Assembly: GCA_964604825.1 (NCBI GenBank)
Contig: CAZSAL010000010.1
Coordinates: 2,141 to 66,140 of the forward strand
From: an uncultured Elusimicrobia bacterium
Lineage (GTDB): Bacteria; Elusimicrobiota; Elusimicrobia; 2-01-FULL-59-12
DNA length: 64,000 nt
Direction: 5' to 3'
Made by a program: the position numbers and the translations under genes. Below, piece by piece: positions 1 through 64,000 of this stretch (positions within the stretch are counted from its first letter, which is position 1; the number at the start of each line of letters is the position of its first letter). The notes beneath the pieces are model-generated. The model saw nothing but the letters and a program-made list of their open reading frames with translations, was not told the DNA's origin and did not search any database.

Positions 1-175
1 TCTCAAATTGAGCCAAGGATTTACATGATCCGGGGAAAGCAAGTAATGCTGAGTTCAACACTGGCTGAACTTTACAGAGTTCCTGTTGGAGTCCTTAATC
101 AGGCGGTAAAAAGAAACATATTCCGATTTCCACCGGAGCTTTTGGGTTCAGCTGAACCCCATTGAAGTTACAAAC

Positions 176-499
176 TTGAAATCACAAAATGTGATTTCAA
201 GTTGGGGCGGCGTTCGAAGGGGATTGCCTTATGCGTTTACGGAACATGGAATTGTGATGGTGTCGAGCGTTCTGCGAAGCAGGCATGCCATTGAAGTCAA
301 CATTGCTGTTGTGCGAGCTTTCGTTAAGCTGCGGCATGCACTCGAAGTTCGAAAGGATCTGAACATAAGAGTCGAGAGACTTGAAGGGAAGATCAACTTG
401 GTCGAAACCGATGTGCGCCAGATCCGAAATGCTGTCCAGCACATGAAAAGAATTCCGGAAAAGACCGGCCCAACAGTGAAAGGGTTTGAGAAGGAGTAG
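176..499 (+). CDS. ORF6N-domain protein, C-terminal segment. It is the downstream frame of a gene that starts before the window and shifts frame near 139-142.
   Basis: Frame-2 translation (TTG start) ...KSQNVISSWGGVRRGLPYAFTEHGIVMVSSVL... matches the conserved ORF6N/KilA-N-like core (SSWGG..LPYAFTEQG). Frame 1 of bases 1-165 encodes the N-terminal ORF6N part (IRGKQVMLSSTLAELYRVPVGVLNQAVKRNIFRFPPE) and ends at TGA 163-165. Confidence 0.55.
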   Translation: MKSQNVISSWGGVRRGLPYAFTEHGIVMVSSVLRSRHAIEVNIAVVRAFVKLRHALEVRKDLNIRVERLEGKINLVETDVRQIRNAVQHMKRIPEKTGPTVKGFEKE

Positions 500-529
500 C
501 CGCCGCCAACGAGGGCAGAACACTTATAT

Positions 530-1015
530 TTATCCAACCCGAATAATACCTAAATGTTTGCGGATAAATTTCAGGATGCACCAATTGAATCCATTATCAT
601 GAATAACTTTATGGAATGCTTCATAAACCGGGTGGGGATGATCCGCCGTCATTTCATCCATCCGGCGGCCTGGATCCACATCGTGGACCAGGATGAATCC
701 GCCCGGCTTAACCATCGGCAACCCACTTTGAATATCCTTAAGCGCCCCTTCATAAGTGTGATCCCCATCAACGAGATAAATATCAACCTCCCGAGGATAC
801 TCTTCTGCTAACCGCTGGACCAAAACCGCAGAGTTTCCGTTCAGCAATTGGACTATCTTATTGTGGCCGCCTATTCGCTGCAAGTTTTTCATTGTAACGA
901 TAGGATATGTGTTCGCTGAATAGGTGTCATTATCTATACAAATCAATCTCCCCTTCTCATTATCAACGATGGCTTTTGCCCAACCAATTGCCGTACCGCC
1001 GGCGTACGTTCCCAA
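530..1015 (-). CDS. class I SAM-dependent methyltransferase (Methyltransf_24/CmcI-like), TTG start, possibly N-terminally truncated
   Basis: Motif I-like GTYAGGTAIGWA, acidic LVDGDH and VKPGGFILVHDV fit the Rossmann SAM-methyltransferase fold. The ORF is bounded by a stop immediately upstream of the TTG, and it is about 40 aa shorter than typical family members. Confidence 0.55.
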   Translation of the reverse strand: MGTYAGGTAIGWAKAIVDNEKGRLICIDNDTYSANTYPIVTMKNLQRIGGHNKIVQLLNGNSAVLVQRLAEEYPREVDIYLVDGDHTYEGALKDIQSGLPMVKPGGFILVHDVDPGRRMDEMTADHPHPVYEAFHKVIHDNGFNWCILKFIRKHLGIIRVG

Positions 1016-1198
1016 TCAAGCGATCCAATCATCGGTGGGTGCGGAAGGATTCGGGCACATACATTTGTAGCGCTCTGCTTTGTCTGGGTGTTGTTACCCA
1101 AGATACTGGAGCCAACACTCTTGCTGATGTCCCACCCCAGTCCGGCTCCCGTCCTGAAACGGCCAGCAGGTGGGCATAAGCAGAGAACGGCTGACCTT

Positions 1199-2245
1199 TC
1201 AATTTCTTGCTTGCGTATATTTTTTTGAAAGATTAAGCAGGTGCGCTCCAGAGGCCTTGGCCATTTTGACGGCAACTGCATTTCCAATTTGCATCGCTAT
1301 TCGAGTAATAGATGAACCATAAAAAACGTAGTCGTCATCAAAACTCTGGAGCGCCGCCGCTTCCCTCAAAGATATTGCTCGATTTTGTTCCGGATGCCCA
1401 TACCTGCCATTAGAAATACTCCAACATTTGCACGTCAGCGCTGGCGCTGGTTTTCCCCAAGGGAGTCTCCCATACACATCCGTATGTCCGAGGTATTTTT
1501 TATGACACTCTAAACGCAACTCTGCAGGCCATGCAAACCGATTTCCGCCATCGGAAGGAGTGTTACGTAGTCTCCGAAAATTCGTTTTGGAAATTGATGC
1601 GGCCCGATGGTTTGGGATATTTAAATGTGACTCGCCCGCCTTAATGGGAGGATATTTTCTGATAGCGTCTTTAACAGTAACAAAGTCTCTGAGTTTAGGG
1701 CCATGCGTTGGTTCGGGCGGAGTAGGCTGGAATAATCTGGACGCGATTAAGATCAATCGTCGGCGAGTTTGCGGGACCCCGTAATGTTTTGCATCCAGAA
1801 TATTAATGGACACCTTATATCCTCTTGTCGTAAGCTCTTTTTCAAAACGACGAAATGCACTAAATCCTTTGACTTTCAAAATTCCCGGCACATTTTCGAC
1901 TAAGATATGTGCTGGTTTGAACGTGCGAACAAATTTTTGCACCTGCCCTAGCAGACTCTTTAAATGATGGTTGGAAAATTCGCGTCGCTGCTTAGTAAAC
2001 GGCTGGCAGGGTGCGCATGCGGCAAAGAGCAACTCGTCCTTATTTATCCCTTTCAAAAAAGGTCTCAGTTCTCTGGGCTTGAGCTTCCGAATGTCTTTGC
2101 AAAGGAATCGGGCTGGCGAGTTATTTTTCTCATATGTTTCCTGGCAACTTTCGTCCGAGTCTATCCCTAAGATAACATTAACGTTGGCATCCAAAAGGCC
2201 GCGAGTTAAGCCGCCGCCGCCGCAAAAGAAATCTACCGCTATCAT
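1199..2245 (-). CDS. DNA (cytosine-5)-methyltransferase
   Basis: Motif I IAVDFFCGGGG, PC motif IV APCQPFT, ENV motif VI ILVENVPG, and QTRRRLILIA. The ATG at 2245-2243 overlaps the stop of the upstream REC gene (ATGA), so the coupled start is preferred over the longer 2290 start. Confidence 0.85.
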   Translation of the reverse strand: MIAVDFFCGGGGLTRGLLDANVNVILGIDSDESCQETYEKNNSPARFLCKDIRKLKPRELRPFLKGINKDELLFAACAPCQPFTKQRREFSNHHLKSLLGQVQKFVRTFKPAHILVENVPGILKVKGFSAFRRFEKELTTRGYKVSINILDAKHYGVPQTRRRLILIASRLFQPTPPEPTHGPKLRDFVTVKDAIRKYPPIKAGESHLNIPNHRAASISKTNFRRLRNTPSDGGNRFAWPAELRLECHKKYLGHTDVYGRLPWGKPAPALTCKCWSISNGRYGHPEQNRAISLREAAALQSFDDDYVFYGSSITRIAMQIGNAVAVKMAKASGAHLLNLSKKYTQARN

Positions 2246-3396
2246 GATGTTCGGTTTGCCACCGTGTACGTCCAAATATCTGTTAACCATTGGTCAGTAT
2301 TGGTTTCTGGCAATCCGGGCCTTCCCACAATTTGCAGATAGGCCCAAACAATCTGTTCCCGAAATGGGCTGTCAATCGAAAGAAGGCGCTTAAATTTATT
2401 AGTAGGAACAGTGTCCTTGAATGAGATGTCCCCGATAGGAATCTGCAACAGTGACCGGACATTTACGGCTAGGGGTGGCATGATCGAAGGATATTCAGGC
2501 AATAATACATACCCGGCGAACTGAGTCTGCGTAATATGAGACGCCAATCTTTTGCGAAAATCACTTTCCGATGTTGTGGAAGTAACGCCACACTTTTTAG
2601 CGTACTCGTTTAAGTTCTCGCACCTCGCAACTAATATTTCGGCAGCACGACAAGAACCATCCTCACGAATAGCCATGTCGCAAGAGGGTGTAAGCACAAG
2701 AAAATATGCGGTTGCTGACTCCTTTGGCTGCCCCGCTTCAAAAAGAATATCGCCAGTTAATAGGCTCGCCTCAAGCGGTGGATATATGAATTGTTCCCAG
2801 GATATTAATTTCTCCGATGTGCGGGAAGTGTCCATATCCATCAGAGCCCCCATACGTCTTCGAGCAGTTCTGAGGAGCATCTTACTGCGCAAGGCTTCAT
2901 CGCTCTGCGCATCCCAAATGTTTTGACATGTTGTGCGCAAAATCTGTTGCGTCACCCCCGCAAATTCATCGCGAATATTGTTCAACGCCCCAATGTGTGG
3001 TAAGAATTCCTCCAAGGCTGCGACAACATTTTGATCGCTGGATTTACTTTTCGTGATAACTTTTACGAATGGATGATTTGGAGGGATACGAGGGCCAAGT
3101 TCCGCTTCCCCTGCCGTGTAAATTATTACAGGCGAAAAATGTTTCTCCCAAACGTCTTTCCATATTAATTCTCCATGCTTCTTACTATGTTGTGCAGGAT
3201 TACCTTGATACAGATCAAGCACAATAACATCAGGACGAGACGACGAAAGGTCAGATACACCTTTAGTAAAATCGCTTTCAATAGTAACGTCGGCCACAGA
3301 GGGTGGCCACTTCTCATTTATAGATTGTTTAACAACTTCGGCATGCTCTTTCTCGTCGTCGATTATGAGTATCCTAAAGGGGGTCTTTACAGGCAT
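2242..3396 (-). CDS. response-regulator receiver (REC) domain protein with a ~250-aa C-terminal domain that could not be assigned. Candidate effector of a defence two-component module.
   Basis: N-terminal CheY-like fold with acid pocket IIDDE (D13/D14), predicted phospho-acceptor D61 in VIVLDLYQG, T/S in IIYTAG, and K in VKVITKSK. The C-terminal 130-384 has no motif I could assign (contains LTPSCDMAIREDGSCRAAEILVARCENL). It lies 14 nt downstream of the kinase gene and is translationally coupled to the methyltransferase downstream. Confidence 0.75.
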   Translation of the reverse strand: MPVKTPFRILIIDDEKEHAEVVKQSINEKWPPSVADVTIESDFTKGVSDLSSSRPDVIVLDLYQGNPAQHSKKHGELIWKDVWEKHFSPVIIYTAGEAELGPRIPPNHPFVKVITKSKSSDQNVVAALEEFLPHIGALNNIRDEFAGVTQQILRTTCQNIWDAQSDEALRSKMLLRTARRRMGALMDMDTSRTSEKLISWEQFIYPPLEASLLTGDILFEAGQPKESATAYFLVLTPSCDMAIREDGSCRAAEILVARCENLNEYAKKCGVTSTTSESDFRKRLASHITQTQFAGYVLLPEYPSIMPPLAVNVRSLLQIPIGDISFKDTVPTNKFKRLLSIDSPFREQIVWAYLQIVGRPGLPETNTDQWLTDIWTYTVANRTS

Positions 3397-3409
3397 ATTA
3401 ATACCAGTC

Positions 3410-5533
3410 CTATCGTTTCAGAGGAATGTCAAAACCAAAGCTAGCGCCACCCAATTCGCCAGGCTGAATCAAATGCATTTTCCCGTCATATTGTGCGACT
3501 AATTCAGATGCGACGGTGAGACCCATGCCAATGCCATCCGGCTTCTTAGTGACCCCCGGCCAGAAAATCCGTTCTTCGTCTTCATGATCTATTCCAGGTC
3601 CTGAATCGTGAACTTTAATATAGAGTCGTTCTCCGTCAGATATTTTTTTAGCTCCCACTTTGATTTGGCGTTTATCTGGACCCACTTCTGATAACCAGTA
3701 AATTGCATTTGTTAGCAAATTCACGAGAATGGTTGATAGGTCGGCTGGATCAATTGCAACGATTTGAGCGGGGAATTCTTTCATACTAAGGCTGATTTTC
3801 AATTTATCTATATCCGGTTGATTCATAGCGACACATTCTTCCATGATGGTCTTTGCATCGCAATTCCGGAGTTGCTTACTTTGACTTCGATTGGCCAATG
3901 GCGCAAATGTGTTCGCTAAGTGTTCCAAAGTGTCAACTGCATGCTCAGCTAACCGAATATTTTTTTCATACGGCTTGAGAGCCTCGCTTTGATCTTCAAT
4001 GGCTTTTAGAAGCAATCGATTCAACTTGCTGATTGCGAGCAATTGATTCCTGACTTCATGAACGATAGTCGCAGCCATTATCCCAAGGCTTGCCAGACGA
4101 CTGTAATAAACAAGCCTCTTCTCAATTTGCTTGATTACTTGTTCCTGTTCGGCGGCAAACCGTTGAACAGCAGATACTAATTCTGCTGGCCCGTTCTTTT
4201 CTTTTGAAATTCGCTCAATTGTTTCCACCATTTCGCGAGGAGACAGATTCGAAAACAAATCTTTAAATGGCGGCTCCTTGTGCTTGGCTCCTTGACGGTC
4301 AGAATCTCGTTCTCGTTCAAGAACAGGGAATAATCGCGTTTTGAAAATTTCGCAGAATTGGCGAAATGCCTGATTATCTTCAAGTCTTTCTCGATCACTG
4401 GTGTCTTTAAGACGACGATTCTTATCCGCAGATATGGCGATATACCCAATAATCTGGTTTGTGCTCAGACGCACACCAACCCGACTAACTCGACGAAGAT
4501 CGATTCCCATCCAGTCGATCGCCGATCCAGATTTAGGAAGGACTAAAATTCCATCGCGGTAAAGAGAGATCCCTGACTGGGCTTTTATCGTGTCGCGAAC
4601 ATCCTTTCTGTCTAGATGGAGTTCTCCACTAAGATCTTCGAGCTCGCCAAGTGCGATATCCCAAACTCTTAATTCAAATTCAAATGGTCCACATATGAGA
4701 TCCTTTTTCCTGCGCTGAATTGGATCAGATGACGTAGTCAAGACATCCAAAGTGAATGGGACACTCCTTTTCTTCACTCGTCTACTGAAACAATATTCGG
4801 CGATTATCTTACCCGAATCATCAACCTTACCCTTTAACAAATAAGGTGGGTTCTCCAAGAATGCAGGAGGATTAATTTCAAGAGGGATGGAGCCTCCTTC
4901 GGGCAATGTTAGCCGTATTGAAAAGTTGTCCAATTGACGGAATGGTGGGATTAGCCTTGCTAGACACTCGCGCAAATTAGCAAATTCGTCTTGATCCCAT
5001 TCAGTCTTTAGATCAATAATGCGCAAAATTGTACCCGTGGAAGAAAATGGGCTCTCCTCAACCTCATCTACCCTTATCTTATACGAGTCGATATCTTCAG
5101 CGCTCTCCAGCGTGTCCCAGCTAACGTTAAATCTGAAGCAAGGACTGGCCTGTGCTTTCGTTATTACTTCAATTTCCTTTCCCAAACGAGCGGAGGACAA
5201 TCTGCCCAATCCCTTTTCTCCAGAGACACGTCTTTTCATCGCGCCTGACTTCATAAATGGCATCTTAAGGCGATACGGTGTGGCCACCACTGCCCAAACA
5301 TCCTGGATAATTTCTCGCGTCATCCCAGTTCCGTTATCTTCTATTTCGACCGCCATTGTCCCGGAGGTATTCCGAATGAACCGAACATCCACGCGTGTAG
5401 CTAAAGCATCGTAGGAATTCTTGACGAGTTCCATGATTGCGACGATATCACTGGTTACCAAATCCGCTCCTAGCGCCGCAAAGACACGAGGATGCATCCT
5501 GAATGTGACCTGGTTGTTAATTGGAGTGTTCAT
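3410..5533 (-). CDS. cytoplasmic sensor histidine kinase with an N-terminal MORC/HATPase_c_3-like GHKL ATPase domain (GHKL - linker - HisKA - HATPase_c)
   Basis: N-terminus: Bergerat N-box ELVKNSYDA, G1 EDNGTGM and G2 GEKGLGRLS, which is the HATPase_c_3/MORC type. C-terminus: H-box ATIVHEVRNQLLAI, N-box LLTNAIYW, HDSGPGID and GIGMGLTVA, a classic histidine kinase catalytic core. I found no hydrophobic TM stretch. Local GC is lower than in the core genes. Confidence 0.75.
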   Translation of the reverse strand: MNTPINNQVTFRMHPRVFAALGADLVTSDIVAIMELVKNSYDALATRVDVRFIRNTSGTMAVEIEDNGTGMTREIIQDVWAVVATPYRLKMPFMKSGAMKRRVSGEKGLGRLSSARLGKEIEVITKAQASPCFRFNVSWDTLESAEDIDSYKIRVDEVEESPFSSTGTILRIIDLKTEWDQDEFANLRECLARLIPPFRQLDNFSIRLTLPEGGSIPLEINPPAFLENPPYLLKGKVDDSGKIIAEYCFSRRVKKRSVPFTLDVLTTSSDPIQRRKKDLICGPFEFELRVWDIALGELEDLSGELHLDRKDVRDTIKAQSGISLYRDGILVLPKSGSAIDWMGIDLRRVSRVGVRLSTNQIIGYIAISADKNRRLKDTSDRERLEDNQAFRQFCEIFKTRLFPVLERERDSDRQGAKHKEPPFKDLFSNLSPREMVETIERISKEKNGPAELVSAVQRFAAEQEQVIKQIEKRLVYYSRLASLGIMAATIVHEVRNQLLAISKLNRLLLKAIEDQSEALKPYEKNIRLAEHAVDTLEHLANTFAPLANRSQSKQLRNCDAKTIMEECVAMNQPDIDKLKISLSMKEFPAQIVAIDPADLSTILVNLLTNAIYWLSEVGPDKRQIKVGAKKISDGERLYIKVHDSGPGIDHEDEERIFWPGVTKKPDGIGMGLTVASELVAQYDGKMHLIQPGELGGASFGFDIPLKR

Positions 5534-5633
5534 GCTTTTTGGTAAAGGACCTCATTTTGTAATTTTTCGAAGCTCCGAGTGCTCCATTTTTTGGAGGACG
5601 TCGCGCAGGTACGGTTTCCCCGCCCCAATCTTC

Positions 5634-6050
5634 TCAGACTAACCTTTTACGAATCCGACTCATAACCATTTCGGGATTTTTCTTTATATCATGTTCCCAT
5701 ATTCGAATCACATGCCATCCATTCCGCCTCAACTTGGCACTGACTCTTCGATCTCGTCTTCTATTTGTCCGTAATTTTTCAGCCCAGTAAACGCTATTGC
5801 TAGCTGGTTTTAGGTTCCTGCGACATTTCGTGCAGCCATGCCAAAAACATCCATCAATGAAAACCGCTAATTTTGCCCCCGGAAATGCAATATCTGGCCG
5901 ACCAGGCAATTTCGAAAGATGGCGCCGCCACCCCACGATTCTGTGACGTCTTAACATGCTGACAATCACGCGCTCAGTGGATTGGTTATTTCGGCCTTTT
6001 ATTAAAGCCATCACAGCAGAACGCTTGGCTCGGGTGAAAATATCCGCCAT
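5634..6050 (-). CDS. vsr: very short patch repair endonuclease (Vsr)
   Basis: DIAFPGAKLAVFIDGCFWHGC...WHVIRIWEHD is the Vsr signature (FxDGCFWH, catalytic D, C-terminal H). It sits next to C5-methyltransferase genes, as expected for a T/G mismatch repair partner. Confidence 0.85.
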   Translation of the reverse strand: MADIFTRAKRSAVMALIKGRNNQSTERVIVSMLRRHRIVGWRRHLSKLPGRPDIAFPGAKLAVFIDGCFWHGCTKCRRNLKPASNSVYWAEKLRTNRRRDRRVSAKLRRNGWHVIRIWEHDIKKNPEMVMSRIRKRLV

Positions 6051-6058
6051 GCTCTAAC

Positions 6059-7174
6059 CTACGGTACGACGATATAGCTTGCCGGTCGGCGACGCACCAA
6101 TAGATTGATCAGTTTTTTCAGTGGCGGGCAGACCGGGCTCCTTACCATATCTTCGAAACTAGGTTTCGTTTTGCCGTCCTTCGGAGCGGCGGAAATAGGC
6201 CCCGAATACAATTTCCCTTCAACTAAATCGATAACGTCTTTCGGCTTTCTAAAACTTTCGGCGTAGGAGAAACTGAGGAGATTTACTTCCGACGTTATCT
6301 CGGACAGGAATTTATAAACATCAAGAGCTGTTGTAGCGCTGATATATTTGACGAGCACGTCTTGAACTATCCAGATCGTTTTGCCGCCCCAAGCGATCCC
6401 CACCTCGGATTTCACAATAAGTTGGCTGACCATACGTGCCCAGACCTGCCGATAATTTATGCCCGGAGCGCTGTGCTCTCGGCCTAAAATCGCATCCTCA
6501 AAGGCCATAGGGATCGTCGTCCGTTTTGTCTTGTTGCCGCCAGAAGTACTGGACGTCATTATCTCTATAACGGCCGGTATCCCTACCGGCGCATCGTCGA
6601 CGAAATAGGCGTTACCTCGTTTAGCGATGGTGTAACCCTCTCTTTCAAAATGAGGTTTTAGAAATCCCCATTTCTCACCAGTTGAATTTTCGATCTCTTC
6701 CTGGCTGGAGACACCGAGAGGCATCAATATGTAGTCGAATGTATAATCAAAGGCTTTCTCAACACCATTGATCTTCTCGACATATTTAAGTTTAACTTCG
6801 GGCCAAATGCCCAGCCGTGTGCCGGATTCGTATCCGCATAAACTCAAGACCTTGTCCTCAACTTGGCGTTGATGGGCACGCCTTTCCGCGCTATCTCTCC
6901 CAAGAGCCAGGAGGCGACGTGGGCATACGATCCAAGGCGCATCGTCTTCGCGCATTTGAAGCGAACAAACGCCGGAGCAGACTTTCTCCTTACCAGTACC
7001 GAAAAATCGTTCAAGCGCTTTATTGCCTGATATGACTACATCGGAGAGGTATCTATTACCCCCACCGTCGCACTCTCGGTTCATGAAAGGACAGAGAGCC
7101 GATTGTCGATTACGAGTGGCTTCTTTGGAAGTATCTGCTACTGGATATCCGTAGAGTTCGAATATTTTTGCCAA
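6059..7174 (-). CDS. putative type II restriction endonuclease, NotI-family-like, with a Cys-rich N-terminal metal-binding cluster
   Basis: The N-terminus has ALCPFMNRECDGG...VCSGVC...IVCPRR. This Cys4-type cluster and the FELYGYPV lead-in are reminiscent of NotI-like enzymes. It lies between a C5-methyltransferase and vsr, in an operon with an ATGA-style overlap. The assignment is from memory of the family, not a search. Confidence 0.5.
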   Translation of the reverse strand: MAKIFELYGYPVADTSKEATRNRQSALCPFMNRECDGGGNRYLSDVVISGNKALERFFGTGKEKVCSGVCSLQMREDDAPWIVCPRRLLALGRDSAERRAHQRQVEDKVLSLCGYESGTRLGIWPEVKLKYVEKINGVEKAFDYTFDYILMPLGVSSQEEIENSTGEKWGFLKPHFEREGYTIAKRGNAYFVDDAPVGIPAVIEIMTSSTSGGNKTKRTTIPMAFEDAILGREHSAPGINYRQVWARMVSQLIVKSEVGIAWGGKTIWIVQDVLVKYISATTALDVYKFLSEITSEVNLLSFSYAESFRKPKDVIDLVEGKLYSGPISAAPKDGKTKPSFEDMVRSPVCPPLKKLINLLVRRRPASYIVVP

Positions 7175-8346
7175 TTAGGTGTTCCCAAGATCGCGAGGGC
7201 TATCGCCTTCGCAACAGGCGGCGGAACCGAGTTAGCAACTTGACGGTGCTGGTCAAGCTCGCGTACGCTGCCTGATCTTCCCCGGATAGGTCCTTTCAAA
7301 TGATAGTCATCTGGGTATCCATGCAATCTCATGTATTCCCGAGGAGTCAAATATCGATCTTCTGTTGGATGGAAGAAAATCTCACCACAACGAAGCGTCA
7401 AGGATGGTTGTTTCCTAGATAGCCGACGAAATTTCGTCGTATCTTTTTTGGATAGTCTTCCCCGCTGTTTTGCCGGAAGATGATGTTGGGCGGATAGATG
7501 ACCTCCTTCTGGTACTCCACGAATGCGCTTATAGTCCCCGTCAGGCGTGATATCGACGTGACTATCCGCAAATTGCGCCCCGTCAGATTTTCGTCTAGGC
7601 TTAGGCAATCCAGCCAGGACCCGCCCAGCCGTGACGAAGGGAGGAAGGGGAAATAGAGTCATCTCGGTTTCGGGGTCCGCATGGGTTGGGGAAGGAAAAA
7701 CGAAACCGTTCGGCTTAGGAATAGCGACGGTAATGACACGTTGACGTAGTTGAGGCACTCCGTACTCCGCGGCATTTACCACTTTCCATTTCGGGACATA
7801 TCCCAAGCTCGAGATTTCCCCCAAAAACATTTCGAATACTCCACCAGGCTTTCCGGTATGATCCGGCGCATTGAGCAATCCCTTAACTTGCTCTACGATG
7901 AGGGCTTTTGGTCTAAGGACCTTTGCGAATCTGGCAATCTGAAACAACAGCATGCCTCGTTCGTCGCTCAAGCTCTCACGTTTGCCAATCTGAGAAAAAG
8001 CCTGGCAGGGCGGACCTCCAAAAAGCAAATCAAGCTCCCCAATTTTTAAGCCCAACTCTTTCATGAGATTCTCAGGATCAATCGTTCGAATATCCGCTTG
8101 GATCACCTTCGTCTTTGGGCTCTTTTTTAAGAACGAGGACCTCAACGTTTCGCAACAGTTGGGGTCCATTTCTATGCAAGTCAATATCTCGAACCCGGCT
8201 TGATGAACACCGAGGTCCATGCCACCCGCTCCTGAAAATAGCGAGATTGCCGTATATGAGGTTTTGGGGTTCTTTCGAATTGTCTTTAAGATAGGGTCTG
8301 CTGTCGCGAAAGTCATATCATTCCTCCAAGGATTATATATAGGCAA
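7138..8346 (-). CDS. DNA (cytosine-5)-methyltransferase
   Basis: Motif I ISLFSGAGGMDLG, PCQ motif IV LLFGGPPCQAFSQIGKRE, motif VI ALIVEQVKGLL and motif VIII QLRQRVITVA, with a large variable target-recognition region. Confidence 0.85.
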   Translation of the reverse strand: MPIYNPWRNDMTFATADPILKTIRKNPKTSYTAISLFSGAGGMDLGVHQAGFEILTCIEMDPNCCETLRSSFLKKSPKTKVIQADIRTIDPENLMKELGLKIGELDLLFGGPPCQAFSQIGKRESLSDERGMLLFQIARFAKVLRPKALIVEQVKGLLNAPDHTGKPGGVFEMFLGEISSLGYVPKWKVVNAAEYGVPQLRQRVITVAIPKPNGFVFPSPTHADPETEMTLFPLPPFVTAGRVLAGLPKPRRKSDGAQFADSHVDITPDGDYKRIRGVPEGGHLSAQHHLPAKQRGRLSKKDTTKFRRLSRKQPSLTLRCGEIFFHPTEDRYLTPREYMRLHGYPDDYHLKGPIRGRSGSVRELDQHRQVANSVPPPVAKAIALAILGTPNWQKYSNSTDIQ

Positions 8347-8563
8347 GTAGCGTCCGTTAAGAGCTTTCTGCCCAGAGACACCAAAGACTTCTTATATATT
8401 AGAGTCGAAAAGCCGAAAAATATTCATTTACTGACGGAAAAGCACGGTTCAGGTGGGTCCTCAAGCAGACGGTCGGTTTCGAAATATAAAACGAGGGAAG
8501 AGGACTCAAAACCTCGGATGGGTTCGCCCTTTCCGTTTTCTGAACACGTTGGGGATGGGGAAC

Positions 8564-8758
8564 CTATAGCAGAATCGACGGTCGGTTCCGACTCTCTCCG
8601 GCTTCCAAGTCTTCCATGTTGTCGTAAAGAACAACCACTTCCTCACTGATCGCGATCACCTTCCCGCTCTTAAGCGTGACCAAGTCCAATATGGTCCCAC
8701 CACCCGAATCCCAAGAGGAAACATCTTCGACATACTCAGCCTTCAGTGCATCATTCAC
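8564..8758 (-). CDS. small hypothetical protein (64 aa)
   Basis: ORF only, in the gap between the island operon and tRNA-Ser. No recognisable motif. Confidence 0.2.
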   Translation of the reverse strand: MNDALKAEYVEDVSSWDSGGGTILDLVTLKSGKVIAISEEVVVLYDNMEDLEAGESRNRPSILL

Positions 8759-8808
8759 TGGATGACCTCCTACTAGATAGCATTACGACTATTTCAAGAA
8801 AAATAAAA

Positions 8809-8895
8809 CGGAGGGAGAGGGATTCGAACCCCCGGTACCCTTTCGGGTACAAACGATTTCAAGTCGTTCGCTTTCGACCACTCAGCCATCCCTCC
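8809..8895 (-). tRNA. tRNA-Ser (anticodon TGA)
   Basis: The reverse complement reads GGAGGGATGGCTGAGTGGTCGAAAGCGAACGACTTGAAATCGTTTGTACCCGAAAGGGTACCGGGGGTTCGAATCCCTCTCCCTCCG. It has a 7-bp acceptor stem, anticodon stem AACGA/TCGTT with loop CTTGAAA giving anticodon UGA, a long variable arm (Ser type), a GTTCGAATC T-loop and discriminator G. CCA is not encoded. Confidence 0.85.
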
Positions 8896-9020
8896 AAAAA
8901 TTTGTTTACAACTCCATGCAGCCGACTTTACAGCCACATCGTACAAAAGCGTAAAACTCGGTATCACTCCGTTTCACTTCTCTGAATGAACAGGTGCGGC
9001 AGCTTCGGCCTTTCATTTAC

Positions 9021-9060
9021 CTTCAAGTCGTCCGCTTTCAACCGTTCCCAACCTCCAAAA
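9021..9060. repeat. degenerate duplicate of the tRNA-Ser 5' half plus 5 nt of its flank (about 80% identical)
   Basis: ttcaagtcgtccgctttcaaccgttcccaacctccaaaa aligns with ttcaagtcgttcgctttcgaccactcagccatccctccaaaaa at 8862-8900. Confidence 0.4.
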
Positions 9061-9065
9061 TCATT

Positions 9066-10214
9066 TTATCCAAGGCGCAGACCTGGGATCTGTTTTAATC
9101 CGATGGCGGTGACGCGTTCCGACAATGGAAATGAATGATCCCCCGGATAGACGATCCACAAATGCGAGAGACGGAGGTCCTTTAAGACCACATGAATCGA
9201 TTTCGTGAGACGCGGGGTCTCGGACACTTTAAACTCGAATCCCCATCGGCGGCTTCCCCGCGGCACAAAAAGATCCAGTTCCGCGCCGGCATGCGTCGCC
9301 CAGAAATAGACATCGCGTTCGCCGACAATCTTGAGAATCTGCTCGATGGCGAATCCCTCCCATGATGCGCCCAGCTTCGGATGCGCCTGAAGGTCCCGCC
9401 AAAGAGAAAACCTCATCAGGCTGTGGAACAACCCCGAATCCCGGATATAAATCTTGGGCGCCTTGACGACCCTTTTCCCCATATTCTCGTGCCACGGCGC
9501 CAATTGCCGAACCATGAAGGCGCCGCTCAATAAATCCAGGTAATCCCGAGTCGTCGTATGGGCCAGGCCCAGAGAGGCCGCGATCTCCGACGCATTCCAA
9601 ACCTGTCCATGATAATGAGCCAACATGCTCCAGAATCGACGCAGTTTTCCCGCCGGAATCCGAATGCCCAGACGGGGAATGTCACGCTCAAGAAAAGTGC
9701 GGATAAAATCGTCCCGCCACTGGAGGCTTTGGGACTCCGCCCGCGCCAGGAAAGACCCTGGAAATCCTCCCCGCAACCAGAGCTTTTGTTGGGCGCCCGG
9801 CCCCACCTCGTCCAGCGTAAATCCTCCCATATCTACAAAATGGATCCGTCCGGCCAGAGATTCCGAGGCGCCGCGCACCAGGTCAGGAGAAGCGCTCCCC
9901 AAAAGTAAAAACCGAGAGCGTCTGGGTCTGCGGTCCGCCAGCCCGCGGAGGACGCCGAAGATGTCAGGGCGAAGCGGAACTTCATCGAGGATGACAAGCC
10001 CCCGGAGCCCTTCCAGCGCCGTTCGGGGGTTTTGCAGCCGAGCATCATCGGCCGGATTCTCAAGATCGAAATAATGGCTTGCTTGACCCCGGGCGGCCTG
10101 TCGGGAGAGGGTGGTCTTCCCGCTTTGACGCGGGCCCAGGAGCGCCGTCACTGGATAATGATGGAGTCCCTGAGAGAGCCGGCGTGACAGCCGGGAGCGT
10201 GGGATAAGCGGCAT
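9066..10214 (-). CDS. AAA+ ATPase of the AAA_14/DUF4143 family
   Basis: Walker A GPRQSGKTTL, Walker B-like VILDEV, and the characteristic C-terminal DUF4143-like region (FWATHAGAELDLFV...). Confidence 0.7.
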   Translation of the reverse strand: MPLIPRSRLSRRLSQGLHHYPVTALLGPRQSGKTTLSRQAARGQASHYFDLENPADDARLQNPRTALEGLRGLVILDEVPLRPDIFGVLRGLADRRPRRSRFLLLGSASPDLVRGASESLAGRIHFVDMGGFTLDEVGPGAQQKLWLRGGFPGSFLARAESQSLQWRDDFIRTFLERDIPRLGIRIPAGKLRRFWSMLAHYHGQVWNASEIAASLGLAHTTTRDYLDLLSGAFMVRQLAPWHENMGKRVVKAPKIYIRDSGLFHSLMRFSLWRDLQAHPKLGASWEGFAIEQILKIVGERDVYFWATHAGAELDLFVPRGSRRWGFEFKVSETPRLTKSIHVVLKDLRLSHLWIVYPGDHSFPLSERVTAIGLKQIPGLRLG

Positions 10215-10381
10215 GGGGAGATTCTAGAAAACTGAGCCCATGGTAATCAAATTTCAAGGAAGATGCCGGGGACATGAACCCCCTGTTTTTTTGGCGTTCC
10301 GGCTTCGGTGCAGCGATGGTTTTGGGCCCGCTAAAATTGAGCCCGGGGGCTCTCCGCAACGTCAGTTTAATTTTATTCCAT

Positions 10382-10663
10382 TCACTGCTGTTTATCGTAC
10401 TGCTCTTCGATAATCTTCAGAGACCCGGTGACAGAGGCATTTTCGCTAGGCAGACAAATGACGCGATCTTTTCCATACTCGCTGCGTAAAACAGTAAGCA
10501 CTTCATCCAGCCAGGAAGGACCCACGGCAAGAACACCGCTGAAGTCGAGCTCAATTCGGTCGCCCGGCTGCGGTTTGAAATAAGCTTTGATAGCCAGTCC
10601 GGCTTCCCGACCCGAAGGCCTGGACGTCAGGATTTCTCCAAACTTTCTCACTTCAACTTTCAC
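10382..10663 (-). CDS. STAS-like DUF4325 family protein
   Basis: A ~90-aa protein (ELDFSGVLAVGPSWLDEVL) of the type that follows HATPase-type ATP-binding proteins. It overlaps the upstream gene by 4 nt. Confidence 0.55.
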   Translation of the reverse strand: MKVEVRKFGEILTSRPSGREAGLAIKAYFKPQPGDRIELDFSGVLAVGPSWLDEVLTVLRSEYGKDRVICLPSENASVTGSLKIIEEQYDKQQ

Positions 10664-11436
10664 TGCAACCCCCAGACTAAAAGGGTGACGGTGCCTTCAA
10701 CGTTGCCAAAATGCTTATCTAAAACAGTTGCGCACTTCTCCCCTTGTTCACCATAAAATACACGGCCAGTTCCAGAAACACAGGCTAGGCCACAATTCGG
10801 ACTGGTCGAAACAGTTTCTCTGACAAACTTAAGTCCGTTGCCGCGCTGCTCCGGAGCACGGCCAGAAATATTGGTTTCAAATGCGGCTTTCACAGCTGCA
10901 TGTTCATCTGCCAGATCAGGAAGAACCTTGACCAGGGACCGGAATATTCCTTGTCCCCTGTCAGCGATGCAGATCCAGAACCTCCGTCCAGTGATCTGCG
11001 ACTCGAACCAGCAGCCGGGAACGTCCCTCCACTGCCCGATATTATGGTCGAACGAATTATTACCAACTTCGCCAGCCGTCGAAATAACCAGAGGCAAAAG
11101 GTTTTCCTGCAGTCCGTTTCTGACAAAAGATTTCAGATGAGGCAGTCTGGCAGTGAAAATATCACGCGTCTCGCATACCAGTGACTCCGGACTTTTGGGC
11201 GCAGCCTGCTCACTCATCCATCCGGAAGCCGCTCCGAAATCCGGTACCCCGGCTAATGCGTAATGCACCAAAGGAGCTGACCCTTTGGCCTCAATAATTC
11301 CTTGCTCTGTGAGATCCTTTAAATGACGGTGAATAGCCTGAGCAGAAATGTTCAAGGACTTCCGTAAATCAAAAGGCCTGATTTTTCCGCTTTTCTCAAT
11401 TATTTCAAGGATTTGAGCTCGTGTATTTGTTTTCAT
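10660..11436 (-). CDS. winged-HTH transcriptional regulator fused to an anti-sigma-factor-like HATPase domain
   Basis: N-terminal wHTH (LNISAQAIHRHLKDLTEQGIIEAKG). C-terminal Bergerat boxes GEVGNNSFDHN (N-box), ICIADRGQGI (G1) and RGNGLKFV (G2). Confidence 0.6.
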   Translation of the reverse strand: MKTNTRAQILEIIEKSGKIRPFDLRKSLNISAQAIHRHLKDLTEQGIIEAKGSAPLVHYALAGVPDFGAASGWMSEQAAPKSPESLVCETRDIFTARLPHLKSFVRNGLQENLLPLVISTAGEVGNNSFDHNIGQWRDVPGCWFESQITGRRFWICIADRGQGIFRSLVKVLPDLADEHAAVKAAFETNISGRAPEQRGNGLKFVRETVSTSPNCGLACVSGTGRVFYGEQGEKCATVLDKHFGNVEGTVTLLVWGLQ

Positions 11437-11440
11437 TATT

Positions 11441-11480
11441 GATAGTTTATAGTATACTATGAACTATAAACTATAGCAAT
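11441..11480. promoter_or_regulatory. AT-rich inverted repeat (tagtttatagt-N9-actataaacta) immediately upstream of the wHTH-HATPase gene. Candidate operator.
   Basis: A perfect 11-nt inverted repeat a few nt upstream of the start codon at 11436. Confidence 0.3.
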
Positions 11481-11497
11481 AGCTAATTATACAGGCC

Positions 11498-11776
11498 TTA
11501 TTTTCCTGAACGGCGTTTTCGCAGGACAAGACGTATCGCTATCCAGGGCGCCAAAAAGAACAGATAAGTGAATACTTTTGCCAGGCCGAGGCCGCAGTAG
11601 GCAACCAGGGCGCATTCGTGCGGCGAGAGGCCGAACCACTGCTGGCCCTGCCGGTAGACCAAACCCGTTCCCCACTTGAATACGCCGAACCAGATGCTGA
11701 TAAAAACAATACCGATCAAAAAACAGCGCCAGAGGATGCCGCTGACGGCATCCAGCAGTTCGTTCAGGTCGTTCAT
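11498..11776 (-). CDS. small membrane protein (2 TM), hypothetical
   Basis: Hydrophobic helices WRCFLIGIVFISIWFGVF and CALVAYCGLGLAKVFTYLFFLAPWIAI. Confidence 0.35.
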   Translation of the reverse strand: MNDLNELLDAVSGILWRCFLIGIVFISIWFGVFKWGTGLVYRQGQQWFGLSPHECALVAYCGLGLAKVFTYLFFLAPWIAIRLVLRKRRSGK

Positions 11777-11806
11777 GCTCCCCTCCTGTTAAGGGACTTC
11801 AGCTTA

Positions 11807-12103
11807 TCAGGGTTTTGTTGTCTTATCCGTAGTGGTCCCGCCGATTTGCGTGATACCCATGCCGAGAAGCCGGTTCAGGAATCCCGGCAGCGAGTGCCAG
11901 TCCTGCGCGGCGCTGTTGACGTTAGTCACCGTGGAGCCCGAGGGCACGCGCTCGGCCGCCAGGACTTTCGGATCTTTGGGAATCTGAAGAAAAAACAGAT
12001 TCATGGAATAACCGGTAGCCGTAAATCGCTTATTGTACTGCTGCACTTCGGAACAACCTGCCAACAGAACACCCGCTACAATCAGTAAGCCCAGGTAACG
12101 CAT
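11807..12103 (-). CDS. lipoprotein, hypothetical
   Basis: Signal peptide with lipobox LLAGC (MRYLGLLIVAGVLLAGCSE). Confidence 0.45.
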   Translation of the reverse strand: MRYLGLLIVAGVLLAGCSEVQQYNKRFTATGYSMNLFFLQIPKDPKVLAAERVPSGSTVTNVNSAAQDWHSLPGFLNRLLGMGITQIGGTTTDKTTKP

Positions 12104-12204
12104 GATGCCTCCCTTTTATTTAAGGATACGGCTGATTGACCGGCGTATTCTATATATTTTTTGTGTTATTGCCGGCCCAGGGAGCAAGGCGGAGAAGCAT
12201 GAAT

Positions 12205-12798
12205 TTATTGATCGAAAGCCTTAAGTACGATCTCTTCGGCGCGGCGAAGCCAGCCCGCGCGCTGTTCCGGCGTGCTTATGATCACCATGCTGAAGGTTTC
12301 GCGATAGACTTTTTTCACTCCGCAAAGGTCGAAGATGCACCGCTTCCAGAGCGTTTCCAGCGGATCGCCGAATGCCGCGAGCTCGCGGTCGGGCGGCGTG
12401 TTTGCGGTATTGAATACCACTGCTGACTTTGCGCGGAGCAGGCCTACAGGCACTCCTTCGCCCTTATCATTAGTATCAAAGCGATAGGCCAGGCCCATGC
12501 GCAACACGCGGTCCACCCAGCCTTTGAGGATCGCGGGGGGCTGCCCCCACCAGTTCGGATGGATAATAACAACGCCGTCCGCATTCACAATTTCGCGGCA
12601 TTGTGAATCGATGTCTTTCGGTACGGGCAGCGTCGTATCCAGTTCTCCTTTTGTGAAAAGAGGATCAAACTTCTCCGCATAAAGATCGTGGAGCTTCGGG
12701 TTATGGCCGTTTTTTCGGAGCGCTTCCGCGACCGTGCGGGCAATGGCATGGTTGAAGCTTTCCGGATTGGGATGGGCCAGAATAATGGAAATGTTCAC
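12205..12798 (-). CDS. NAD(P)H dehydrogenase (quinone) / flavodoxin-like fold (Flavodoxin_2) protein
   Basis: MNISIILAHPNPESFNHAIA...VVIIHPNWWGQPPAILKGWVDRV is typical of the NQO/azoreductase-like family. Confidence 0.75.
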   Translation of the reverse strand: MNISIILAHPNPESFNHAIARTVAEALRKNGHNPKLHDLYAEKFDPLFTKGELDTTLPVPKDIDSQCREIVNADGVVIIHPNWWGQPPAILKGWVDRVLRMGLAYRFDTNDKGEGVPVGLLRAKSAVVFNTANTPPDRELAAFGDPLETLWKRCIFDLCGVKKVYRETFSMVIISTPEQRAGWLRRAEEIVLKAFDQ

Positions 12799-13253
12799 CG
12801 GAACATTCTAGCTCTTGGTTGGCCCTGCTTACACCACTGCAGGAAAGTTGCGGGGCTGCTGGCGAAAAAGCTTCCGGCGGAAGCTTCTTCGCCATCCCAA
12901 AAACACTTGCCATTTCCAGCTTCCCTGCCGTTATTTCTTATCCCAAGTCTGGACATGCGGCGAGTGAGTTAATCGCCGCAAGTCCCGTCGAAGAGGAATA
13001 GCGAACGGGATTTCCTTAGGGGGAAAGGAAAACAAAAGGTTGGATCGAGTGCGGGGAGAGCTGGTGAGCGAGTCGCCGGTTTCAGCGAAGCAGGACAGCC
13101 GGTATCGCTGTGCCGACCGGCTGTTTTGGAGGCCGGTGAGGCTGGACTGCGGAGCGGCCCGCCAGACTCCTGGCGGGAGAAACCGCCGCTTGAGCGAACG
13201 GATCGCCCCGTACTCGATCAAGACTTTGAATAAACACCCAAAGGATTTCCTGC

Positions 13254-14072
13254 TTAGAAGTCTATGCCCATGCCTAATCCCATATAGCTTTCCTGCTGGG
13301 TATAGAACTGCCCGAAGATGGAATGCCCGGTGAAATAACTGCCGAACACGCGGAATTTGCGGGGATTGCCGGCAAATCCCACAGCCAGACCGATCTGCGT
13401 ATTGGAGTTGACGTTCCATTTGACTTCCTGTTTAGACTGGACGTCTTCGCCGAGATAGGCAAAAAATTCAGTAGTCCCTGCGCCGCGCCACAGCGGGCTG
13501 CGCAATTCGAATCCTGTCTGCAGCGTCACGGTTCCAACATTTGGATCAGTATGAACCAGCTGCGTTTCGCCCGCGTAAAAGCGGGTGAGCCTCCAGGGTT
13601 CTACCGCAAACATGCTCTGGAAACCTTCGCGGCTGTAGGGAATCCTCTGCATGCCGGTCTGCTCTATGAAAGTGTCTCCCAGATGGCTGCTTTTGTGAAA
13701 TCCCGTAAATCTGGCGGAATAAATCCCGTGGCGCACCTCGAACGGCACGTTGATGATCAAATCCAGCGCTTCCATGGCGGCGGGATTCGAAAGAATGAAA
13801 CGGGGAATTATAACTCCGGATACGTCCAGCTGCAGCGGCCAGTCGTTCTTTTCGCCGGCATCCCAGCGCCTGATTCCCCAGTTGTTGCCTACGGAAAAAT
13901 CAGTCGTGTCCTGGCCCTTGAGACGGAAATACTGTCCTGCGGTCTGGACTTCTTCCGGATCCGCTGAAATTTTCGGGAATATGCGCCCTCCTTCAGGAAA
14001 CCACTGGGCGGAAACAGGCATCGTGAGGAATAAAAAAATAAGTATTGACGCAGGGAAGACAGGAAAACGCAT
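13254..14072 (-). CDS. putative outer-membrane beta-barrel protein
   Basis: N-terminal signal peptide (..TMPVSAQW), alternating amphipathic strands, and C-terminal ..GMGIDF ending in an aromatic residue. Confidence 0.45.
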   Translation of the reverse strand: MRFPVFPASILIFLFLTMPVSAQWFPEGGRIFPKISADPEEVQTAGQYFRLKGQDTTDFSVGNNWGIRRWDAGEKNDWPLQLDVSGVIIPRFILSNPAAMEALDLIINVPFEVRHGIYSARFTGFHKSSHLGDTFIEQTGMQRIPYSREGFQSMFAVEPWRLTRFYAGETQLVHTDPNVGTVTLQTGFELRSPLWRGAGTTEFFAYLGEDVQSKQEVKWNVNSNTQIGLAVGFAGNPRKFRVFGSYFTGHSIFGQFYTQQESYMGLGMGIDF

Positions 14073-14126
14073 GCCCGTTAGACGCCGATATGCGGCGACA
14101 GGTTGCTGTTTGAAGCGGTTAGGATG

Positions 14127-14207
14127 CCATTCCCGAAATATGTTATCGGGAATCTAGAAGTTCCCATGAAAAAGGCTGGGGCCCCCGATAACAAAATTCG
14201 GGGGCGA
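14127..14207. repeat. two-hairpin repeat element, copy D (attcccga-N9-tcgggaat ... cccccga-N9-tcggggg), intergenic
   Basis: Read directly. It lies between two minus-strand secreted/outer-membrane protein genes. Confidence 0.45.
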
Positions 14208-14226
14208 CATCAACGGAAAACGTCAT

Positions 14227-14913
14227 CTAGTCTCTTATGCGGTTCTCCTGGTATGACTGCGCCGGCCCGCTGACTACGGCGTGCTTGTTGCCGGGCAATC
14301 CCGCCTGCGTGTAGGGCACCACGACTTTGAATCCCGGATCCAGATAATAGCGAACGCGGTTTGTCTGCTGAACGCCGCCGTCAAGCTTTGTCAGCCATTG
14401 TTCGACACAGGCCTGCGGCATACCTTCGGTAATGGCTGAGGCAAGATCTTTGATTTCTTTGGTCCGGGATTTCATGTCGCCCTGCCGCCAATCAACCGGA
14501 TTGAACCACTTCACGGTCGCCGCATAGGACTGGAAGCCGCCCAGTTTCAGGCTGAGGCGATGCTTCCCCGCAGCAATTGCGGGCGTGTAATCGTCCGCTG
14601 AAAAGCATCCTTCCCAGTCGCCCTTGGGCGCAAGCCCAGGCGGGCCGCTGAAAGCGCCTGTACGGTTAGACGGCTGCCCATCAATAATCAACTCCGAAGC
14701 GGAAACCCAGCCGGCAAGATCCGCGGGCGTGTAGGCGGGATTAAATACATGAACATAGATCAACTGATTGAAAGAGGATGGGTGGCTTGTCCCTACAATC
14801 CGGACCGTCAGATTTTTTTCATCGGCAAAAGCCCCGCCGGAAAGCGGCAACGAACAAAGAAGAAAACCCAGTGCAATTATTCTTGCAGCGCTGCGATACG
14901 AATTAATATCCAT
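14227..14913 (-). CDS. secreted hypothetical protein
   Basis: Signal peptide ...SGGAFADE. No recognisable domain. Confidence 0.45.
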   Translation of the reverse strand: MDINSYRSAARIIALGFLLCSLPLSGGAFADEKNLTVRIVGTSHPSSFNQLIYVHVFNPAYTPADLAGWVSASELIIDGQPSNRTGAFSGPPGLAPKGDWEGCFSADDYTPAIAAGKHRLSLKLGGFQSYAATVKWFNPVDWRQGDMKSRTKEIKDLASAITEGMPQACVEQWLTKLDGGVQQTNRVRYYLDPGFKVVVPYTQAGLPGNKHAVVSGPAQSYQENRIRD

Positions 14914-14925
14914 ACCATAATAATA

Positions 14926-15720
14926 CTACTCGGGGCGGCGGGGTTCGCCTATAGTCTCGCGGGGCAGGGTTCCCGGAGATTTGGGAAACGTAAATCCATA
15001 TGTTAACCCCGTAGTAAACTGCCAATCGTCTGCGCCGCTGGAAAGCCCCCTGCGGACCCCTGCGTCGAAGAAAAGATCCGGCCTGGGCGATTCCCAAATG
15101 AGGCCCAGGAGGCCGGAGTTATTGGGGAGAAACTCGTGCTGCCCCTGCCCGTCGATTTCGCCCACGATCCGCAGCTTTTGGGTTATGGGACGCTCGGCAA
15201 TCGTTCCCCAGGAAACGAACCCGTCCTGATCAAACTGGTCCACACCGCCGCCAAGGTTAATGTGAAAAGTCATTCCAAGCAGGCGGTGGCTCCAAATGCC
15301 GGTTTCCTGAAATCCCACGAAGTGTTCCCCCGGCTCGCCGGACGGAAGCAGGAGCGCGGTTTCAAAGGCGACGCTGTCTCCGGGCCGGTCCTGCAGGAAG
15401 CCTTCCTTCGCTACAACCTTAAGGTTCAGTTCGTTTTCCCCCACATGAGTCGACGCTCCATTGGTCCTGTTCACATTGAATTGGCCGACCGCTTCCATCC
15501 CATCCCAGATGCCGTAGTTGATCACTACCTGCGGAATGGTGTAGGTCGTGGCATCCCCGTTTCGGGCCGCATTGAAATACCCCAGCTCAGTTTCGACTTC
15601 GTGCAGGCCCGCGACTGCCGCGTCAGTTGCGATAAAAGGCCGGTAAGCATACGCCGCGCCCGCTCCGGCAAAAATAATCGCCGTTATTATTTTTAGTCGC
15701 CTCATAAGCATCGCGCACAT
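14926..15720 (-). CDS. outer-membrane transporter-like protein (MetA-pathway/phenol-degradation-like beta-barrel family)
   Basis: Signal peptide followed by the YRPFIATDAAVAG...ETELGY motif characteristic of that family. About 265 aa. Confidence 0.5.
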   Translation of the reverse strand: MCAMLMRRLKIITAIIFAGAGAAYAYRPFIATDAAVAGLHEVETELGYFNAARNGDATTYTIPQVVINYGIWDGMEAVGQFNVNRTNGASTHVGENELNLKVVAKEGFLQDRPGDSVAFETALLLPSGEPGEHFVGFQETGIWSHRLLGMTFHINLGGGVDQFDQDGFVSWGTIAERPITQKLRIVGEIDGQGQHEFLPNNSGLLGLIWESPRPDLFFDAGVRRGLSSGADDWQFTTGLTYGFTFPKSPGTLPRETIGEPRRPE

Positions 15721-15766
15721 TATACCGCGACGGGAACTTACCGCATGGGAACGTTATAATGAAGTT

Positions 15767-17161
15767 GTGACCTCCAGACACAAAGTCTTCATCGTTACGC
15801 TTGGGTGCGCCAAAAACACGGCGGACACCGATAACCTGACGCGCCTGCTCAAGGCGCGCGGCTGCCTTATCGCCGCAAACCCTGAAGAGGCGGATGCCAT
15901 CATTGTTCACACCTGTTCTTTCATCGAAGCGGCCAAGAAGCAGTCCATCGAAGCGATACTGCAGGCCGGCGGCATCAAGACTGGAAAACAGAAATTATTC
16001 GCAACCGGGTGTCTGATCCAGCAGCACGGCGCCGAACTTTTCAAGGAGATGCCCGAGGTTGACGCTTTCCTCGGTACCGGCCAGCTCGCGCAGATTCCCG
16101 GCCTGCTGGAGAAACCGCGCAATCGCTTTATCAACCGGGCCCGTCCCGGCGGCTTCATGGACGCCCCACGACAGTCAAAAAATGCGGATTTCGGAGTGTG
16201 GAGTTCGGAATTAGGAATTTCTAACAAAAACAACCTGCTTCCACATTCCGCATTCCACATTCCGCAATTCCCAAAAGCGAGTGCCTACCTGCGTCTTTCA
16301 GAGGGCTGCAGCCATCCGTGCTCGTTCTGCGTCATCCCCCGAATCCGCGGGGCGGTGCAGAGCCGCAGCGAAGATGCGATCCTGCGCGAAGCCCGCGAGC
16401 TTGCCGAGCATGGCGTCGAAGAATTCAGCGTGATTGCCCAGGATACGGGTGATTGGGGCAGGGATACCCGGTCCCGGAACCGTCTGCCGGAGCTGCTGCG
16501 CGCCATAGGGAAAATCCCGGGGGTACGCTGGGTGCGCCTGATGTACATGCACCCCGCTTCATTTTCAGATGATCTGCTCGAAGTTTTCGCGGAACAACCG
16601 GATAAATTCCCATATCTGGATATGCCGCTGCAGCATATAGACTCACAAATTCTCTCCAGGATGAGGCGCAAAATCGACGAGAAGAATACCCGGCTGCTGA
16701 TCGAACGGGTACGAAAACGCGCGCCCGATCTCAGCCTGCGGACAACTTTACTGGCGGGATTCCCCGGAGAAACAGCGGCCCAGTTCAGGCGTCTCGTTGA
16801 GTTTGTGAAGGAGGGGCACTTCGATTATCTGGGAGCTTTCGCTTATTCTAGGGAGGAAGGGACCGTCGCCGGCAGGATGCCCGGGCAGATTTCACAGAAG
16901 GTAAAGCAGGAGCGCCAGACCACTTTGACCGATGCCTATTATGATACGGCCCACACCAGGGCGCAGAAACGCATAGGCAAGGCGGAGATTATCCTGATTG
17001 AAGAAACCGAAGGGAACGAAGTGCTCGGGCGCACCCGCAGGGAAGCGCCGGAAATTGATGCGATTGTCAGGCTTCCTCAAAAAGCTGCGCGCCGCGGACG
17101 TTTTGTCACAGCAAAACTCACCGGCTACGATGCCTTTGAGTATACGGCCCAACCTCTTTAA
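15767..17161 (+). CDS. rimO: ribosomal protein S12 methylthiotransferase RimO (MiaB-like radical-SAM methylthiotransferase) with a ~30-aa in-frame insertion
   Basis: N-terminal MTTase domain LGCAKN, radical-SAM CSHPCSFC, and a C-terminal TRAM domain. The extra segment NADFGVWSSELGISNKNNLLPHSAFHIPQFPK is encoded by a heptamer-repeat inverted array at 16183-16272. Confidence 0.8.
   Translation: MTSRHKVFIVTLGCAKNTADTDNLTRLLKARGCLIAANPEEADAIIVHTCSFIEAAKKQSIEAILQAGGIKTGKQKLFATGCLIQQHGAELFKEMPEVDAFLGTGQLAQIPGLLEKPRNRFINRARPGGFMDAPRQSKNADFGVWSSELGISNKNNLLPHSAFHIPQFPKASAYLRLSEGCSHPCSFCVIPRIRGAVQSRSEDAILREARELAEHGVEEFSVIAQDTGDWGRDTRSRNRLPELLRAIGKIPGVRWVRLMYMHPASFSDDLLEVFAEQPDKFPYLDMPLQHIDSQILSRMRRKIDEKNTRLLIERVRKRAPDLSLRTTLLAGFPGETAAQFRRLVEFVKEGHFDYLGAFAYSREEGTVAGRMPGQISQKVKQERQTTLTDAYYDTAHTRAQKRIGKAEIILIEETEGNEVLGRTRREAPEIDAIVRLPQKAARRGRFVTAKLTGYDAFEYTAQPL
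16183..16272. repeat. inverted array of tKYggaR heptamers (tgcggat ttcggag tgtggag ttcggaa ... ccacattccgcatt ccacattccgcaatt), in-frame inside rimO
   Basis: Left and right arms are reverse complements of each other's heptamer units. The tandem ccacattccgca(a)tt x2 is read directly. Confidence 0.5.
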
Positions 17162-17172
17162 AGATTTGCGCT

Positions 17173-17262
17173 GTCATCCCCGAATACCGCTATCGGGGAT
17201 CCATAAAATTAAAAATCCTCTATAACGACAAGGATTCCCGATTACGACCTCGGGAATGACAT
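17173..17262. repeat. two-hairpin repeat element, copy A (tcatccccga-N9-tcggggatcc ... attcccga-N8-tcgggaatgaca), downstream of rimO
   Basis: Read directly. Homologous copies at 30216-30290, 54622-54692 and 14127-14207. Confidence 0.55.
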
Positions 17263-17274
17263 GGGGGGGGCTGG

Positions 17275-17703
17275 TTACTCACCACTATACGTAGCGGCAA
17301 CATGGTAGTACAGCTTCGTGCCGCAGGGCAGACGTGGATCCATGTAGGAAACTGCTTGGCACAACGCCATTCCGTCCAATTCTTCGCGGCCCTCTTTCAG
17401 CATGGCGTCAACCGCGTCAGTCAAAAGAAAAACGCCTTTTGAGCATGCTCCTTCGCAAGTAACATTCAGCAGAAAGGGCTCGTCCAGATCGATGTTGCGG
17501 CGGCTTTCGTTGAGCACAGCGTCCGAGGCCGTAACCAGGCGGAATTCCACCCGCAGTTCCTGGATACGCGGGAAGCGCGAGCGGAGAGTACCCGCGTGCA
17601 GAACGTCGCGCTCGGCCGCTTCGCTGCGCGAAACTTTGAGTTCATTTTTATTCTGGGGTTGGCCGGCACGGCGCCGCTTGCGTGCGGCATAGTTCGGCGG
17701 CAT
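17275..17703 (-). CDS. hypothetical protein
   Basis: ORF only. Cys residues CEGACSKG...C...C. It lies downstream of amtB-glnK on the same strand. Confidence 0.3.
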   Translation of the reverse strand: MPPNYAARKRRRAGQPQNKNELKVSRSEAAERDVLHAGTLRSRFPRIQELRVEFRLVTASDAVLNESRRNIDLDEPFLLNVTCEGACSKGVFLLTDAVDAMLKEGREELDGMALCQAVSYMDPRLPCGTKLYYHVAATYSGE

Positions 17704-17993
17704 CAGATATTCACCGCCGCAGCGCGGCGGCGCTCCTTCCAGGCGCGGTGCCAGGCGGAAAGAAACTGTTCCCTGACAAGCCGGTCCGTTGTGCGCAGAG
17801 GCGGAAGAGGTTCGTGCTTTTCGGCCTGTTCCTGCCCGAGAAGTAAACGTTTATATCTTTTTTTGTTCAAGATGGGCCTCCGTGCATTATTTGCCATGGG
17901 CCCGAGGTCGATAATCAGGGTAAACTTACGGAAGATTACATAGCTAAAGAACTCAGGTTAAGTATATTATCGCATATCCTTATGAGTTCTATG

Positions 17994-18335
17994 TCAGCCG
18001 ATAGCTACGTGCCCGGTTTCTCCTGTACGGATCCGCAGGCATTCCGTGAGATCCACGACGAAGATCTTTCCGTCGCCTACGTGACCGGTGCGGGCGCCCG
18101 CCATGATGGCGTCGACCGCAGGCTTGACGAATTCGTCGTTTACCGCGACCTCAAGCCGGACCTTCTTCAGGAGGCTTCCCGCTTCCTTGTGGCTGCGGTA
18201 CACTTCCGAGATTCCCTTCTGCCTGCCGCGGCCCATCACGTTGGTTACCGTAACAAGGTGAATTTCTTTTTCTTCCAGATGACGGAGAACCTCATCAAGT
18301 CGATCCGGCTGAATAACTGCAATGATATATTTCAT
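17994..18335 (-). CDS. glnK: nitrogen regulatory protein P-II
   Basis: MKYIIAVIQP...MGRGRQKG...GKIFVVDL..IRIRTGE matches the P-II family. The gene is 10 nt downstream of amtB. Confidence 0.9.
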   Translation of the reverse strand: MKYIIAVIQPDRLDEVLRHLEEKEIHLVTVTNVMGRGRQKGISEVYRSHKEAGSLLKKVRLEVAVNDEFVKPAVDAIMAGARTGHVGDGKIFVVDLTECLRIRTGETGHVAIG

Positions 18336-18345
18336 GGCATCCCTC

Positions 18346-19665
18346 TCAATCTAACAAGGTATAACCGGCTTCACGATGCTGCGTGAGATCGAGGCCGATA
18401 CGTTCATCCTGCGCGGAAACCCGCAAGCCAACCAGCGCATCGATAAGCTTCAGCAGCACGATGGTCATAACGAAGGAATAAACGATCGTGGCGAGCGTAG
18501 TCTTCACCTGGATCATCAATTGCGCCGGATTGCCGTAGAAGAAGCCGTTGCTGCCTCCGGGATTTACCAGCTTGGTGGCGAAAAGCCCTGTGGCTATGGC
18601 TCCCCACATCCCGCCGATACCGTGCACGCCGAAAGCGTCCAGCGAATCGTCGTAGCCGAACTTCGCTTTGACTACGGCAACCGCTAAGTAGCAGATCAGG
18701 GAGACTCCCACGCCGATGGCGATTGCCCCGTAAACATCGACGAAACCCGCGGCCGGCGTAATCGCGACAAGACCGCCGACAGCGCCGGTAATTATGCCGA
18801 GAACTGTCGGCCGTTTCGCGAAAACCCAGTCCAGAAGGGCCCAGGTCAGGCCGGCGGTCGCCGCCGCGATGTGCGTGGCTACAAAGGCCGTAGTCGCAAG
18901 CGCTCCGGATGACAGCGCGCTGCCGGCGTTAAATCCGAACCAGCCCACCCACAATAACCCCGCTCCCAGAACGGCGAATGGAAGGTTATGCGGCGGAGAA
19001 ATATGATCCGGATAACCCTGCCTGCGGCCAAGGACGAGCGCGGAGGCGAGCGCCGCAACACCCGCGTTGACGTGAACAACCGTACCTCCCGCGAAATCAA
19101 GCGCTCCCATGTTGTGGAATATACCGCCCACTCCCCAGACCCAGTGCGCCACCGGGTCATAGACCACAGTCGCCCAGAGGAACGTAAACAGGCAGAAAGC
19201 GCTGAACTTCATGCGTTCGGCGAAGGCGCCAAGAATCAGGGCCGGAGTAATGATGGCAAACATCGCCTGATAGATCATGAACGCCTGGTGCGGGATGGTC
19301 GGCGCATAATTGACATTGGGCGTAAGACCCACGCCTTTAAGACCGGCCCAGGCCAGACTGCCGATTAATCCTTTAACATCCGGACCGAATGACAGGCTGT
19401 ATCCGATCAAAACCCACTGCAGGCTGACGATTGCCATGGTCATGAAGCACTGCATCAGGATGGACAGGATGTTTTTCTTGCGCACGAGCCCCCCGTAAAA
19501 GAAGGCAAGCGCGGGCGTCATCATCAAGACCAGCGCGGCGCTGATAAGCACCCACGCCGTGTCGCCGCTATCGATGCGTGCGACCGCGATCGTATCTGCC
19601 GATGCGAAACTGGAAATAAACAACAGAGAAACAACTGGTGGGAACCACCGTTTGACAGCTTTCAT
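18346..19665 (-). CDS. amtB: ammonium transporter
   Basis: Signal peptide, then DSGDTAWVLISAALVLMMTPALAFFYGGLVRKKN, about 11 TM helices, and the conserved His pair region. Confidence 0.9.
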   Translation of the reverse strand: MKAVKRWFPPVVSLLFISSFASADTIAVARIDSGDTAWVLISAALVLMMTPALAFFYGGLVRKKNILSILMQCFMTMAIVSLQWVLIGYSLSFGPDVKGLIGSLAWAGLKGVGLTPNVNYAPTIPHQAFMIYQAMFAIITPALILGAFAERMKFSAFCLFTFLWATVVYDPVAHWVWGVGGIFHNMGALDFAGGTVVHVNAGVAALASALVLGRRQGYPDHISPPHNLPFAVLGAGLLWVGWFGFNAGSALSSGALATTAFVATHIAAATAGLTWALLDWVFAKRPTVLGIITGAVGGLVAITPAAGFVDVYGAIAIGVGVSLICYLAVAVVKAKFGYDDSLDAFGVHGIGGMWGAIATGLFATKLVNPGGSNGFFYGNPAQLMIQVKTTLATIVYSFVMTIVLLKLIDALVGLRVSAQDERIGLDLTQHREAGYTLLD

Positions 19666-19856
19666 ACCTAATCCCCTTTCATTAGGAAATCCCGCCTGTT
19701 ATACGGCGGGTATTCGCCATTTTTTTAGCGAAAAAAAGCGCAACTTCCATCAGGAAGTAGCGCCATTGGTAAGCTGCAAACGCATGGCAGCACGAAATCC
19801 GCACTGCTTTGTACGGACGCGCTTATTCTAGCAAACGAACGGGGTCTGGTGGCAAG

Positions 19857-20195
19857 TCAAGAAGCTACGGCCAGACGATGAATTTCCCTGGCGTTCATGG
19901 TTTTGTCAAAATGCACCCGGACCATGTCTTTAAGCGCCACGTCGTGAAGCGGGATCTTTTTGCCCTGCGCGTCAAATACAGGCACATCATTCTTGAACGA
20001 AAACGTCGTGAAGTTATCCTGAGGATCGCGAACTTTCAGCAATCCCAGACGCTCGTCAATGCCTGCCACGGTACCCGTTACGTTCCCGGACGCAGTCATC
20101 AAAGACCTATCTCCTTGAACCGCAGGCCCTGATTCCAGGCCCAACGCCGGCAGTGCCAGCGTCATCGCAATAACAATCAAACGAAGTCTGAGCAT
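19857..20195 (-). CDS. secreted hypothetical protein
   Basis: Signal peptide MLRLRLIVIAMTLALPALG. Confidence 0.35.
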   Translation of the reverse strand: MLRLRLIVIAMTLALPALGLESGPAVQGDRSLMTASGNVTGTVAGIDERLGLLKVRDPQDNFTTFSFKNDVPVFDAQGKKIPLHDVALKDMVRVHFDKTMNAREIHRLAVAS

Positions 20196-20241
20196 GCAAT
20201 TTAGACATACGTAGGGAAAATACAGTTACAAGGAAAGTGCG

Positions 20242-20664
20242 TTACTTCGATTGATTCAGGATGGCTTCGACTTTGGAAATCAATTGATGGGAAACTGCCG
20301 TTTTTTCGATAAATTCGTCTTCGTAATGCAGAAGGCCCCGGCTCGCAATTTCGCTTTCGGCGTGGCCGGACATAAACAGGCACTTCATCCGTGGGCGCAT
20401 ATTCTTCAAAAGATACACAAGCTGCCTGCCGTTCATCCCGGGCATAATCACGTCGGTCACCATAAGATCAATCGGGTTTTCATAGTCGGCACAGGCTTCG
20501 AAAGCCTCTTTGCCGCTTTTGGCTTCAAGAGTCTTATAACCTTCTTTTATAAGAGTTTGGCGGATAACCTGCCGCACAACGGGGTCGTCATCGACTACGA
20601 GGATCGTATAGTATCTGCGGGCCGAATGTGATTTAGAAGATGGCGTAACAGCTTCGGGACACAT
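20242..20664 (-). CDS. single-domain response regulator (CheY-like receiver)
   Basis: ILVVDDDPVV...LMVTDVIMPGMNG...KCLFMSGH. Confidence 0.8.
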   Translation of the reverse strand: MCPEAVTPSSKSHSARRYYTILVVDDDPVVRQVIRQTLIKEGYKTLEAKSGKEAFEACADYENPIDLMVTDVIMPGMNGRQLVYLLKNMRPRMKCLFMSGHAESEIASRGLLHYEDEFIEKTAVSHQLISKVEAILNQSK

Positions 20665-20757
20665 CAGGGACCTCTTTTACGGGGAAACAGAATTGTAACG
20701 CGTCTAATTTACCAAAATAGCGCCCGGACAAACAAACAATTTTTTGCGGGGAATTTG

Positions 20758-22938
20758 TTATGAGCTTCCATCAAGAATGCTCCTGATTTTCCTTGTCAAT
20801 TCCTGGGGCGTAAACGGCTTTTCGAGCAGCGATACTCCCGGCTTCAGGATTCCACCGTCAACGATCACGTTTTCGCTGTAGCCGGACATAAACAGAACTT
20901 TGATATCGGGTTGTCTCTCAGACAACAGGCGGGCAATTTCCGCGCCGTTCATGCCGGGGAGAACGACATCGGTCAACAATAAATCAATGTGCCCCGCATG
21001 CGGCAATATTTTTTCGGTCTCTTCGCCCGAAGCCGCAGAGACCACCCTGTAACCCTGGTGTTCCAATGTGCGCCTGGTTAAATCGCGGACAAGATCTTCA
21101 TCTTCAATTAACAATATTGATTCCCTTCCTTTGTAAACGTCCGTATCCAGCGACGCCTGCGGATGAATTTCCGCTTCACCGGTTCGTGGCAAATAAACCT
21201 TAAAAGTAGTCCCCATATTTAAGTGACTGTATACAAAAATGTCCCCTCCGTTTTGTTTGACAATTCCGTAAATAGTGGCCAGCCCCAGTCCCGAGCCCTT
21301 TCCCGTCTCTTTGGTAGTGAAATAGGGTTCGAAGATGCGCTCTCTGATCTCCGGGGTCATGCCGATTCCGGTATCAGAAACTGACAGTATCACATAACTA
21401 CCCGCTTTGAGCCCCTCCTGATGATCGGCCATTTCCTCAACCAGTTCGCAGTTGCGGGTTGTTACCGTCAATTTCCCGCCCCGGGCAATCGTCGCGTCCC
21501 GCGCATTCAGCGTCAGATTTATCAGCACCTGCTCGATTTGAGAGGGGTCCATTTTGATGTTCCCGGTATCCGGCGCCAGCTGCATATCCAGGGAAATGTT
21601 TTCAGGAATTAAAGGCCGCAGCAATTTTTCGGCGTCCCGCAGCATATCGTTGAGATTGATCACTTTTGGAGCGGCAACCTGCCTGCGGCCAAAGGCAAGC
21701 AACTGTCGGGTCAAAGAACTGGCCCTTTCTGCAGCTTTGATAATTTCGTCGATATCCGCCCGCAGTTCATTTTGTCCATCTAATGCCGATCTAAGATCGT
21801 TGGCGTAACCGAGAATGCCCGTAAGCAGATTGTTAAAATCGTGAGCGACCCCGCCGGCAAGCCTGCCGATCGCTTCGATTCTTTGAAGTTGCTGAATCTG
21901 CTCCTGCGCTTTTCTCAGCTTCTCCTCAGCCATGTGCTTTTCGGTGATATCCCGCACGAATTTGACATACCCGTTCAAACGGCCTTCTTCATCGTGGATA
22001 GCATTGATAACCACCTGCGCGAAATAGCGCGAACCGTCTTTGCGCAGCCGTTCCGCCTCTTCTTCATAGCGGCCTTCTTCAGCCGCCTGCCGCAGCATTT
22101 CCTGAGGATGCCCTTTGGCCACGACATCAGGGGGGAAGAATAATTCGTAAGGTTTGCCAACAACATCTTTATCCTGGTATCCGGTCATTTGCTGCGCGGC
22201 AGGCGGCCAGGACACCACTCTGCCGGTTAGATCAATCATATACACCGCGTAATCTTTTGCGTTAGCGAAGAGAGACCGGAAGTGATGCTCGCTTTCCCGG
22301 AGAGCCGCTTCGATCTTTTCCCGTCTCTTCACTTCACGAAGCAGCATATATGAGATTATCCCGATAAACAGCAGGCTTGTTCCCGAGATCGCCAGGAAAG
22401 CGGAAAGCCTGACCCTTGAAGCCTTTTCCAGCGAATTCTTGTGCAGCATGAGCAGCCAGTTTTCTTCGACTCTCATTCCACCCGCAATACTTTTAATTTC
22501 ATCCAGGATATTGTCTATTTCCTGCAAGTTGCCTTCATGGAACGCAGTTCCTTTTCCGATTGCTTCGTCCGATTTGGAAAAAAGCTCATCCAGGAGCGGT
22601 TTTATCTCAGCGCAGTATTCGACCTGCGCACGGTTGTCCCGTGTTAACCGTGATATTCTTTCGAAGTTAAGGTAGCTTGTTCTTTTTGCAGCCTGGTAGG
22701 ACGCAGCATAAACAGGCCCGCGAGTTAGCATGTAGGATCGCTGCGCGGTCTCTGCCGCGTTCAAGCTGGTCGTCAGTGACTCTATGTTTGCGAGCACTTC
22801 ATAGGTATGCGTTACCAGATGCGAATTTTGCTGAAAACTTCTGAAATGGATGTAACCGGCGCCAACTGCGGCAATTAAAATAAGAGAAAAGGCAGCAATC
22901 AGTCCACCTTGATATCGAAAATAGGAAGTTTTACCCAT
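20758..22938 (-). CDS. hybrid sensor histidine kinase (CHASE3 - TM - PAS - HisKA - HATPase_c - REC)
   Basis: Periplasmic CHASE3-like region, PAS (..VVSWPPAAQQMTGY..), H-box GGVAHDFNNLLT, HATPase_c (NLTLNARDAT..DTGIGM..GSGLGLA), and C-terminal REC (ILLIEDEDLV...LLLTDVVLPGMNG). The start is set at MGKTSYF, which has a GGAGA Shine-Dalgarno sequence 10 nt upstream. The longer ORF from 22998 is unlikely. Confidence 0.8.
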   Translation of the reverse strand: MGKTSYFRYQGGLIAAFSLILIAAVGAGYIHFRSFQQNSHLVTHTYEVLANIESLTTSLNAAETAQRSYMLTRGPVYAASYQAAKRTSYLNFERISRLTRDNRAQVEYCAEIKPLLDELFSKSDEAIGKGTAFHEGNLQEIDNILDEIKSIAGGMRVEENWLLMLHKNSLEKASRVRLSAFLAISGTSLLFIGIISYMLLREVKRREKIEAALRESEHHFRSLFANAKDYAVYMIDLTGRVVSWPPAAQQMTGYQDKDVVGKPYELFFPPDVVAKGHPQEMLRQAAEEGRYEEEAERLRKDGSRYFAQVVINAIHDEEGRLNGYVKFVRDITEKHMAEEKLRKAQEQIQQLQRIEAIGRLAGGVAHDFNNLLTGILGYANDLRSALDGQNELRADIDEIIKAAERASSLTRQLLAFGRRQVAAPKVINLNDMLRDAEKLLRPLIPENISLDMQLAPDTGNIKMDPSQIEQVLINLTLNARDATIARGGKLTVTTRNCELVEEMADHQEGLKAGSYVILSVSDTGIGMTPEIRERIFEPYFTTKETGKGSGLGLATIYGIVKQNGGDIFVYSHLNMGTTFKVYLPRTGEAEIHPQASLDTDVYKGRESILLIEDEDLVRDLTRRTLEHQGYRVVSAASGEETEKILPHAGHIDLLLTDVVLPGMNGAEIARLLSERQPDIKVLFMSGYSENVIVDGGILKPGVSLLEKPFTPQELTRKIRSILDGSS

Positions 22939-23082
22939 GCTAATTAATATCTCCTCATTATTTAGAAACCTGATTGCCAGCAACAGTGTCAAACACACGA
23001 ACTAAGCTATTAGCCAAAAGTCTCATTTTTTCCTATCCCCTTGACTACTACGTTAAACAGGGTTTAGACTTCTAATGCTGAT

Positions 23083-23424
23083 ATGAGACAGATCCTCCTC
23101 ATCGGGCTGATAACCTTTCTCGCGGGATCGCTTCATGCTGCGGCTCTCCTTCCTATTCAAATGAGCAGCCGCATACTCACTCCTAACAGTATTCACAACG
23201 CCGTGACCTTCAGTGTCCAGAACCCATCAGCAACTGTTCCGGACGCCCAGATTTTTGATATCCGTGGCCGGCGCATAGTTCATATTTCAGGAGAAACCTC
23301 CGCCCAGCTTACCTGGAATGGGCGCGACGATACTGGGAAAACCGTTGAGTCCGGCGTATATATCATCCAGATAACGCGCGAGGATGGCTCGCGCTGGAAC
23401 GGCGTAGTCCTCGTCGCCCGGTAA
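23083..23424 (+). CDS. small secreted protein with a FlgD Ig-like/sorting-type beta-sandwich C-terminal domain
   Basis: Signal peptide, then LTWNGRDDTGKTVESGVYIIQI. Confidence 0.45.
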   Translation: MRQILLIGLITFLAGSLHAAALLPIQMSSRILTPNSIHNAVTFSVQNPSATVPDAQIFDIRGRRIVHISGETSAQLTWNGRDDTGKTVESGVYIIQITREDGSRWNGVVLVAR

Positions 23425-23591
23425 ACCTTTCTAAAATCCCTTAAAATTCACCATGCGCAATTGCAGACTTCTGCTTGCGCATTCTTATTAATTTTTAACG
23501 TTAGACTTATTTGCTTGTTCCCTGAATTTATGGCAGCGTTTGCAGGAGAAAAGGGACGTGCAGCAGGTTTAAAACAGCAAGGTTGCAATTT

Positions 23592-25361
23592 TTAGCACTT
23601 TTCGAGATAAATGATGGGGGTCCCCAGCAGCGATTCCTGCCCCATAACTTTGTAGGACATTCCTTTCACGATCATCTGTGCTTGATTTGCAGGCAGTGTC
23701 CGGCCCAGGAGCACCACATGCGGCAAAGCTTGAACATAATCCAGAAATGCCCGGTGGCGGTCATTATTCCCTGCAGGTACAATAACCACTTTCTCACCGC
23801 TGGCTGCTGTGAATCGATAGGCGATCCAGTAGTCGGCGTACCCGCCCTGAATTCCCTTATTTAATAGCGCCTGCGCCAGGAGAACAGAGGTATCCGGTCC
23901 TGCACTCGCCTGCGCCGCTGAGCGGTTCGCGAGACTGTTGTTTGCCAATATTAGTCCCAGCAATCCGACGGCGGCAAGAACACTGCGTCTGGAAACCTTG
24001 CGCAGAACAAGCGCCGTGCCGAAGAAGACGCTTACGTACAAGCCTAAAAAATACCGCGAATTATACTGGTCCATCAGTTCGATGGTTAACATGCCTAAGA
24101 TGAAGTTCACTGCGGATAACAGGCATAACGGCCGCAGGGGATGAGAAGACGTTCTTCCTATTTCCCAGAGACCCCAAACGGCGCCAATACTGAACAACCC
24201 GATCGTCAGAGCATTGAGCAGAGGATTGCCTGCCGGAGTGAACCAATAAGGAATGATTTGAGTGAAAAATATTCGAAAGTTCTGATAAATGACAGGGAAT
24301 GAAACAAATTCCCCGTGCGATTTGGGAGAAACACCGGCGAGCATGCCCATCAGGGCGGGTGAATAGCCGATGATAAATCCCAGGATGACTCTCCGACAGC
24401 ATTTATTATCCCAGGCTTTTTTCAACTGATCCAGCAGTTCCCGCCAGAAAACAACAACGCCCACTCCCAAAGCCATCTGCACGCTGGCGGCAAAGGTTGG
24501 CGAAAAGAACAGCTTCATCGTATGGCGCTCAAATAAGTGAATGAAATCTCCGTGGAACCACAGAAAAACGGCCAATGCTGTGTTTACCACGTTCGCGAGA
24601 TTGACCAACACCAGAAGTTTTTTCAGCGGATTCGGAACGGTCACCGCATCGAGCCGGACAACGTGGCGCCAAAACCATCGCCACGAAAACCTTCCGCAGC
24701 AGGACTTCATTTTTACGAGATCCTGCGGGCCGCGGGTTCCCCACCAGATTGAAATCCCGTGCGACAACCAGAAAAAGGCTATGGCGTGGAAGTAATACCA
24801 TGAGAAACCCGCCAGAATTCCCAGGGCATACGCGTTTTTTTTGTCCTCAGGCTGCCGAAGGACGCGATCCGCCAGCAGAAAATGACCAATCCCAAAAAGG
24901 AACACGAAGATGTAGCAATAACTCGCCTGGATCGCGGCGATGAAGGCGACCCCCGGAACAGCCAGCAGCGCGGTAGCTATATGCGCAGTCCAGACGTCGC
25001 TGACCCTGCGAACGTAAAAGTGAAAAAAGGCCAGAAAAACAATCGCCACGCCGCAAGGAAGGCCCTGCGAAACCGTCAGGCTCATCCCGAAATATTTGAA
25101 GAACGGCATCAGCAGGACAGAATCCAGAACACCGTAATAGCGCTGGCCCCAGTAATAGAATGCCCAATGCCCTTTCAGAAAGTTGAGGGCCATCAGGTCA
25201 ATGATAGCCATGTCCGAGTTATAAAAAGGATGGCTATGGAGAATGTAGGGTAAACGGATGAGGAGGCCTGCTGTCAGGGTCAGGCACAGAATAAATCCAT
25301 GAACAAAACTGATTTTTCTAGTAAGGTTCACATTCTGCCTCGAAGATGAATTGAAGTATAG
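23592..25361 (-). CDS. integral-membrane GT-C-type glycosyltransferase-like protein
   Basis: About 12 predicted TM helices and an ArnT/PMT-like architecture. The start is set at MLYFNSS because the longer 25496 start would overlap the divergent gene by 86 nt. Confidence 0.55.
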   Translation of the reverse strand, partial: LYFNSSSRQNVNLTRKISFVHGFILCLTLTAGLLIRLPYILHSHPFYNSDMAIIDLMALNFLKGHWAFYYWGQRYYGVLDSVLLMPFFKYFGMSLTVSQGLPCGVAIVFLAFFHFYVRRVSDVWTAHIATALLAVPGVAFIAAIQASYCYIFVFLFGIGHFLLADRVLRQPEDKKNAYALGILAGFSWYYFHAIAFFWLSHGISIWWGTRGPQDLVKMKSCCGRFSWRWFWRHVVRLDAVTVPNPLKKLLVLVNLANVVNTALAVFLWFHGDFIHLFERHTMKLFFSPTFAASVQMALGVGVVVFWRELLDQLKKAWDNKCCRRVILGFIIGYSPALMGMLAGVSPKSHGEFVSFPVIYQNFRIFFTQIIPYWFTPAGNPLLNALTIGLFSIGAVWGLWEIGRTSSHPLRPLCLLSAVNFILGMLTIELMDQYNSRYFLGLYVSVFFGTALVLRKVSRRSVLAAVGLLGLILANNSLANRSAAQASAGPDTSVLLAQALLNKGIQGGYADYWIAYRFTAASGEKVVIVPAGNNDRHRAFLDYVQALPHVVLLGRTLPANQAQMIVKGMSYKVMGQESLLGTPIIYLEKC

Positions 25362-25410
25362 CATGATGGAATAAGTTGCTTCTCCGGGACTTTTCAATAT
25401 AATTTCACAT

Positions 25411-27492
25411 ATGCCTGAAAAGCGAACCTTGCTATGGAGTTTTCTGACGCTTGCCCTTTTTACCTCCTCTCTGGTGATATGGCACCGCTGCGACACGCGA
25501 CCCCCAGCCTGGGACGAGAGCGTTCATCTGCATCTGGCGCTCGATTATCGTGATTTCCTTCTTCATCGCACGCCAATTACTACCTCCTGGGCGGATGTAT
25601 ATCCTCCTGCTTATCATCTTTCATTGATTCCTTTTTTATCCATAGGTATTCCTTCAACACATCAGACGGCATGGCCGCACGCGATATATTTTGCTCTGAT
25701 GCTGGCCGCTTTCGTCGCGTTCGCAAAATCTTTCAGTCTGCCGGAGGAATCCGGCGTCTGGACTGCGCTTTTTATCGTGGGGTATGCTTTTGTGCATTGG
25801 GTGGCACGGTGGCCGCTGATGGATTTTGCGGTCATGAGCTGGGTCACCATCGGCATCCTGTTTCTGTGGCGCACGAATTATTTTCAGGATATCCGGCAGA
25901 CGGTTCTCTGGGGTGTTCTTTCCGGCCTGGGGCTTCTGATCAAGCCTTTTTACGGCTTTAATTTTGTTTTCCCTTGTATTTATCTGCTTGCCTGCAGGAC
26001 CGAGACATCGCGGGCCAGACGGTTCGCTAATTTTCTTATCGGTTGCGGCGCGGCAGCCCTGATCGCTCTTACCTGGTACGGCTGGGAAGGAGCCTGTTTC
26101 CTGCGGAATGTGGTTTATCTGGCTGGGGAAAGAGGGGCTGTTGAAGGCGACCCCTCGTTTACCACTCTCGCCGGCTGGTGGTATTACATCCGGTGCCTCT
26201 GGATTCAGATGGGGCCTTACGGCCTCACGCTGACGCTTGGCGGGATCATTGCCCTGATCATTAAGAGACCTCGCCTGCCCCGGGGGAGCGTGGGATTTCT
26301 CGCTGCCTGCGCATTGTCCAGCTACATCTGTCTGACCTTCGCGCGGAATAAAAACCCGCGCTACGATATGGGCATTCTTCCGCCACTGGCCCTGCTTGCT
26401 GCGGCAGGATGGTTCAGCACCTTTACCCGGCGCTGGGCCCGGGCCGGGCTGGGAGCCGCCGCACTTGTTTTATTCCTTTATTCAGCCGCGCGGACGGACC
26501 CGCCCCGGACGGAGAACTGGCAGCATCTTGCCATCGGCGAGGAAATGGAAAAAACGCGCGACCCGGCTCAATCGCTGCTGCTGGTCAGCGTGGCGTCGAA
26601 CCATCGCTACCTTTTTGCCCGCAACCTGCGCTGGTCCCTCCGCGCGCACGGTCAGGCTATTGCGCCGTGCAAAGAAGGCGACCCCACGGCAGACTTTTCG
26701 GAATTTATCGTCGTGAAAACCGGGGACCGGGGGCCGGACGCTGAGGACCTGAATAAAGATTGGGACCGGCTCCGCCTGAGCGGTCGCGCTTTTGACGAAC
26801 TGTTTCAGATGACGCGGCGTTTTTCTCTGCCTGACGGCAGCGAAGCGCTCCTGTACCGCCGCAATCCGGCGGTTGTCTTCCAGGGAGTGCCTGTGACTCA
26901 CCGCAGCCTGCACGCCCGGCTGGTGGATATTTTTCATGATCAAATCCGGGGGCCTCTTATCCTTTCATTCACAGGGACTCCGGAGGACTGGCGGAGAGGA
27001 CGTTTCCCCGGCATGGTCATTGAAGGGCAGTCCTGCAACATCAACGGTCTGCCTGTTTCCCGTCTCCGCGTGGAGGCCACAAGCCTCTGGCTGAACCTCT
27101 ACCGGGTCTGGGGCCAGAAGCGGTTGGGGCTGCTGGCTGTTTCTTCCCTGCAGCCTTCCGTTGAAGTCAGCGCGCGGGACGTCGAATCGCTTTTGAAACA
27201 GAAGGCCCGAGGCATCGATGATATTCGTGTCCATTTTGATCGTGGGTTTCTTGTACTGAAGGCCAGGTGGAAGCACCTGCCCCTGGCGGCCCGCGGCCAT
27301 GTTGAAGTGATTCCAGAACAAACCCTCACCGGCGTGATTGATTCCGTATCTATCGGCCCTGTGAAACTGCCTGGCTGGGTTTTGGGAAAAATTCACCGCT
27401 ATGCCGTGCCGCTTTATCCCATTCCGTCGTTTCCTACACGCCTCGTGATCCATCGAATTGATCTGGACGGGGACAGACTGCAGATTTCTTAG
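25411..27492 (+). CDS. ArnT/PMT-like (GT-C fold) phospholipid-carrier-dependent glycosyltransferase
   Basis: DE motif in the first loop (PPAWDESVH), multiple TM helices, and a large C-terminal soluble domain. Confidence 0.6.
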   Translation: MPEKRTLLWSFLTLALFTSSLVIWHRCDTRPPAWDESVHLHLALDYRDFLLHRTPITTSWADVYPPAYHLSLIPFLSIGIPSTHQTAWPHAIYFALMLAAFVAFAKSFSLPEESGVWTALFIVGYAFVHWVARWPLMDFAVMSWVTIGILFLWRTNYFQDIRQTVLWGVLSGLGLLIKPFYGFNFVFPCIYLLACRTETSRARRFANFLIGCGAAALIALTWYGWEGACFLRNVVYLAGERGAVEGDPSFTTLAGWWYYIRCLWIQMGPYGLTLTLGGIIALIIKRPRLPRGSVGFLAACALSSYICLTFARNKNPRYDMGILPPLALLAAAGWFSTFTRRWARAGLGAAALVLFLYSAARTDPPRTENWQHLAIGEEMEKTRDPAQSLLLVSVASNHRYLFARNLRWSLRAHGQAIAPCKEGDPTADFSEFIVVKTGDRGPDAEDLNKDWDRLRLSGRAFDELFQMTRRFSLPDGSEALLYRRNPAVVFQGVPVTHRSLHARLVDIFHDQIRGPLILSFTGTPEDWRRGRFPGMVIEGQSCNINGLPVSRLRVEATSLWLNLYRVWGQKRLGLLAVSSLQPSVEVSARDVESLLKQKARGIDDIRVHFDRGFLVLKARWKHLPLAARGHVEVIPEQTLTGVIDSVSIGPVKLPGWVLGKIHRYAVPLYPIPSFPTRLVIHRIDLDGDRLQIS

Positions 27493-28868
27493 TGGAACAA
27501 ACTCCAGATTAAATAAACAGGCGGGAAAGCTTTAAAATTCCATACGGAGTCCAAGAGCGCGATGTTCTCCCAGCTCCACGTGGCGTAGGCTCCGATAGCA
27601 TTCACGGCCACGGACCAGCCAACTGTAAGCCACCACAGCCGCCGCCAGCCGGATTTTGATTCCAGCAAAGGCACCACGGCGGGAAGAAAATAAAAGCCAA
27701 GCACGCACGGGCCCGTCAGATAACGCGGGCCAAACGAAAAACCCCCGTTCCAGGGGCCGTAACTGGCGATGAGCAGGAACATACTCATCACGTTTAGAGC
27801 CAGGGTAATTGTCACGGCACGGCAATGAAGACGGCGGTCCCGAATGGCAATCCATGCTCCGGCAACGCACCAGATCATCACAGGAGAGAAGAAAAGAATT
27901 CCCCGGCCCGGGCTCGCGATAAGCCCGGAAATGGCGTTCCATCTTGGATAGAGATGGAAATGCGTGCTCTGGTAACTGAATTCCGCAGGAAGGCCTGTTC
28001 CCACAACCTTATACCAGTACGTCCACAATATGGTGGCAGGGGCGGCGGCACCGACGATAAAACGCAACAGAGCGGATCCCCCGATTAACAACGCCGTGAA
28101 CCCAAAAAACAACGCAGAGACCGCATTCGCGCTCCGTGCGGCAACGGAGCAAACAGCAAAAAATCCCACCGCATACCACAGCGCGGCATTTTCTGTCACT
28201 TGATCGATGGCAAAAAGTTCCGCCGTAAGCATCAGGGTCGATGCCGGATGCTGCCATAGAGCCTGGCTTGACAGGCTCCAGGCGCTCGTTCCCATGGCGA
28301 AGACCAGGGCCAGAATAAATGCCCATTTCTCGGATACTTTCTTCCGGAAAATACGGAAAAACAGCCAGACGACGACGGCGCACATCAACGAGGCGCTGAT
28401 TTTCTCGAGCTGATGAAGCACGTGGCCGTCCGGAACAACACCCCGCAGGGCCGGGATCAAATAGACCGGAAGGGAGAGCAACGGCGAAAGCACCGGATAA
28501 AAGGACACCAGATGACCATGCACCCGGATAACATTGTCCTGGTTATGCGCAAACCAGCCGGCGAAGTTGTCGAGATGCGGATCGCCTTTCTGGATGATAT
28601 TGAAGGGCATAAGGCTCGCAGGCAGGTCGTCGGAGCCGTGCCAGCGGAAGTTGGATAGAAAAATAAACAGGCAAAGCAGGAATAAAATACGGCCATTCCA
28701 GAATGGGCGTCCGGCCTTTTTATCCTGTAGAAAACAAACTATTAAAGTAGCCAGGGCAAAAAGAGCAAGACCAGTCCACGGCGTTTGTGTCTTAACAAAC
28801 GCCAGCTGGAATATGAAGATGCTGCCTGTCAAAACAGATAAAAATAAATGGATCATTGACGGTATCAA
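27489..28868 (-). CDS. polytopic membrane protein, GT-C-like putative glycosyltransferase
   Basis: At least 12 TM helices. It is convergent with the previous gene and overlaps it by 4 nt. Confidence 0.5.
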   Translation of the reverse strand: MIPSMIHLFLSVLTGSIFIFQLAFVKTQTPWTGLALFALATLIVCFLQDKKAGRPFWNGRILFLLCLFIFLSNFRWHGSDDLPASLMPFNIIQKGDPHLDNFAGWFAHNQDNVIRVHGHLVSFYPVLSPLLSLPVYLIPALRGVVPDGHVLHQLEKISASLMCAVVVWLFFRIFRKKVSEKWAFILALVFAMGTSAWSLSSQALWQHPASTLMLTAELFAIDQVTENAALWYAVGFFAVCSVAARSANAVSALFFGFTALLIGGSALLRFIVGAAAPATILWTYWYKVVGTGLPAEFSYQSTHFHLYPRWNAISGLIASPGRGILFFSPVMIWCVAGAWIAIRDRRLHCRAVTITLALNVMSMFLLIASYGPWNGGFSFGPRYLTGPCVLGFYFLPAVVPLLESKSGWRRLWWLTVGWSVAVNAIGAYATWSWENIALLDSVWNFKAFPPVYLIWSLFH

Positions 28869-29048
28869 TATAACGATTTCAGGAGAAAAAAGGGTCGCTT
28901 TTAATTGCCCTAAGCGAGGAAGAATTTTCGCACAGCTATGCAGTCACCGAAGGCGTGCTTTTCATGCACCCAACGGTCCCGTTCCTTGTGAAATATTCAT
29001 AGTCGGGTCCGCCAGAGTCCCAGTGGCGGATAACCCAGCCCGTGATCT

Positions 29049-29068
29049 GTCGCCAGACGTCTGGCGAC
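29049..29068. terminator. perfect 20-nt palindrome gtcgccagacgtctggcgac just downstream of tRNA-Glu. Candidate tRNA terminator/processing hairpin.
   Basis: Read directly. A near-copy, tcgccggacgtctggag, occurs at 32719-32735. Confidence 0.3.
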
Positions 29069-29087
29069 CGTCCTAAGATTGCTGGTT

Positions 29088-29161
29088 TGGCCCGTACGGG
29101 ATTCGAACCCGTGGTCTTGTCCTTGAGAGGGACACGTCCTGGGCCACTAGACGAACGGGCC
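29088..29161 (-). tRNA. tRNA-Glu (anticodon CTC)
   Basis: The reverse complement reads GGCCCGTTCGTCTAGTGGCCCAGGACGTGTCCCTCTCAAGGACAAGACCACGGGTTCGAATCCCGTACGGGCCA. Anticodon stem TGTCC/GGACA with loop CTCTCAA, and T-loop GTTCGAATC. It is followed by the palindrome gtcgccagacgtctggcgac. Confidence 0.85.
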
Positions 29162-29176
29162 AAACCAGCCTCCCTA

Positions 29177-30205
29177 TCAGTTCTTGGGTATTTCCGGAGC
29201 GGCCAGGGCTTCAGGAACACCGCCTTCCAGGGCCTGATGGCCGCCCGCTGCCTGAAGTTTATCCTCAAACCTTCCCAGATGTTTTTCCGCTTCAATGTAG
29301 CGGGCCTGGGCGTTGTTTAAATGCTGGCCAACTTTCCTGAAATCCTCGCCGAACCGTTCCAGCTCGACACGCAAACGGTTCAGGTTGTTGATGATCTCCC
29401 TGGCCTGCTCTTCAATGCGCATGCCGCGGAAGCCCTGTGAAAGCGTCAGCAGGTACGCGTAAAAAGAATTCGGAGAAACCGGCATAACCTGCCGGGAAAT
29501 AGCGTACTGGTAAAGAGCGCGGTCCGAGTCATCTCCGTCGACTTTGATGATCGTCTCATAATAAACATTTTCCGCCGGTATGTACATCAACGCGAACGGG
29601 AATGTGCCTTCTTCCGGAAGGATGTAGCGCAAGCGGATATCGTCGATATGCTTCCGGACATCGCGCGCGAACTCCTTGCGGGCCGCCTGGCGCTCATCGT
29701 CCCCGGCGGCCTCCAGCATCCGCCGGAAGTTTTCCAGGGGGAATTTTGCGTCCACAGGCACAAGCCCTTCCTTCAGCCGGATCACGGCATCTACGATGTT
29801 CCCGGTTTTAAAACGATACTGGATGCTGTAATGTTCGCCCGGCAGGATTTCTCTGAGCAGATTCTCAAGAAGAATTTCCCCCATGCCTCCGCGCAGTTTC
29901 GGCGGCCGCAGGATATCCTGCAGGCTTGCAACGTCTTTCACCATGGATTGAATCTGTTGGTTGGCCTGGGAGAGCTGGCCAAGCCTGCTGCTCAGGTCGC
30001 CGTAAAGTTTTGCGGCGCTGTCGAGACGCTTATTGATTTCCCCTGTGCTCTGATTAAGGCTCTGCGCCACCTGCCCGCGCAAAGCTTCGAGCTGCTGCTG
30101 CATAAGGGACAAGGCCGGATCCCTGTCCGGACGTGCAGAACGGCTGGCCAACCACACAAGGGTACCGACTAGAACAACGATGAGAATGATTAACAAGATG
30201 ATCAT
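29177..30205 (-). CDS. rmuC: DNA recombination protein RmuC
   Basis: N-terminal TM segment, coiled-coil, and RmuC C-terminal core (ALMYIPAENVYYE...). Confidence 0.75.
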   Translation of the reverse strand: MIILLIILIVVLVGTLVWLASRSARPDRDPALSLMQQQLEALRGQVAQSLNQSTGEINKRLDSAAKLYGDLSSRLGQLSQANQQIQSMVKDVASLQDILRPPKLRGGMGEILLENLLREILPGEHYSIQYRFKTGNIVDAVIRLKEGLVPVDAKFPLENFRRMLEAAGDDERQAARKEFARDVRKHIDDIRLRYILPEEGTFPFALMYIPAENVYYETIIKVDGDDSDRALYQYAISRQVMPVSPNSFYAYLLTLSQGFRGMRIEEQAREIINNLNRLRVELERFGEDFRKVGQHLNNAQARYIEAEKHLGRFEDKLQAAGGHQALEGGVPEALAAPEIPKN

Positions 30206-30215
30206 CTATTTCTCC

Positions 30216-30290
30216 GTCATCCCCGAGGACTTAATCGGGGATCCAGCTATTCTACAACTGGATTCCCGCTAACGACATGCGGGAATGACA
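30216..30290. repeat. two-hairpin repeat element, copy B (tcatccccga-N8-tcggggatcc ... attcccgc-N9-gcgggaatgaca), between rmuC and the VanZ gene
   Basis: Stem 2 differs from copy A by a compensatory pair (a/t to c/g). Confidence 0.55.
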
Positions 30291-30295
30291 ACTGT

Positions 30296-30667
30296 TTAAG
30301 GGATTATACCAAGGGCCAGCCAGCCGCCGGTGGTGTCGATCATGACATCCGAAATACAGCCATGACGTCCCTGGGTGAAAGTCTGATGGTATTCATCAAG
30401 AGATGCGTAAAGAAACGTCAGGACAAGCGCCGCGGCAAAGATTTTTTTCCACGACAGATACGCGGTGTTTATGAATGCTCTTGCGATTAAACGCGCCAGA
30501 ATGCCAAACACGCCCATATGTCCGGCTTTGCGTATCCAGAAATCCCACGGCCCCTGCACAAACCGCAGATCAGGAATGCTGGAAAGATAAAAAATGAAAG
30601 CCGCCCACGCCAGAACCGGCAGCCAATACTTCACTAAGGGAAGAACTTTTGACGGTCTGCCTGTCAT
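30296..30667 (-). CDS. VanZ family protein
   Basis: 4-TM protein with the VanZ-like motifs DKAGHMGVFGILA and SLDEYHQ. Confidence 0.7.
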   Translation of the reverse strand: MTGRPSKVLPLVKYWLPVLAWAAFIFYLSSIPDLRFVQGPWDFWIRKAGHMGVFGILARLIARAFINTAYLSWKKIFAAALVLTFLYASLDEYHQTFTQGRHGCISDVMIDTTGGWLALGIIP

Positions 30668-30766
30668 TCCGAGGCCCTCTTCCCTTTGCCTCGCAAGAAG
30701 GAGGGCCGTGGGAATCTCGCCGTTTGGAATAAGATCGCCACGTCGGACAATTTTAGATTCATTCTT

Positions 30767-31501
30767 TTACCTCCGTCTCATCCAGTCCTGATAATAAGGA
30801 TACCAATGCTGAACTTTCCATGAAAGATTCCAGATGTTCGTTCCCGGAAAAATGACTACGCGCCGGATGCGAAAGAGATTTTCGTTGTGAGCACGCGGAG
30901 CGTTGTCCGTGGCGAAACCGGCTTCGAAACCGGCATCACTCACAAAATGATCCACCGTGTCGTTAGTTTCTCCATACGGATATGCGAAACTCCGGATAGA
31001 TCTGCCCAGAAGGTCTTCAAGCCCCTTTTTTGAATTAGCTATCTCCTGCCTGGCGGTTCTTTCGTCGACTCTGGTCAGATGCACATGGCTGCAGGTGTGT
31101 GCTCCGATTTCAAAACCCAGCCCATCGAGTTCCCGGTATTGCGGCGCAGACAGAAGCCGCATTCCGCCATTGTCCCAGGCGTTTGAGCCGCCCAATTGCC
31201 CGGATACGGCAAAAACTGTAGCTGAATACCCGTATTCCTTAAGAATCGGCGCGGCCAGAGTAAGCACTTCCTCGTAACCGTCATCGAAAGTTATGGCCAG
31301 GCATTTTCCTTTATACGGTTCGTTACCGCGCAGACGGCGGCCGTAATCGTCCAGGCTGACGGTCCGATAGCCCCTGTTTTTCAGCCAGCGCATATGCCCG
31401 CGGAAATCCGTGTCACTGATGGAAATGCGCGAAGGATCGGAAACCTTATCCGCAGGACCTTTCAGCACACGGTGATAAACAAGAATAGGCAGGTAGGACA
31501 C
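30767..31501 (-). CDS. polysaccharide deacetylase (NodB homology domain)
   Basis: LAITFDDGY, the HTCSH catalytic His motif, and FAYPYG. Confidence 0.8.
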   Translation of the reverse strand: MSYLPILVYHRVLKGPADKVSDPSRISISDTDFRGHMRWLKNRGYRTVSLDDYGRRLRGNEPYKGKCLAITFDDGYEEVLTLAAPILKEYGYSATVFAVSGQLGGSNAWDNGGMRLLSAPQYRELDGLGFEIGAHTCSHVHLTRVDERTARQEIANSKKGLEDLLGRSIRSFAYPYGETNDTVDHFVSDAGFEAGFATDNAPRAHNENLFRIRRVVIFPGTNIWNLSWKVQHWYPYYQDWMRRR

Positions 31502-31511
31502 GAAGGTTATT

Positions 31512-32615
31512 TTAATTTATAAGCGAACGGTAAACATCTTCCAAGGCAAGGGAAACAACTTCGACATCAAAATACTTTTTCATCTGCTCACGACACCAGG
31601 CAGGCTGAACAGGCATGCTGCCTGCAAGCAATTCCCGCAGCGCTTTCTCAAGCGCCACGGGATCGAAGTGTTTTGGAACCATGTGGTCGCCAAAATTGGA
31701 AGCAAGGCACGCCTTGAGCGTTTCGGGCATGACCAATCCCGCTATACCGCCTTCACCTAATGCTATGACCGGAATTCCAAAAGCAAGACTTTCCATGGCG
31801 GAACGCCCTGCGGCAATGACGCCCGCAGCGCCGTTGAGAAAAGCCGGCAGATCATTTTGAAATCCCGCCAATTCAACCGTGCTCGGCGCGATTGCGGCAT
31901 TAGTCTCCCGCAGCAGCCTGGTCCATTCCTGCCGGTGCTCTTCAGGAACGTGGCCGGCTATTTGAAAATGCACCTTAGGTAAAACCGCGGCGCAATGTTT
32001 CAGCGTCGTCAGCAAAAACCTGGCAGTCTCGCGACGCCCGCCAGAGAGCCGTCCCAAGAGAACGACACGATTCTCCTTCCCCCCTTGCGGGGGAAGGTTG
32101 GGATGGGGGGTACCCCCCACCTCTGTCCTCCCCCACAAGGGGGGAGGAGGTTCTATAAAAATCCCATTTCTAATCAGAACCAGCTTCCTGATTCCTTTTG
32201 CAAAATACCGCAACAGATGCGCCTCGACCATCTCGTCGATAGCAATGGTCGCATCGCCAAGGCAGGGCCATAGTTTTGAGAAAAAATGAACAGGCGGCGG
32301 CTGGTGTATGGTTGCAACGTGAGGGATACCGGTAATCCAGGCAGCCTGCGCCGCAGCCCAGTGAGCGCGCCTGGAGTGAGAATGGATAAGATCAATTTTG
32401 TTTTTTCTGATGAAGCCTGCAATCTTCAGAGCGTTTATGAAACCGTATGGTATGGCTTTCCTTGAAATGGGTAGAGACAAATACTTCTGGCCGTAATGCA
32501 GCCGGTCGGATATCCAGAAAATCCTGTGCTTTCCCTGCCAGGCCTTTGCAAGGGTTACGCAATAAGTTTCGGATCCCGCAGGCTCGAGGCAGGACAGGAG
32601 AAAGAGGATGTTCAC
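31512..32615 (-). CDS. glycosyltransferase family 4 (GT-B) with a repeat-derived in-frame insertion
   Basis: GT4 N- and C-terminal Rossmann halves. The segment IEPPPPLWGRTEVGGTPHPNLPPQGGKE is encoded by three GC-rich hairpins at 32073-32152. Confidence 0.75.
   Translation of the reverse strand: MNILFLLSCLEPAGSETYCVTLAKAWQGKHRIFWISDRLHYGQKYLSLPISRKAIPYGFINALKIAGFIRKNKIDLIHSHSRRAHWAAAQAAWITGIPHVATIHQPPPVHFFSKLWPCLGDATIAIDEMVEAHLLRYFAKGIRKLVLIRNGIFIEPPPPLWGRTEVGGTPHPNLPPQGGKENRVVLLGRLSGGRRETARFLLTTLKHCAAVLPKVHFQIAGHVPEEHRQEWTRLLRETNAAIAPSTVELAGFQNDLPAFLNGAAGVIAAGRSAMESLAFGIPVIALGEGGIAGLVMPETLKACLASNFGDHMVPKHFDPVALEKALRELLAGSMPVQPAWCREQMKKYFDVEVVSLALEDVYRSLIN
32073..32152. repeat. three tandem GC-rich hairpins (ccttcccccc-ttgc-gggggaagg, ggggggtacccccc, cctccccc-acaa-ggggggagg) inside the GT4 gene
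   Basis: Perfect short palindromes read directly. Same family as 32631-32765, 41563-41603 and 55314-55432. Confidence 0.6.
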
Positions 32616-32630
32616 CCCACCACCTCCAGA

Positions 32631-32765
32631 CTCCTTCTCCCCTCGGGGGAGAAGGCGGGGATGAGGGGCGGTTCATCGCGGGCGATCCCCTCACCCAAAC
32701 CTCGCCAATACTTCCGGCGAGTCGCCGGACGTCTGGAGCCCTCTCCCCAAAGGGGCGAGGGAGTG
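32631..32765. repeat. intergenic cluster of GC-rich palindromic repeats (ccttctcccc-tc-ggggagaagg, ggatgagggg...cccctcaccc, ccctctcccc-aaa-ggggcgaggg) that also contains tcgccggacgtctggag
   Basis: Read directly. It lies between the GT4 start and the amidase stop. ORFs 32392..32694, 32447..32803, 32496..32843 and 32612..32794 are translations of this repeat. Confidence 0.6.
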
Positions 32766-32790
32766 AACAACATAGAGATCATCAGAAAGC

Positions 32791-34581
32791 TCATCTTTCG
32801 TAATTATGCGCCGCGAAATTTCTTATGCCCTGAACTATGGTAAGGGCCAGTCTTTCCTGGAAGCTCGGATCAAAAAGAAGAATTTCCTGTTCCGGAACGA
32901 TTATGAACGCCTGTTCCGTTAGGATCGCGGGCATTTGCCTGATCCGGCATACGGCGAAATCCGCATAGTAAAGACCATGATCTGAAAGAGGAATGTTTTT
33001 CACGTAAGCGGAATGGACTGAATCAGCCAGATCCTGGCTGTGCTGATGATAAAAATATACGCTGAATCCATTATTTATAAGAGGATTTTCTCCTTCGCCG
33101 GAAGAATTGCAGTGCACGCTTACAAAAAGCCTGGCCTGACGTGCCCAGGCGATTATTCCCCGGTCATAAAGCGGGACCTGCCTGTCATCTTCCCTTGTTA
33201 AAAACGGCTGTGCCCCCATATCGCGCAGGTGCTCGAACACGCGCTTTGCTATCTGAAGGTTGGCATCCTTTTCCATTGTCCCGTGCGGCCCGATAGCTCC
33301 TTTTTCCGTGCCGCCATGCCCGGCGTCAACCGCGATGATCATCCCCTGGAGAGTCGGCCGGAGCCATGGTTTTCGAATTTCAATTACAAGAGTGGTCCCC
33401 TCGTAGCGGACATCGTAGCCCCACCAGTTCTGGAACTTGGCGTCAATCATCAACTGGCACACATCCGGCGCTGTCTGCCTCCAGCGGATGTGGCGGATGA
33501 GCGGATCTTTTGGATCAAAACGGATCAAATCGGTCTTAGCGACAGCGCCAAAAAGAGTCAGAGTCAACGATGCGGGGTTGGCAAATTCTTCTGTACGGTA
33601 AGCAAGCATGGACTGCAGGGGGACACGCACGATAGTCGAAGACCCGCTGTAGACGGTGGTAATATTTTCCAGATAACTTATGGGCGGCGCTGTTCCCCGC
33701 GGCAGTTCGGCAACTGCGCTTTCCCTGACCCAGCCGGTTTGATTTGAAGAAAGCCGTATGAACCTTTCCCGGCCCGTCTTCCCAAGAATTTGAACACGCA
33801 TGCCTTTGTACAGGAACAGATCATATCCGCCTTCAGAACCCGTCCTGACCGGGACATTATCTTCGGTGACCATGCCGACACGCACCTGAGATGGGTCAAG
33901 AATGGTGATATGCCCTGCCGCCTGCACGTCCACGCTTCGCGCCCCATGTTTTAAAAGAATTTCAATCGTCGCCCGGCTTGCCTTATCCGTCGGCTGTATA
34001 ACATAAGTTCCTTCGTAAATTCCCCGCGCTGCCGGCAGCGCCGTCGTTCCAGTTGAGAGTTGGGGAATGCCCGTTCCGATCTCAGTCATGGGAATGTGAT
34101 GCTTTAAGCCAAGAATGGCGAAAGTGGCTTTACCGTGCGGCGAACCTTGAAATACCACGCGCAGCGTTTCCCCGGGCATAAGCTCGACATCGTCCGGCGG
34201 GTTGACGGTATCTTTCAAGATCACAACAGGACGTTCAGGCAGAGGCTTGAAACCTTCTTCCACAACGAACCTGCGCTCAAGGCGGGTGACCTGGCCATTG
34301 GGAGCCTTTGCCTCGCAGGAAAGAACCATTGGCCCTTCATGAACAGGCGCCATCGCCAGATAACCTCCCCTGGGATGTACGGGAATCATCATCCCATTGA
34401 TGGTGAGAGTGGATCCCGGCGTCACTTCGCCATAGACAAAAGTTTCCGAAAGGTTTGGCAAATGCTGGCCTTCAGCGGGATGCAAAACCGTCAGCGCTGT
34501 GCCGGTGGACGGAACAGGCTGAGCATTTGCAGTAGCTGCACAAACAAATACGAACAAACTCGCTATAAAACCAACAACCAT
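32791..34581 (-). CDS. N-acetylmuramoyl-L-alanine amidase (Amidase_3 C-terminal domain)
   Basis: IIAVDAGHGG...FVSVHCNS...E motifs. The start is set at MVVGFIASLFVFVCAATANA (signal peptide) rather than the ORF maximum at 34761. Confidence 0.75.
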   Translation of the reverse strand: MVVGFIASLFVFVCAATANAQPVPSTGTALTVLHPAEGQHLPNLSETFVYGEVTPGSTLTINGMMIPVHPRGGYLAMAPVHEGPMVLSCEAKAPNGQVTRLERRFVVEEGFKPLPERPVVILKDTVNPPDDVELMPGETLRVVFQGSPHGKATFAILGLKHHIPMTEIGTGIPQLSTGTTALPAARGIYEGTYVIQPTDKASRATIEILLKHGARSVDVQAAGHITILDPSQVRVGMVTEDNVPVRTGSEGGYDLFLYKGMRVQILGKTGRERFIRLSSNQTGWVRESAVAELPRGTAPPISYLENITTVYSGSSTIVRVPLQSMLAYRTEEFANPASLTLTLFGAVAKTDLIRFDPKDPLIRHIRWRQTAPDVCQLMIDAKFQNWWGYDVRYEGTTLVIEIRKPWLRPTLQGMIIAVDAGHGGTEKGAIGPHGTMEKDANLQIAKRVFEHLRDMGAQPFLTREDDRQVPLYDRGIIAWARQARLFVSVHCNSSGEGENPLINNGFSVYFYHQHSQDLADSVHSAYVKNIPLSDHGLYYADFAVCRIRQMPAILTEQAFIIVPEQEILLFDPSFQERLALTIVQGIRNFAAHNYER

Positions 34582-34646
34582 ATTCCCTCGACCCCAATGG
34601 GGGCAAGGGAGTTTTGGAGCTATCTTAGCGGCAATTGTTTTAAGCT

Positions 34647-35558
34647 TCACTTCAATTTTCCTTCTCCAGCTTTTGCCAGGGATGTCCCGAGCAAGGCAAG
34701 AAATCCACCTAATTGTTTGGCCAAAACCGCGGAATCCGCGCCATCCGGTTGCAAAGGACAAAACTCCAGTTTCCAGTTCAATATTGCATCATAGTCCATA
34801 TTCCATTGCCACTTGTCCGACTCGTCCCCCATAACCAACCGGGCCTTGTCCCAGAATGTCTTCAAAGGATCTGTACTGCTTTTTTCAGCGGCCCCTTGTT
34901 TCCCCGATGCGCCGCTGCCACCATTTCCTTTGGCCAGTTTCCTGTCAATTGCAGTTCTTGTCTGTTTGACAGACCACCCACCTTTTATGATTTTATTGGC
35001 CATACCTTTTTGTGAATTCGCATTGTTAATTCGCATCAATTCGATTGAATGCTCACGCGTCAATGTGCGTTGACGCACATTATCCTTAATTGCCTCAGGC
35101 AAAGACAAAAGGGAGATTGATTTGGTCACATAGGTGCGGTCCTGACCCGCAATCTCCGCTATTCTATCATGCGTCCAATAAGCGCCATCAAGCTTGTTCA
35201 GGTTATTAAAACCTTCAGCTTCCTCTATAGGGTCAAGTTCTTCCCGCATCATGTTTTCAAGGAGCCCTTTGGCTGCAGCTTCCGCTTCGCTGACAGTTTT
35301 TATGACTTGCGCATCAAGAGCCTGCAAGCCGGCCAGAGCCGCAGCGCGCCATCGTCGTTCCCCAAAAATAATCTCAAAATAATCGCCTTTATCCCGCACA
35401 AGGATCGGCTCCAGTTGGCCTTCGTCCTGCATGGATTTGGCAAGAGCCTTCAGTCTGGGTTCTTCGAAATGCTTGCGAGCCTGATACGGCGACGGCTTAA
35501 TTTTATCCAGCGGTATCTTAACAATGGCTCTGGCATCAGTTGACGTAGTATCAGCCAT
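34647..35558 (-). CDS. ParB/Srx-superfamily N-terminal-domain protein, an orphan ParB-like
   Basis: IPLDKIKPSPYQARK and the GERRWRAA ParB box, an HTH region, and an atypical C-terminal ~110 aa. There is no parA neighbour. It sits immediately downstream of hsdR. Confidence 0.65.
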   Translation of the reverse strand: MADTTSTDARAIVKIPLDKIKPSPYQARKHFEEPRLKALAKSMQDEGQLEPILVRDKGDYFEIIFGERRWRAAALAGLQALDAQVIKTVSEAEAAAKGLLENMMREELDPIEEAEGFNNLNKLDGAYWTHDRIAEIAGQDRTYVTKSISLLSLPEAIKDNVRQRTLTREHSIELMRINNANSQKGMANKIIKGGWSVKQTRTAIDRKLAKGNGGSGASGKQGAAEKSSTDPLKTFWDKARLVMGDESDKWQWNMDYDAILNWKLEFCPLQPDGADSAVLAKQLGGFLALLGTSLAKAGEGKLK

Positions 35559-35579
35559 GACTATCCTCCTTGTATACTT

Positions 35580-38500
35580 TTATTCACCGTCTGCCGCCAT
35601 GGGCAAATCTTCAACAGGTCCCGTGGAAATAATGTCTGTATCGACACCTGCACTCACCAAATCTTCCTCCGGCCAGTTGCGGCAGAGGAGTTCCGTCTGC
35701 TTGAGCACGGTTTCGGTGGCTCTTTCCTGTTTGTCCGGCGGATACCCGTGCTCGCGGAGGAGGCGTTTGATGGTGACTCGCATTCTTGCGCGCACGGATT
35801 CTTTGAGTGACCAATCAACAGCAAGATTCTGACGAACAGACTTAACGAGGTCCCTGGCGATAGCGCCAAGAACCTTGTCCCCCAAAATTTTGACGGCGCT
35901 GTCGCTGGTTTCCAGAGCGTCGTAAAAAGCCAGTTCATCTTCGGTTAAACCAAGCTTTTCACCCCTCTTGTGCGCCTCGCGCATCTCCCTGGCAAGCTTG
36001 ATAAGTTCCTCAATGACCTGAGCCGCTTCAATGGCCCGGTTGTGGTAGCGCTGAATGGTTTCCTCAAGCATTTTGGCGAAAGACCGCGACTTCACCAGGA
36101 ACTTTCGTTCCCGAATTTTAATTTCATCTTCCAGAAGTTTCCGCAGCGCTTCCGCCGCCAGATTCTTCTGAGGCATGCGCCGCACTTCATCCAGAAACTT
36201 GTCCGAGAGAATCGATATATCCGGTTTTCCCTGACCGCTCGCCGCAAAAATATCGACCACTTTGTCTGAGTAAACCGCACCGGAAACAATCTGCCGGATG
36301 GCATTATCCAGGTCCGCCGGATCCGCGCCGCCGGCCTCGGTGTTCTTGATCAAAGAGGCCTTGATCGCCTGGAAATAGCTCACCTCATTACGAACAGCCA
36401 GGGCTTTATCATGAGGAACTGACAACGCAAATGCCTGGGACATCTCCGCGACTGCCTGAAGGAAGCGCTTCTTCCCATCCTCAACCTGCTGAAGAATATA
36501 ATCCATGCCGCCGCTCACGGCCGCTACGCGTTCCCCTGCCGTTCCTTTAAAGAACTTCCCATAGTCATATTTCCACCCGCCCGAGCCCTTAGCAGCGGGC
36601 GGGTGCGGCCGGAGAGGTTTCCCAGCCACAGGTTGGGACCCTGTCGGACCGGCGAAAATACCGCGCAGCACTTCAAGTTTCTCCAGGAGTTTCGCAACAG
36701 CTATTTCCTGATCAATACCCGCAGCCTTCCGGTCCCGCTCCGAGTACTCGGCCAGGGCGGCTTTCAGCTCGTGGGCAATGCCCAGATAATCCACGACCAG
36801 CCCGCCCGGTTTATCCTTAAAAACCCGGTTCACCCGTGCAATGGCCTGCATCAAACCATGCCCGCGCATGGGCTTGTCGATATACATCGTATGGAGAGAC
36901 GGCACATCAAACCCGGTCAGCCACATATCCCGCACAATCACCAGCCTGATGGGACACTCCGGCTTTTTGAATTCGTCCCCCAGCCGCTTGCGTCGCTCTT
37001 TATCGCGGATATGTGCCTGCCACTCCGGACCGTCCGCCGCTGATCCAGTCATCACTACCTTCAGAAATCCCTTTTTATCGTCCGGATCATGCCATAGAGG
37101 GCGAAGCTTGACGATTTCGTTATAAAGGTCAACGCAGATACGGCGGCTCATGCAGACGATCAGCCCTTTGCCTTCCATGGCTTCCCGCCGTTTCTCAAAA
37201 TGCTCCACGATATCCTTTGCGATAAGCCTGATTCGCCTCTCCGCTCCAACCAATGCTTCCATGCGCGCCCACTTGGTCTTAAGCTTTCGCTGGACGTTTT
37301 CCTCTTCGCCCTCCGTGACTTCTTCAAACTGAGGATCGATCTTCGGCATTTCTTCGGGTTTGAGGCCGAGCTTGGCCAGGCGGGCTTCGTAATAAATGGG
37401 AACTGTGGCCTTATCTTCGATTGATTGATGGATATCGTAAATATCGATGTAATCACCGAAAACCGCCCGCGTGTTGCGGTCGCCTGCCTCAATCGGCGTA
37501 GCGGTGAACCCGATGAACGAGGCTTGCGGCAGGCAGTCCCGCATATGCTTAGCCAGGCCTTTAATGAAATCGTATTGGGACCGGTGCGCCTCATCCGCGA
37601 TCACAACAATATTGCGCCGATCAGAAAGCAAAGGATTCGTGTCCCGTTCGCTATTCCTTTTCGACGGGACCTGCAGCGATGAACTCATCCGCTGCAGATC
37701 ACCTTTCTGGTCTGGCAGGAACTTCTGAATCGTCGTAAATATGACACCGCCTGAGGCGCGCTTGAGAAGCTCCCGGAGATGTACCCTGCTGGTCGATTGG
37801 ATGGGCGCCTGAGCAAGAAGATCCGAACAAGGCACAAAGGTCCTGTCAAAAAGCTGGTCATCCAGATCGTTGCGATCAGTGAGAAGGACCAGGGTAGGAT
37901 TTTTCATCTCCGGATGCTGGATTATTTTCCCTGCATAAAAAACCATGGTCAGGCTTTTACCCGAGCCCTGAGTGTGCCAGACAACTCCCGCCCGCCTGTC
38001 TCCCTTGACGGCCTTGACCGTAGCTTCAATTGCCTTTTGCACCGCATGGAACTGATGATAGCTGGTCATCTTTTTGATGGTGGTTTTCTCGCCATGCTCG
38101 AAGACCGTGAAATAACGGATCAAATCCAGGAAGCGTTTCTTTTCGAACATACCCTTGATGAGCACTTCAAGCTGCGGCCGGCTTGAAGGGGCCAACTCGC
38201 GCCCGTCCACAGTCCGCCAGGGCATGAAGCGTTCCCAATCCGATGAAACAGTTCCCGCTCTTGCGGCGAGACCGTCGGAGATAATCAGCGGCCCGGCGAA
38301 CTGAAACAAAGAAGGAATTTCCTCCTTGTATGTCTCGAATTGTTTGAAGGCTTCCCGGACGGACGTTTGCTCCTTGGCAGGATTCTTCAATTCAAAGACA
38401 GCGAGCGGCAGGCCGTTCACAAAAATCACAACATCCGGCCTCCGGTTATGCTGATTTTCAATAACCGTGAACTGATTCACAACCAGCCAGTCATTAGCTT

Positions 38501-38921
38501 CAGCATCGTCAAAATCGATCAGCCGCGCATGATCAGATACCGTTCGCCCGTCGCCCTGATAATCTACCGGAACGCTTTCGATCAGATATTTATGAAACTG
38601 TTCGTTATTCTGCAGCAGGCTGGGATGTTCACTTCGCAGGACTTTACGGAAGGCATCGTCTAAAGCATCAGCAGGAATTTTCGGATTCAGCTTCGCCAGC
38701 GCCGATTTCAACCGCCCCGGCAGGACAACTTCTTCGTAGCTAGACCGCTCTGCGGGCCCATCAATCGCAACGGTGAAACCTCTTTGCGATGGTGCCGCTT
38801 CCGCTGCCGCAACAGGGAGCGGCGCAGGGGCAATGTCCGGGCCATGAGCGATAGAGTAGCCTAGGCTTTCCAGCCATTCAAGCGCGGCGTCTTCAGCGGT
38901 GGATTCGGTGATCGGGTTCAC
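35580..38921 (-). CDS. hsdR: type I restriction enzyme R subunit HsdR
   Basis: HSDR_N, the ResIII/DEAD helicase motifs ([12 protein letters not shown]-like [11 protein letters not shown]) and the C-terminal domain. 1113 aa. Confidence 0.9.
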
Positions 38922-38923
38922 AA

Positions 38924-39970
38924 CTATTTCTTTTTCCTCTTCCCGTGGGGTGGCGTAAGTTTTTTGATTTTTTCCACCACTTTATCGAAGTCGGACACCG
39001 GCTGGTTAGCTTCGATCCGCCGCCGGGTCTCCTCGTATTTCCCAAACTCGTCCTCAGCATGAGCGGCCGCGAGCTCATGCGATACCCTGCCAGCATGCGA
39101 CAGAATATTGCGTTCGTTGAACTGGAGAAAACCATCCAGTTTTTTCACCCAGTCCGCCATCTTCATCGGCGTGCGCCTGCGCGCCTGATCCTCGGCGTAA
39201 TCGAGATACATGGCGACCACGCGGTTCAACTCGCGCAGTTCTTCCTCATTCAGGTAGTTCTTGGCTACGGTAACGTCGGACCGGCGGATATGGCCTCTGG
39301 GTGCGTTCTTCCACGTAGTCAGTCCCATATTCGGCTTGCCGGCGTCCGCCCGGCCATAAATAATCTCTGCCGCCGTGTGCCCGTGAATCGCCCAATGCAG
39401 TTTGTTTTGCACTGTGGAGTAGAACGTCTGCGTGATCTCCGCCTGGGCATCATAATCGATGCTGCACTGCGCATAGATGTCGGTGATCTTCTGGTAGAAC
39501 CGCCGCTCCGAAGCCCGGATATCACGGATGCGTTCCAGCAACTCATCAAAATAATCTGCGCCCAGGTTGGCTCCGGACTTGAGGCGTTCGTCATCCATCG
39601 TAAACCCTTTGACAATGTACTCCCGCAGACGCTGTGTCGCCCAGATGCGGAATTGCGTGCCTCGTTGGGACTTCACGCGGTATCCCACAGAGATAATGAC
39701 GTCCAGGTTGTAGAACTGTGTCCGATAATTTTTCCCATCAGGGGCAGTCGTCAAGGAATCCTTGACAACTGAATCTTCAGACAATTCTTTCTCGGAAAAG
39801 ATATTTTTGATATGCAGACTGACATTTTGCTTCGTTGTTTGAAGCAACTCCGCGATCTGATTTTGAGTGAGCCAGACCGTTTCGTTTTCCAAACGTACAT
39901 CCAGCCGGGTCTGCTTATCTTCCGTCTGGTAGATTAGAATTTGAGATTGTTCAGAAGGTTCTTTCTTCAT
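38924..39970 (-). CDS. RhuM family virulence/Fic-associated protein
   Basis: The conserved RhuM core (..[17 protein letters not shown]..). It is inserted between hsdS and hsdR, and its GC is lower than the flanking genes. Confidence 0.8.
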
Positions 39971-40165
39971 TTAAATACTTCCCTCCATCAAATCTTGGCT
40001 ACACGTCCACTCAGGTAAAGATTCCTCATGCGCGATCTCTGGCCCGTGAGCGATGCGGTAGCCAAGACTTCCCATCCATTCAAGAGCGGCGGCGGCGGTG
40101 GATTCGGAGAACTTTGTAATTCTACTCATCTCTTGGGAGAAAGTTTGGGGTTTCTCCAGACCCAA
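39971..40165 (-). pseudogene. duplicated fragment of the hsdR 5' end (HSDR_N N-terminal ~45 aa)
   Basis: ESTAAAALEWMGSLGYRIAHGPEIA aligns with the HsdR N-terminus [26 protein letters not shown]. Nucleotide identity is roughly three quarters by eye. Confidence 0.5.
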
Positions 40166-40902
40166 GGTAGCGGTTTAGGTGTGTATCCGGTTAATCCCAA
40201 CTTGATTTGATTTTCGATAGCTGGACGGAGTAAGTCCAAGTTTTGACGTAGTGCATCAATATCATCCTGGAGCAATTCAAAGTCAAACGATTTCTCGCTT
40301 AAATTTACTTTAAAGGGTGACCGGATCTGAAAATGGATGGAATATTTTCCGGCTTTCCACCAAAAGTGTTTCTTGTATTCCTCTACAAGCTTATGTACTT
40401 GCTCGCTCGCCATTAATTTATCGTGATAGTTGGGTTCCGCCTTCATCAGATATGACTGATGGGCAGTCGCCTCATTCATGGGAGAAGCTACCTCCTGATG
40501 AAATTCAGTATCTTGAAATCGAACAAATTTCTGGGTCAGCATTAGTGTGCTGAGTTTGAGGGCAATTGCATCATCACTCCGCTCGACCACCTGTTTTTTA
40601 CCCATTTCATCGCTGATCTCGCTGAATTTCTCAGACATGCCCATCCAAGTTAAAACGTGTGTGTCATGGTCGGAATGACGGACGGTGACATAAATCTCGT
40701 TCAAAATCACATCTTTGCGTTCGACAGCAAGGCCCAGCCGTATATTAAGAATTGGGCCGAACGTCGTATATCCTAATTCGATCTGCTTGTTCGGAATTAT
40801 CGTCACGATCGGCTTCGCGTATGCTTTATAACCCCATCGGAATATTTGGGGAATCCAGGCAGCAGCTCCAATATATGCAGCAACATCGGCTGGGTTAGTC
40901 AT
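40126..40902 (-). CDS. hypothetical protein (258 aa) embedded in the type I R-M operon
   Basis: No recognisable motif. Low local GC. It sits in the hsdS-hsdR slot, which typically hosts abortive-infection/anticodon-nuclease-type cargo. Confidence 0.5.
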   Translation of the reverse strand: MTNPADVAAYIGAAAWIPQIFRWGYKAYAKPIVTIIPNKQIELGYTTFGPILNIRLGLAVERKDVILNEIYVTVRHSDHDTHVLTWMGMSEKFSEISDEMGKKQVVERSDDAIALKLSTLMLTQKFVRFQDTEFHQEVASPMNEATAHQSYLMKAEPNYHDKLMASEQVHKLVEEYKKHFWWKAGKYSIHFQIRSPFKVNLSEKSFDFELLQDDIDALRQNLDLLRPAIENQIKLGLTGYTPKPLPWVWRNPKLSPKR

Positions 40903-42152
40903 ATTGTTCTCCTCTGGGTTGTATTAACATGGACATGACAAAGCAAATGAATTTTCCCCGACATCAGCTTCGGCAGCAGGGCGTCGCGTATGGCGGCGAG
41001 TTTTTTGGACTGCTCTTCGTTGTTCTCGATCATTTGATCCAAAGGGTATGCGAATTGTTCAAAGGCATCTATTAACTCTTTAGGCGGTGATGCATGTTTA
41101 ATGTTGCAGAAATCATTTTTCCCAATTGATCCGAAGACAGTGCCTTCAGCTTCGAAAGATGCAAAGGATTCGTTCAGAAAATGCATCGAGTAGTAAGTGT
41201 ACGAACGGCTGCCGCTTTTATGCCGAATTGCGGCAACCCCGCGTCCAATGCAACATTCCCTCAGCGTTAAATTTATATCTCCAACTGGAGCGCGAACGCT
41301 GACAAGCGTATCACCTGCCTGCGCTCGTCTAGTAGGTGCAGTGCAATAAACGCGAGATGTTGGGTAGCGGAATCCAAAATCTGTTCGCCCTTGGTAGAAT
41401 TCCATTCCCCCTCCAACCTCATTATATGTATCGCCTGGAGGTGATTGGCCCATAGTGAGGTTAAATTCCTCACCTATCGTGCTAAGCTGCCAACCCTTCG
41501 GAATTTCGCCGAGCGGAGAGTCCTGGAAGGAATCTGGAAAGAGATCGAGGATGTCCTTATTCCACCCCTCACCCACACCCTCTCCCCCTTGGGGGCGAGG
41601 GAATTTATAAGGGCGGCCTTGCATCTTTGCGCGGACGGGATCGAAATCTACAAACCAAGACTTAAAAATCGCCCGCGCCATGGCCTCCAGCGTCGTGTTC
41701 ATCTTCCGATTCAGCTCGATCTTGTCGTCAAGCGTGCTAAGGATGGCAGCAAGTCCTACCTGTTCCTCAACCGGAGGGATTTCGACTGGCAAGCTGTAAA
41801 ACGAATCCCGGCTTGTCGAAGGAATGGCTGAACCACTATCCATTCTATTGATATCGTAAGTGAGCAGCTTGTAATACGCCCACTTCAAATCAAGTTCAAT
41901 TTTTGGCTTGAGATAAAAGGCAGTATCTATCACAAAAAAGGGCTTGGCTGAATAATGGATTCCTCGATACGCCCCTTTGCGACCGACAATGACCCCCGGA
42001 TGCGGGCACAAAGGCTCCGAGTGCATCCCGATTGGCCCATTTGTTCCATAAACCGGATATGGGCCAGTACCGTCCTCGTATCCACGAAGACTTTGGCCAT
42101 ATTCCAAAGTTACTGCATCACCCCAACGCATTTCTCTCCACTCACCCGCCAT
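40899..42152 (-). CDS. hsdS: type I restriction enzyme specificity subunit HsdS
   Basis: Two target-recognition domains, a conserved central region (FKSWFVDFDPV...LFPDSF..LGEIPKGW) and the C-terminal LPK..M motif. The central spacer carries a ~12-aa repeat-encoded insertion (PRPQGGEGVGEGW). Confidence 0.85.
   Translation of the reverse strand: MAGEWREMRWGDAVTLEYGQSLRGYEDGTGPYPVYGTNGPIGMHSEPLCPHPGVIVGRKGAYRGIHYSAKPFFVIDTAFYLKPKIELDLKWAYYKLLTYDINRMDSGSAIPSTSRDSFYSLPVEIPPVEEQVGLAAILSTLDDKIELNRKMNTTLEAMARAIFKSWFVDFDPVRAKMQGRPYKFPRPQGGEGVGEGWNKDILDLFPDSFQDSPLGEIPKGWQLSTIGEEFNLTMGQSPPGDTYNEVGGGMEFYQGRTDFGFRYPTSRVYCTAPTRRAQAGDTLVSVRAPVGDINLTLRECCIGRGVAAIRHKSGSRSYTYYSMHFLNESFASFEAEGTVFGSIGKNDFCNIKHASPPKELIDAFEQFAYPLDQMIENNEEQSKKLAAIRDALLPKLMSGKIHLLCHVHVNTTQRRTI
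41563..41603. repeat. GC-rich palindromic repeat (cccctcaccc / ccctctccccc-ttg-ggggcgaggg) inserted in-frame in the hsdS central region
   Basis: Same motif family. It encodes RPQGGEGVGEGW between the FDPV and LFPD conserved blocks. Confidence 0.55.
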
Positions 42153-42187
42153 ACCCGAGCTCCTTCAAGCGGTTGTAGTGCATTGTC

Positions 42188-43360
42188 TCACGCAGAGCGT
42201 TCCGTTCCTTCGGCTAGAATCTTGATATAAGGATCGTAAATGAAAATGCGGCCGCGAAGCTTCCCGGTAAACTCTCGGGCAATTGCAAATTTTTGTAGAT
42301 ACATCATCGCTTTGTTCACGGCAGGAAAAGAAAGTTTGAGCTCTCTTTCTGCGTCGGCCAGGGAAATAACTCCATGCTTTCTCAATAAGGTATGCACGCG
42401 CAATGCTGTCATGCCAGCCTTGCCAAGTTTTTGGATTTGATGACTATGATCTTCAAACATAGTTAAAAGTCTTTTGACGGTATCAGCCGCCTGGTTGGAA
42501 ACCTCCTCCACCCCTCGTAAATAAAAGGCCATCCACCCTTCCCAATCTCCGTGCGTACGGATTCTTTGCAGAACCTCGTTATACTCTTCCCGATGTTGCT
42601 TGAAGTGGAGACTCAAATAAAGAAGGGGCTGGGACAGCGCACCTTCTGCACAGAGAATAAAGGTGATCAATAAACGGCCCAGGCGGCCATTGCCATCGAG
42701 AAAAGGGTGAATGGTCTCAAACTGAGCATGGGCCAAGCCAGCCTTAACCAGGGTGGCAGTCTGTATTGGATCTCCATGAAGAAACTTTTCCAAGGCCCCC
42801 ATGGCAGGCATCACTTCATGCGGCGGTGGCGGCACATAGCGTGCGGTGCCGGGCCGCGTTCCACCGAACCAGTTTTGGGAACGGCGAAACTCCCCGGGTT
42901 CTTTGTCGCTACCGCGAGTATCCTTGAGCAACAGGGCGTGTATTTCTTTAAGAAGTCGAAGGCTTAGAGGGAATCCCTCTTTCAATCGCGCAAGCCCATG
43001 ACTCATAGCGGCCACATAATTCGAAACCTCCTTTACGTCGGCCAGGGGAACACCAGGAGTTTGCTTATTTTCGTAAAGCAACAAATCAGAAAGAGATGAT
43101 TGCGTCCCCTCAATTTGGGAAGAGAGGATGGCCTCCTTTCGGATGTACATGTAGAGGAATAGGGTGGGATCTGGCAAAAGGGTCGTAATTCCTTCGAGGC
43201 GACCTAATGCACGGTTGGCTCGTTCATGAGCAGCAGTATCCAACGTGACCGGTGGCGTTGGCGGCAACGGCGATGGGATGAACAAAACAAAAGGCTCAGG
43301 TCCTGACTGTTTCTCCCAGCGGCCTGATCTTATGCTTTTTATGGGGTCAAAATCTATCAT
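42188..43360 (-). CDS. Fic family protein (AMPylation/Doc-like)
   Basis: Fic motif HPFLDGNGRLGR and a C-terminal winged HTH. Confidence 0.85.
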   Translation of the reverse strand: MIDFDPIKSIRSGRWEKQSGPEPFVLFIPSPLPPTPPVTLDTAAHERANRALGRLEGITTLLPDPTLFLYMYIRKEAILSSQIEGTQSSLSDLLLYENKQTPGVPLADVKEVSNYVAAMSHGLARLKEGFPLSLRLLKEIHALLLKDTRGSDKEPGEFRRSQNWFGGTRPGTARYVPPPPHEVMPAMGALEKFLHGDPIQTATLVKAGLAHAQFETIHPFLDGNGRLGRLLITFILCAEGALSQPLLYLSLHFKQHREEYNEVLQRIRTHGDWEGWMAFYLRGVEEVSNQAADTVKRLLTMFEDHSHQIQKLGKAGMTALRVHTLLRKHGVISLADAERELKLSFPAVNKAMMYLQKFAIAREFTGKLRGRIFIYDPYIKILAEGTERSA

Positions 43361-43459
43361 ATATTTGCTATTAAATTATACACGCTTATAGTTTAATAAT
43401 CTATAGTGTTATTAAGCTTTAGGTTAATAGATAAAACACATCTACAATACATGCAGTTT

Positions 43460-45007
43460 TTAAACACGTTTCAGATTATCTCGAATAACAGCCTCCAAAC
43501 AGGCACTTTTGGCAAATTGTTCCTCTAGTTGCTTGGTGAGCCGTTTCATCTTTTCTTCAAAGGGTTCGCCGTCATCCTCCACAGCTTCCGCGCCGACATA
43601 GCGGCCGGGTGTAAGCACATGACCGTGAGAGGAAATCTCTTCCAGCCTGGCGCTTTTACAAAAACCGGGGATATCTTCGTACTTGCCAGCTTCTTTCTCT
43701 CCCCGCCAGGCATGGTAGGTTTTCGCAACGCGGGCGATTTCCTCATCCGTGAGTTCACGGTGCGTGCGATCAATCAGGTGGCTGAGCTTGCGGGCGTCAA
43801 TGAAAAGGGTCTGGCCGCGTCTATCACGAAACTTTCCATTCTTCTTGTCCCGAGCGATGAACCACAGACAGGCGGGAATCATTGCTCCATAGAAAAGTTG
43901 ACCTGGCAGGGCAATCATGCAGTCCACCAGATCGGCTTCGATGATTTTCTTGCGAATTTCGCCTTCCCCGCTGGTATTGGAAGACATCGATCCATTAGCC
44001 AATACGAAACCTGTAATGCCTGTCGGGGCCAGATGGTGAATCATGTGCTGGATCCAGGCGTAATTGGCGTTACCCGCAGGCGGCGCTCCATACTTCCAGC
44101 GCACGTCATCCCGCAAACGCTCTCCTCCCCAGTCTTTGAGGTTGAATGGGGGATTGGCAAGGATAAAGTCAGCTTTTAAATCTTTGTGCAGGTCATTGTG
44201 GAAGGTGTCCGCATTTTGAGGCCCGAGGTTGGCTTCGATCCCGCGAATGGCAAGGTTCATTTTGGCCAGACGCCAGGTTGTTGGGTTGGATTCCTGGCCG
44301 AAGATCGCGATATCGTCCCGTCTGCCGCCATGAGCTTTGATAAATTCCTCGCTCTGCACAAACATGCCGCTCGAACCGCAGCAGGGATCATACACACGCC
44401 CTTTATAAGGCTCGATCATTTCGACAAGGAGCTTTACGACGCAGCGCGGTGTATAAAATTCTCCGCCCTTTTTCCCTTCCGCGCTCGCAAATTTGCTCAG
44501 GAAGTATTCGTAGACCCGGCCAAGAATATCTTTTGAACGGCTTTCCTTGTCACCCAGGCCGATGGTGCCAATTAAATCGATAAGCTCGCCTAGCCGGTGT
44601 TTATCTAGATCAGGTCGAGCATAAATTTTCGGAAGAACCCCTTTGAGCGAAGGGTTATCCTTCTCAATGGCGACCATAGCGTCGTCAATCAGTTTGCCAA
44701 TCGTCGGCTTCTTCGCATTATCTTGAAGGCGAGTCCAGCGCGCTTCTTTTGGCACCCAGAACACATTGGCCGCAGTGTATTCATCACGGTCTTCCGGGTC
44801 AGCGCCTTTTTCCTTTGCCAGCTTCGCGCGATGTTCCTCAAAAGCGTCTGAAATGTACTTGAGAAATATGAGCCCCAACGCAACGTGTTTATACTCGCCC
44901 GGGTCCATGTGCCCGCGCATCTTGTCCGCAGCGGACCAGAGCTTTTCCTCAAACCCAAGGTTCGCGCCGTTGCCGTTTTGCTTAACAGATTTCATTTCAC
45001 GCGCCAT
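43460..45007 (-). CDS. hsdM: type I restriction-modification N6-adenine methyltransferase subunit HsdM
   Basis: HsdM N-terminal domain, SAM motif, and the catalytic LANPPFN. Confidence 0.9.
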
Positions 45008-45121
45008 AGAATGTTCTCCGAAGGAATGTATGTCTAAAAGGATGAATCTATTTTCGCTCTTTTAAGGTTGCATTTCTAGCAAACGGGGGAAGTTGGGAGA
45101 GAACCCCTGACAGGATGACAC

Positions 45122-45748
45122 TTACTTGGCGGCGGGTTTCCAGAATGGGGTTTCGTAGCGTGAACGTTCCTGAGGGATGTTCAGATTCATCCCGGTCTCA
45201 ATGCGATCAAAATCAGGGATAGCATCGTGGTTGGCTTTCCAGATGGCAACCCATCCGGCGCCGCGATGAACAGGGGAATGTCTTGCCGCTATATCCCATA
45301 ACGTATCGCCGCGGCGTACGGCGTAATACCCGGGAGGAAGACCGGCAATTTTTGTTCTAAATTCCTTTACCGACTGCCATGCCGTGTGCGCTTCCGCCAT
45401 GGCAACATCATACTGCTCCCTGCTGATAAGCTCCTTGGCGTTGCGCAAAGGCGTAGAAATAGTTGGGACATCGCCGAAATGCTCCCTCAAGGGCTTATAA
45501 GCCTCACCAATTACGGCGACGCTTGCAACCACGGTTCTTCTGAGACGTTCCATCGCCGTGTTTTCCTCGCGACGGGCTTCCACGGCAGAGGCAACGCGCG
45601 TTTGCTGTTCATCACAAACGGCTCGCGCATGGCGCAAAGCTAAAATCCCTTCCTCTTCCACGCTGTTGATTCGAGCAACCAGAAAACCATAGCCAGCGGC
45701 AATAGAGCCGAAAAAAATCATTAACAATTGAAAACGAGTGAATCGCAT
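45122..45748 (-). CDS. LysM domain membrane protein
   Basis: N-terminal TM segment, coiled region, and C-terminal LysM (YYAVRRGDTLWDIAARH...). Confidence 0.65.
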   Translation of the reverse strand: MRFTRFQLLMIFFGSIAAGYGFLVARINSVEEEGILALRHARAVCDEQQTRVASAVEARREENTAMERLRRTVVASVAVIGEAYKPLREHFGDVPTISTPLRNAKELISREQYDVAMAEAHTAWQSVKEFRTKIAGLPPGYYAVRRGDTLWDIAARHSPVHRGAGWVAIWKANHDAIPDFDRIETGMNLNIPQERSRYETPFWKPAAK

Positions 45749-45799
45749 TAGTGAAAATAATGCAATTCATTTGAGCGACCGTCAAGAAAAACACCAGGA

Positions 45800-45957
45800 A
45801 CGACAGTAACAACAGTAACTAAAGGGCCGAGTAACTACAGGGCCGAGCAAAGGCGGGAACTAAAAACGGAAGGGTCGAAAAACATCGGTAACTACAGTTC
45901 CGAGCTCGGCCTTTTTGTTACTGTCGTTGCTCGGCCCTTTTGTTACTGTTGTTAGAA
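45800..45957. repeat. complex inverted/tandem repeat (units gacagtaacaacagtaac and agggccgag(c)) forming a long imperfect hairpin upstream of the DUF360 gene
   Basis: cgacagtaacaacagtaactaaagggccgag...gggccgagcaa is mirrored by ttgctcggccc..ttgttactgtcgttgctcggcccttttgttactgttgtta. Confidence 0.5.
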
Positions 45958-46353
45958 TCTCCAGAGGCGGAAGCGGACTTTTATTTCGCGGCGTTCGTGG
46001 AAGATCCAGCTGAGGGCCGTACTGAACAGGGAAAAAAGAAGCGATCCGACGATTGCCCAGCCGTAGTTTCGGATCATCAGTCCCCGGATAATATAGCCCG
46101 CGCTGAAAAATATGGCGGCGTTCAAAAGAATAGTGAAAAATCCTAATGTGATAATGTTCAAGGGCAGAGTCAGGAAAAGAAGCACGGGACGGACAAAAGC
46201 ATTTAGCAAACCAAGAACCAGAGCGCCGAATATGCAGGATTCCCATCCCCGGAACCACACTCCCCCGCGAAGGCAGAGCGCCGTAAGCATCAGCGCAATC
46301 GTATTAACAAACCAGCGAAGAAAGAAAACTTTCATTCCGTCTTTCCTTACCAA
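45952..46353 (-). CDS. DUF360/YvlD-type 4-TM membrane protein ('phage holin 4' superfamily)
   Basis: Four hydrophobic helices, about 130 aa. Confidence 0.5.
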   Translation of the reverse strand: MVRKDGMKVFFLRWFVNTIALMLTALCLRGGVWFRGWESCIFGALVLGLLNAFVRPVLLFLTLPLNIITLGFFTILLNAAIFFSAGYIIRGLMIRNYGWAIVGSLLFSLFSTALSWIFHERREIKVRFRLWRF

Positions 46354-46817
46354 AATTCTCCCTGCCGAGAAGGCATGGATCGCAGATTTTCCTGTTTTAT
46401 TTTAGCTGATCCGGCTTTGTTTAATTCCTTGTTAAGCAGTTTATCCGCCCGGCTGATCAAGGGATGCTCACGCGGCACCTGTTCAAACGTCACGGTTTCA
46501 AACTGGGCTGCCAAAGATTTTACTTTTTCCGCGAGCTTTTTCAGCTCGGAATCCTTGATTCGGTACCTTCCCTGAAGCTGAAAGACTATCAATTCGCTGT
46601 CCGCGCGGCACAACACCTGCCGGGCCTTTCTCTTTTTGGCCATTTCGAGCGCCATTATCATCGCGTTATATTCGGCTTTATTATTAGTGGTTTCACCGAT
46701 GTACCGGGCCGTCTCTTCCAGCACCTTCCCCCCGGCGTCGCAGACAACAACGCCCACGGCCGCAGGGCCGGGATTGCCGCGCGCTCCACCGTCGGAAAAT
46801 GTCTGGAGAAAAACCAT
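46347..46817 (-). CDS. rnhA: ribonuclease HI family protein
   Basis: DGGARGNPGPAA...TNNKAEYNAMI...D..S.L fits the RNase H fold, with catalytic D/E/D. Confidence 0.75.
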   Translation of the reverse strand: MVFLQTFSDGGARGNPGPAAVGVVVCDAGGKVLEETARYIGETTNNKAEYNAMIMALEMAKKRKARQVLCRADSELIVFQLQGRYRIKDSELKKLAEKVKSLAAQFETVTFEQVPREHPLISRADKLLNKELNKAGSAKIKQENLRSMPSRQGEFW

Positions 46818-46865
46818 TGATTATTCCTCTGTCCCCCGGCTTACGGATCTCCGGGGCGACGGCTC

Positions 46866-47363
46866 TTACCGGTAATTAACGAACTGCAGCGGCAGGCCGA
46901 AATCCCGGCCGCGCAGGAATTGAATCACTGCCTGCAGATCATCTTTCGACCTGCCGGTAATGCGGAGCTGATCTCCCTGGATGCTTGCCTGAACCTTTAA
47001 TTTCGTTTCTTTGATGGCCTTAACCATTTCTTTTGCCTTATCAGAGACTATTCCCTGCTTCAGTGCGACGGGCTGGCGAACCGTGCCGCCTTCTCCTGGC
47101 TCGACGGCTTTAAAATCCAGGCTTTTCAGCGAAATACCCCTTCTGGTCAGCTTGCTTTCCAAAACATCTACGACGCTCTTCAATTTTTGTTCATCATCCG
47201 AAAAAAGCGTCAGCTTCGCTTCCTTTTTGTCAAAGTCAACGCGGGAAACGCTTCCCTTGAAGTCGAATCGAGTAGAAATTTCCTTATTCGCCTGATTGAA
47301 AGCGTTTTCCACTTCCTGCAGGTCGATTTTAGAGACAACGTCAAAAGAGAATTCAGAAGCCAT
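46866..47363 (-). CDS. yajQ: YajQ family cyclic-di-GMP-binding protein (UPF0234)
   Basis: SFDVVSKIDLQEVENAFNQANKEISTRFDFKG. Confidence 0.85.
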   Translation of the reverse strand: MASEFSFDVVSKIDLQEVENAFNQANKEISTRFDFKGSVSRVDFDKKEAKLTLFSDDEQKLKSVVDVLESKLTRRGISLKSLDFKAVEPGEGGTVRQPVALKQGIVSDKAKEMVKAIKETKLKVQASIQGDQLRITGRSKDDLQAVIQFLRGRDFGLPLQFVNYR

Positions 47364-47380
47364 GGTTCACTCCTTCCATA

Positions 47381-48553
47381 TCACTGTTTATGAGCGGCGG
47401 GAAAGCGATCTCCCTCAAATTCTTCAGGCGGCTTTTTAGAAACTCCGGAATGATACTTAAGCGCATCTAATATGCGGGCCGAAGCGCCGCCGTCGCCGTA
47501 CGGATTAACCGCATTGGCCATATGTTCGTATTCCGGCTGATCGACGAGCAGCCTGTCTATTTCTTCAAAGACTTTTTGCTCTTCAACGCCTGCAACCCTG
47601 GCCGTACCAGCCGACACCGCTTCGGGACGTTCCGTCACTTTCCGCAGAACAAGAACCGGTTTCCCCAGAGCGGGCGCTTCTTCCTGTATGCCGCCGGAAT
47701 CAGTCACGACCAGATAACTGAGCTTCATCAGATTTATCAGATCCAGATAATCAACGGGCGGGATCAGATGGATGCGGGGGTGGTTCCCCAGGACTTCCTT
47801 TGCCACATTCTGGACTCTGGGGTTCAAATGCACCGGATAAACGATTTTTACGTCCGGATGCTTTTCCGCGACGCGGCGGAGCGCACGGAAAATGCCGGCC
47901 ATGACTTCGCCCAGGTTTTCCCGGCGATGCGCCGTAACCAGAATAACGCGGGAATCGGCCAAAGATAATTCCTTCAAGCTATTGTGCGTCCATGCATGAT
48001 TCCGTTTAACGGCGAATTTCAATGCATCTATTACCGTGTTGCCGGTAACAAAAATTCCCCCTGCAGGAATGTTCTCTTTTAAGAGATTTTCCCCGGCCCT
48101 GTGGGTCGGCGCAAAATGCAGCGTACAGAGATGATCCGCCAGAACGCGGTTTGATTCTTCGGGAAAGGGATTTGCTTTATCGTAAGACCGGAGTCCGGCC
48201 TCAACATGGCCGACCGGGATCCGGTGATAAAAGGCGGAAAGGCTGGCGGCAAAAGTGGTGGTCGTGTCCCCGTGGACAAGCACCATATCCGGCTTTTCGC
48301 TGTCGAGAATCGGCCCGAGCCTGCCGAGAACGCTGTTGACTATATGCTCGAGCGTCTGGTTCGACTGCATGATATTCAGATCGTAGTCGGAAGTGATTTC
48401 AAATAACCGCATCACCTGATCGAGCATATGGCGATGCTGTGCGGAGACCACAACGCGGCTGACAAAATCTCCGGAGTGTTCGCGGAGGGAGCGCACCAGC
48501 GGCGCCATCTTGATGGCTTCCGGCCGGGTGCCGAAAACGCTCAAAACTTTCAT
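47381..48553 (-). CDS. wecB: UDP-N-acetylglucosamine 2-epimerase (non-hydrolysing)
   Basis: MKVLSVFGTRPEAIKMAP, HVEAGLRS, and the DSGGIQEEAP motif. The start is set at MKVL, because the longer ORF start would overlap wecA. Confidence 0.85.
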   Translation of the reverse strand: MKVLSVFGTRPEAIKMAPLVRSLREHSGDFVSRVVVSAQHRHMLDQVMRLFEITSDYDLNIMQSNQTLEHIVNSVLGRLGPILDSEKPDMVLVHGDTTTTFAASLSAFYHRIPVGHVEAGLRSYDKANPFPEESNRVLADHLCTLHFAPTHRAGENLLKENIPAGGIFVTGNTVIDALKFAVKRNHAWTHNSLKELSLADSRVILVTAHRRENLGEVMAGIFRALRRVAEKHPDVKIVYPVHLNPRVQNVAKEVLGNHPRIHLIPPVDYLDLINLMKLSYLVVTDSGGIQEEAPALGKPVLVLRKVTERPEAVSAGTARVAGVEEQKVFEEIDRLLVDQPEYEHMANAVNPYGDGGASARILDALKYHSGVSKKPPEEFEGDRFPAAHKQ

Positions 48554-48582
48554 TAGTACCGCGCTCCCATGGAAGTCAGCAC

Positions 48583-49635
48583 CTACGCCTCCTTCACGAT
48601 GGCCAGAAAAATTGCCGAAACCGAGAGCATAAGAGTCAAAACATAAACCAGCAGCACCACTTCCCTGCCGGTCCATCCAAGCTTCAATAACTGGTGGTGC
48701 AGGTGTTCCCGGTCAGGCTCCATGATCTTCGATTTTTTCTGGAAACGGCGGATGATCGCCAGGCTGACATCGAGCACCGGCAAAGCTACGACTATGACCG
48801 GGATCATTATGGAAAGTACCGCCGTTGTCTTCAGCGTGCCTATCACAGTGATCGCCCCGAGAAGAAATCCAATACCCAGCGCCCCGCCGTCGCCCATGAA
48901 TACTTTGGCCGGCGAAAAGTTATAGGGCAGAAACCCCATGCAGCTGCCGCACAGTATGGCGGACAATACGCCGGCAAGTTTCAGCTGTTTGGAGATGAAA
49001 ACCGTTTCCGTATTGCCCTGGATCACGGCTACGGCAAGAAAAGTTGCCGATGCGATCGCCGCCAGGCCGGCGGCCAGTCCATCCAGCCCGTCGGCCAGAT
49101 TGAGGGCGTTCATGAACCCGATCATCCAGAAAACTGTGATCACCTGCGACAGGAGGATGGGAAACTGCGCGTAGCCGCTGCCGATCAGAGGGAGACGGAG
49201 ACCTGAGATCTGAACGCCGTAATTAAGCACAACGAGCGAGGCAATGATCTGAATGGGCAATTTAAGGGCGGCGGGAACGCGCCTTTTATCGTCGATCATC
49301 CCAAGTATCACGACAAAGGTAAGGCCCACCAGTATGCCGGCCAGCTGGTTTTCCAGACTGACCACGCCCAGAAGTTTGCCCTGCTGATAAAGGGAATGAC
49401 GGTACTCAAGGAGAGTGCGGAAACGGGGAAATCCCGCATAAATACCCGCTACCGCGGTCACAATGCCCAGATATATCGCCACTCCGCCCCAACGCGGGGT
49501 CGGGATGTTATGCACCTTGCGCGCGTCCGGCTGATCAAGAACGCCGAAGCGTTTGGAAAGCCAGATTGAAAAGGGGGCGGCTGCAAAGCTTGCAACACAT
49601 GCAGCCAGGAATGCAGCGAGGTAGATTACGCCCAT
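48583..49635 (-). CDS. wecA: MraY/WecA-family UDP-GlcNAc:undecaprenyl-phosphate GlcNAc-1-phosphate transferase
   Basis: 10-11 TM helices, the D-D motifs (IDDKRRV, NALNLADGLDGLA) and VFMGDGGALG. Confidence 0.8.
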   Translation of the reverse strand: MGVIYLAAFLAACVASFAAAPFSIWLSKRFGVLDQPDARKVHNIPTPRWGGVAIYLGIVTAVAGIYAGFPRFRTLLEYRHSLYQQGKLLGVVSLENQLAGILVGLTFVVILGMIDDKRRVPAALKLPIQIIASLVVLNYGVQISGLRLPLIGSGYAQFPILLSQVITVFWMIGFMNALNLADGLDGLAAGLAAIASATFLAVAVIQGNTETVFISKQLKLAGVLSAILCGSCMGFLPYNFSPAKVFMGDGGALGIGFLLGAITVIGTLKTTAVLSIMIPVIVVALPVLDVSLAIIRRFQKKSKIMEPDREHLHHQLLKLGWTGREVVLLVYVLTLMLSVSAIFLAIVKEA

Positions 49636-50891
49636 CAGTCCTTGAGGCGTCCCGTGTACATGGGATGTTTCAGACAGAGTTTTTTAACTTCTTCGCGCAC
49701 CTTATCCAGCGCAATGTCATCCTGAGCGCTGGCGATCGCCTGGTCTATCCACCCGGCTAAGGTAGCCATATCCCGTTCTTTCAGGCCGCGCGTGGTGATC
49801 GCAGGCGTGCCGATGCGTATGCCGCTGGCGACAAACGGCTTTTCAGGATCAAATGGAATGGTATTTTTGTTAACGGTGATGCCGGCTTTGTCCAGCGCCT
49901 TTTCGGCTGCGGCGCCGGTAATTTTCTTGGGGCGCAGATCCAGCAGAAACATATGGCAGTCCGTTCCCCCGGATACGATGCGGAACCCGCGATCCGACAG
50001 CTGTTTTGCCAGTTCCCGGCTGTTTGCGAGAATCTGCTGCTGATATTCTTTGAACGATGGTTTTAGCGCTTCCCCGAATGCCGCAGCCTTTGCCGCTATG
50101 ACATGCATCAGCGGGCCGCCCTGGGCTCCCGGGAAAACGAGCTTATCCAGCGCGGGCGCGTAGGAAGCACGGCACATAATCATGCCGCCGCGCGGGCCGC
50201 GAAGGGTCTTGTGGGTAGTAGTAGTCACGAAATCCGCGAAGGGCACGGGAGAAGGATAAATCCCTGCGGCTATCAGCCCGGCGTAATGGGCGATATCAGC
50301 CATAAAGACCGCTCCCACCTTGTCGCATATCGCCCGGAAGCGCTGCCAGTCGAACACGCGCGAGTAGGCGGAGGCTCCGACGCATATCAACCTGGGGCGA
50401 TGCTCGACAGCGAGGCGTTCCGCCTCATCGTAATCCACCAGCTCGGTATCCTGCCGGACGTTAAAACCGATAACCTTGAAATACTTCCCGGAAAAATTCA
50501 GCGGATGCCCGTGCGAGAGATGCCCCCCGTGCGCCAGGTTCAGCCCCATGATCGTATCGCCGATATTAAGAACTGAAAGGTACACGGAAAGATTTGCGGA
50601 AGTGCCGGAATGCGGCTGGACATTGACGTGCTCCGCGCCAAACAGCTGCTTCGCGCGGTCGATCGCAAGGCGTTCGGCGACATCAACCATCTCGCAGCCG
50701 CCGTAATAGCGTTTGCCCGGATATCCTTCGGCGTATTTGTTCGTAAGCACGCTGCCCTGCGCCTCGAGCACGGCTTCCGACACCATATTTTCCGAAGCAA
50801 TCAGCTCCAGCGTCCAGGCCTGACGCTGCGTTTCCCCAAGAATGGCCTCATATAGAACGGGATCCTGCTTTTTAAGAATGCTTTTGACCAC
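49635..50891 (-). CDS. glyA: serine hydroxymethyltransferase
   Basis: [10 protein letters not shown], the PLP site [14 protein letters not shown]. 418 aa. Confidence 0.9.
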
Positions 50892-50903
50892 GTGCGGCTC
50901 CTC

Positions 50904-51566
50904 TCATGCGAATATGACTTTTTCCAATATTTTCCTGCCGATAGCGCCTTCCCGGCGAACGGTGAACGGAAAACGGGTGAAATCTATAACGGAAGACGCC
51001 CTGCTCAATCTGCAGGCTCCTCCATCAATAAGCCAGTCTACTTTTTTTTCAAAAAGCTGTCGCGCCTGTGCGCCGGTTGTTGCCGGCTGCCTGCCGGACA
51101 GGTTCGCGCTTGTTGCGGCGACAGGAACTCCAACGGCCTTAAGAAGCGACAGGACCAGGCTGTGGTCAGGCACGCGGATTCCAATCGCATTCAATCCGCC
51201 TGTCACCATTCGCCCGAGCGGCGAAGCGGGTAATATAAATGTGATCGGGCCCGGGCAGAACTTTTTCGCCAGACGAAACGCCTCGTCAGGGATCGCTTCA
51301 ACCAGCGGCAGAGCCGCGTTAAGCGACGGCACCAGAAGCTGAAGAGGCTTGTTCCAGCGGCGTCCCTTCAACCGGTAAATATTTTTTATCCCCCTCCGCG
51401 AAAACGCCGAAGTCCCCATGCCGTATACGGTTTCCGTGGGGAAAATCGCCACGGCGCCGCCACGAATATCCCCGGCGATTTCCTTTAAAAGAGCTTTCTG
51501 GATATGCTTCCGCCTGATCCGGACAGTTTTCGTCTTAAGTCCGGTAGCGCGCGTTGATGTCGACAT
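50904..51566 (-). CDS. tsaC: L-threonylcarbamoyladenylate synthase (YrdC/Sua5 family)
   Basis: GAVAIFPTETVYGMG...NRIKGR-like KGRRWNKPLQLLV and SANLSG. Confidence 0.75.
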   Translation of the reverse strand: MSTSTRATGLKTKTVRIRRKHIQKALLKEIAGDIRGGAVAIFPTETVYGMGTSAFSRRGIKNIYRLKGRRWNKPLQLLVPSLNAALPLVEAIPDEAFRLAKKFCPGPITFILPASPLGRMVTGGLNAIGIRVPDHSLVLSLLKAVGVPVAATSANLSGRQPATTGAQARQLFEKKVDWLIDGGACRLSRASSVIDFTRFPFTVRREGAIGRKILEKVIFA

Positions 51567-52776
51567 AGCGGCCGGTAAAATCGCAGGTCCAGTAATGGCC
51601 TTTAGCCCGCCCCTGATTGAGTCGGATAGTTATAACCACCTCCTTGGCCTTAAGGGGTTCCCGCGCTTTTTCCGCCGGTACGGAAGTAGGCGCGCCCCTG
51701 CGGAAAACGCAGAGATTGCCGAATAAAATATCCACCTTCCAGGGATCGAGAGAAACGCCCGCCCGTCCCAGCGCGGCAAGTATCCGGCCCCAATTGGAAT
51801 CTTCGCCATAAGCCGCGGTCTTTACCAGCGGCGAGGTGGCCACGGTCATTGCAAACTGCAGAGCATCGGCTTCGCTGCGGGCTCCTTCCACGCGGATTTC
51901 CAGGAATTTGCTCGCGCCTTCGCCGTCTTTGGCGATCTTTTTTGCCAGATCAACGCAGATCGCCTCCAGCGCTTCCGCAAACAGCTTTTTTTCCGCCTGC
52001 GTTCGCAGCCTCGCTCCGGAAGCTCCGTTGGCCAGAAGGAACACGCTGTCATTGGTTGACGTATCGCCGTCAACTGTGACCCGGTTGAAACTGGTGTCTG
52101 TGGCCCGGAAAAGAATTTTTTCGAGATCCGCAGCTTCCGCTTCCGCGTCAGTCAGAATAAAGGAAAGCATTGTGGCGTGCTTGCCCTTCAAGGAAGCAGG
52201 AACGTTGCCGGTCGGCGTCATCCAGGGATGAACCATGCCTGCGCCTTTTGCGCATCCCCAGAGGCGCACTTCTTTACCTTGAATCCTGATCAGCTGATGC
52301 GATATTTTAACCGTCGTGTCCGTAGTAAGAATTGCTTCCGCAGCCTTATGAAAAGAATGCGCCTGTATTCCTTCGTCCTTCAACAGCCGCTTCGAAAGCA
52401 TGGGGATTTCTTCGGACATCAGTTCCATGGGCATGAAGTCGCCGATGACACCGGTTGAGGCGACCAGAATCTGCTCATTGGGAACAGAAAGGGCATTCTG
52501 CGCCCAGACAATCGTCTGTTCCGCATCACGCACGCCGCGCTTTCCAGTGCAGCAGTTGGCGCAACCGGAATTGACCAGAATCACTCGCGCACTGCCTTTA
52601 TGCAGTCGTTTGATATCAACCGGGATGTGCACGCACTTTACGCGGTTGGTCGTAAAACAGGCGGCAGCGGAAGCCGTTTTCTCCGAATAAAAAATCACCG
52701 TACCGTGCCTGCTGGGCCTGGGCCGGTCATGCCGTGGCAGACCGGCGGCTCGAAATCCTTTAGGTATGGAACTCAT
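51535..52776 (-). CDS. argJ: bifunctional ornithine acetyltransferase/N-acetylglutamate synthase
   Basis: Autoproteolytic ATML site (KHATMLSFILTDA), and the GFRAAG N-terminus. Confidence 0.85.
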   Translation of the reverse strand: MSSIPKGFRAAGLPRHDRPRPSRHGTVIFYSEKTASAAACFTTNRVKCVHIPVDIKRLHKGSARVILVNSGCANCCTGKRGVRDAEQTIVWAQNALSVPNEQILVASTGVIGDFMPMELMSEEIPMLSKRLLKDEGIQAHSFHKAAEAILTTDTTVKISHQLIRIQGKEVRLWGCAKGAGMVHPWMTPTGNVPASLKGKHATMLSFILTDAEAEAADLEKILFRATDTSFNRVTVDGDTSTNDSVFLLANGASGARLRTQAEKKLFAEALEAICVDLAKKIAKDGEGASKFLEIRVEGARSEADALQFAMTVATSPLVKTAAYGEDSNWGRILAALGRAGVSLDPWKVDILFGNLCVFRRGAPTSVPAEKAREPLKAKEVVITIRLNQGRAKGHYWTCDFTGRYVDINARYRT

Positions 52777-53837
52777 AATAATCCTTCCGATTCTTTTATA
52801 CCGAACATGAGGTTCATGTTCTGAATGGCCTGGCCGCTGGCTCCCTTGATGAGATTATCCAGAGCAGCCATGACAATAGCCGTTTTCCCTGATTCATCGG
52901 TCGCGACGCCTATATGGCACATATTCGTATTAGCCACGGCGCGCACTTCAGGGGATTCCATCGGCTTTAATACCTGAACGAATGGTTCGTCGGCATAATA
53001 GACCTGATAAATCTTCATCAGTTCTTCGCTGGTTACGCGTCTGGTCAGGGGCGCATAAAGCGTGGCGAAAATTCCCCTGCTCATAGGCGCAAGATGAGGC
53101 ACAAAAATCAGCTCAAGGCTCTTGGCTCTAGGTGACGCCTTCCCTTTGAGCCCGGAGCCTGGAGCGGTTTTCATTGCGCGCCGCCATTCCTGCAGAATTT
53201 CCGGATGATGCCTGTGGCCTTTTAAGCCGTAAGCCTGCATGCTTTCGTTCGCTTCGGAATAAAGGAAAGTCGGATCAAGCTTTCTTCCCGCCCCGGATAC
53301 TCCGCTTTTTGCGTCGACTATCACCGGGCCTTCGCCAAGAATGCCGTCGGCCATAATAGGCAGACCGGCCAGGATCGCCGTTGTCGCATAGCAGCCCGGG
53401 TTGGCAATAAGCCGCGCCTTCCGGATTTTCTCCCGGTAGCGTTCCGGCAGGCCGAATACCGCCTCCGGCAAAAGCTTCGGAGCCTCGTGCCGGCCATACC
53501 ATTTTTCGTAGGTAGGCAGGTCTTCCAGGCGGAAATCAGCGGAAAGGTCTATAACCCGGATGCCCTTTTCGATAAGTTCGGCGGCGGTTTTTGAAGACGT
53601 GCCGTGAGGAAGGCCGAGAAAAGCGACATCCGTGTCCCTGGCGATCAACGCGGGATTATATTTTTCACAAATAAGATCAATGCGGCCCTTCGAAAATTTA
53701 TGCACCGCGGAAATAGGCTGTCCCACGAAGTTTTCCGATGTCACGTGTTTTATTTCCGCCTCAGGATGGCGCAGAAGATGCCGGAGCAACTCTCCCCCAG
53801 TGTACCCAGTGGCTCCGACAATGCTGATCCGTATCAT
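52773..53837 (-). CDS. argC: N-acetyl-gamma-glutamyl-phosphate reductase
   Basis: IVGATGYTGGELLR, and the catalytic Cys motif PGCYAT. Confidence 0.9.
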   Translation of the reverse strand: MIRISIVGATGYTGGELLRHLLRHPEAEIKHVTSENFVGQPISAVHKFSKGRIDLICEKYNPALIARDTDVAFLGLPHGTSSKTAAELIEKGIRVIDLSADFRLEDLPTYEKWYGRHEAPKLLPEAVFGLPERYREKIRKARLIANPGCYATTAILAGLPIMADGILGEGPVIVDAKSGVSGAGRKLDPTFLYSEANESMQAYGLKGHRHHPEILQEWRRAMKTAPGSGLKGKASPRAKSLELIFVPHLAPMSRGIFATLYAPLTRRVTSEELMKIYQVYYADEPFVQVLKPMESPEVRAVANTNMCHIGVATDESGKTAIVMAALDNLIKGASGQAIQNMNLMFGIKESEGLL

Positions 53838-54556
53838 TGTTCGCTCTCCCGTTCGCTGTGATTATTTCCGTGGCACATGATCACAATTTCACCTTTTAGT
53901 TCCCGCCCCTGAAGCTGTTTAAGCACGTTGCCTAACGTTCCCCGGATATATTCCTCAAAAATTTTGGTCATTTCCCTTGCTACAACAATAGCAGCATCCG
54001 GACCAGCTATTTCCTCCAGAAGCTGAAGCGTATCCATGGTTCGGTACGGTGACTCGTATATAACCAGGGTGCTCTCCAGCGCTACAGCCCGCGATAAAAT
54101 CCGTCGGGCACGCGCTGTGCGCCGTGGCAGAAACCCTATAAAAAAGAACCGGTCCGTGGGTAACCCGCTGGCAACAAGCGCGGTAATGGCCGCGCAGGGA
54201 CCCGGCAGGGATATAACAGGTATTCCTGCCCCGATTGCAGCCTGAATCAGCTCCGTCCCCGGATCGGACAGGCCGGGAGTGCCCGCGTCACAAACCAGGG
54301 CGACAGATTTTCCCGAATCCAAAGCTTCCAACAGTCGTCGCGTCTTCATCACGCTGCTGTGAGCGTGATAGCTCCACATCGGTTTCGAAATCCCTAGATG
54401 GGTGAGCAGGCCGCCTGTGCGCCGGGTGTCTTCGCAGGCAACCAGGTCTACCCCCTGCAGGATCTGCACGGCGCGCGCCGTTATATCAGAAAGATTGCCA
54501 AGGGGCGTTGGAACGATGTAAAGAGTGCGGCCTGTTGTTTTCTGCTCAATTTGCAT
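53834..54556 (-). CDS. rsmI: 16S rRNA (cytidine1402-2'-O)-methyltransferase
   Basis: TLYIVPTPLGNLSDIT..VACEDTRRTG, a tetrapyrrole-methylase-fold protein. Confidence 0.85.
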   Translation of the reverse strand: MQIEQKTTGRTLYIVPTPLGNLSDITARAVQILQGVDLVACEDTRRTGGLLTHLGISKPMWSYHAHSSVMKTRRLLEALDSGKSVALVCDAGTPGLSDPGTELIQAAIGAGIPVISLPGPCAAITALVASGLPTDRFFFIGFLPRRTARARRILSRAVALESTLVIYESPYRTMDTLQLLEEIAGPDAAIVVAREMTKIFEEYIRGTLGNVLKQLQGRELKGEIVIMCHGNNHSERESEQ

Positions 54557-54621
54557 TGAAAAATCGCAACTTCTTGAGCTATTTTAACTTTCCATTCCTG
54601 CCATTGCAAAAGCGCCCTCGT

Positions 54622-54692
54622 GTCATTCCCGAAGCCTCAATCGGGAATCCAATTTCTTTTTCAATTGGATCCCCGCATACGCGGGGATGAGA
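54622..54692. repeat. two-hairpin repeat element, copy C (tcattcccga-N8-tcgggaatcc ... atccccgc-atac-gcggggatga), upstream of ndk
   Basis: Same stem sequences in swapped order. Confidence 0.5.
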
Positions 54693-54786
54693 GCGTTTCC
54701 CTGTGAAGTATTATTGGTCGCTCTCATTTTGACAGTCCAGGGAAGTTTGGTGTATAGTGGATGAAATTCCAAAAGGACAAATAAAC

Positions 54787-55296
54787 ATGCTGCAAAATAC
54801 CCTCATTTTAATTAAACCGGATGGACTGAAGAAATCGCTGACCGGCAATATTCTTACCAAACTTTCTGAAACCCATCTGATCATCGTAGGCGCTAAAGTT
54901 GTTCATGTTTCCCGCGAACTCGCCGAAAACCATTACCGGCATCTGAAAGACAAACCGTTCTTTGAGGATCTTCTCAAATACATCCAGGGGAAAATATACG
55001 GAGAAGAGTATCAACGCGTGATGGCCATGGTTTACCGCGGAGAAGGAGCGATCCAGAAAGTCCGCGACATCTCCGGAGCCACAAACCCGGAAGAAGCAGA
55101 CCCCACATCCATCCGCGGCGCCTACGGCCGCATCACGACCAAGGGCGTTTTCGAAAATGTGATTCACGCCTCGTCCAGCGACGAAGATTCTGAAAGAGAA
55201 ATAAAGCTCTGGTTCAAGCCGGAAGAACTGATTTCCAAAATTTATCCCACCAAAGTCATTACCCGCGAAAAAATCCAGGAAACCGTCTGGGCCTAA
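54787..55296 (+). CDS. ndk: nucleoside-diphosphate kinase
   Basis: LILIKPDG, and the active-site histidine context NVIHASSS. The start is set at MLQNTL. Confidence 0.8.
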   Translation: MLQNTLILIKPDGLKKSLTGNILTKLSETHLIIVGAKVVHVSRELAENHYRHLKDKPFFEDLLKYIQGKIYGEEYQRVMAMVYRGEGAIQKVRDISGATNPEEADPTSIRGAYGRITTKGVFENVIHASSSDEDSEREIKLWFKPEELISKIYPTKVITREKIQETVWA

Positions 55297-55313
55297 ACAA
55301 AGTCTGTCTTCGA

Positions 55314-55432
55314 CACCCTCGCCCCTTGCGGGAGAGGGTAGGGTGAGGGGTAAGGCCTCTAAGAATTTGCACTAAGGACCCCTCACCCGCGCTTTGCGCG
55401 GCCTCTCCCCAAAAGGGAGAGGCGATTAAATG
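55314..55432. repeat. intergenic GC-rich palindromic repeat cluster between the convergent ndk and tkt genes. Probably a bidirectional terminator.
   Basis: ccctcgcccc-ttgc-gggagaggg, gggtgagggg-N28-cccctcaccc, ccgcgc-tttg-cgcgg, and cctctcccc-aaaa-gggagagg. Confidence 0.55.
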
Positions 55433-55435
55433 TTT

Positions 55436-57562
55436 TTATTTCTTGAGGATTTGTCTTGCCGTTTCGGCGATACCTGCGGCGTCGAGGTGATTGCGCCGGT
55501 AGTTTTCCTCTGTTGAACCGGAACCGATGTGGCTGGCAAGCGGGTTGGCATCCGCGCCCAGGCTGCGCAGGACAACTCCCGGCTGGCGGCCGAGCTGCCG
55601 TGCCGTATTAACCGCATCTTTTACGCGGTCTCCGAGAGCGTTCGGTTCGGCGTCGTGGACGGTAAGAATGGGAACCGCGTCTTCCAGATACTCCGTGACA
55701 AAAGGATTGTCGCTTTTCTGAATTTTATTGATGCTGATTACGTTGACAACTCTCGCTTTTATACCTGTGCCGGCGAGTTGTTGGCCGGCGTTGAGCGCCT
55801 CGTGAACAGTCGCGCCGCTGGCAATGATCAACAGGTCTGCCTTACCGCTGAATCCTGCGGGAAAAACATAGCTGCCTTCCATCAATTTCCCGGCGTAATT
55901 ATCTATGCCGGACTTATCCAGGTGAGGAATATTATGCCGGGTGCAGCGCATGTAGATCGGCTGGCGGGGCGGATTTTGCAGAACCTTTTCCACAATCAGT
56001 CTGGTGATTTCAGCCGCTTCCTGAGCATCCGCCGGCTCAAACATCTCGAAAAGTTCCCCTTCCCTGCCGGACAGATGATCGATAACCCCGGGCGTGGAAA
56101 GTCCCATCTGGCTTTTTCCATCCGGCCCGACGCCGCAGCCGGAATGCGTACCCACCGCTACAAAAAATGATCCGAACATGGCCGCATTATTCAACTCGTC
56201 AGCAGCTTCCAGCAGAAAATTATCGAAAGTCCCGACAAAGGGAATCAGCCCTTCGAAACCAAGACCGGCGCATTTCCCGCAGGCGTTTGATTCTGCTATG
56301 CCTTCCGGAAAATAGGCGCCCGCCGGATTATCCCTGGTATGCCGGCCTGTTACTTTCTGAAAATCAAACATATGAACGGAATCCTGCAGGTCAGGGGAAG
56401 TCGCCACTATTTCCGGATGAACCGCAGCCAGGTTGGCCAGAGCGCCTCCGAAACCTACGCGCGTTCCTACCGGTTTGTCGCCCGGTTTAAAAGAGGGGAA
56501 TGCCGGGGACGTATTTTTGCGGATCTCCATGAGTTTTTGCCGCCGGGCAGATGTGGCCTGCGCGTTTGCCGCATCAACCTGCTTTCTGCCCTCCGCTGTG
56601 ACTCCCCAGGAACGCATAAAATTGCCCAAAACCGCCGGATCTGCATTTTGCATTCGGGATTCGATGATCGGCAGAGCTCTGGCAAGCTCTTCATTGGTGG
56701 GCGCAACACCGTGAAATTTATATTCGCCGGGCTTCTGGCCGTGGTATTCCATAAAATCTACGCCTTTGCCCTTGATCGTATTGGCAATGATTATTGTTGG
56801 CCGGCCGGATTTTCCCGAGTCTTCTTTGGCTCTCAAAAGCGCGGCGCGAAGCTGCGAAATATAAAGCCGGTTTCTGTCCGGTTCTACGGACTCGCCGTTT
56901 ATGACCACGACATTCCAGTTCAGCGCCTGGAACATTTTCTCGTACTGGACTTGCGTCAGATCGTGAGTGCCCGCGGTTTGCTGCGCCTTGTTCCGATTCA
57001 TTATCCAGGTAAGATTGTCTGCTCCAACCAGAGCGGCATTTGCTGCAGCCTCATAAATCTGGCCTTCTTCCGACTCACCGTCTCCGACAATGGCGAAGGT
57101 ATGATAATCCTGGCCCTTATAGCGCGCGGCCAGCGCCATGCCCAGCGCCTTAGAGCCGCCCATGCCAAGAGCTCCTGTTGATACATCGATTCCAGGGGTA
57201 CCGCGTGTGGCATGACCTTGAGCGGGCACATCCGGATTTTTTCTTAAATCCATCAGCATCGCTTCATCCCAGCCGAAAAGGCCTCCCTCGGCAAAAGCGG
57301 AGTAGAGAATTGGGACGCAGTGTCCTTCGCTTAGAACCAGGCGGTCGCGGTTTTCCCAACCGGGGTCGCGGGGGTCGTAGCGTAAAACGCCTCCAAAATA
57401 CAGCACACTTATAATCTCCGCCAGAGAAAGAGTTCCTCCGGGATGACCGGAGCCGGCCTTATTCAAAGCCTTCAGATCAAGCAGGCGCAGACGCTCGGCC
57501 GCCAGGCGAAGCGATTCAACGACATTCACGGTTTCTTTATTTACCATTAAGGGAAGCACCAT
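55436..57562 (-). CDS. tkt: transketolase
   Basis: TPP-binding N-terminus SGHPGGTLSLAEI, GDGESEEG, plus the pyrimidine-binding and C-terminal domains. 708 aa. Confidence 0.8.
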   Translation of the reverse strand: MVLPLMVNKETVNVVESLRLAAERLRLLDLKALNKAGSGHPGGTLSLAEIISVLYFGGVLRYDPRDPGWENRDRLVLSEGHCVPILYSAFAEGGLFGWDEAMLMDLRKNPDVPAQGHATRGTPGIDVSTGALGMGGSKALGMALAARYKGQDYHTFAIVGDGESEEGQIYEAAANAALVGADNLTWIMNRNKAQQTAGTHDLTQVQYEKMFQALNWNVVVINGESVEPDRNRLYISQLRAALLRAKEDSGKSGRPTIIIANTIKGKGVDFMEYHGQKPGEYKFHGVAPTNEELARALPIIESRMQNADPAVLGNFMRSWGVTAEGRKQVDAANAQATSARRQKLMEIRKNTSPAFPSFKPGDKPVGTRVGFGGALANLAAVHPEIVATSPDLQDSVHMFDFQKVTGRHTRDNPAGAYFPEGIAESNACGKCAGLGFEGLIPFVGTFDNFLLEAADELNNAAMFGSFFVAVGTHSGCGVGPDGKSQMGLSTPGVIDHLSGREGELFEMFEPADAQEAAEITRLIVEKVLQNPPRQPIYMRCTRHNIPHLDKSGIDNYAGKLMEGSYVFPAGFSGKADLLIIASGATVHEALNAGQQLAGTGIKARVVNVISINKIQKSDNPFVTEYLEDAVPILTVHDAEPNALGDRVKDAVNTARQLGRQPGVVLRSLGADANPLASHIGSGSTEENYRRNHLDAAGIAETARQILKK

Positions 57563-57631
57563 AAGAGTCCAGGATAGTATCGATATAAATAAATTTTATC
57601 AAACACCGCTGGAAGCGGCAAATGACATGTG

Positions 57632-58480
57632 TCAGTGCTCTGTTTTTGGAGCGAAGGGATTTTCCAGCTGGAGAGTTATTGTGTATTCATCGCTGGTTAC
57701 CGGGCCGGCTTCGTCTTCCGCCGTGGCGGTAATTTTAAAAGCCACATCTCCGGAGGGCGGTTCATCTTCCGTACCGATCGCGTTCACGAATTCCTGGAAA
57801 TGACCGTTCGCATCAGGCACCAGAGGCCCGGAATGCTTGATGCCCGTGCCGGTATCCACATGCCACCCGGCTTGCACAAGCGTGCATCCCGCGGGGACGT
57901 GGATGTCGCCTGTCAGACGGAAACGGACTGCCGAAGGAGTCCCGACTTCTCTGCGCACAGGGCTTACATTCAGATGGACGGCAGGTGCGGAAGCGCAGGT
58001 CATGGTAATCGTTATGGTCTGCGGCTCCGTCCAGGCGCTGATGTGCGAAACCCGCTTTCCTCCTTCCTTAGCGTCTCCGCGCGCCCGAACCTGGTAAACA
58101 TAGGTGCCGGTTGATAGATCGACATCGCCGAAAGCCGTTACCGGTACCGACTTCAATGTCTGGGTCCCGCGCATTACTTCGTAGCCGAAGGTATTAAAAA
58201 CTGGAAGCAATTCAGGCTTGGTCCAGTTCCAGGAGAGGGAAACGGATTTATGATAAACCTCCGCATGAAAATCGTACGGCGGGGGCAGGTCTTCGATTAC
58301 TTCCTTCTCCAATCCGGGCGGCGGGACTTTCGGAGTGGCAGCGTGGACGGGAATTGCCAATAGAATAATAAGCGCCACGGCGCATCGAAGCCTCGGGGCA
58401 TCGGTTAAAATTCTCCGACGCACCGTTTCTCCGATGCGCTGGTGCGATTGTTTACGGCACAAGAGCGGATACATCGCCAT
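57632..58480 (-). CDS. secreted fibronectin-type-III domain protein
   Basis: Signal peptide plus FN3-like SLSWNWTKPE...YVYQVRA. Confidence 0.45.
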   Translation of the reverse strand: MAMYPLLCRKQSHQRIGETVRRRILTDAPRLRCAVALIILLAIPVHAATPKVPPPGLEKEVIEDLPPPYDFHAEVYHKSVSLSWNWTKPELLPVFNTFGYEVMRGTQTLKSVPVTAFGDVDLSTGTYVYQVRARGDAKEGGKRVSHISAWTEPQTITITMTCASAPAVHLNVSPVRREVGTPSAVRFRLTGDIHVPAGCTLVQAGWHVDTGTGIKHSGPLVPDANGHFQEFVNAIGTEDEPPSGDVAFKITATAEDEAGPVTSDEYTITLQLENPFAPKTEH

Positions 58481-61400
58481 ACTTTTCCTTTAATGCCGGC
58501 TCAACAGTTATCGCCTTATTGTAAGCAGTTGCAGCCTGGTCAGTAAGATTTTTCTTAAGGTCAGCCCGGGCGATATTCAGCCAGATCTGGCCGTCAGCGG
58601 GATCTGCGCCGGCCGCCTCCTGATAATACTTCACGGCAGCATCAATATTGCCTTCTGTGAATTCCAGGTTCCCCAGATTGTTATAGCCTGCGGCAAGAGT
58701 TGACGGGTCTTTGAGGGCCTGCTGAAAGCTGTTCTTTGCCTCATCATAATGTTTGAACTGCGCGGCCAGCATTCCGTAATCCAGAGCCGCCTGCGCCGCG
58801 TCCTGAGGAGTTTTTGACCTTTTGTAATTTTCCTGTGCCGTCTGCCAGCGCATATCCGCCAGAGCATCCCAATCCTTCCGGAATTTTTGTTCCACAACAT
58901 CCGCACCCAGCGCTTTGTATCCGGAAACCATTTCCGGAAGCGCGGCAGGCTCGAAAACCGTCCATGCCTGGTGAATATCCGTAACGTTTACTTTGCCGGA
59001 TGCCGCCCATTCGTGATATTCTTCCGCGCCTCTTTTCCACGCATCTATAAAGGATGATCCTGTTGATGCCGCTTCCAATGGAATCCAATAGGTTCCGGCG
59101 TACGGTATCAGCCAGTTGTCCGGGAAAGACAGGGATTCTCTGCGGGTCTCGCCGGTGTCCATCATAAGGAGGAGATGTCCGGGTGCGTCCAGCACAGCGG
59201 TAGCCAGGCCCAGGCTTTCCAGGCTGGACGCGAGCAGCACAACCAGATCAGCGTGATCCCCGGATTTGCGCCCGAGCGTTTCCCGCGCGAATTGGATGGA
59301 ATCTGCGGTTGAAGTATCCGGAGACACCTGATCGTAAGGGCTGTCCGGGCGGGGCGCATAGCCCACGCCGTATGCGCCCAGGGCTTCAAAAACACCGCAA
59401 GCCGCTGCTATCGATTCCGGGACAGGCGCACCTTTGTGCTCTTTTAAAAACGGCACGGCGGCTTCGCGGGTGAAATCGCTCAAAGGCAGGTCCTTCGGAG
59501 TCACAAAAGAGGCGATGCTGTCTTTTTCTGCCCAGTCCATGCTGTTGCGGGAATACAGCTTGAAAGGCACGTCGCGGGCGGCATTAATTTCCTGGCCCCC
59601 CTGATAAAACGTTAGTTTGACATTGGCCTGCCGGGCGCTGGTTTCCGCCGCCTCCAGGATGTGATTGTTAAATACCGCAAAAAGCGGGATCTCCTTTTCC
59701 TCGCGGGAACGGATGTCTCCGATGACGGTCTCACTGGGGTTATCCATGTATCCCTGGACGGCAAAACTGACCTTGACCTTATGCACGGGAGCGCCGCCGT
59801 TATGTTTGATCAGCATTTTGCCCAACGGATAACGCTGATAATATTTGAAATGCGCAGGAAAGACGTTATCCAGTTGCGCGGACGCTATTTTCAACCTGGG
59901 ACCGCCGCGCGCAGCATTCATACTGACGGACACCGGCGCTGAAGGCACGCTCATGGCGCCCTGATCTGACTGCGCGCGGACCGTATAGGTATAAGTGGTA
60001 TTCTCCAGCTGGGCCTCATCCGTCATCGCGGTATCTACGGTATCGCTGATCTTTTCCGGCGCTCCCAGCTGCGTGCCGCGATAAACGACGTATTTGACCG
60101 GGAATCTTGTTTTCACCGCGTCCCATTTCAAGTCCACAAAACCTTCACCGGTTTTAGCCTGAAGATTCAAGGGACTGGGCGGCAGGAGCGCAACGCGAAA
60201 GCCCTGGATCCGGTCCGCATCGGCAACGAACAACCGCCCGTCGTCGCTTAGCGCCAATGCCTGGGGATGATCTAGAAACCCTGCTCCTTTTCCCGCGCCG
60301 GCAAAACCGCAAACGAAAGTTCCCTCTGCATCATATACGAGTATCCGCGATTTCCCGGCGTCAAGCACAAAGACGTCACCGTCCCGGTCCATCGCCACCT
60401 GGCGCGGGATGCCCAGAGGCTCAGGTCCTGAAAGTCCGATTTCATGCAGGAACTTGCCCGCAGAATCAAACACTCCTATCTTGTGCAGCGTTGCATCTGC
60501 GACAAAAATCCGGTCTGCATTCCAGACTATGCTACAGGGGTTTTTGAACTGGCCCTGCCCCGCACCTTTGCCGCCGCCCATGAAAAGGTAGAGCCCCTGG
60601 TCACTGAAGGCCTGAAACCTGCCATTACCTGTATCTGCGACAAGGATGTTGCCCTGTCCCGTCAGAGCGAGGCCGCGCGGTTTAGACAATCCTCCCGGAC
60701 CGCCTCGAGAAAGGCCCGGTTTCCCGCCAAGTTCCGCAAGTAACTCCCCCTTCGGATTAATTTTTATGGCCCGGTCGTTTCCCGTATCTGCGATCCAGAG
60801 ATCATTGGCGCTGTCCGCAGCCATTGCCGAGGGATTGCGCACATGCAGTTTCTGCTTCAGATCAAGCTCCGCTCCTATCGTTCCGTCCGTACCGAAATCC
60901 GTTACCATCCCGCGGGTCGAAGAAAGAGCCAGAAGCCTGCCGTCAGACGTGAATGCCAGAGCGTCCGCGCTTTCATGCAGCTTCATAAGACGGCTTATCT
61001 GAATGCGTGAAATCGATACAGGCGTAAGCGGCGCGAGCACCTCCTTCCATGAAAAAAGAAAATGCTGTACGCGATGATTCTTCCCGTCGCATACAAAAAG
61101 ATGTTCATTGCGCACAGCAAGGCCTTCAATTCCGTTGAATTGCCCGGGTTTTCGTCCGAACCCTCCAAAACTCCCAAGCGTACGCCCTGTAGCAGAGTCC
61201 ATTTCCCGGAAAACGTTCGCGCCGCGGTCCGCGACAAAGACATTCCCATAGGCATCCACAACCGCGTTGCGCGGGTCGTCAAATCCTTTGACAACCGGCT
61301 CTCTCCCGGAAAAACTCTTGATAAGCTGTCCTTCGGAGGACCACTGCTCAATCTGCCTCAGCCTGGGATTAGCCGTATAAATCCGACCGGCGACATCCAC

Positions 61401-61943
61401 AGTCATGCCGTCAATTTCCGAGCCCACTTCAATCATTTTCAAATAAATCCCGTCGTGGGAAAAAAACTCAAGCCTCTGTCCACCGCGCTCTGAAACCACA
61501 ACCACTCCGTCCGCGCTTACGGCAACCGACCATGGATCATGAAACTGGCCGGGCTGCGCACCTTCCTCTCCGAAAGAATAAAGAAATTTCCCTTCCGGGG
61601 AGAACACCTGTATGCGCTGGTTCCCGGTATCTGCCACGAAAACATTGCCCTGGGCATCTATCGCCAGACCGTGGGGATTGCTGAATTCCCCTTCACCTGC
61701 GCCCGGTTTGCCGAAACTGGCTGTCCATGCGCCTTCTGCGGAAAAAAGCACCAGGCACTGATTCGATGCATCAATAACCCAGGCACGTCCTGCCGGGTCA
61801 ACGCCAATCTGTACCGGATAAAACGGCCTGCGCGCAGGCGGAGGGACAAGGATTTTGGCAAGTTCCATATGATCAAAGGCAGAAAGAATACTTCCGCTGG
61901 AAAGAAGGAAAACGGAGAGACAAAGGATTTTGAAGGCTTTCAT
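58452..61943 (-). CDS. large secreted NHL-repeat beta-propeller / FN3 / TPR protein
   Basis: Signal peptide MKAFKILCLSVFLLSSGSILSA. Two or more NHL propeller sets (GEFSNPHGLAID..GNVFVADTGNQRIQVF). An FN3 domain. C-terminal TPR repeats. The start is set at MKAF, not the ORF maximum. Confidence 0.7.
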   Translation of the reverse strand: MKAFKILCLSVFLLSSGSILSAFDHMELAKILVPPPARRPFYPVQIGVDPAGRAWVIDASNQCLVLFSAEGAWTASFGKPGAGEGEFSNPHGLAIDAQGNVFVADTGNQRIQVFSPEGKFLYSFGEEGAQPGQFHDPWSVAVSADGVVVVSERGGQRLEFFSHDGIYLKMIEVGSEIDGMTVDVAGRIYTANPRLRQIEQWSSEGQLIKSFSGREPVVKGFDDPRNAVVDAYGNVFVADRGANVFREMDSATGRTLGSFGGFGRKPGQFNGIEGLAVRNEHLFVCDGKNHRVQHFLFSWKEVLAPLTPVSISRIQISRLMKLHESADALAFTSDGRLLALSSTRGMVTDFGTDGTIGAELDLKQKLHVRNPSAMAADSANDLWIADTGNDRAIKINPKGELLAELGGKPGLSRGGPGGLSKPRGLALTGQGNILVADTGNGRFQAFSDQGLYLFMGGGKGAGQGQFKNPCSIVWNADRIFVADATLHKIGVFDSAGKFLHEIGLSGPEPLGIPRQVAMDRDGDVFVLDAGKSRILVYDAEGTFVCGFAGAGKGAGFLDHPQALALSDDGRLFVADADRIQGFRVALLPPSPLNLQAKTGEGFVDLKWDAVKTRFPVKYVVYRGTQLGAPEKISDTVDTAMTDEAQLENTTYTYTVRAQSDQGAMSVPSAPVSVSMNAARGGPRLKIASAQLDNVFPAHFKYYQRYPLGKMLIKHNGGAPVHKVKVSFAVQGYMDNPSETVIGDIRSREEKEIPLFAVFNNHILEAAETSARQANVKLTFYQGGQEINAARDVPFKLYSRNSMDWAEKDSIASFVTPKDLPLSDFTREAAVPFLKEHKGAPVPESIAAACGVFEALGAYGVGYAPRPDSPYDQVSPDTSTADSIQFARETLGRKSGDHADLVVLLASSLESLGLATAVLDAPGHLLLMMDTGETRRESLSFPDNWLIPYAGTYWIPLEAASTGSSFIDAWKRGAEEYHEWAASGKVNVTDIHQAWTVFEPAALPEMVSGYKALGADVVEQKFRKDWDALADMRWQTAQENYKRSKTPQDAAQAALDYGMLAAQFKHYDEAKNSFQQALKDPSTLAAGYNNLGNLEFTEGNIDAAVKYYQEAAGADPADGQIWLNIARADLKKNLTDQAATAYNKAITVEPALKEKYGDVSALVP

Positions 61944-62020
61944 AGAAAGGTCGTTCTTGACGTCGTCCCGGCAGGCTGCAGGCCGGGATCCATTATAAAG
62001 ACGTGCGGCTGGGCCCCGGC

Positions 62021-62926
62021 CTACGAATTGCCGGGGCGACAGCTTGCTGAATTGACGCTTTTCCTTGCCAGCTGCAGCGTGTTGAACAGCAGCATCGCTA
62101 TGGTCATGGGCCCGATCCCACCGGGAACCGGGGTAATGGCTGAACATTTTGCCCTGACGCGCTCAAAATCCACATCGCCGCAGAGACTACCTGAGGGAGA
62201 ACGGTTTATCCCCACATCAATTACAACCGCCCCTTCTTTAACCATTGATTCCGTGACAAGGCGCGGTTTGCCAATGGCGGAGACAAGAATATCCGCCTCC
62301 CGGCACACGGCTGCCAGATCCTTTGTTCGCGAATGACACATGGTGACAGTCGCGTCCTGCGCCTGCAGCATCATGGCAACAGGTTTCCCGACAAGCTTGG
62401 AACGGCCGAGAACCACCGCATGCTTCCCGGCAACCGTTATTCCCGACCGCATTAATACCTGCATGATCCCGTGCGGGGTGCATGGCAGGGGATAACGGCC
62501 GGAAGCCATTTCTTCCCAGTTCTTATACTCAAAAAGCTGCCCGAGATTGCAGGGATGAAGCCCGTCCGCATCCTTATTTGGATCAAGCGCCTCCAGAACA
62601 GGGGTGGAATCCATATTTTCCGGGAGGGGAAGCTGGAGGAGAATGCCGTGGACTTTCCCGTCGGCATTCAATTTTTTCATCAATGCAATAAGCTGTTCCC
62701 GGGTTGCCGAGGCAGGCATGGGAAAATGCAGAGAATTCATGCCGGCTTCGTTGCAGGCCTTGATCTTATTGGCGACATATGTCTGCGATGCGGGATTTTC
62801 ACCGACAAGAATTGTCGCCAGGCCAGGCACAGTCCCAGTTTTCTTCTTGAATTCCTCTACTCCGCGCCTGACTTCCGCGCGGATTTCCGCGGCCAGCGCT
62901 TTTCCATCTAATATTTTCGCGGTCAT
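62021..62926 (-). CDS. folD: bifunctional methylenetetrahydrofolate dehydrogenase/cyclohydrolase
   Basis: ILDGKALA..., VGENPASQTYV, and PGGIGPMTIAML. Confidence 0.9.
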   Translation of the reverse strand: MTAKILDGKALAAEIRAEVRRGVEEFKKKTGTVPGLATILVGENPASQTYVANKIKACNEAGMNSLHFPMPASATREQLIALMKKLNADGKVHGILLQLPLPENMDSTPVLEALDPNKDADGLHPCNLGQLFEYKNWEEMASGRYPLPCTPHGIMQVLMRSGITVAGKHAVVLGRSKLVGKPVAMMLQAQDATVTMCHSRTKDLAAVCREADILVSAIGKPRLVTESMVKEGAVVIDVGINRSPSGSLCGDVDFERVRAKCSAITPVPGGIGPMTIAMLLFNTLQLARKSVNSASCRPGNS

Positions 62927-63822
62927 ATATCCCTCAGAATATCAGTATTTGGTTTGCGCATGCCGCGGAGATGCTCCAGAATCTCCTGAGTGGCGCGCGA
63001 TTTATTCAGCGTATAAAAATGAATTCCCGGCGCTCCCCGGCGCAGGAGCCCCTCGCATTGCCGGGCCGCATAGTTGATTCCTATGCGCGCCACAGCTTCC
63101 GCATCGGACTGAACCGGTTCCAGCTCATTGATCAGAGAATCCGGCAGATTGGCGCCGCAGAGACCGGCAAAGCGCTGAATCTGCGTGAAATTTGTGACCG
63201 GCATAATGCCTGGGATTATAGGGCAGCGAATGCCGAACGACCGGGCGCGCGCGACAAAATCGAAATACACATCATTATTGAAAAATAGCTGGGTCACAAT
63301 ATAGGAAGCGCCTGCATCCACCTTGAGCTTCAGATGCCGCAGGTCTTCGTCGAAACTTTTCGCCTCGATATGCTTTTCCGGGTAGCCGGCTACTCCTATG
63401 CAGAACCGATCCAGAAGAGCGATCTCCTGCGTCAACTCGTTTGCATATTGAAAACCGTCAGGATGGGGGCGGAATGTGGTTTCCCCCTTGGGAGGATCAC
63501 CGCGCAGAGCCAGAATATTATCGATTCCGCGGTCGGCAAGTTCTTTTAAGATTGCGCGAATTTCCGCACGGGAGTGGCCTACGCAGGTCAAATGAGCCAC
63601 TGCTTCGAGACCAACTTCGTTCTTGATGCGCGCCACCAAGTCCAGCGTTTTGGCGCGGGTACTGCCTCCTGCGCCATAGGTAACGGAAACGAAGTCGGGA
63701 TGCAGGTCCCTGAGACGCCGCACCACCTTCATTAATTCAACCGCAGCCTCCTCGTTTTTAGGCGGGAAAAACTCAAACGAAAACAGCGGTTCTCCAGATG
63801 CAAACATCTCCGATACGCGCAT
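62923..63822 (-). CDS. metF: methylenetetrahydrofolate reductase
   Basis: FSFEFFPPK..VSVTYGAGG..LTCVG, in the FAD-binding TIM barrel. Confidence 0.85.
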   Translation of the reverse strand: MRVSEMFASGEPLFSFEFFPPKNEEAAVELMKVVRRLRDLHPDFVSVTYGAGGSTRAKTLDLVARIKNEVGLEAVAHLTCVGHSRAEIRAILKELADRGIDNILALRGDPPKGETTFRPHPDGFQYANELTQEIALLDRFCIGVAGYPEKHIEAKSFDEDLRHLKLKVDAGASYIVTQLFFNNDVYFDFVARARSFGIRCPIIPGIMPVTNFTQIQRFAGLCGANLPDSLINELEPVQSDAEAVARIGINYAARQCEGLLRRGAPGIHFYTLNKSRATQEILEHLRGMRKPNTDILRDI

Positions 63823-64000
63823 GAAAGAATTCTAGCTATTTAAGAGGATATTCGTCTATGAAAGGCGGGGCGCGCAGGCAGGATCTATTGGGCATCAGGG
63901 ATGCGGTACACTCCGGTTTTGTAGCCGCCTTCGCGCCGTACGAGCCCGGCCCGGAGCAAGGGTTTCAGCAGGAAATGCAGGCCTCCTTTGGTTAATTCCA

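What the first reader, a model, noticed from the sequence alone, without database searches (positions are those of the whole stretch)
41563..41603. The same palindromic repeat inserted in the HsdS central spacer region. Possible specificity-altering event.
Between the conserved FVDFDPV and LFPDSF blocks, the HsdS central region is about 12 aa longer than usual. The extra residues (PRPQGGEGVGEGW) are encoded by the GC-rich repeat. In type I enzymes the length of this central segment sets the spacing between the two half-sites (the EcoR124I/II precedent). A repeat insertion here could therefore change or switch target specificity.
Basis: partly seen in the sequence, partly recalled or inferred. 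Interest (0 to 1): 0.65.

Follow-up and report, generated by a model that had tools for sequence, protein, structure and literature searches.

The report
BoxC repeat inserted in-frame in hsdS
A 37-base copy of a widespread GC-rich repeat (BoxC, also called the "triplex motif") sits in frame in a naturally variable loop of a type I restriction specificity gene; it adds 13 residues outside the helical "ruler" that sets target spacing, so it is most likely a tolerated passenger and not a specificity switch.

Summary
The hsdS gene (40899-42152, minus strand, 417 aa) carries a 37-nt GC-rich repeat unit at 41565-41601. Together with two more bases it adds 13 codons (FPRPQGGEGVGEG) between the FVDFDPV and LFPDSF blocks. 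That segment is 30 aa here and 17-18 aa in most homologues.

The repeat is a known family: BoxC, also called PIT or TMECO (the "intrastrand triplex motif"). The hsdS copy matches the published pattern exactly.

The proposed consequence, a change in half-site spacing as in EcoR124I/II, is not supported.
- That precedent involves a tandem 12-bp repeat inside helix D1 of the coiled coil. Here the insert lies after that helix, in a coil.
- Both ruler helices have no gaps against 25 homologues, and the models of this protein and of an insert-free homologue give them the same lengths.
- The linker ranges from 11 to 58 aa across the family.
- Two other lineages carry in-frame palindromic repeats in the same linker: an independent BoxC unit and a GTAG-REP doublet.

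In-frame repeats are common in this (probably Elusimicrobiota) genome. A glycosyltransferase and the hsdR gene of the same operon each carry one. Real genes in other phyla carry in-frame BoxC units too. The closest analogue is the Rickettsia palindromic elements. A methylome would settle the spacing question.

The parts
40899..42152 (-). hsdS, type I specificity subunit, 417 aa, intact ORF
   Evidence: ORF list; Pfam Methylase_S; PDB sequence hits 5YBB_D, 3OKG, 1YF2; AlphaFold pLDDT 91.6, pTM 0.86; Foldseek top hits are HsdS structures
41565..41601 (-). BoxC / PIT / TMECO repeat unit, 37 nt, with the G-rich strand as the hsdS sense strand: CCCTCGCCCCCAAGGGGGAGAGGGTGTGGGTGAGGGG
   Evidence: Exact match to the published pattern CCCTCNCCC-N3-6-GGGNGAGGG-N3-GGGNGAGGG (pattern; regex). 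Differs from the E. coli K-12 copies in Table 1 of PMC4666352 almost only in the two loops
41565..41603 (-). Inferred 39-nt (13-codon) insertion encoding FPRPQGGEGVGEG (residues 184-196). The exact ends are ambiguous by a few bases
   Evidence: Alignments with homologues; in-silico removal restores the modal 17-aa linker and starts at a codon boundary
41649..41771 (-). Central conserved helix (D1/CR1), residues 128-168, one half of the coiled-coil ruler; not altered
   Evidence: DSSP on the AlphaFold model gives H128-168 here and in insert-free P0003; no gaps in alignment A1
41544..41633 (-). Linker between D1 and TRD2 (residues 174-203, RAKM...ILD), the variable-length segment that holds the insert
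   Evidence: Length spread 11-58 aa in homologues; coil 179-198 with pLDDT 66-70
40962..41081 (-). C-terminal conserved helix (D2/CR2), residues 358-397, second half of the ruler; not altered
   Evidence: DSSP H358-397 against H345-383 in P0003; no gaps in A1
43460..45007 (-). hsdM (N6_Mtase + HsdM_N), intact
   Evidence: Pfam, E 1e-108
35580..38921 (-). hsdR, 1113 aa, intact. Carries its own in-frame 57-nt palindromic repeat of a different family at about 37642-37698
   Evidence: Pfam; an 83%-identical HsdR in L002 lacks exactly [19 protein letters not shown]; second copy of that repeat at 12956-13010
32075..32147 (.). Degenerate BoxC-like doublet (two inverted units), in frame inside glycosyltransferase ORF 31512-32615 (-), between its two Rossmann-type domains
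   Evidence: Pfam Glyco_transf_4 14-152 and Glyco_trans_1_4 182-330; alignment with homologues
32633..32761 (.). Intergenic BoxC-like doublet with extra internal sequence
55316..55422 (.). Intergenic BoxC-like doublet between the convergent ndk and transketolase-like genes

Best explanation
A single unit of the interspersed repeat family BoxC (also PIT or TMECO; a hairpin plus a third G-rich block) became inserted in hsdS together with two extra bases, 39 nt in all. The insertion lies in the stretch that encodes the linker between the central conserved helix (D1) and the second target-recognition domain.

The insertion survived for three reasons. Its length is a multiple of three. The unit is open in five of six reading frames. 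In this frame it encodes a Gly/Pro/Glu-rich peptide that loops out of a linker already variable in length.

The two conserved helices that form the antiparallel coiled coil, and so set the distance between the two DNA-reading domains, are unchanged. The enzyme is therefore expected to recognise the same bipartite site with the same gap as before the insertion. The insert is best seen as tolerated selfish or passenger DNA, analogous to Rickettsia palindromic elements in coding genes.

Shown: the identity of the repeat, the in-frame insertion, its position outside the helices, the variability of the linker, and recurrence of such insertions. Inferred: neutrality for specificity. The mechanism by which BoxC units spread is unknown.
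For: Identity of the repeat:
- Exact match to the published TMECO pattern.

Insertion:
- 13 extra residues relative to the modal 17-18-aa linker.
- Removing 39 nt at a codon boundary restores 17 aa.

Position:
- The AlphaFold model (pLDDT 91.6) has helix 128-168, coil 179-198 (pLDDT 66-70) and helix 358-397.
- Insert-free P0003 has the same helix 128-168, coil 178-185 and helix 345-383.
- No gaps in either helix in 25 homologues.

Permissive site:
- Linker lengths range from 11 to 58 aa.
- HsdS genes next to HsdM proteins clustered with this one at 90% identity or more carry other inserts at this position.
- An independent TMECO type-B unit sits in the same linker of P0250 (L125).
- A GTAG-REP doublet sits in the same linker of P0067, and the gene downstream has a faint Y1_Tnp (RAYT-like) hit (L126).

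General phenomenon:
- In-frame repeats occur in the glycosyltransferase and in hsdR, where a related gene shows the empty site.
- In-frame TMECO units occur in class I aminoacyl-tRNA synthetase, LigA, VgrG, UvrA-like and NuoE/F-like genes of other bacteria.

Principle:
- Helix length sets the gap, the TAEL repeat lies in D1, and the two halves need not be in one chain (PMC3874165).
- The unit is open in 5 of 6 frames.
- The scan reported no promoter-like or terminator-like site at the unit; the two sites it did report lie elsewhere in 41200-42000.
Against: - No methylome or biochemical data exist, so an unchanged specificity is inferred, not shown.
- No near-identical hsdS allele without the insert exists in the databases searched; the next best hit is 67% identical. 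The insertion is therefore inferred from distant homologues.
- In insert-free P0003 the linker is predicted with high confidence (pLDDT 96-98). It may pack against the protein, so 13 extra residues could perturb TRD2 positioning or HsdM binding.
- AlphaFold's low confidence for the insert partly reflects the absence of homologous sequence in the alignment.
- In E. coli all 23 copies are intergenic, so intragenic copies may carry a cost.
Confidence: 0.75

Rival explanations
1. One reading: the 13 extra residues change the distance or rotation between the two TRDs, and so alter the length of the non-specific gap in the recognition site, as with EcoR124I versus EcoR124II.
For: The insert lies between the two TRDs in the primary sequence. 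The insert-free linker is predicted as ordered (pLDDT 96-98), so it may help position TRD2. Changes in gap length in type I enzymes are real.
Against: The EcoR124 change is a tandem 12-bp repeat inside helix D1. Here the helices have no gaps against homologues and are modelled at the same lengths. The insert is in a coil, and linker length varies 11-58 aa in the family. TRDs work even when not covalently joined (HsdS delta50) and after circular permutation.
Confidence: 0.07
2. The insertion damages HsdS (misfolding, poor HsdM binding, or impaired translation through the hairpin or G-rich tract). On this reading the R-M system is hypomorphic or on its way to decay.
For: The same operon has a second in-frame repeat in hsdR. 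The sense-strand RNA folds strongly around the unit (-36.3 kcal/mol over 81 nt, z -2.4) and carries a G-quadruplex-type motif at 41565-41588. In E. coli all copies are intergenic.
Against: hsdM, hsdS and hsdR are all full-length with complete domain sets. Every intragenic repeat seen is in frame, as expected if selection still acts. Comparable inserts in the same linker are found in other lineages, one apparently inherited and decayed (P0250 and P0272). Apart from residues 181-200, internal pLDDT stays at about 76 or above.
Confidence: 0.12
3. The segment is not an insertion of a mobile repeat. It is a lineage-specific native loop that resembles the repeat by chance or through compositional convergence.
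For: No empty-site allele of this particular hsdS was found. The family has many different native-looking linker extensions, for example the 23-aa RWxRGxSLPGLP type.
Against: The 37 nt match the published pattern of 25 specified bases exactly. None of 100 shuffles matched the 24-nt core even with 3 mismatches allowed. The sequence is nearly identical to E. coli copies outside the loops, and related units are dispersed in the window.
Confidence: 0.02

Closest known systems
BoxC / PIT element / TMECO 'intrastrand triplex motif' of E. coli and other bacteria (Holder et al. 2015, PMC4666352)
   Same: The sequence pattern matches exactly: C-rich block, loop, G-rich block, 3-nt loop, second G-rich block, about 36 nt. 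It occurs both as single units and as inverted pairs, is dispersed, and has no known transposase.
   Different: In E. coli K-12 all 23 copies are intergenic. This copy is intragenic and translated. The host is probably an Elusimicrobiota MAG, whereas the published TMECO census reported 262 proteobacterial genomes. Loop 2 is TGT, not TTA or CCG, which removes a stop codon in one frame.
Rickettsia palindromic elements (Ogata et al. 2000, as summarised in PMC10969869)
   Same: Both are palindromic interspersed repeats inserted in frame in unrelated protein-coding genes. They add a peptide without breaking the ORF, at positions compatible with the fold.
   Different: The sequences are unrelated. 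RPEs are about 150 bp, against 37 nt here (up to about 75 nt for doublets). RPEs are confined to Rickettsia, whereas BoxC-type in-frame copies were seen here in several phyla.
EcoR124I / EcoR124II TAEL repeat (type IC gap-length switch)
   Same: Both are length changes in the central part of hsdS caused by repeated DNA.
   Different: TAEL is a tandem 12-bp repeat inside helix D1 that changes by unequal crossing-over and adds about one helical turn. Here a single interspersed unit lies in the coil after D1, and the helices are unchanged.
REP / REPIN elements mobilised by RAYT (Y1) transposases
   Same: Both are short GC-rich palindromic units found as singlets and inverted doublets. A GTAG-REP doublet sits in frame in the same HsdS linker in P0067, and the gene downstream has a faint Y1_Tnp hit.
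   Different: The BoxC unit has no GTAG head and has a third block beyond the hairpin. A linked RAYT was not looked for in this window, and none is reported for BoxC.
Half-size and circularly permuted HsdS (EcoR124I delta50, EcoDXXI deltaC, EcoAI cp380)
   Same: They show that the junction between the first half (TRD1-D1) and the second half (TRD2-D2) can be cut or rearranged without losing DNA recognition. That junction is where this insert lies.
   Different: Those are truncations or engineered permutations, not insertions. Truncation changes specificity to a symmetric site.

Membership tests
BoxC / PIT / TMECO repeat | Matches 5'-CCCTCNCCC N3-6 GGGNGAGGG N3 GGGNGAGGG[G/T/C/-]-3' | tested here: met
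   A regex on both strands finds exactly one match, 41565-41601 on the minus strand. The pattern is quoted from PMC4666352.
BoxC / PIT / TMECO repeat | Multi-copy and dispersed in the genome, partly as inverted pairs | tested here: met
   Six further degenerate units lie at three loci in the 64-kb window, all as inverted pairs. Only the hsdS copy meets the strict pattern. Whole-genome copy number is unknown.
BoxC / PIT / TMECO repeat | Intergenic location (as in E. coli K-12, 23 of 23 copies) | tested here: not met
   The unit lies inside hsdS and is translated. Intergenic location describes the E. coli copies and is not part of the sequence definition.
BoxC / PIT / TMECO repeat | The single strand folds into a purine-motif intrastrand triplex in vitro | not testable with these tools
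   The three blocks needed are present. Only the hairpin could be computed.
Type I R-M specificity subunit (HsdS) | Two TRDs alternating with two conserved helices that form a coiled coil | tested here: met
   Pfam Methylase_S on TRD1; TRD2 matches 5YBB_D/3OKG; model with helices 128-168 and 358-397; Foldseek top hits 5YBB, 3OKG, 1YF2, 1YDX, 7BST.
Type I R-M specificity subunit (HsdS) | Encoded with hsdM and hsdR | tested here: met
   hsdM 43460-45007 and hsdR 35580-38921 lie on the same strand, with fic, rhuM and an unknown gene interspersed.
EcoR124I/II-type gap-length switch | The length change lies inside conserved helix D1 of the coiled coil | tested here: not met
   The insert is at residues 184-196, in a coil after helix 128-168. 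The helices match those of the insert-free homologue in length.
EcoR124I/II-type gap-length switch | Tandem short repeat (12 bp) able to expand or contract by unequal crossing-over | tested here: not met
   It is a single interspersed 37-nt unit with no tandem copy.
EcoR124I/II-type gap-length switch | Altered number of unspecified bases in the recognition sequence | not testable with these tools
   This needs methylome or cleavage data.
[quoted passage not shown] | A palindromic interspersed repeat inserted in frame, with the ORF preserved | tested here: met
   The same holds in the glycosyltransferase and hsdR.
[quoted passage not shown] | Sequence homology to the Rickettsia RPE families | not tested
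   No RPE sequence was compared. By size (about 150 bp against 37 nt) and lineage this is an analogue, not a member (PMC10969869).
REP / REPIN with RAYT | GTAG-type head on the palindrome and a linked Y1 (RAYT) transposase | tested here: inconclusive
   The unit has no GTAG or CTAC head. A RAYT in the window or the rest of the genome was not searched for. The REP doublet in L126 does show these features.

The most novel reading that the evidence does not exclude
The BoxC unit could make the junction between the two halves of hsdS a hypermutable site. BoxC/TMECO loci are reported to be deletion-prone (PMC4666352). An imprecise deletion or slippage here would shift the reading frame exactly after TRD1-D1. 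The resulting half-size HsdS could dimerise and impose a new symmetric specificity, as EcoR124I delta50 does. A broader version: the D1-TRD2 linker of this HsdS family is a preferred landing site for palindromic repeats (two BoxC events and one REP doublet seen here), and this variation is selected.
Probability: 0.05. Interest if true: 0.65.

Novelty: new member of a known kind. Interest (0 to 1): 0.3.

Why it matters
For this locus the result is mainly corrective. A repeat in the middle of hsdS is not automatically a specificity switch, because what counts is whether the coiled-coil helices change, and here they do not.

The wider value is modest but real. BoxC/TMECO units are described as strictly intergenic in E. 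coli. Here they turn up translated, in frame, in real genes of several phyla (hsdS twice, a glycosyltransferase, class I aminoacyl-tRNA synthetases, LigA, VgrG, UvrA-like). One operon carries two different in-frame repeats. This extends the Rickettsia "selfish DNA in coding genes" picture to a pan-bacterial repeat family. It also marks protein linkers that tolerate insertions, which is useful for engineering HsdS and for annotating odd Gly/Pro/Glu-rich inserts.

Tried and rejected
- Empty-site allele of this hsdS: none found. Apart from the identical protein, the best of 8000 hits is 67% identical, so strain-level presence or absence could not be tested. HsdS genes next to HsdM proteins clustered at 90% identity or more (L002-L004) have different TRDs and are only 36-40% identical overall.
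The organism was inferred only from SHMT hits, whose named relatives are all Elusimicrobia/Elusimicrobiota MAGs at 70-74% identity.
- Literature search for 'EcoR124II TAEL spacer': no hits. The review PMC3874165 was used instead.
It was rerun without that row.
- Terminator or promoter role for the unit: rejected. The scan found neither at the unit, there is no T-run after the hairpin, and PMC4666352 reports that earlier work found no promoter or terminator activity for these elements.
- Assembly artefact: rejected, because three separately deposited contigs encode the same protein.
- The 3-D position of the loop relative to DNA or HsdM could not be measured, because model coordinates are not exposed. 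Only DSSP and pLDDT were available.

Full report
**What is at the coordinates.** The minus-strand ORF 40899-42152 encodes a 417-aa type I specificity subunit. Pfam Methylase_S covers residues 4-156. The second half matches the solved HsdS of Thermoanaerobacter tengcongensis (5YBB_D, 3OKG; E about 2e-39) and 1YF2. The AlphaFold model (mean pLDDT 91.6, pTM 0.86) retrieves HsdS structures as its best Foldseek matches. The gene lies in an operon-like row on the minus strand: hsdM, fic, hsdS, an unknown gene, rhuM, hsdR.

On the sense strand, 41565-41601 reads CCCTCGCCCCCAAGGGGGAGAGGGTGTGGGTGAGGGG and is translated PRPQGGEGVGEG. The 24-nt palindromic core occurs once in the window, and none of 100 shuffles matched it even with three mismatches allowed. 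The protein with this insert was recovered from three separately deposited contigs, so it is not an assembly artefact.

**Is it an insertion?** In an alignment with 25 full-length homologues (55-67% identity) the conserved blocks ...KSWFVDFDPV and LFPDSF... line up, and the window protein has extra residues between them.
- In 72 aligned sequences (71 homologues plus the window protein) this segment is 17 aa in 29, 18 aa in 14 and 23 aa in 9. The window has 30.
- A search of 1.84 billion representative proteins with the central 116 aa gave the same picture. The segment could be located in 138 of the best 150: 17 aa in 76, 18 aa in 29, 23 aa in 15, and up to 42.
- Deleting 39 nt (41565-41603: the 37-nt unit plus two bases, starting at a codon boundary) leaves RAKMQGRPYKWNKDILD, 17 aa, the modal length.

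The excess is 13 aa.

**What the repeat is.** Related units occur at 32075-32147, 32633-32761 and 55316-55422. Each of these is a pair of inverted units; the hsdS copy is a single unit. A full-text search for GGGTGAGGGG led to Holder et al. 2015 (PMC4666352). That paper describes the element earlier called BoxC or PIT and there named TMECO, with the pattern CCCTCNCCC-N3-6-GGGNGAGGG-N3-GGGNGAGGG.
- The hsdS unit matches this pattern exactly and is the only exact match in the window.
- It differs from the E. coli K-12 copies almost only in the two loops.
- The paper reports that all 23 E. coli K-12 copies are intergenic, that no mobile-element association was found, that earlier work saw no promoter or terminator activity, and that loci carrying the motif are unusually variable between strains.
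These came from Proteobacteria, Acidobacteriota, Planctomycetota, Methylomirabilota, Rokuibacteriota, Nitrospinaceae, Omnitrophota, Verrucomicrobiaceae, Atribacterota and others.
- The window itself probably comes from an Elusimicrobiota MAG. All named relatives of its serine hydroxymethyltransferase are Elusimicrobia/Elusimicrobiota, at 70-74% identity.

According to Loenen et al. 2014 (PMC3874165), that switch is a 12-bp repeat encoding TAEL, present two or three times inside D1, the first of the two helices that form the antiparallel coiled coil. It is the length of these helices that sets the gap. The same review notes that the two TRDs need not be in one polypeptide (HsdS delta50 recognises GAA N7 TTC) and that circular permutation at the corresponding junctions is tolerated.

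Here the insert is not in a helix.
- DSSP on the model gives helix 128-168, a short helix 171-178, coil 179-198 (the insert is 184-196; pLDDT about 66-70), then TRD2, and the C-terminal helix 358-397.
- The insert-free homologue P0003 (66% identical), modelled the same way, has the same helix 128-168, a short helix 171-177, coil 178-185 and C-terminal helix 345-383.
- In secondary structure the one clear difference is a coil of 20 residues instead of 8.
- Neither conserved helix has a gap in alignment A1.

The defining features of the EcoR124 mechanism (a change inside D1; a tandem repeat) were therefore tested and not met. What could not be tested is the recognition sequence itself.

**The linker is a permissive site hit repeatedly.**
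- Linker length ranges from 11 to 58 aa in the family.
- HsdS genes next to HsdM proteins clustered with this one at 90% identity or more carry other small inserts at the same place (L002/L003: RRRQGYGGQV and VLSAEALSKVD; L004: DGSTSLTTK).
- P0250, from an unrelated metagenome, has ...HPLPLGEGRGEG... in this linker. Its DNA (L125) contains CCCTCTCCCACTGGGAGAGGGCCGGGGTGAGGG, a TMECO unit with the type-B loop, at a different position and with different flanks. This is an independent BoxC insertion. P0272 looks like a decayed relative of it.
- P0067 (54% identical to the window HsdS) has RRGEPMCSPTKGADTQVCPY in the linker. This is encoded by two inverted GTAG-headed REP units (GTAGGGGCGAACC...GGGCAGACACGCAGGTCTGCCCCTAC). 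Further copies of the same REP lie around and within a gene just downstream that has a faint Y1_Tnp (RAYT-like) hit (L126).

At least three separate in-frame palindromic-repeat insertions have thus survived in this linker. That argues for tolerance, not for a special functional role of any one of them.

**Why such a unit can survive in a gene.** The hsdS unit has a stop codon in only one of six frames. In the frame used it encodes Pro, Gly and Glu residues typical of flexible loops. Other intragenic copies mostly use the same frame (PSPxxGEGxGEG) or the GERVRVRG frame.

Among 138 pattern matches in the 120 fetched stretches, 19 match-and-frame combinations (at 15 loci) lie in frames open for at least 150 codons on both sides. 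Pfam confirmed real genes around several of these:
- class I aminoacyl-tRNA synthetases (L009, and L087 with a doublet);
- NAD-dependent DNA ligase, with the adenylation domain split by the insert (L016);
- VgrG (L032);
- a UvrA-like protein with two copies (L102);
- a NuoE/NuoF-type protein (L054);
- a UvrD-like helicase (L100), where the unit lies after the recognised helicase domains, so this case is less certain.

In this window:
- The glycosyltransferase ORF 31512-32615 carries a degenerate doublet between its two domains. The insert is shared with its closest homologue (57% identity). It is half-present in another, replaced by a different BoxC-like peptide in a third, and absent from ten others.
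- hsdR carries a 57-nt two-hairpin repeat of a different family (second copy at 12956-13010). An 83%-identical HsdR lacks exactly the 19 residues [19 protein letters not shown], a clean empty site.

All three intragenic repeats in the window leave their ORFs open. The two whose lengths could be fixed, 39 nt and 57 nt, are multiples of three. This is what purifying selection acting on random insertions would leave behind. The closest known analogue is the Rickettsia palindromic elements (PMC10969869).

**Other possible effects.** The sense-strand RNA around the unit folds strongly (-36.3 kcal/mol over 81 nt, z -2.4). The G-rich part fits a G-quadruplex motif (41565-41588). An effect on translation or mRNA stability cannot be excluded. 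The scan reported no promoter-like or terminator-like site at the unit.

**Verdict.** The repeat belongs to a known family (BoxC/PIT/TMECO). The insertion is real, in frame, and located in a variable coil outside the coiled-coil ruler. The specificity-switch interpretation rests on a precedent whose defining features are not met here. I put it at about 7%, inactivation or hypomorphy at about 12%, and a tolerated passenger insertion at about 75%.

Novelty is limited: this is a new, intragenic member of a known repeat family, behaving like known in-frame palindromic elements. The side observation that BoxC units are translated in real genes across phyla, and that the HsdS D1-TRD2 linker has been hit repeatedly, may deserve a systematic census.

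Noticed in passing
window 31512-32615 (-), repeat at 32075-32147: A family-4 glycosyltransferase carries a degenerate BoxC-like doublet in frame between its two domains (EPPPPLWGRTEVGGTPHPNLPPQGGKEN). The closest homologue (P0130, 57% identical) has the same insert. P0131 has half of it, P0138 has a different BoxC-like peptide at the same spot, and ten others have none.
   Followed up: yes
window about 37642-37698 inside hsdR (35580-38921, -); second copy 12956-13010: A different 55-57-nt two-hairpin repeat is inserted in frame in the helicase domain of hsdR, just before the DEAH motif. An 83%-identical HsdR (L002) lacks exactly [19 protein letters not shown], giving a clean empty site.
   Followed up: yes
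L009, L016, L032, L054, L087, L100, L102 (genome-contig loci): Exact TMECO units lie in frame inside real genes of other bacteria: class I aminoacyl-tRNA synthetases, NAD-dependent DNA ligase, VgrG, a UvrA-like protein (two copies) and a NuoE/F-type protein. A UvrD-like helicase (L100) is less certain, because the unit lies after its recognised domains. In E. coli the element is reported as strictly intergenic.
   Followed up: partly
L125 987-1037 (P0250); P0272: An independent TMECO type-B unit is translated (HPLPLGEGRGEG) in the same HsdS linker in an unrelated metagenome. P0272 looks like a decayed descendant sharing the VRRNMxR flank.
   Followed up: yes
L126 2529-2589 (in hsdS of P0067) and 3300-4050: A GTAG-headed REP doublet is translated in the same HsdS linker. 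Further copies of the same REP lie around and within a 226-aa gene immediately downstream of hsdS that has a faint Y1_Tnp (RAYT-like) hit.
   Followed up: partly
L002 9120-9160 and 9200-9240; L004 4925-4950: HsdS genes next to HsdM proteins clustered with the window's at 90% identity or more carry other short inserts in the same linker. One is flanked by a GTCCGT direct repeat. Whether they derive from repeats was not determined.
   Followed up: no
window 17232-17267 and 54615-54650: Another inverted-repeat family was seen (GGATTCCCGATTACGACCTCGGGAATGACATGGGGG and its complement; 36 nt, 83% complementary). It was not examined.
   Followed up: no
window 45807-45954: This is a dense cluster of tandem 25-nt direct repeats and 34-36-nt inverted repeats (GCTCGGCC(C)TTTTGTTACTGT...). 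It starts just downstream of ORF 45122-45748 and overlaps the weak ORFs at 45860-46353. Its function is unknown.
   Followed up: no
window 41565-41588 (-) and 55330-55350 (+): The G-rich half of the BoxC units fits the canonical G-quadruplex motif (G3+N1-7, four times). In hsdS it lies on the mRNA sense strand.
   Followed up: no
window 38924-39970, 40126-40902, 42188-43360: The type I R-M operon is interrupted by a Fic-domain gene (between hsdM and hsdS), a 258-aa gene with no Pfam hit, and a RhuM-family gene (between hsdS and hsdR). Related operons carry Fic with a trypsin-like protease, or RhuM, at these positions.
   Followed up: no
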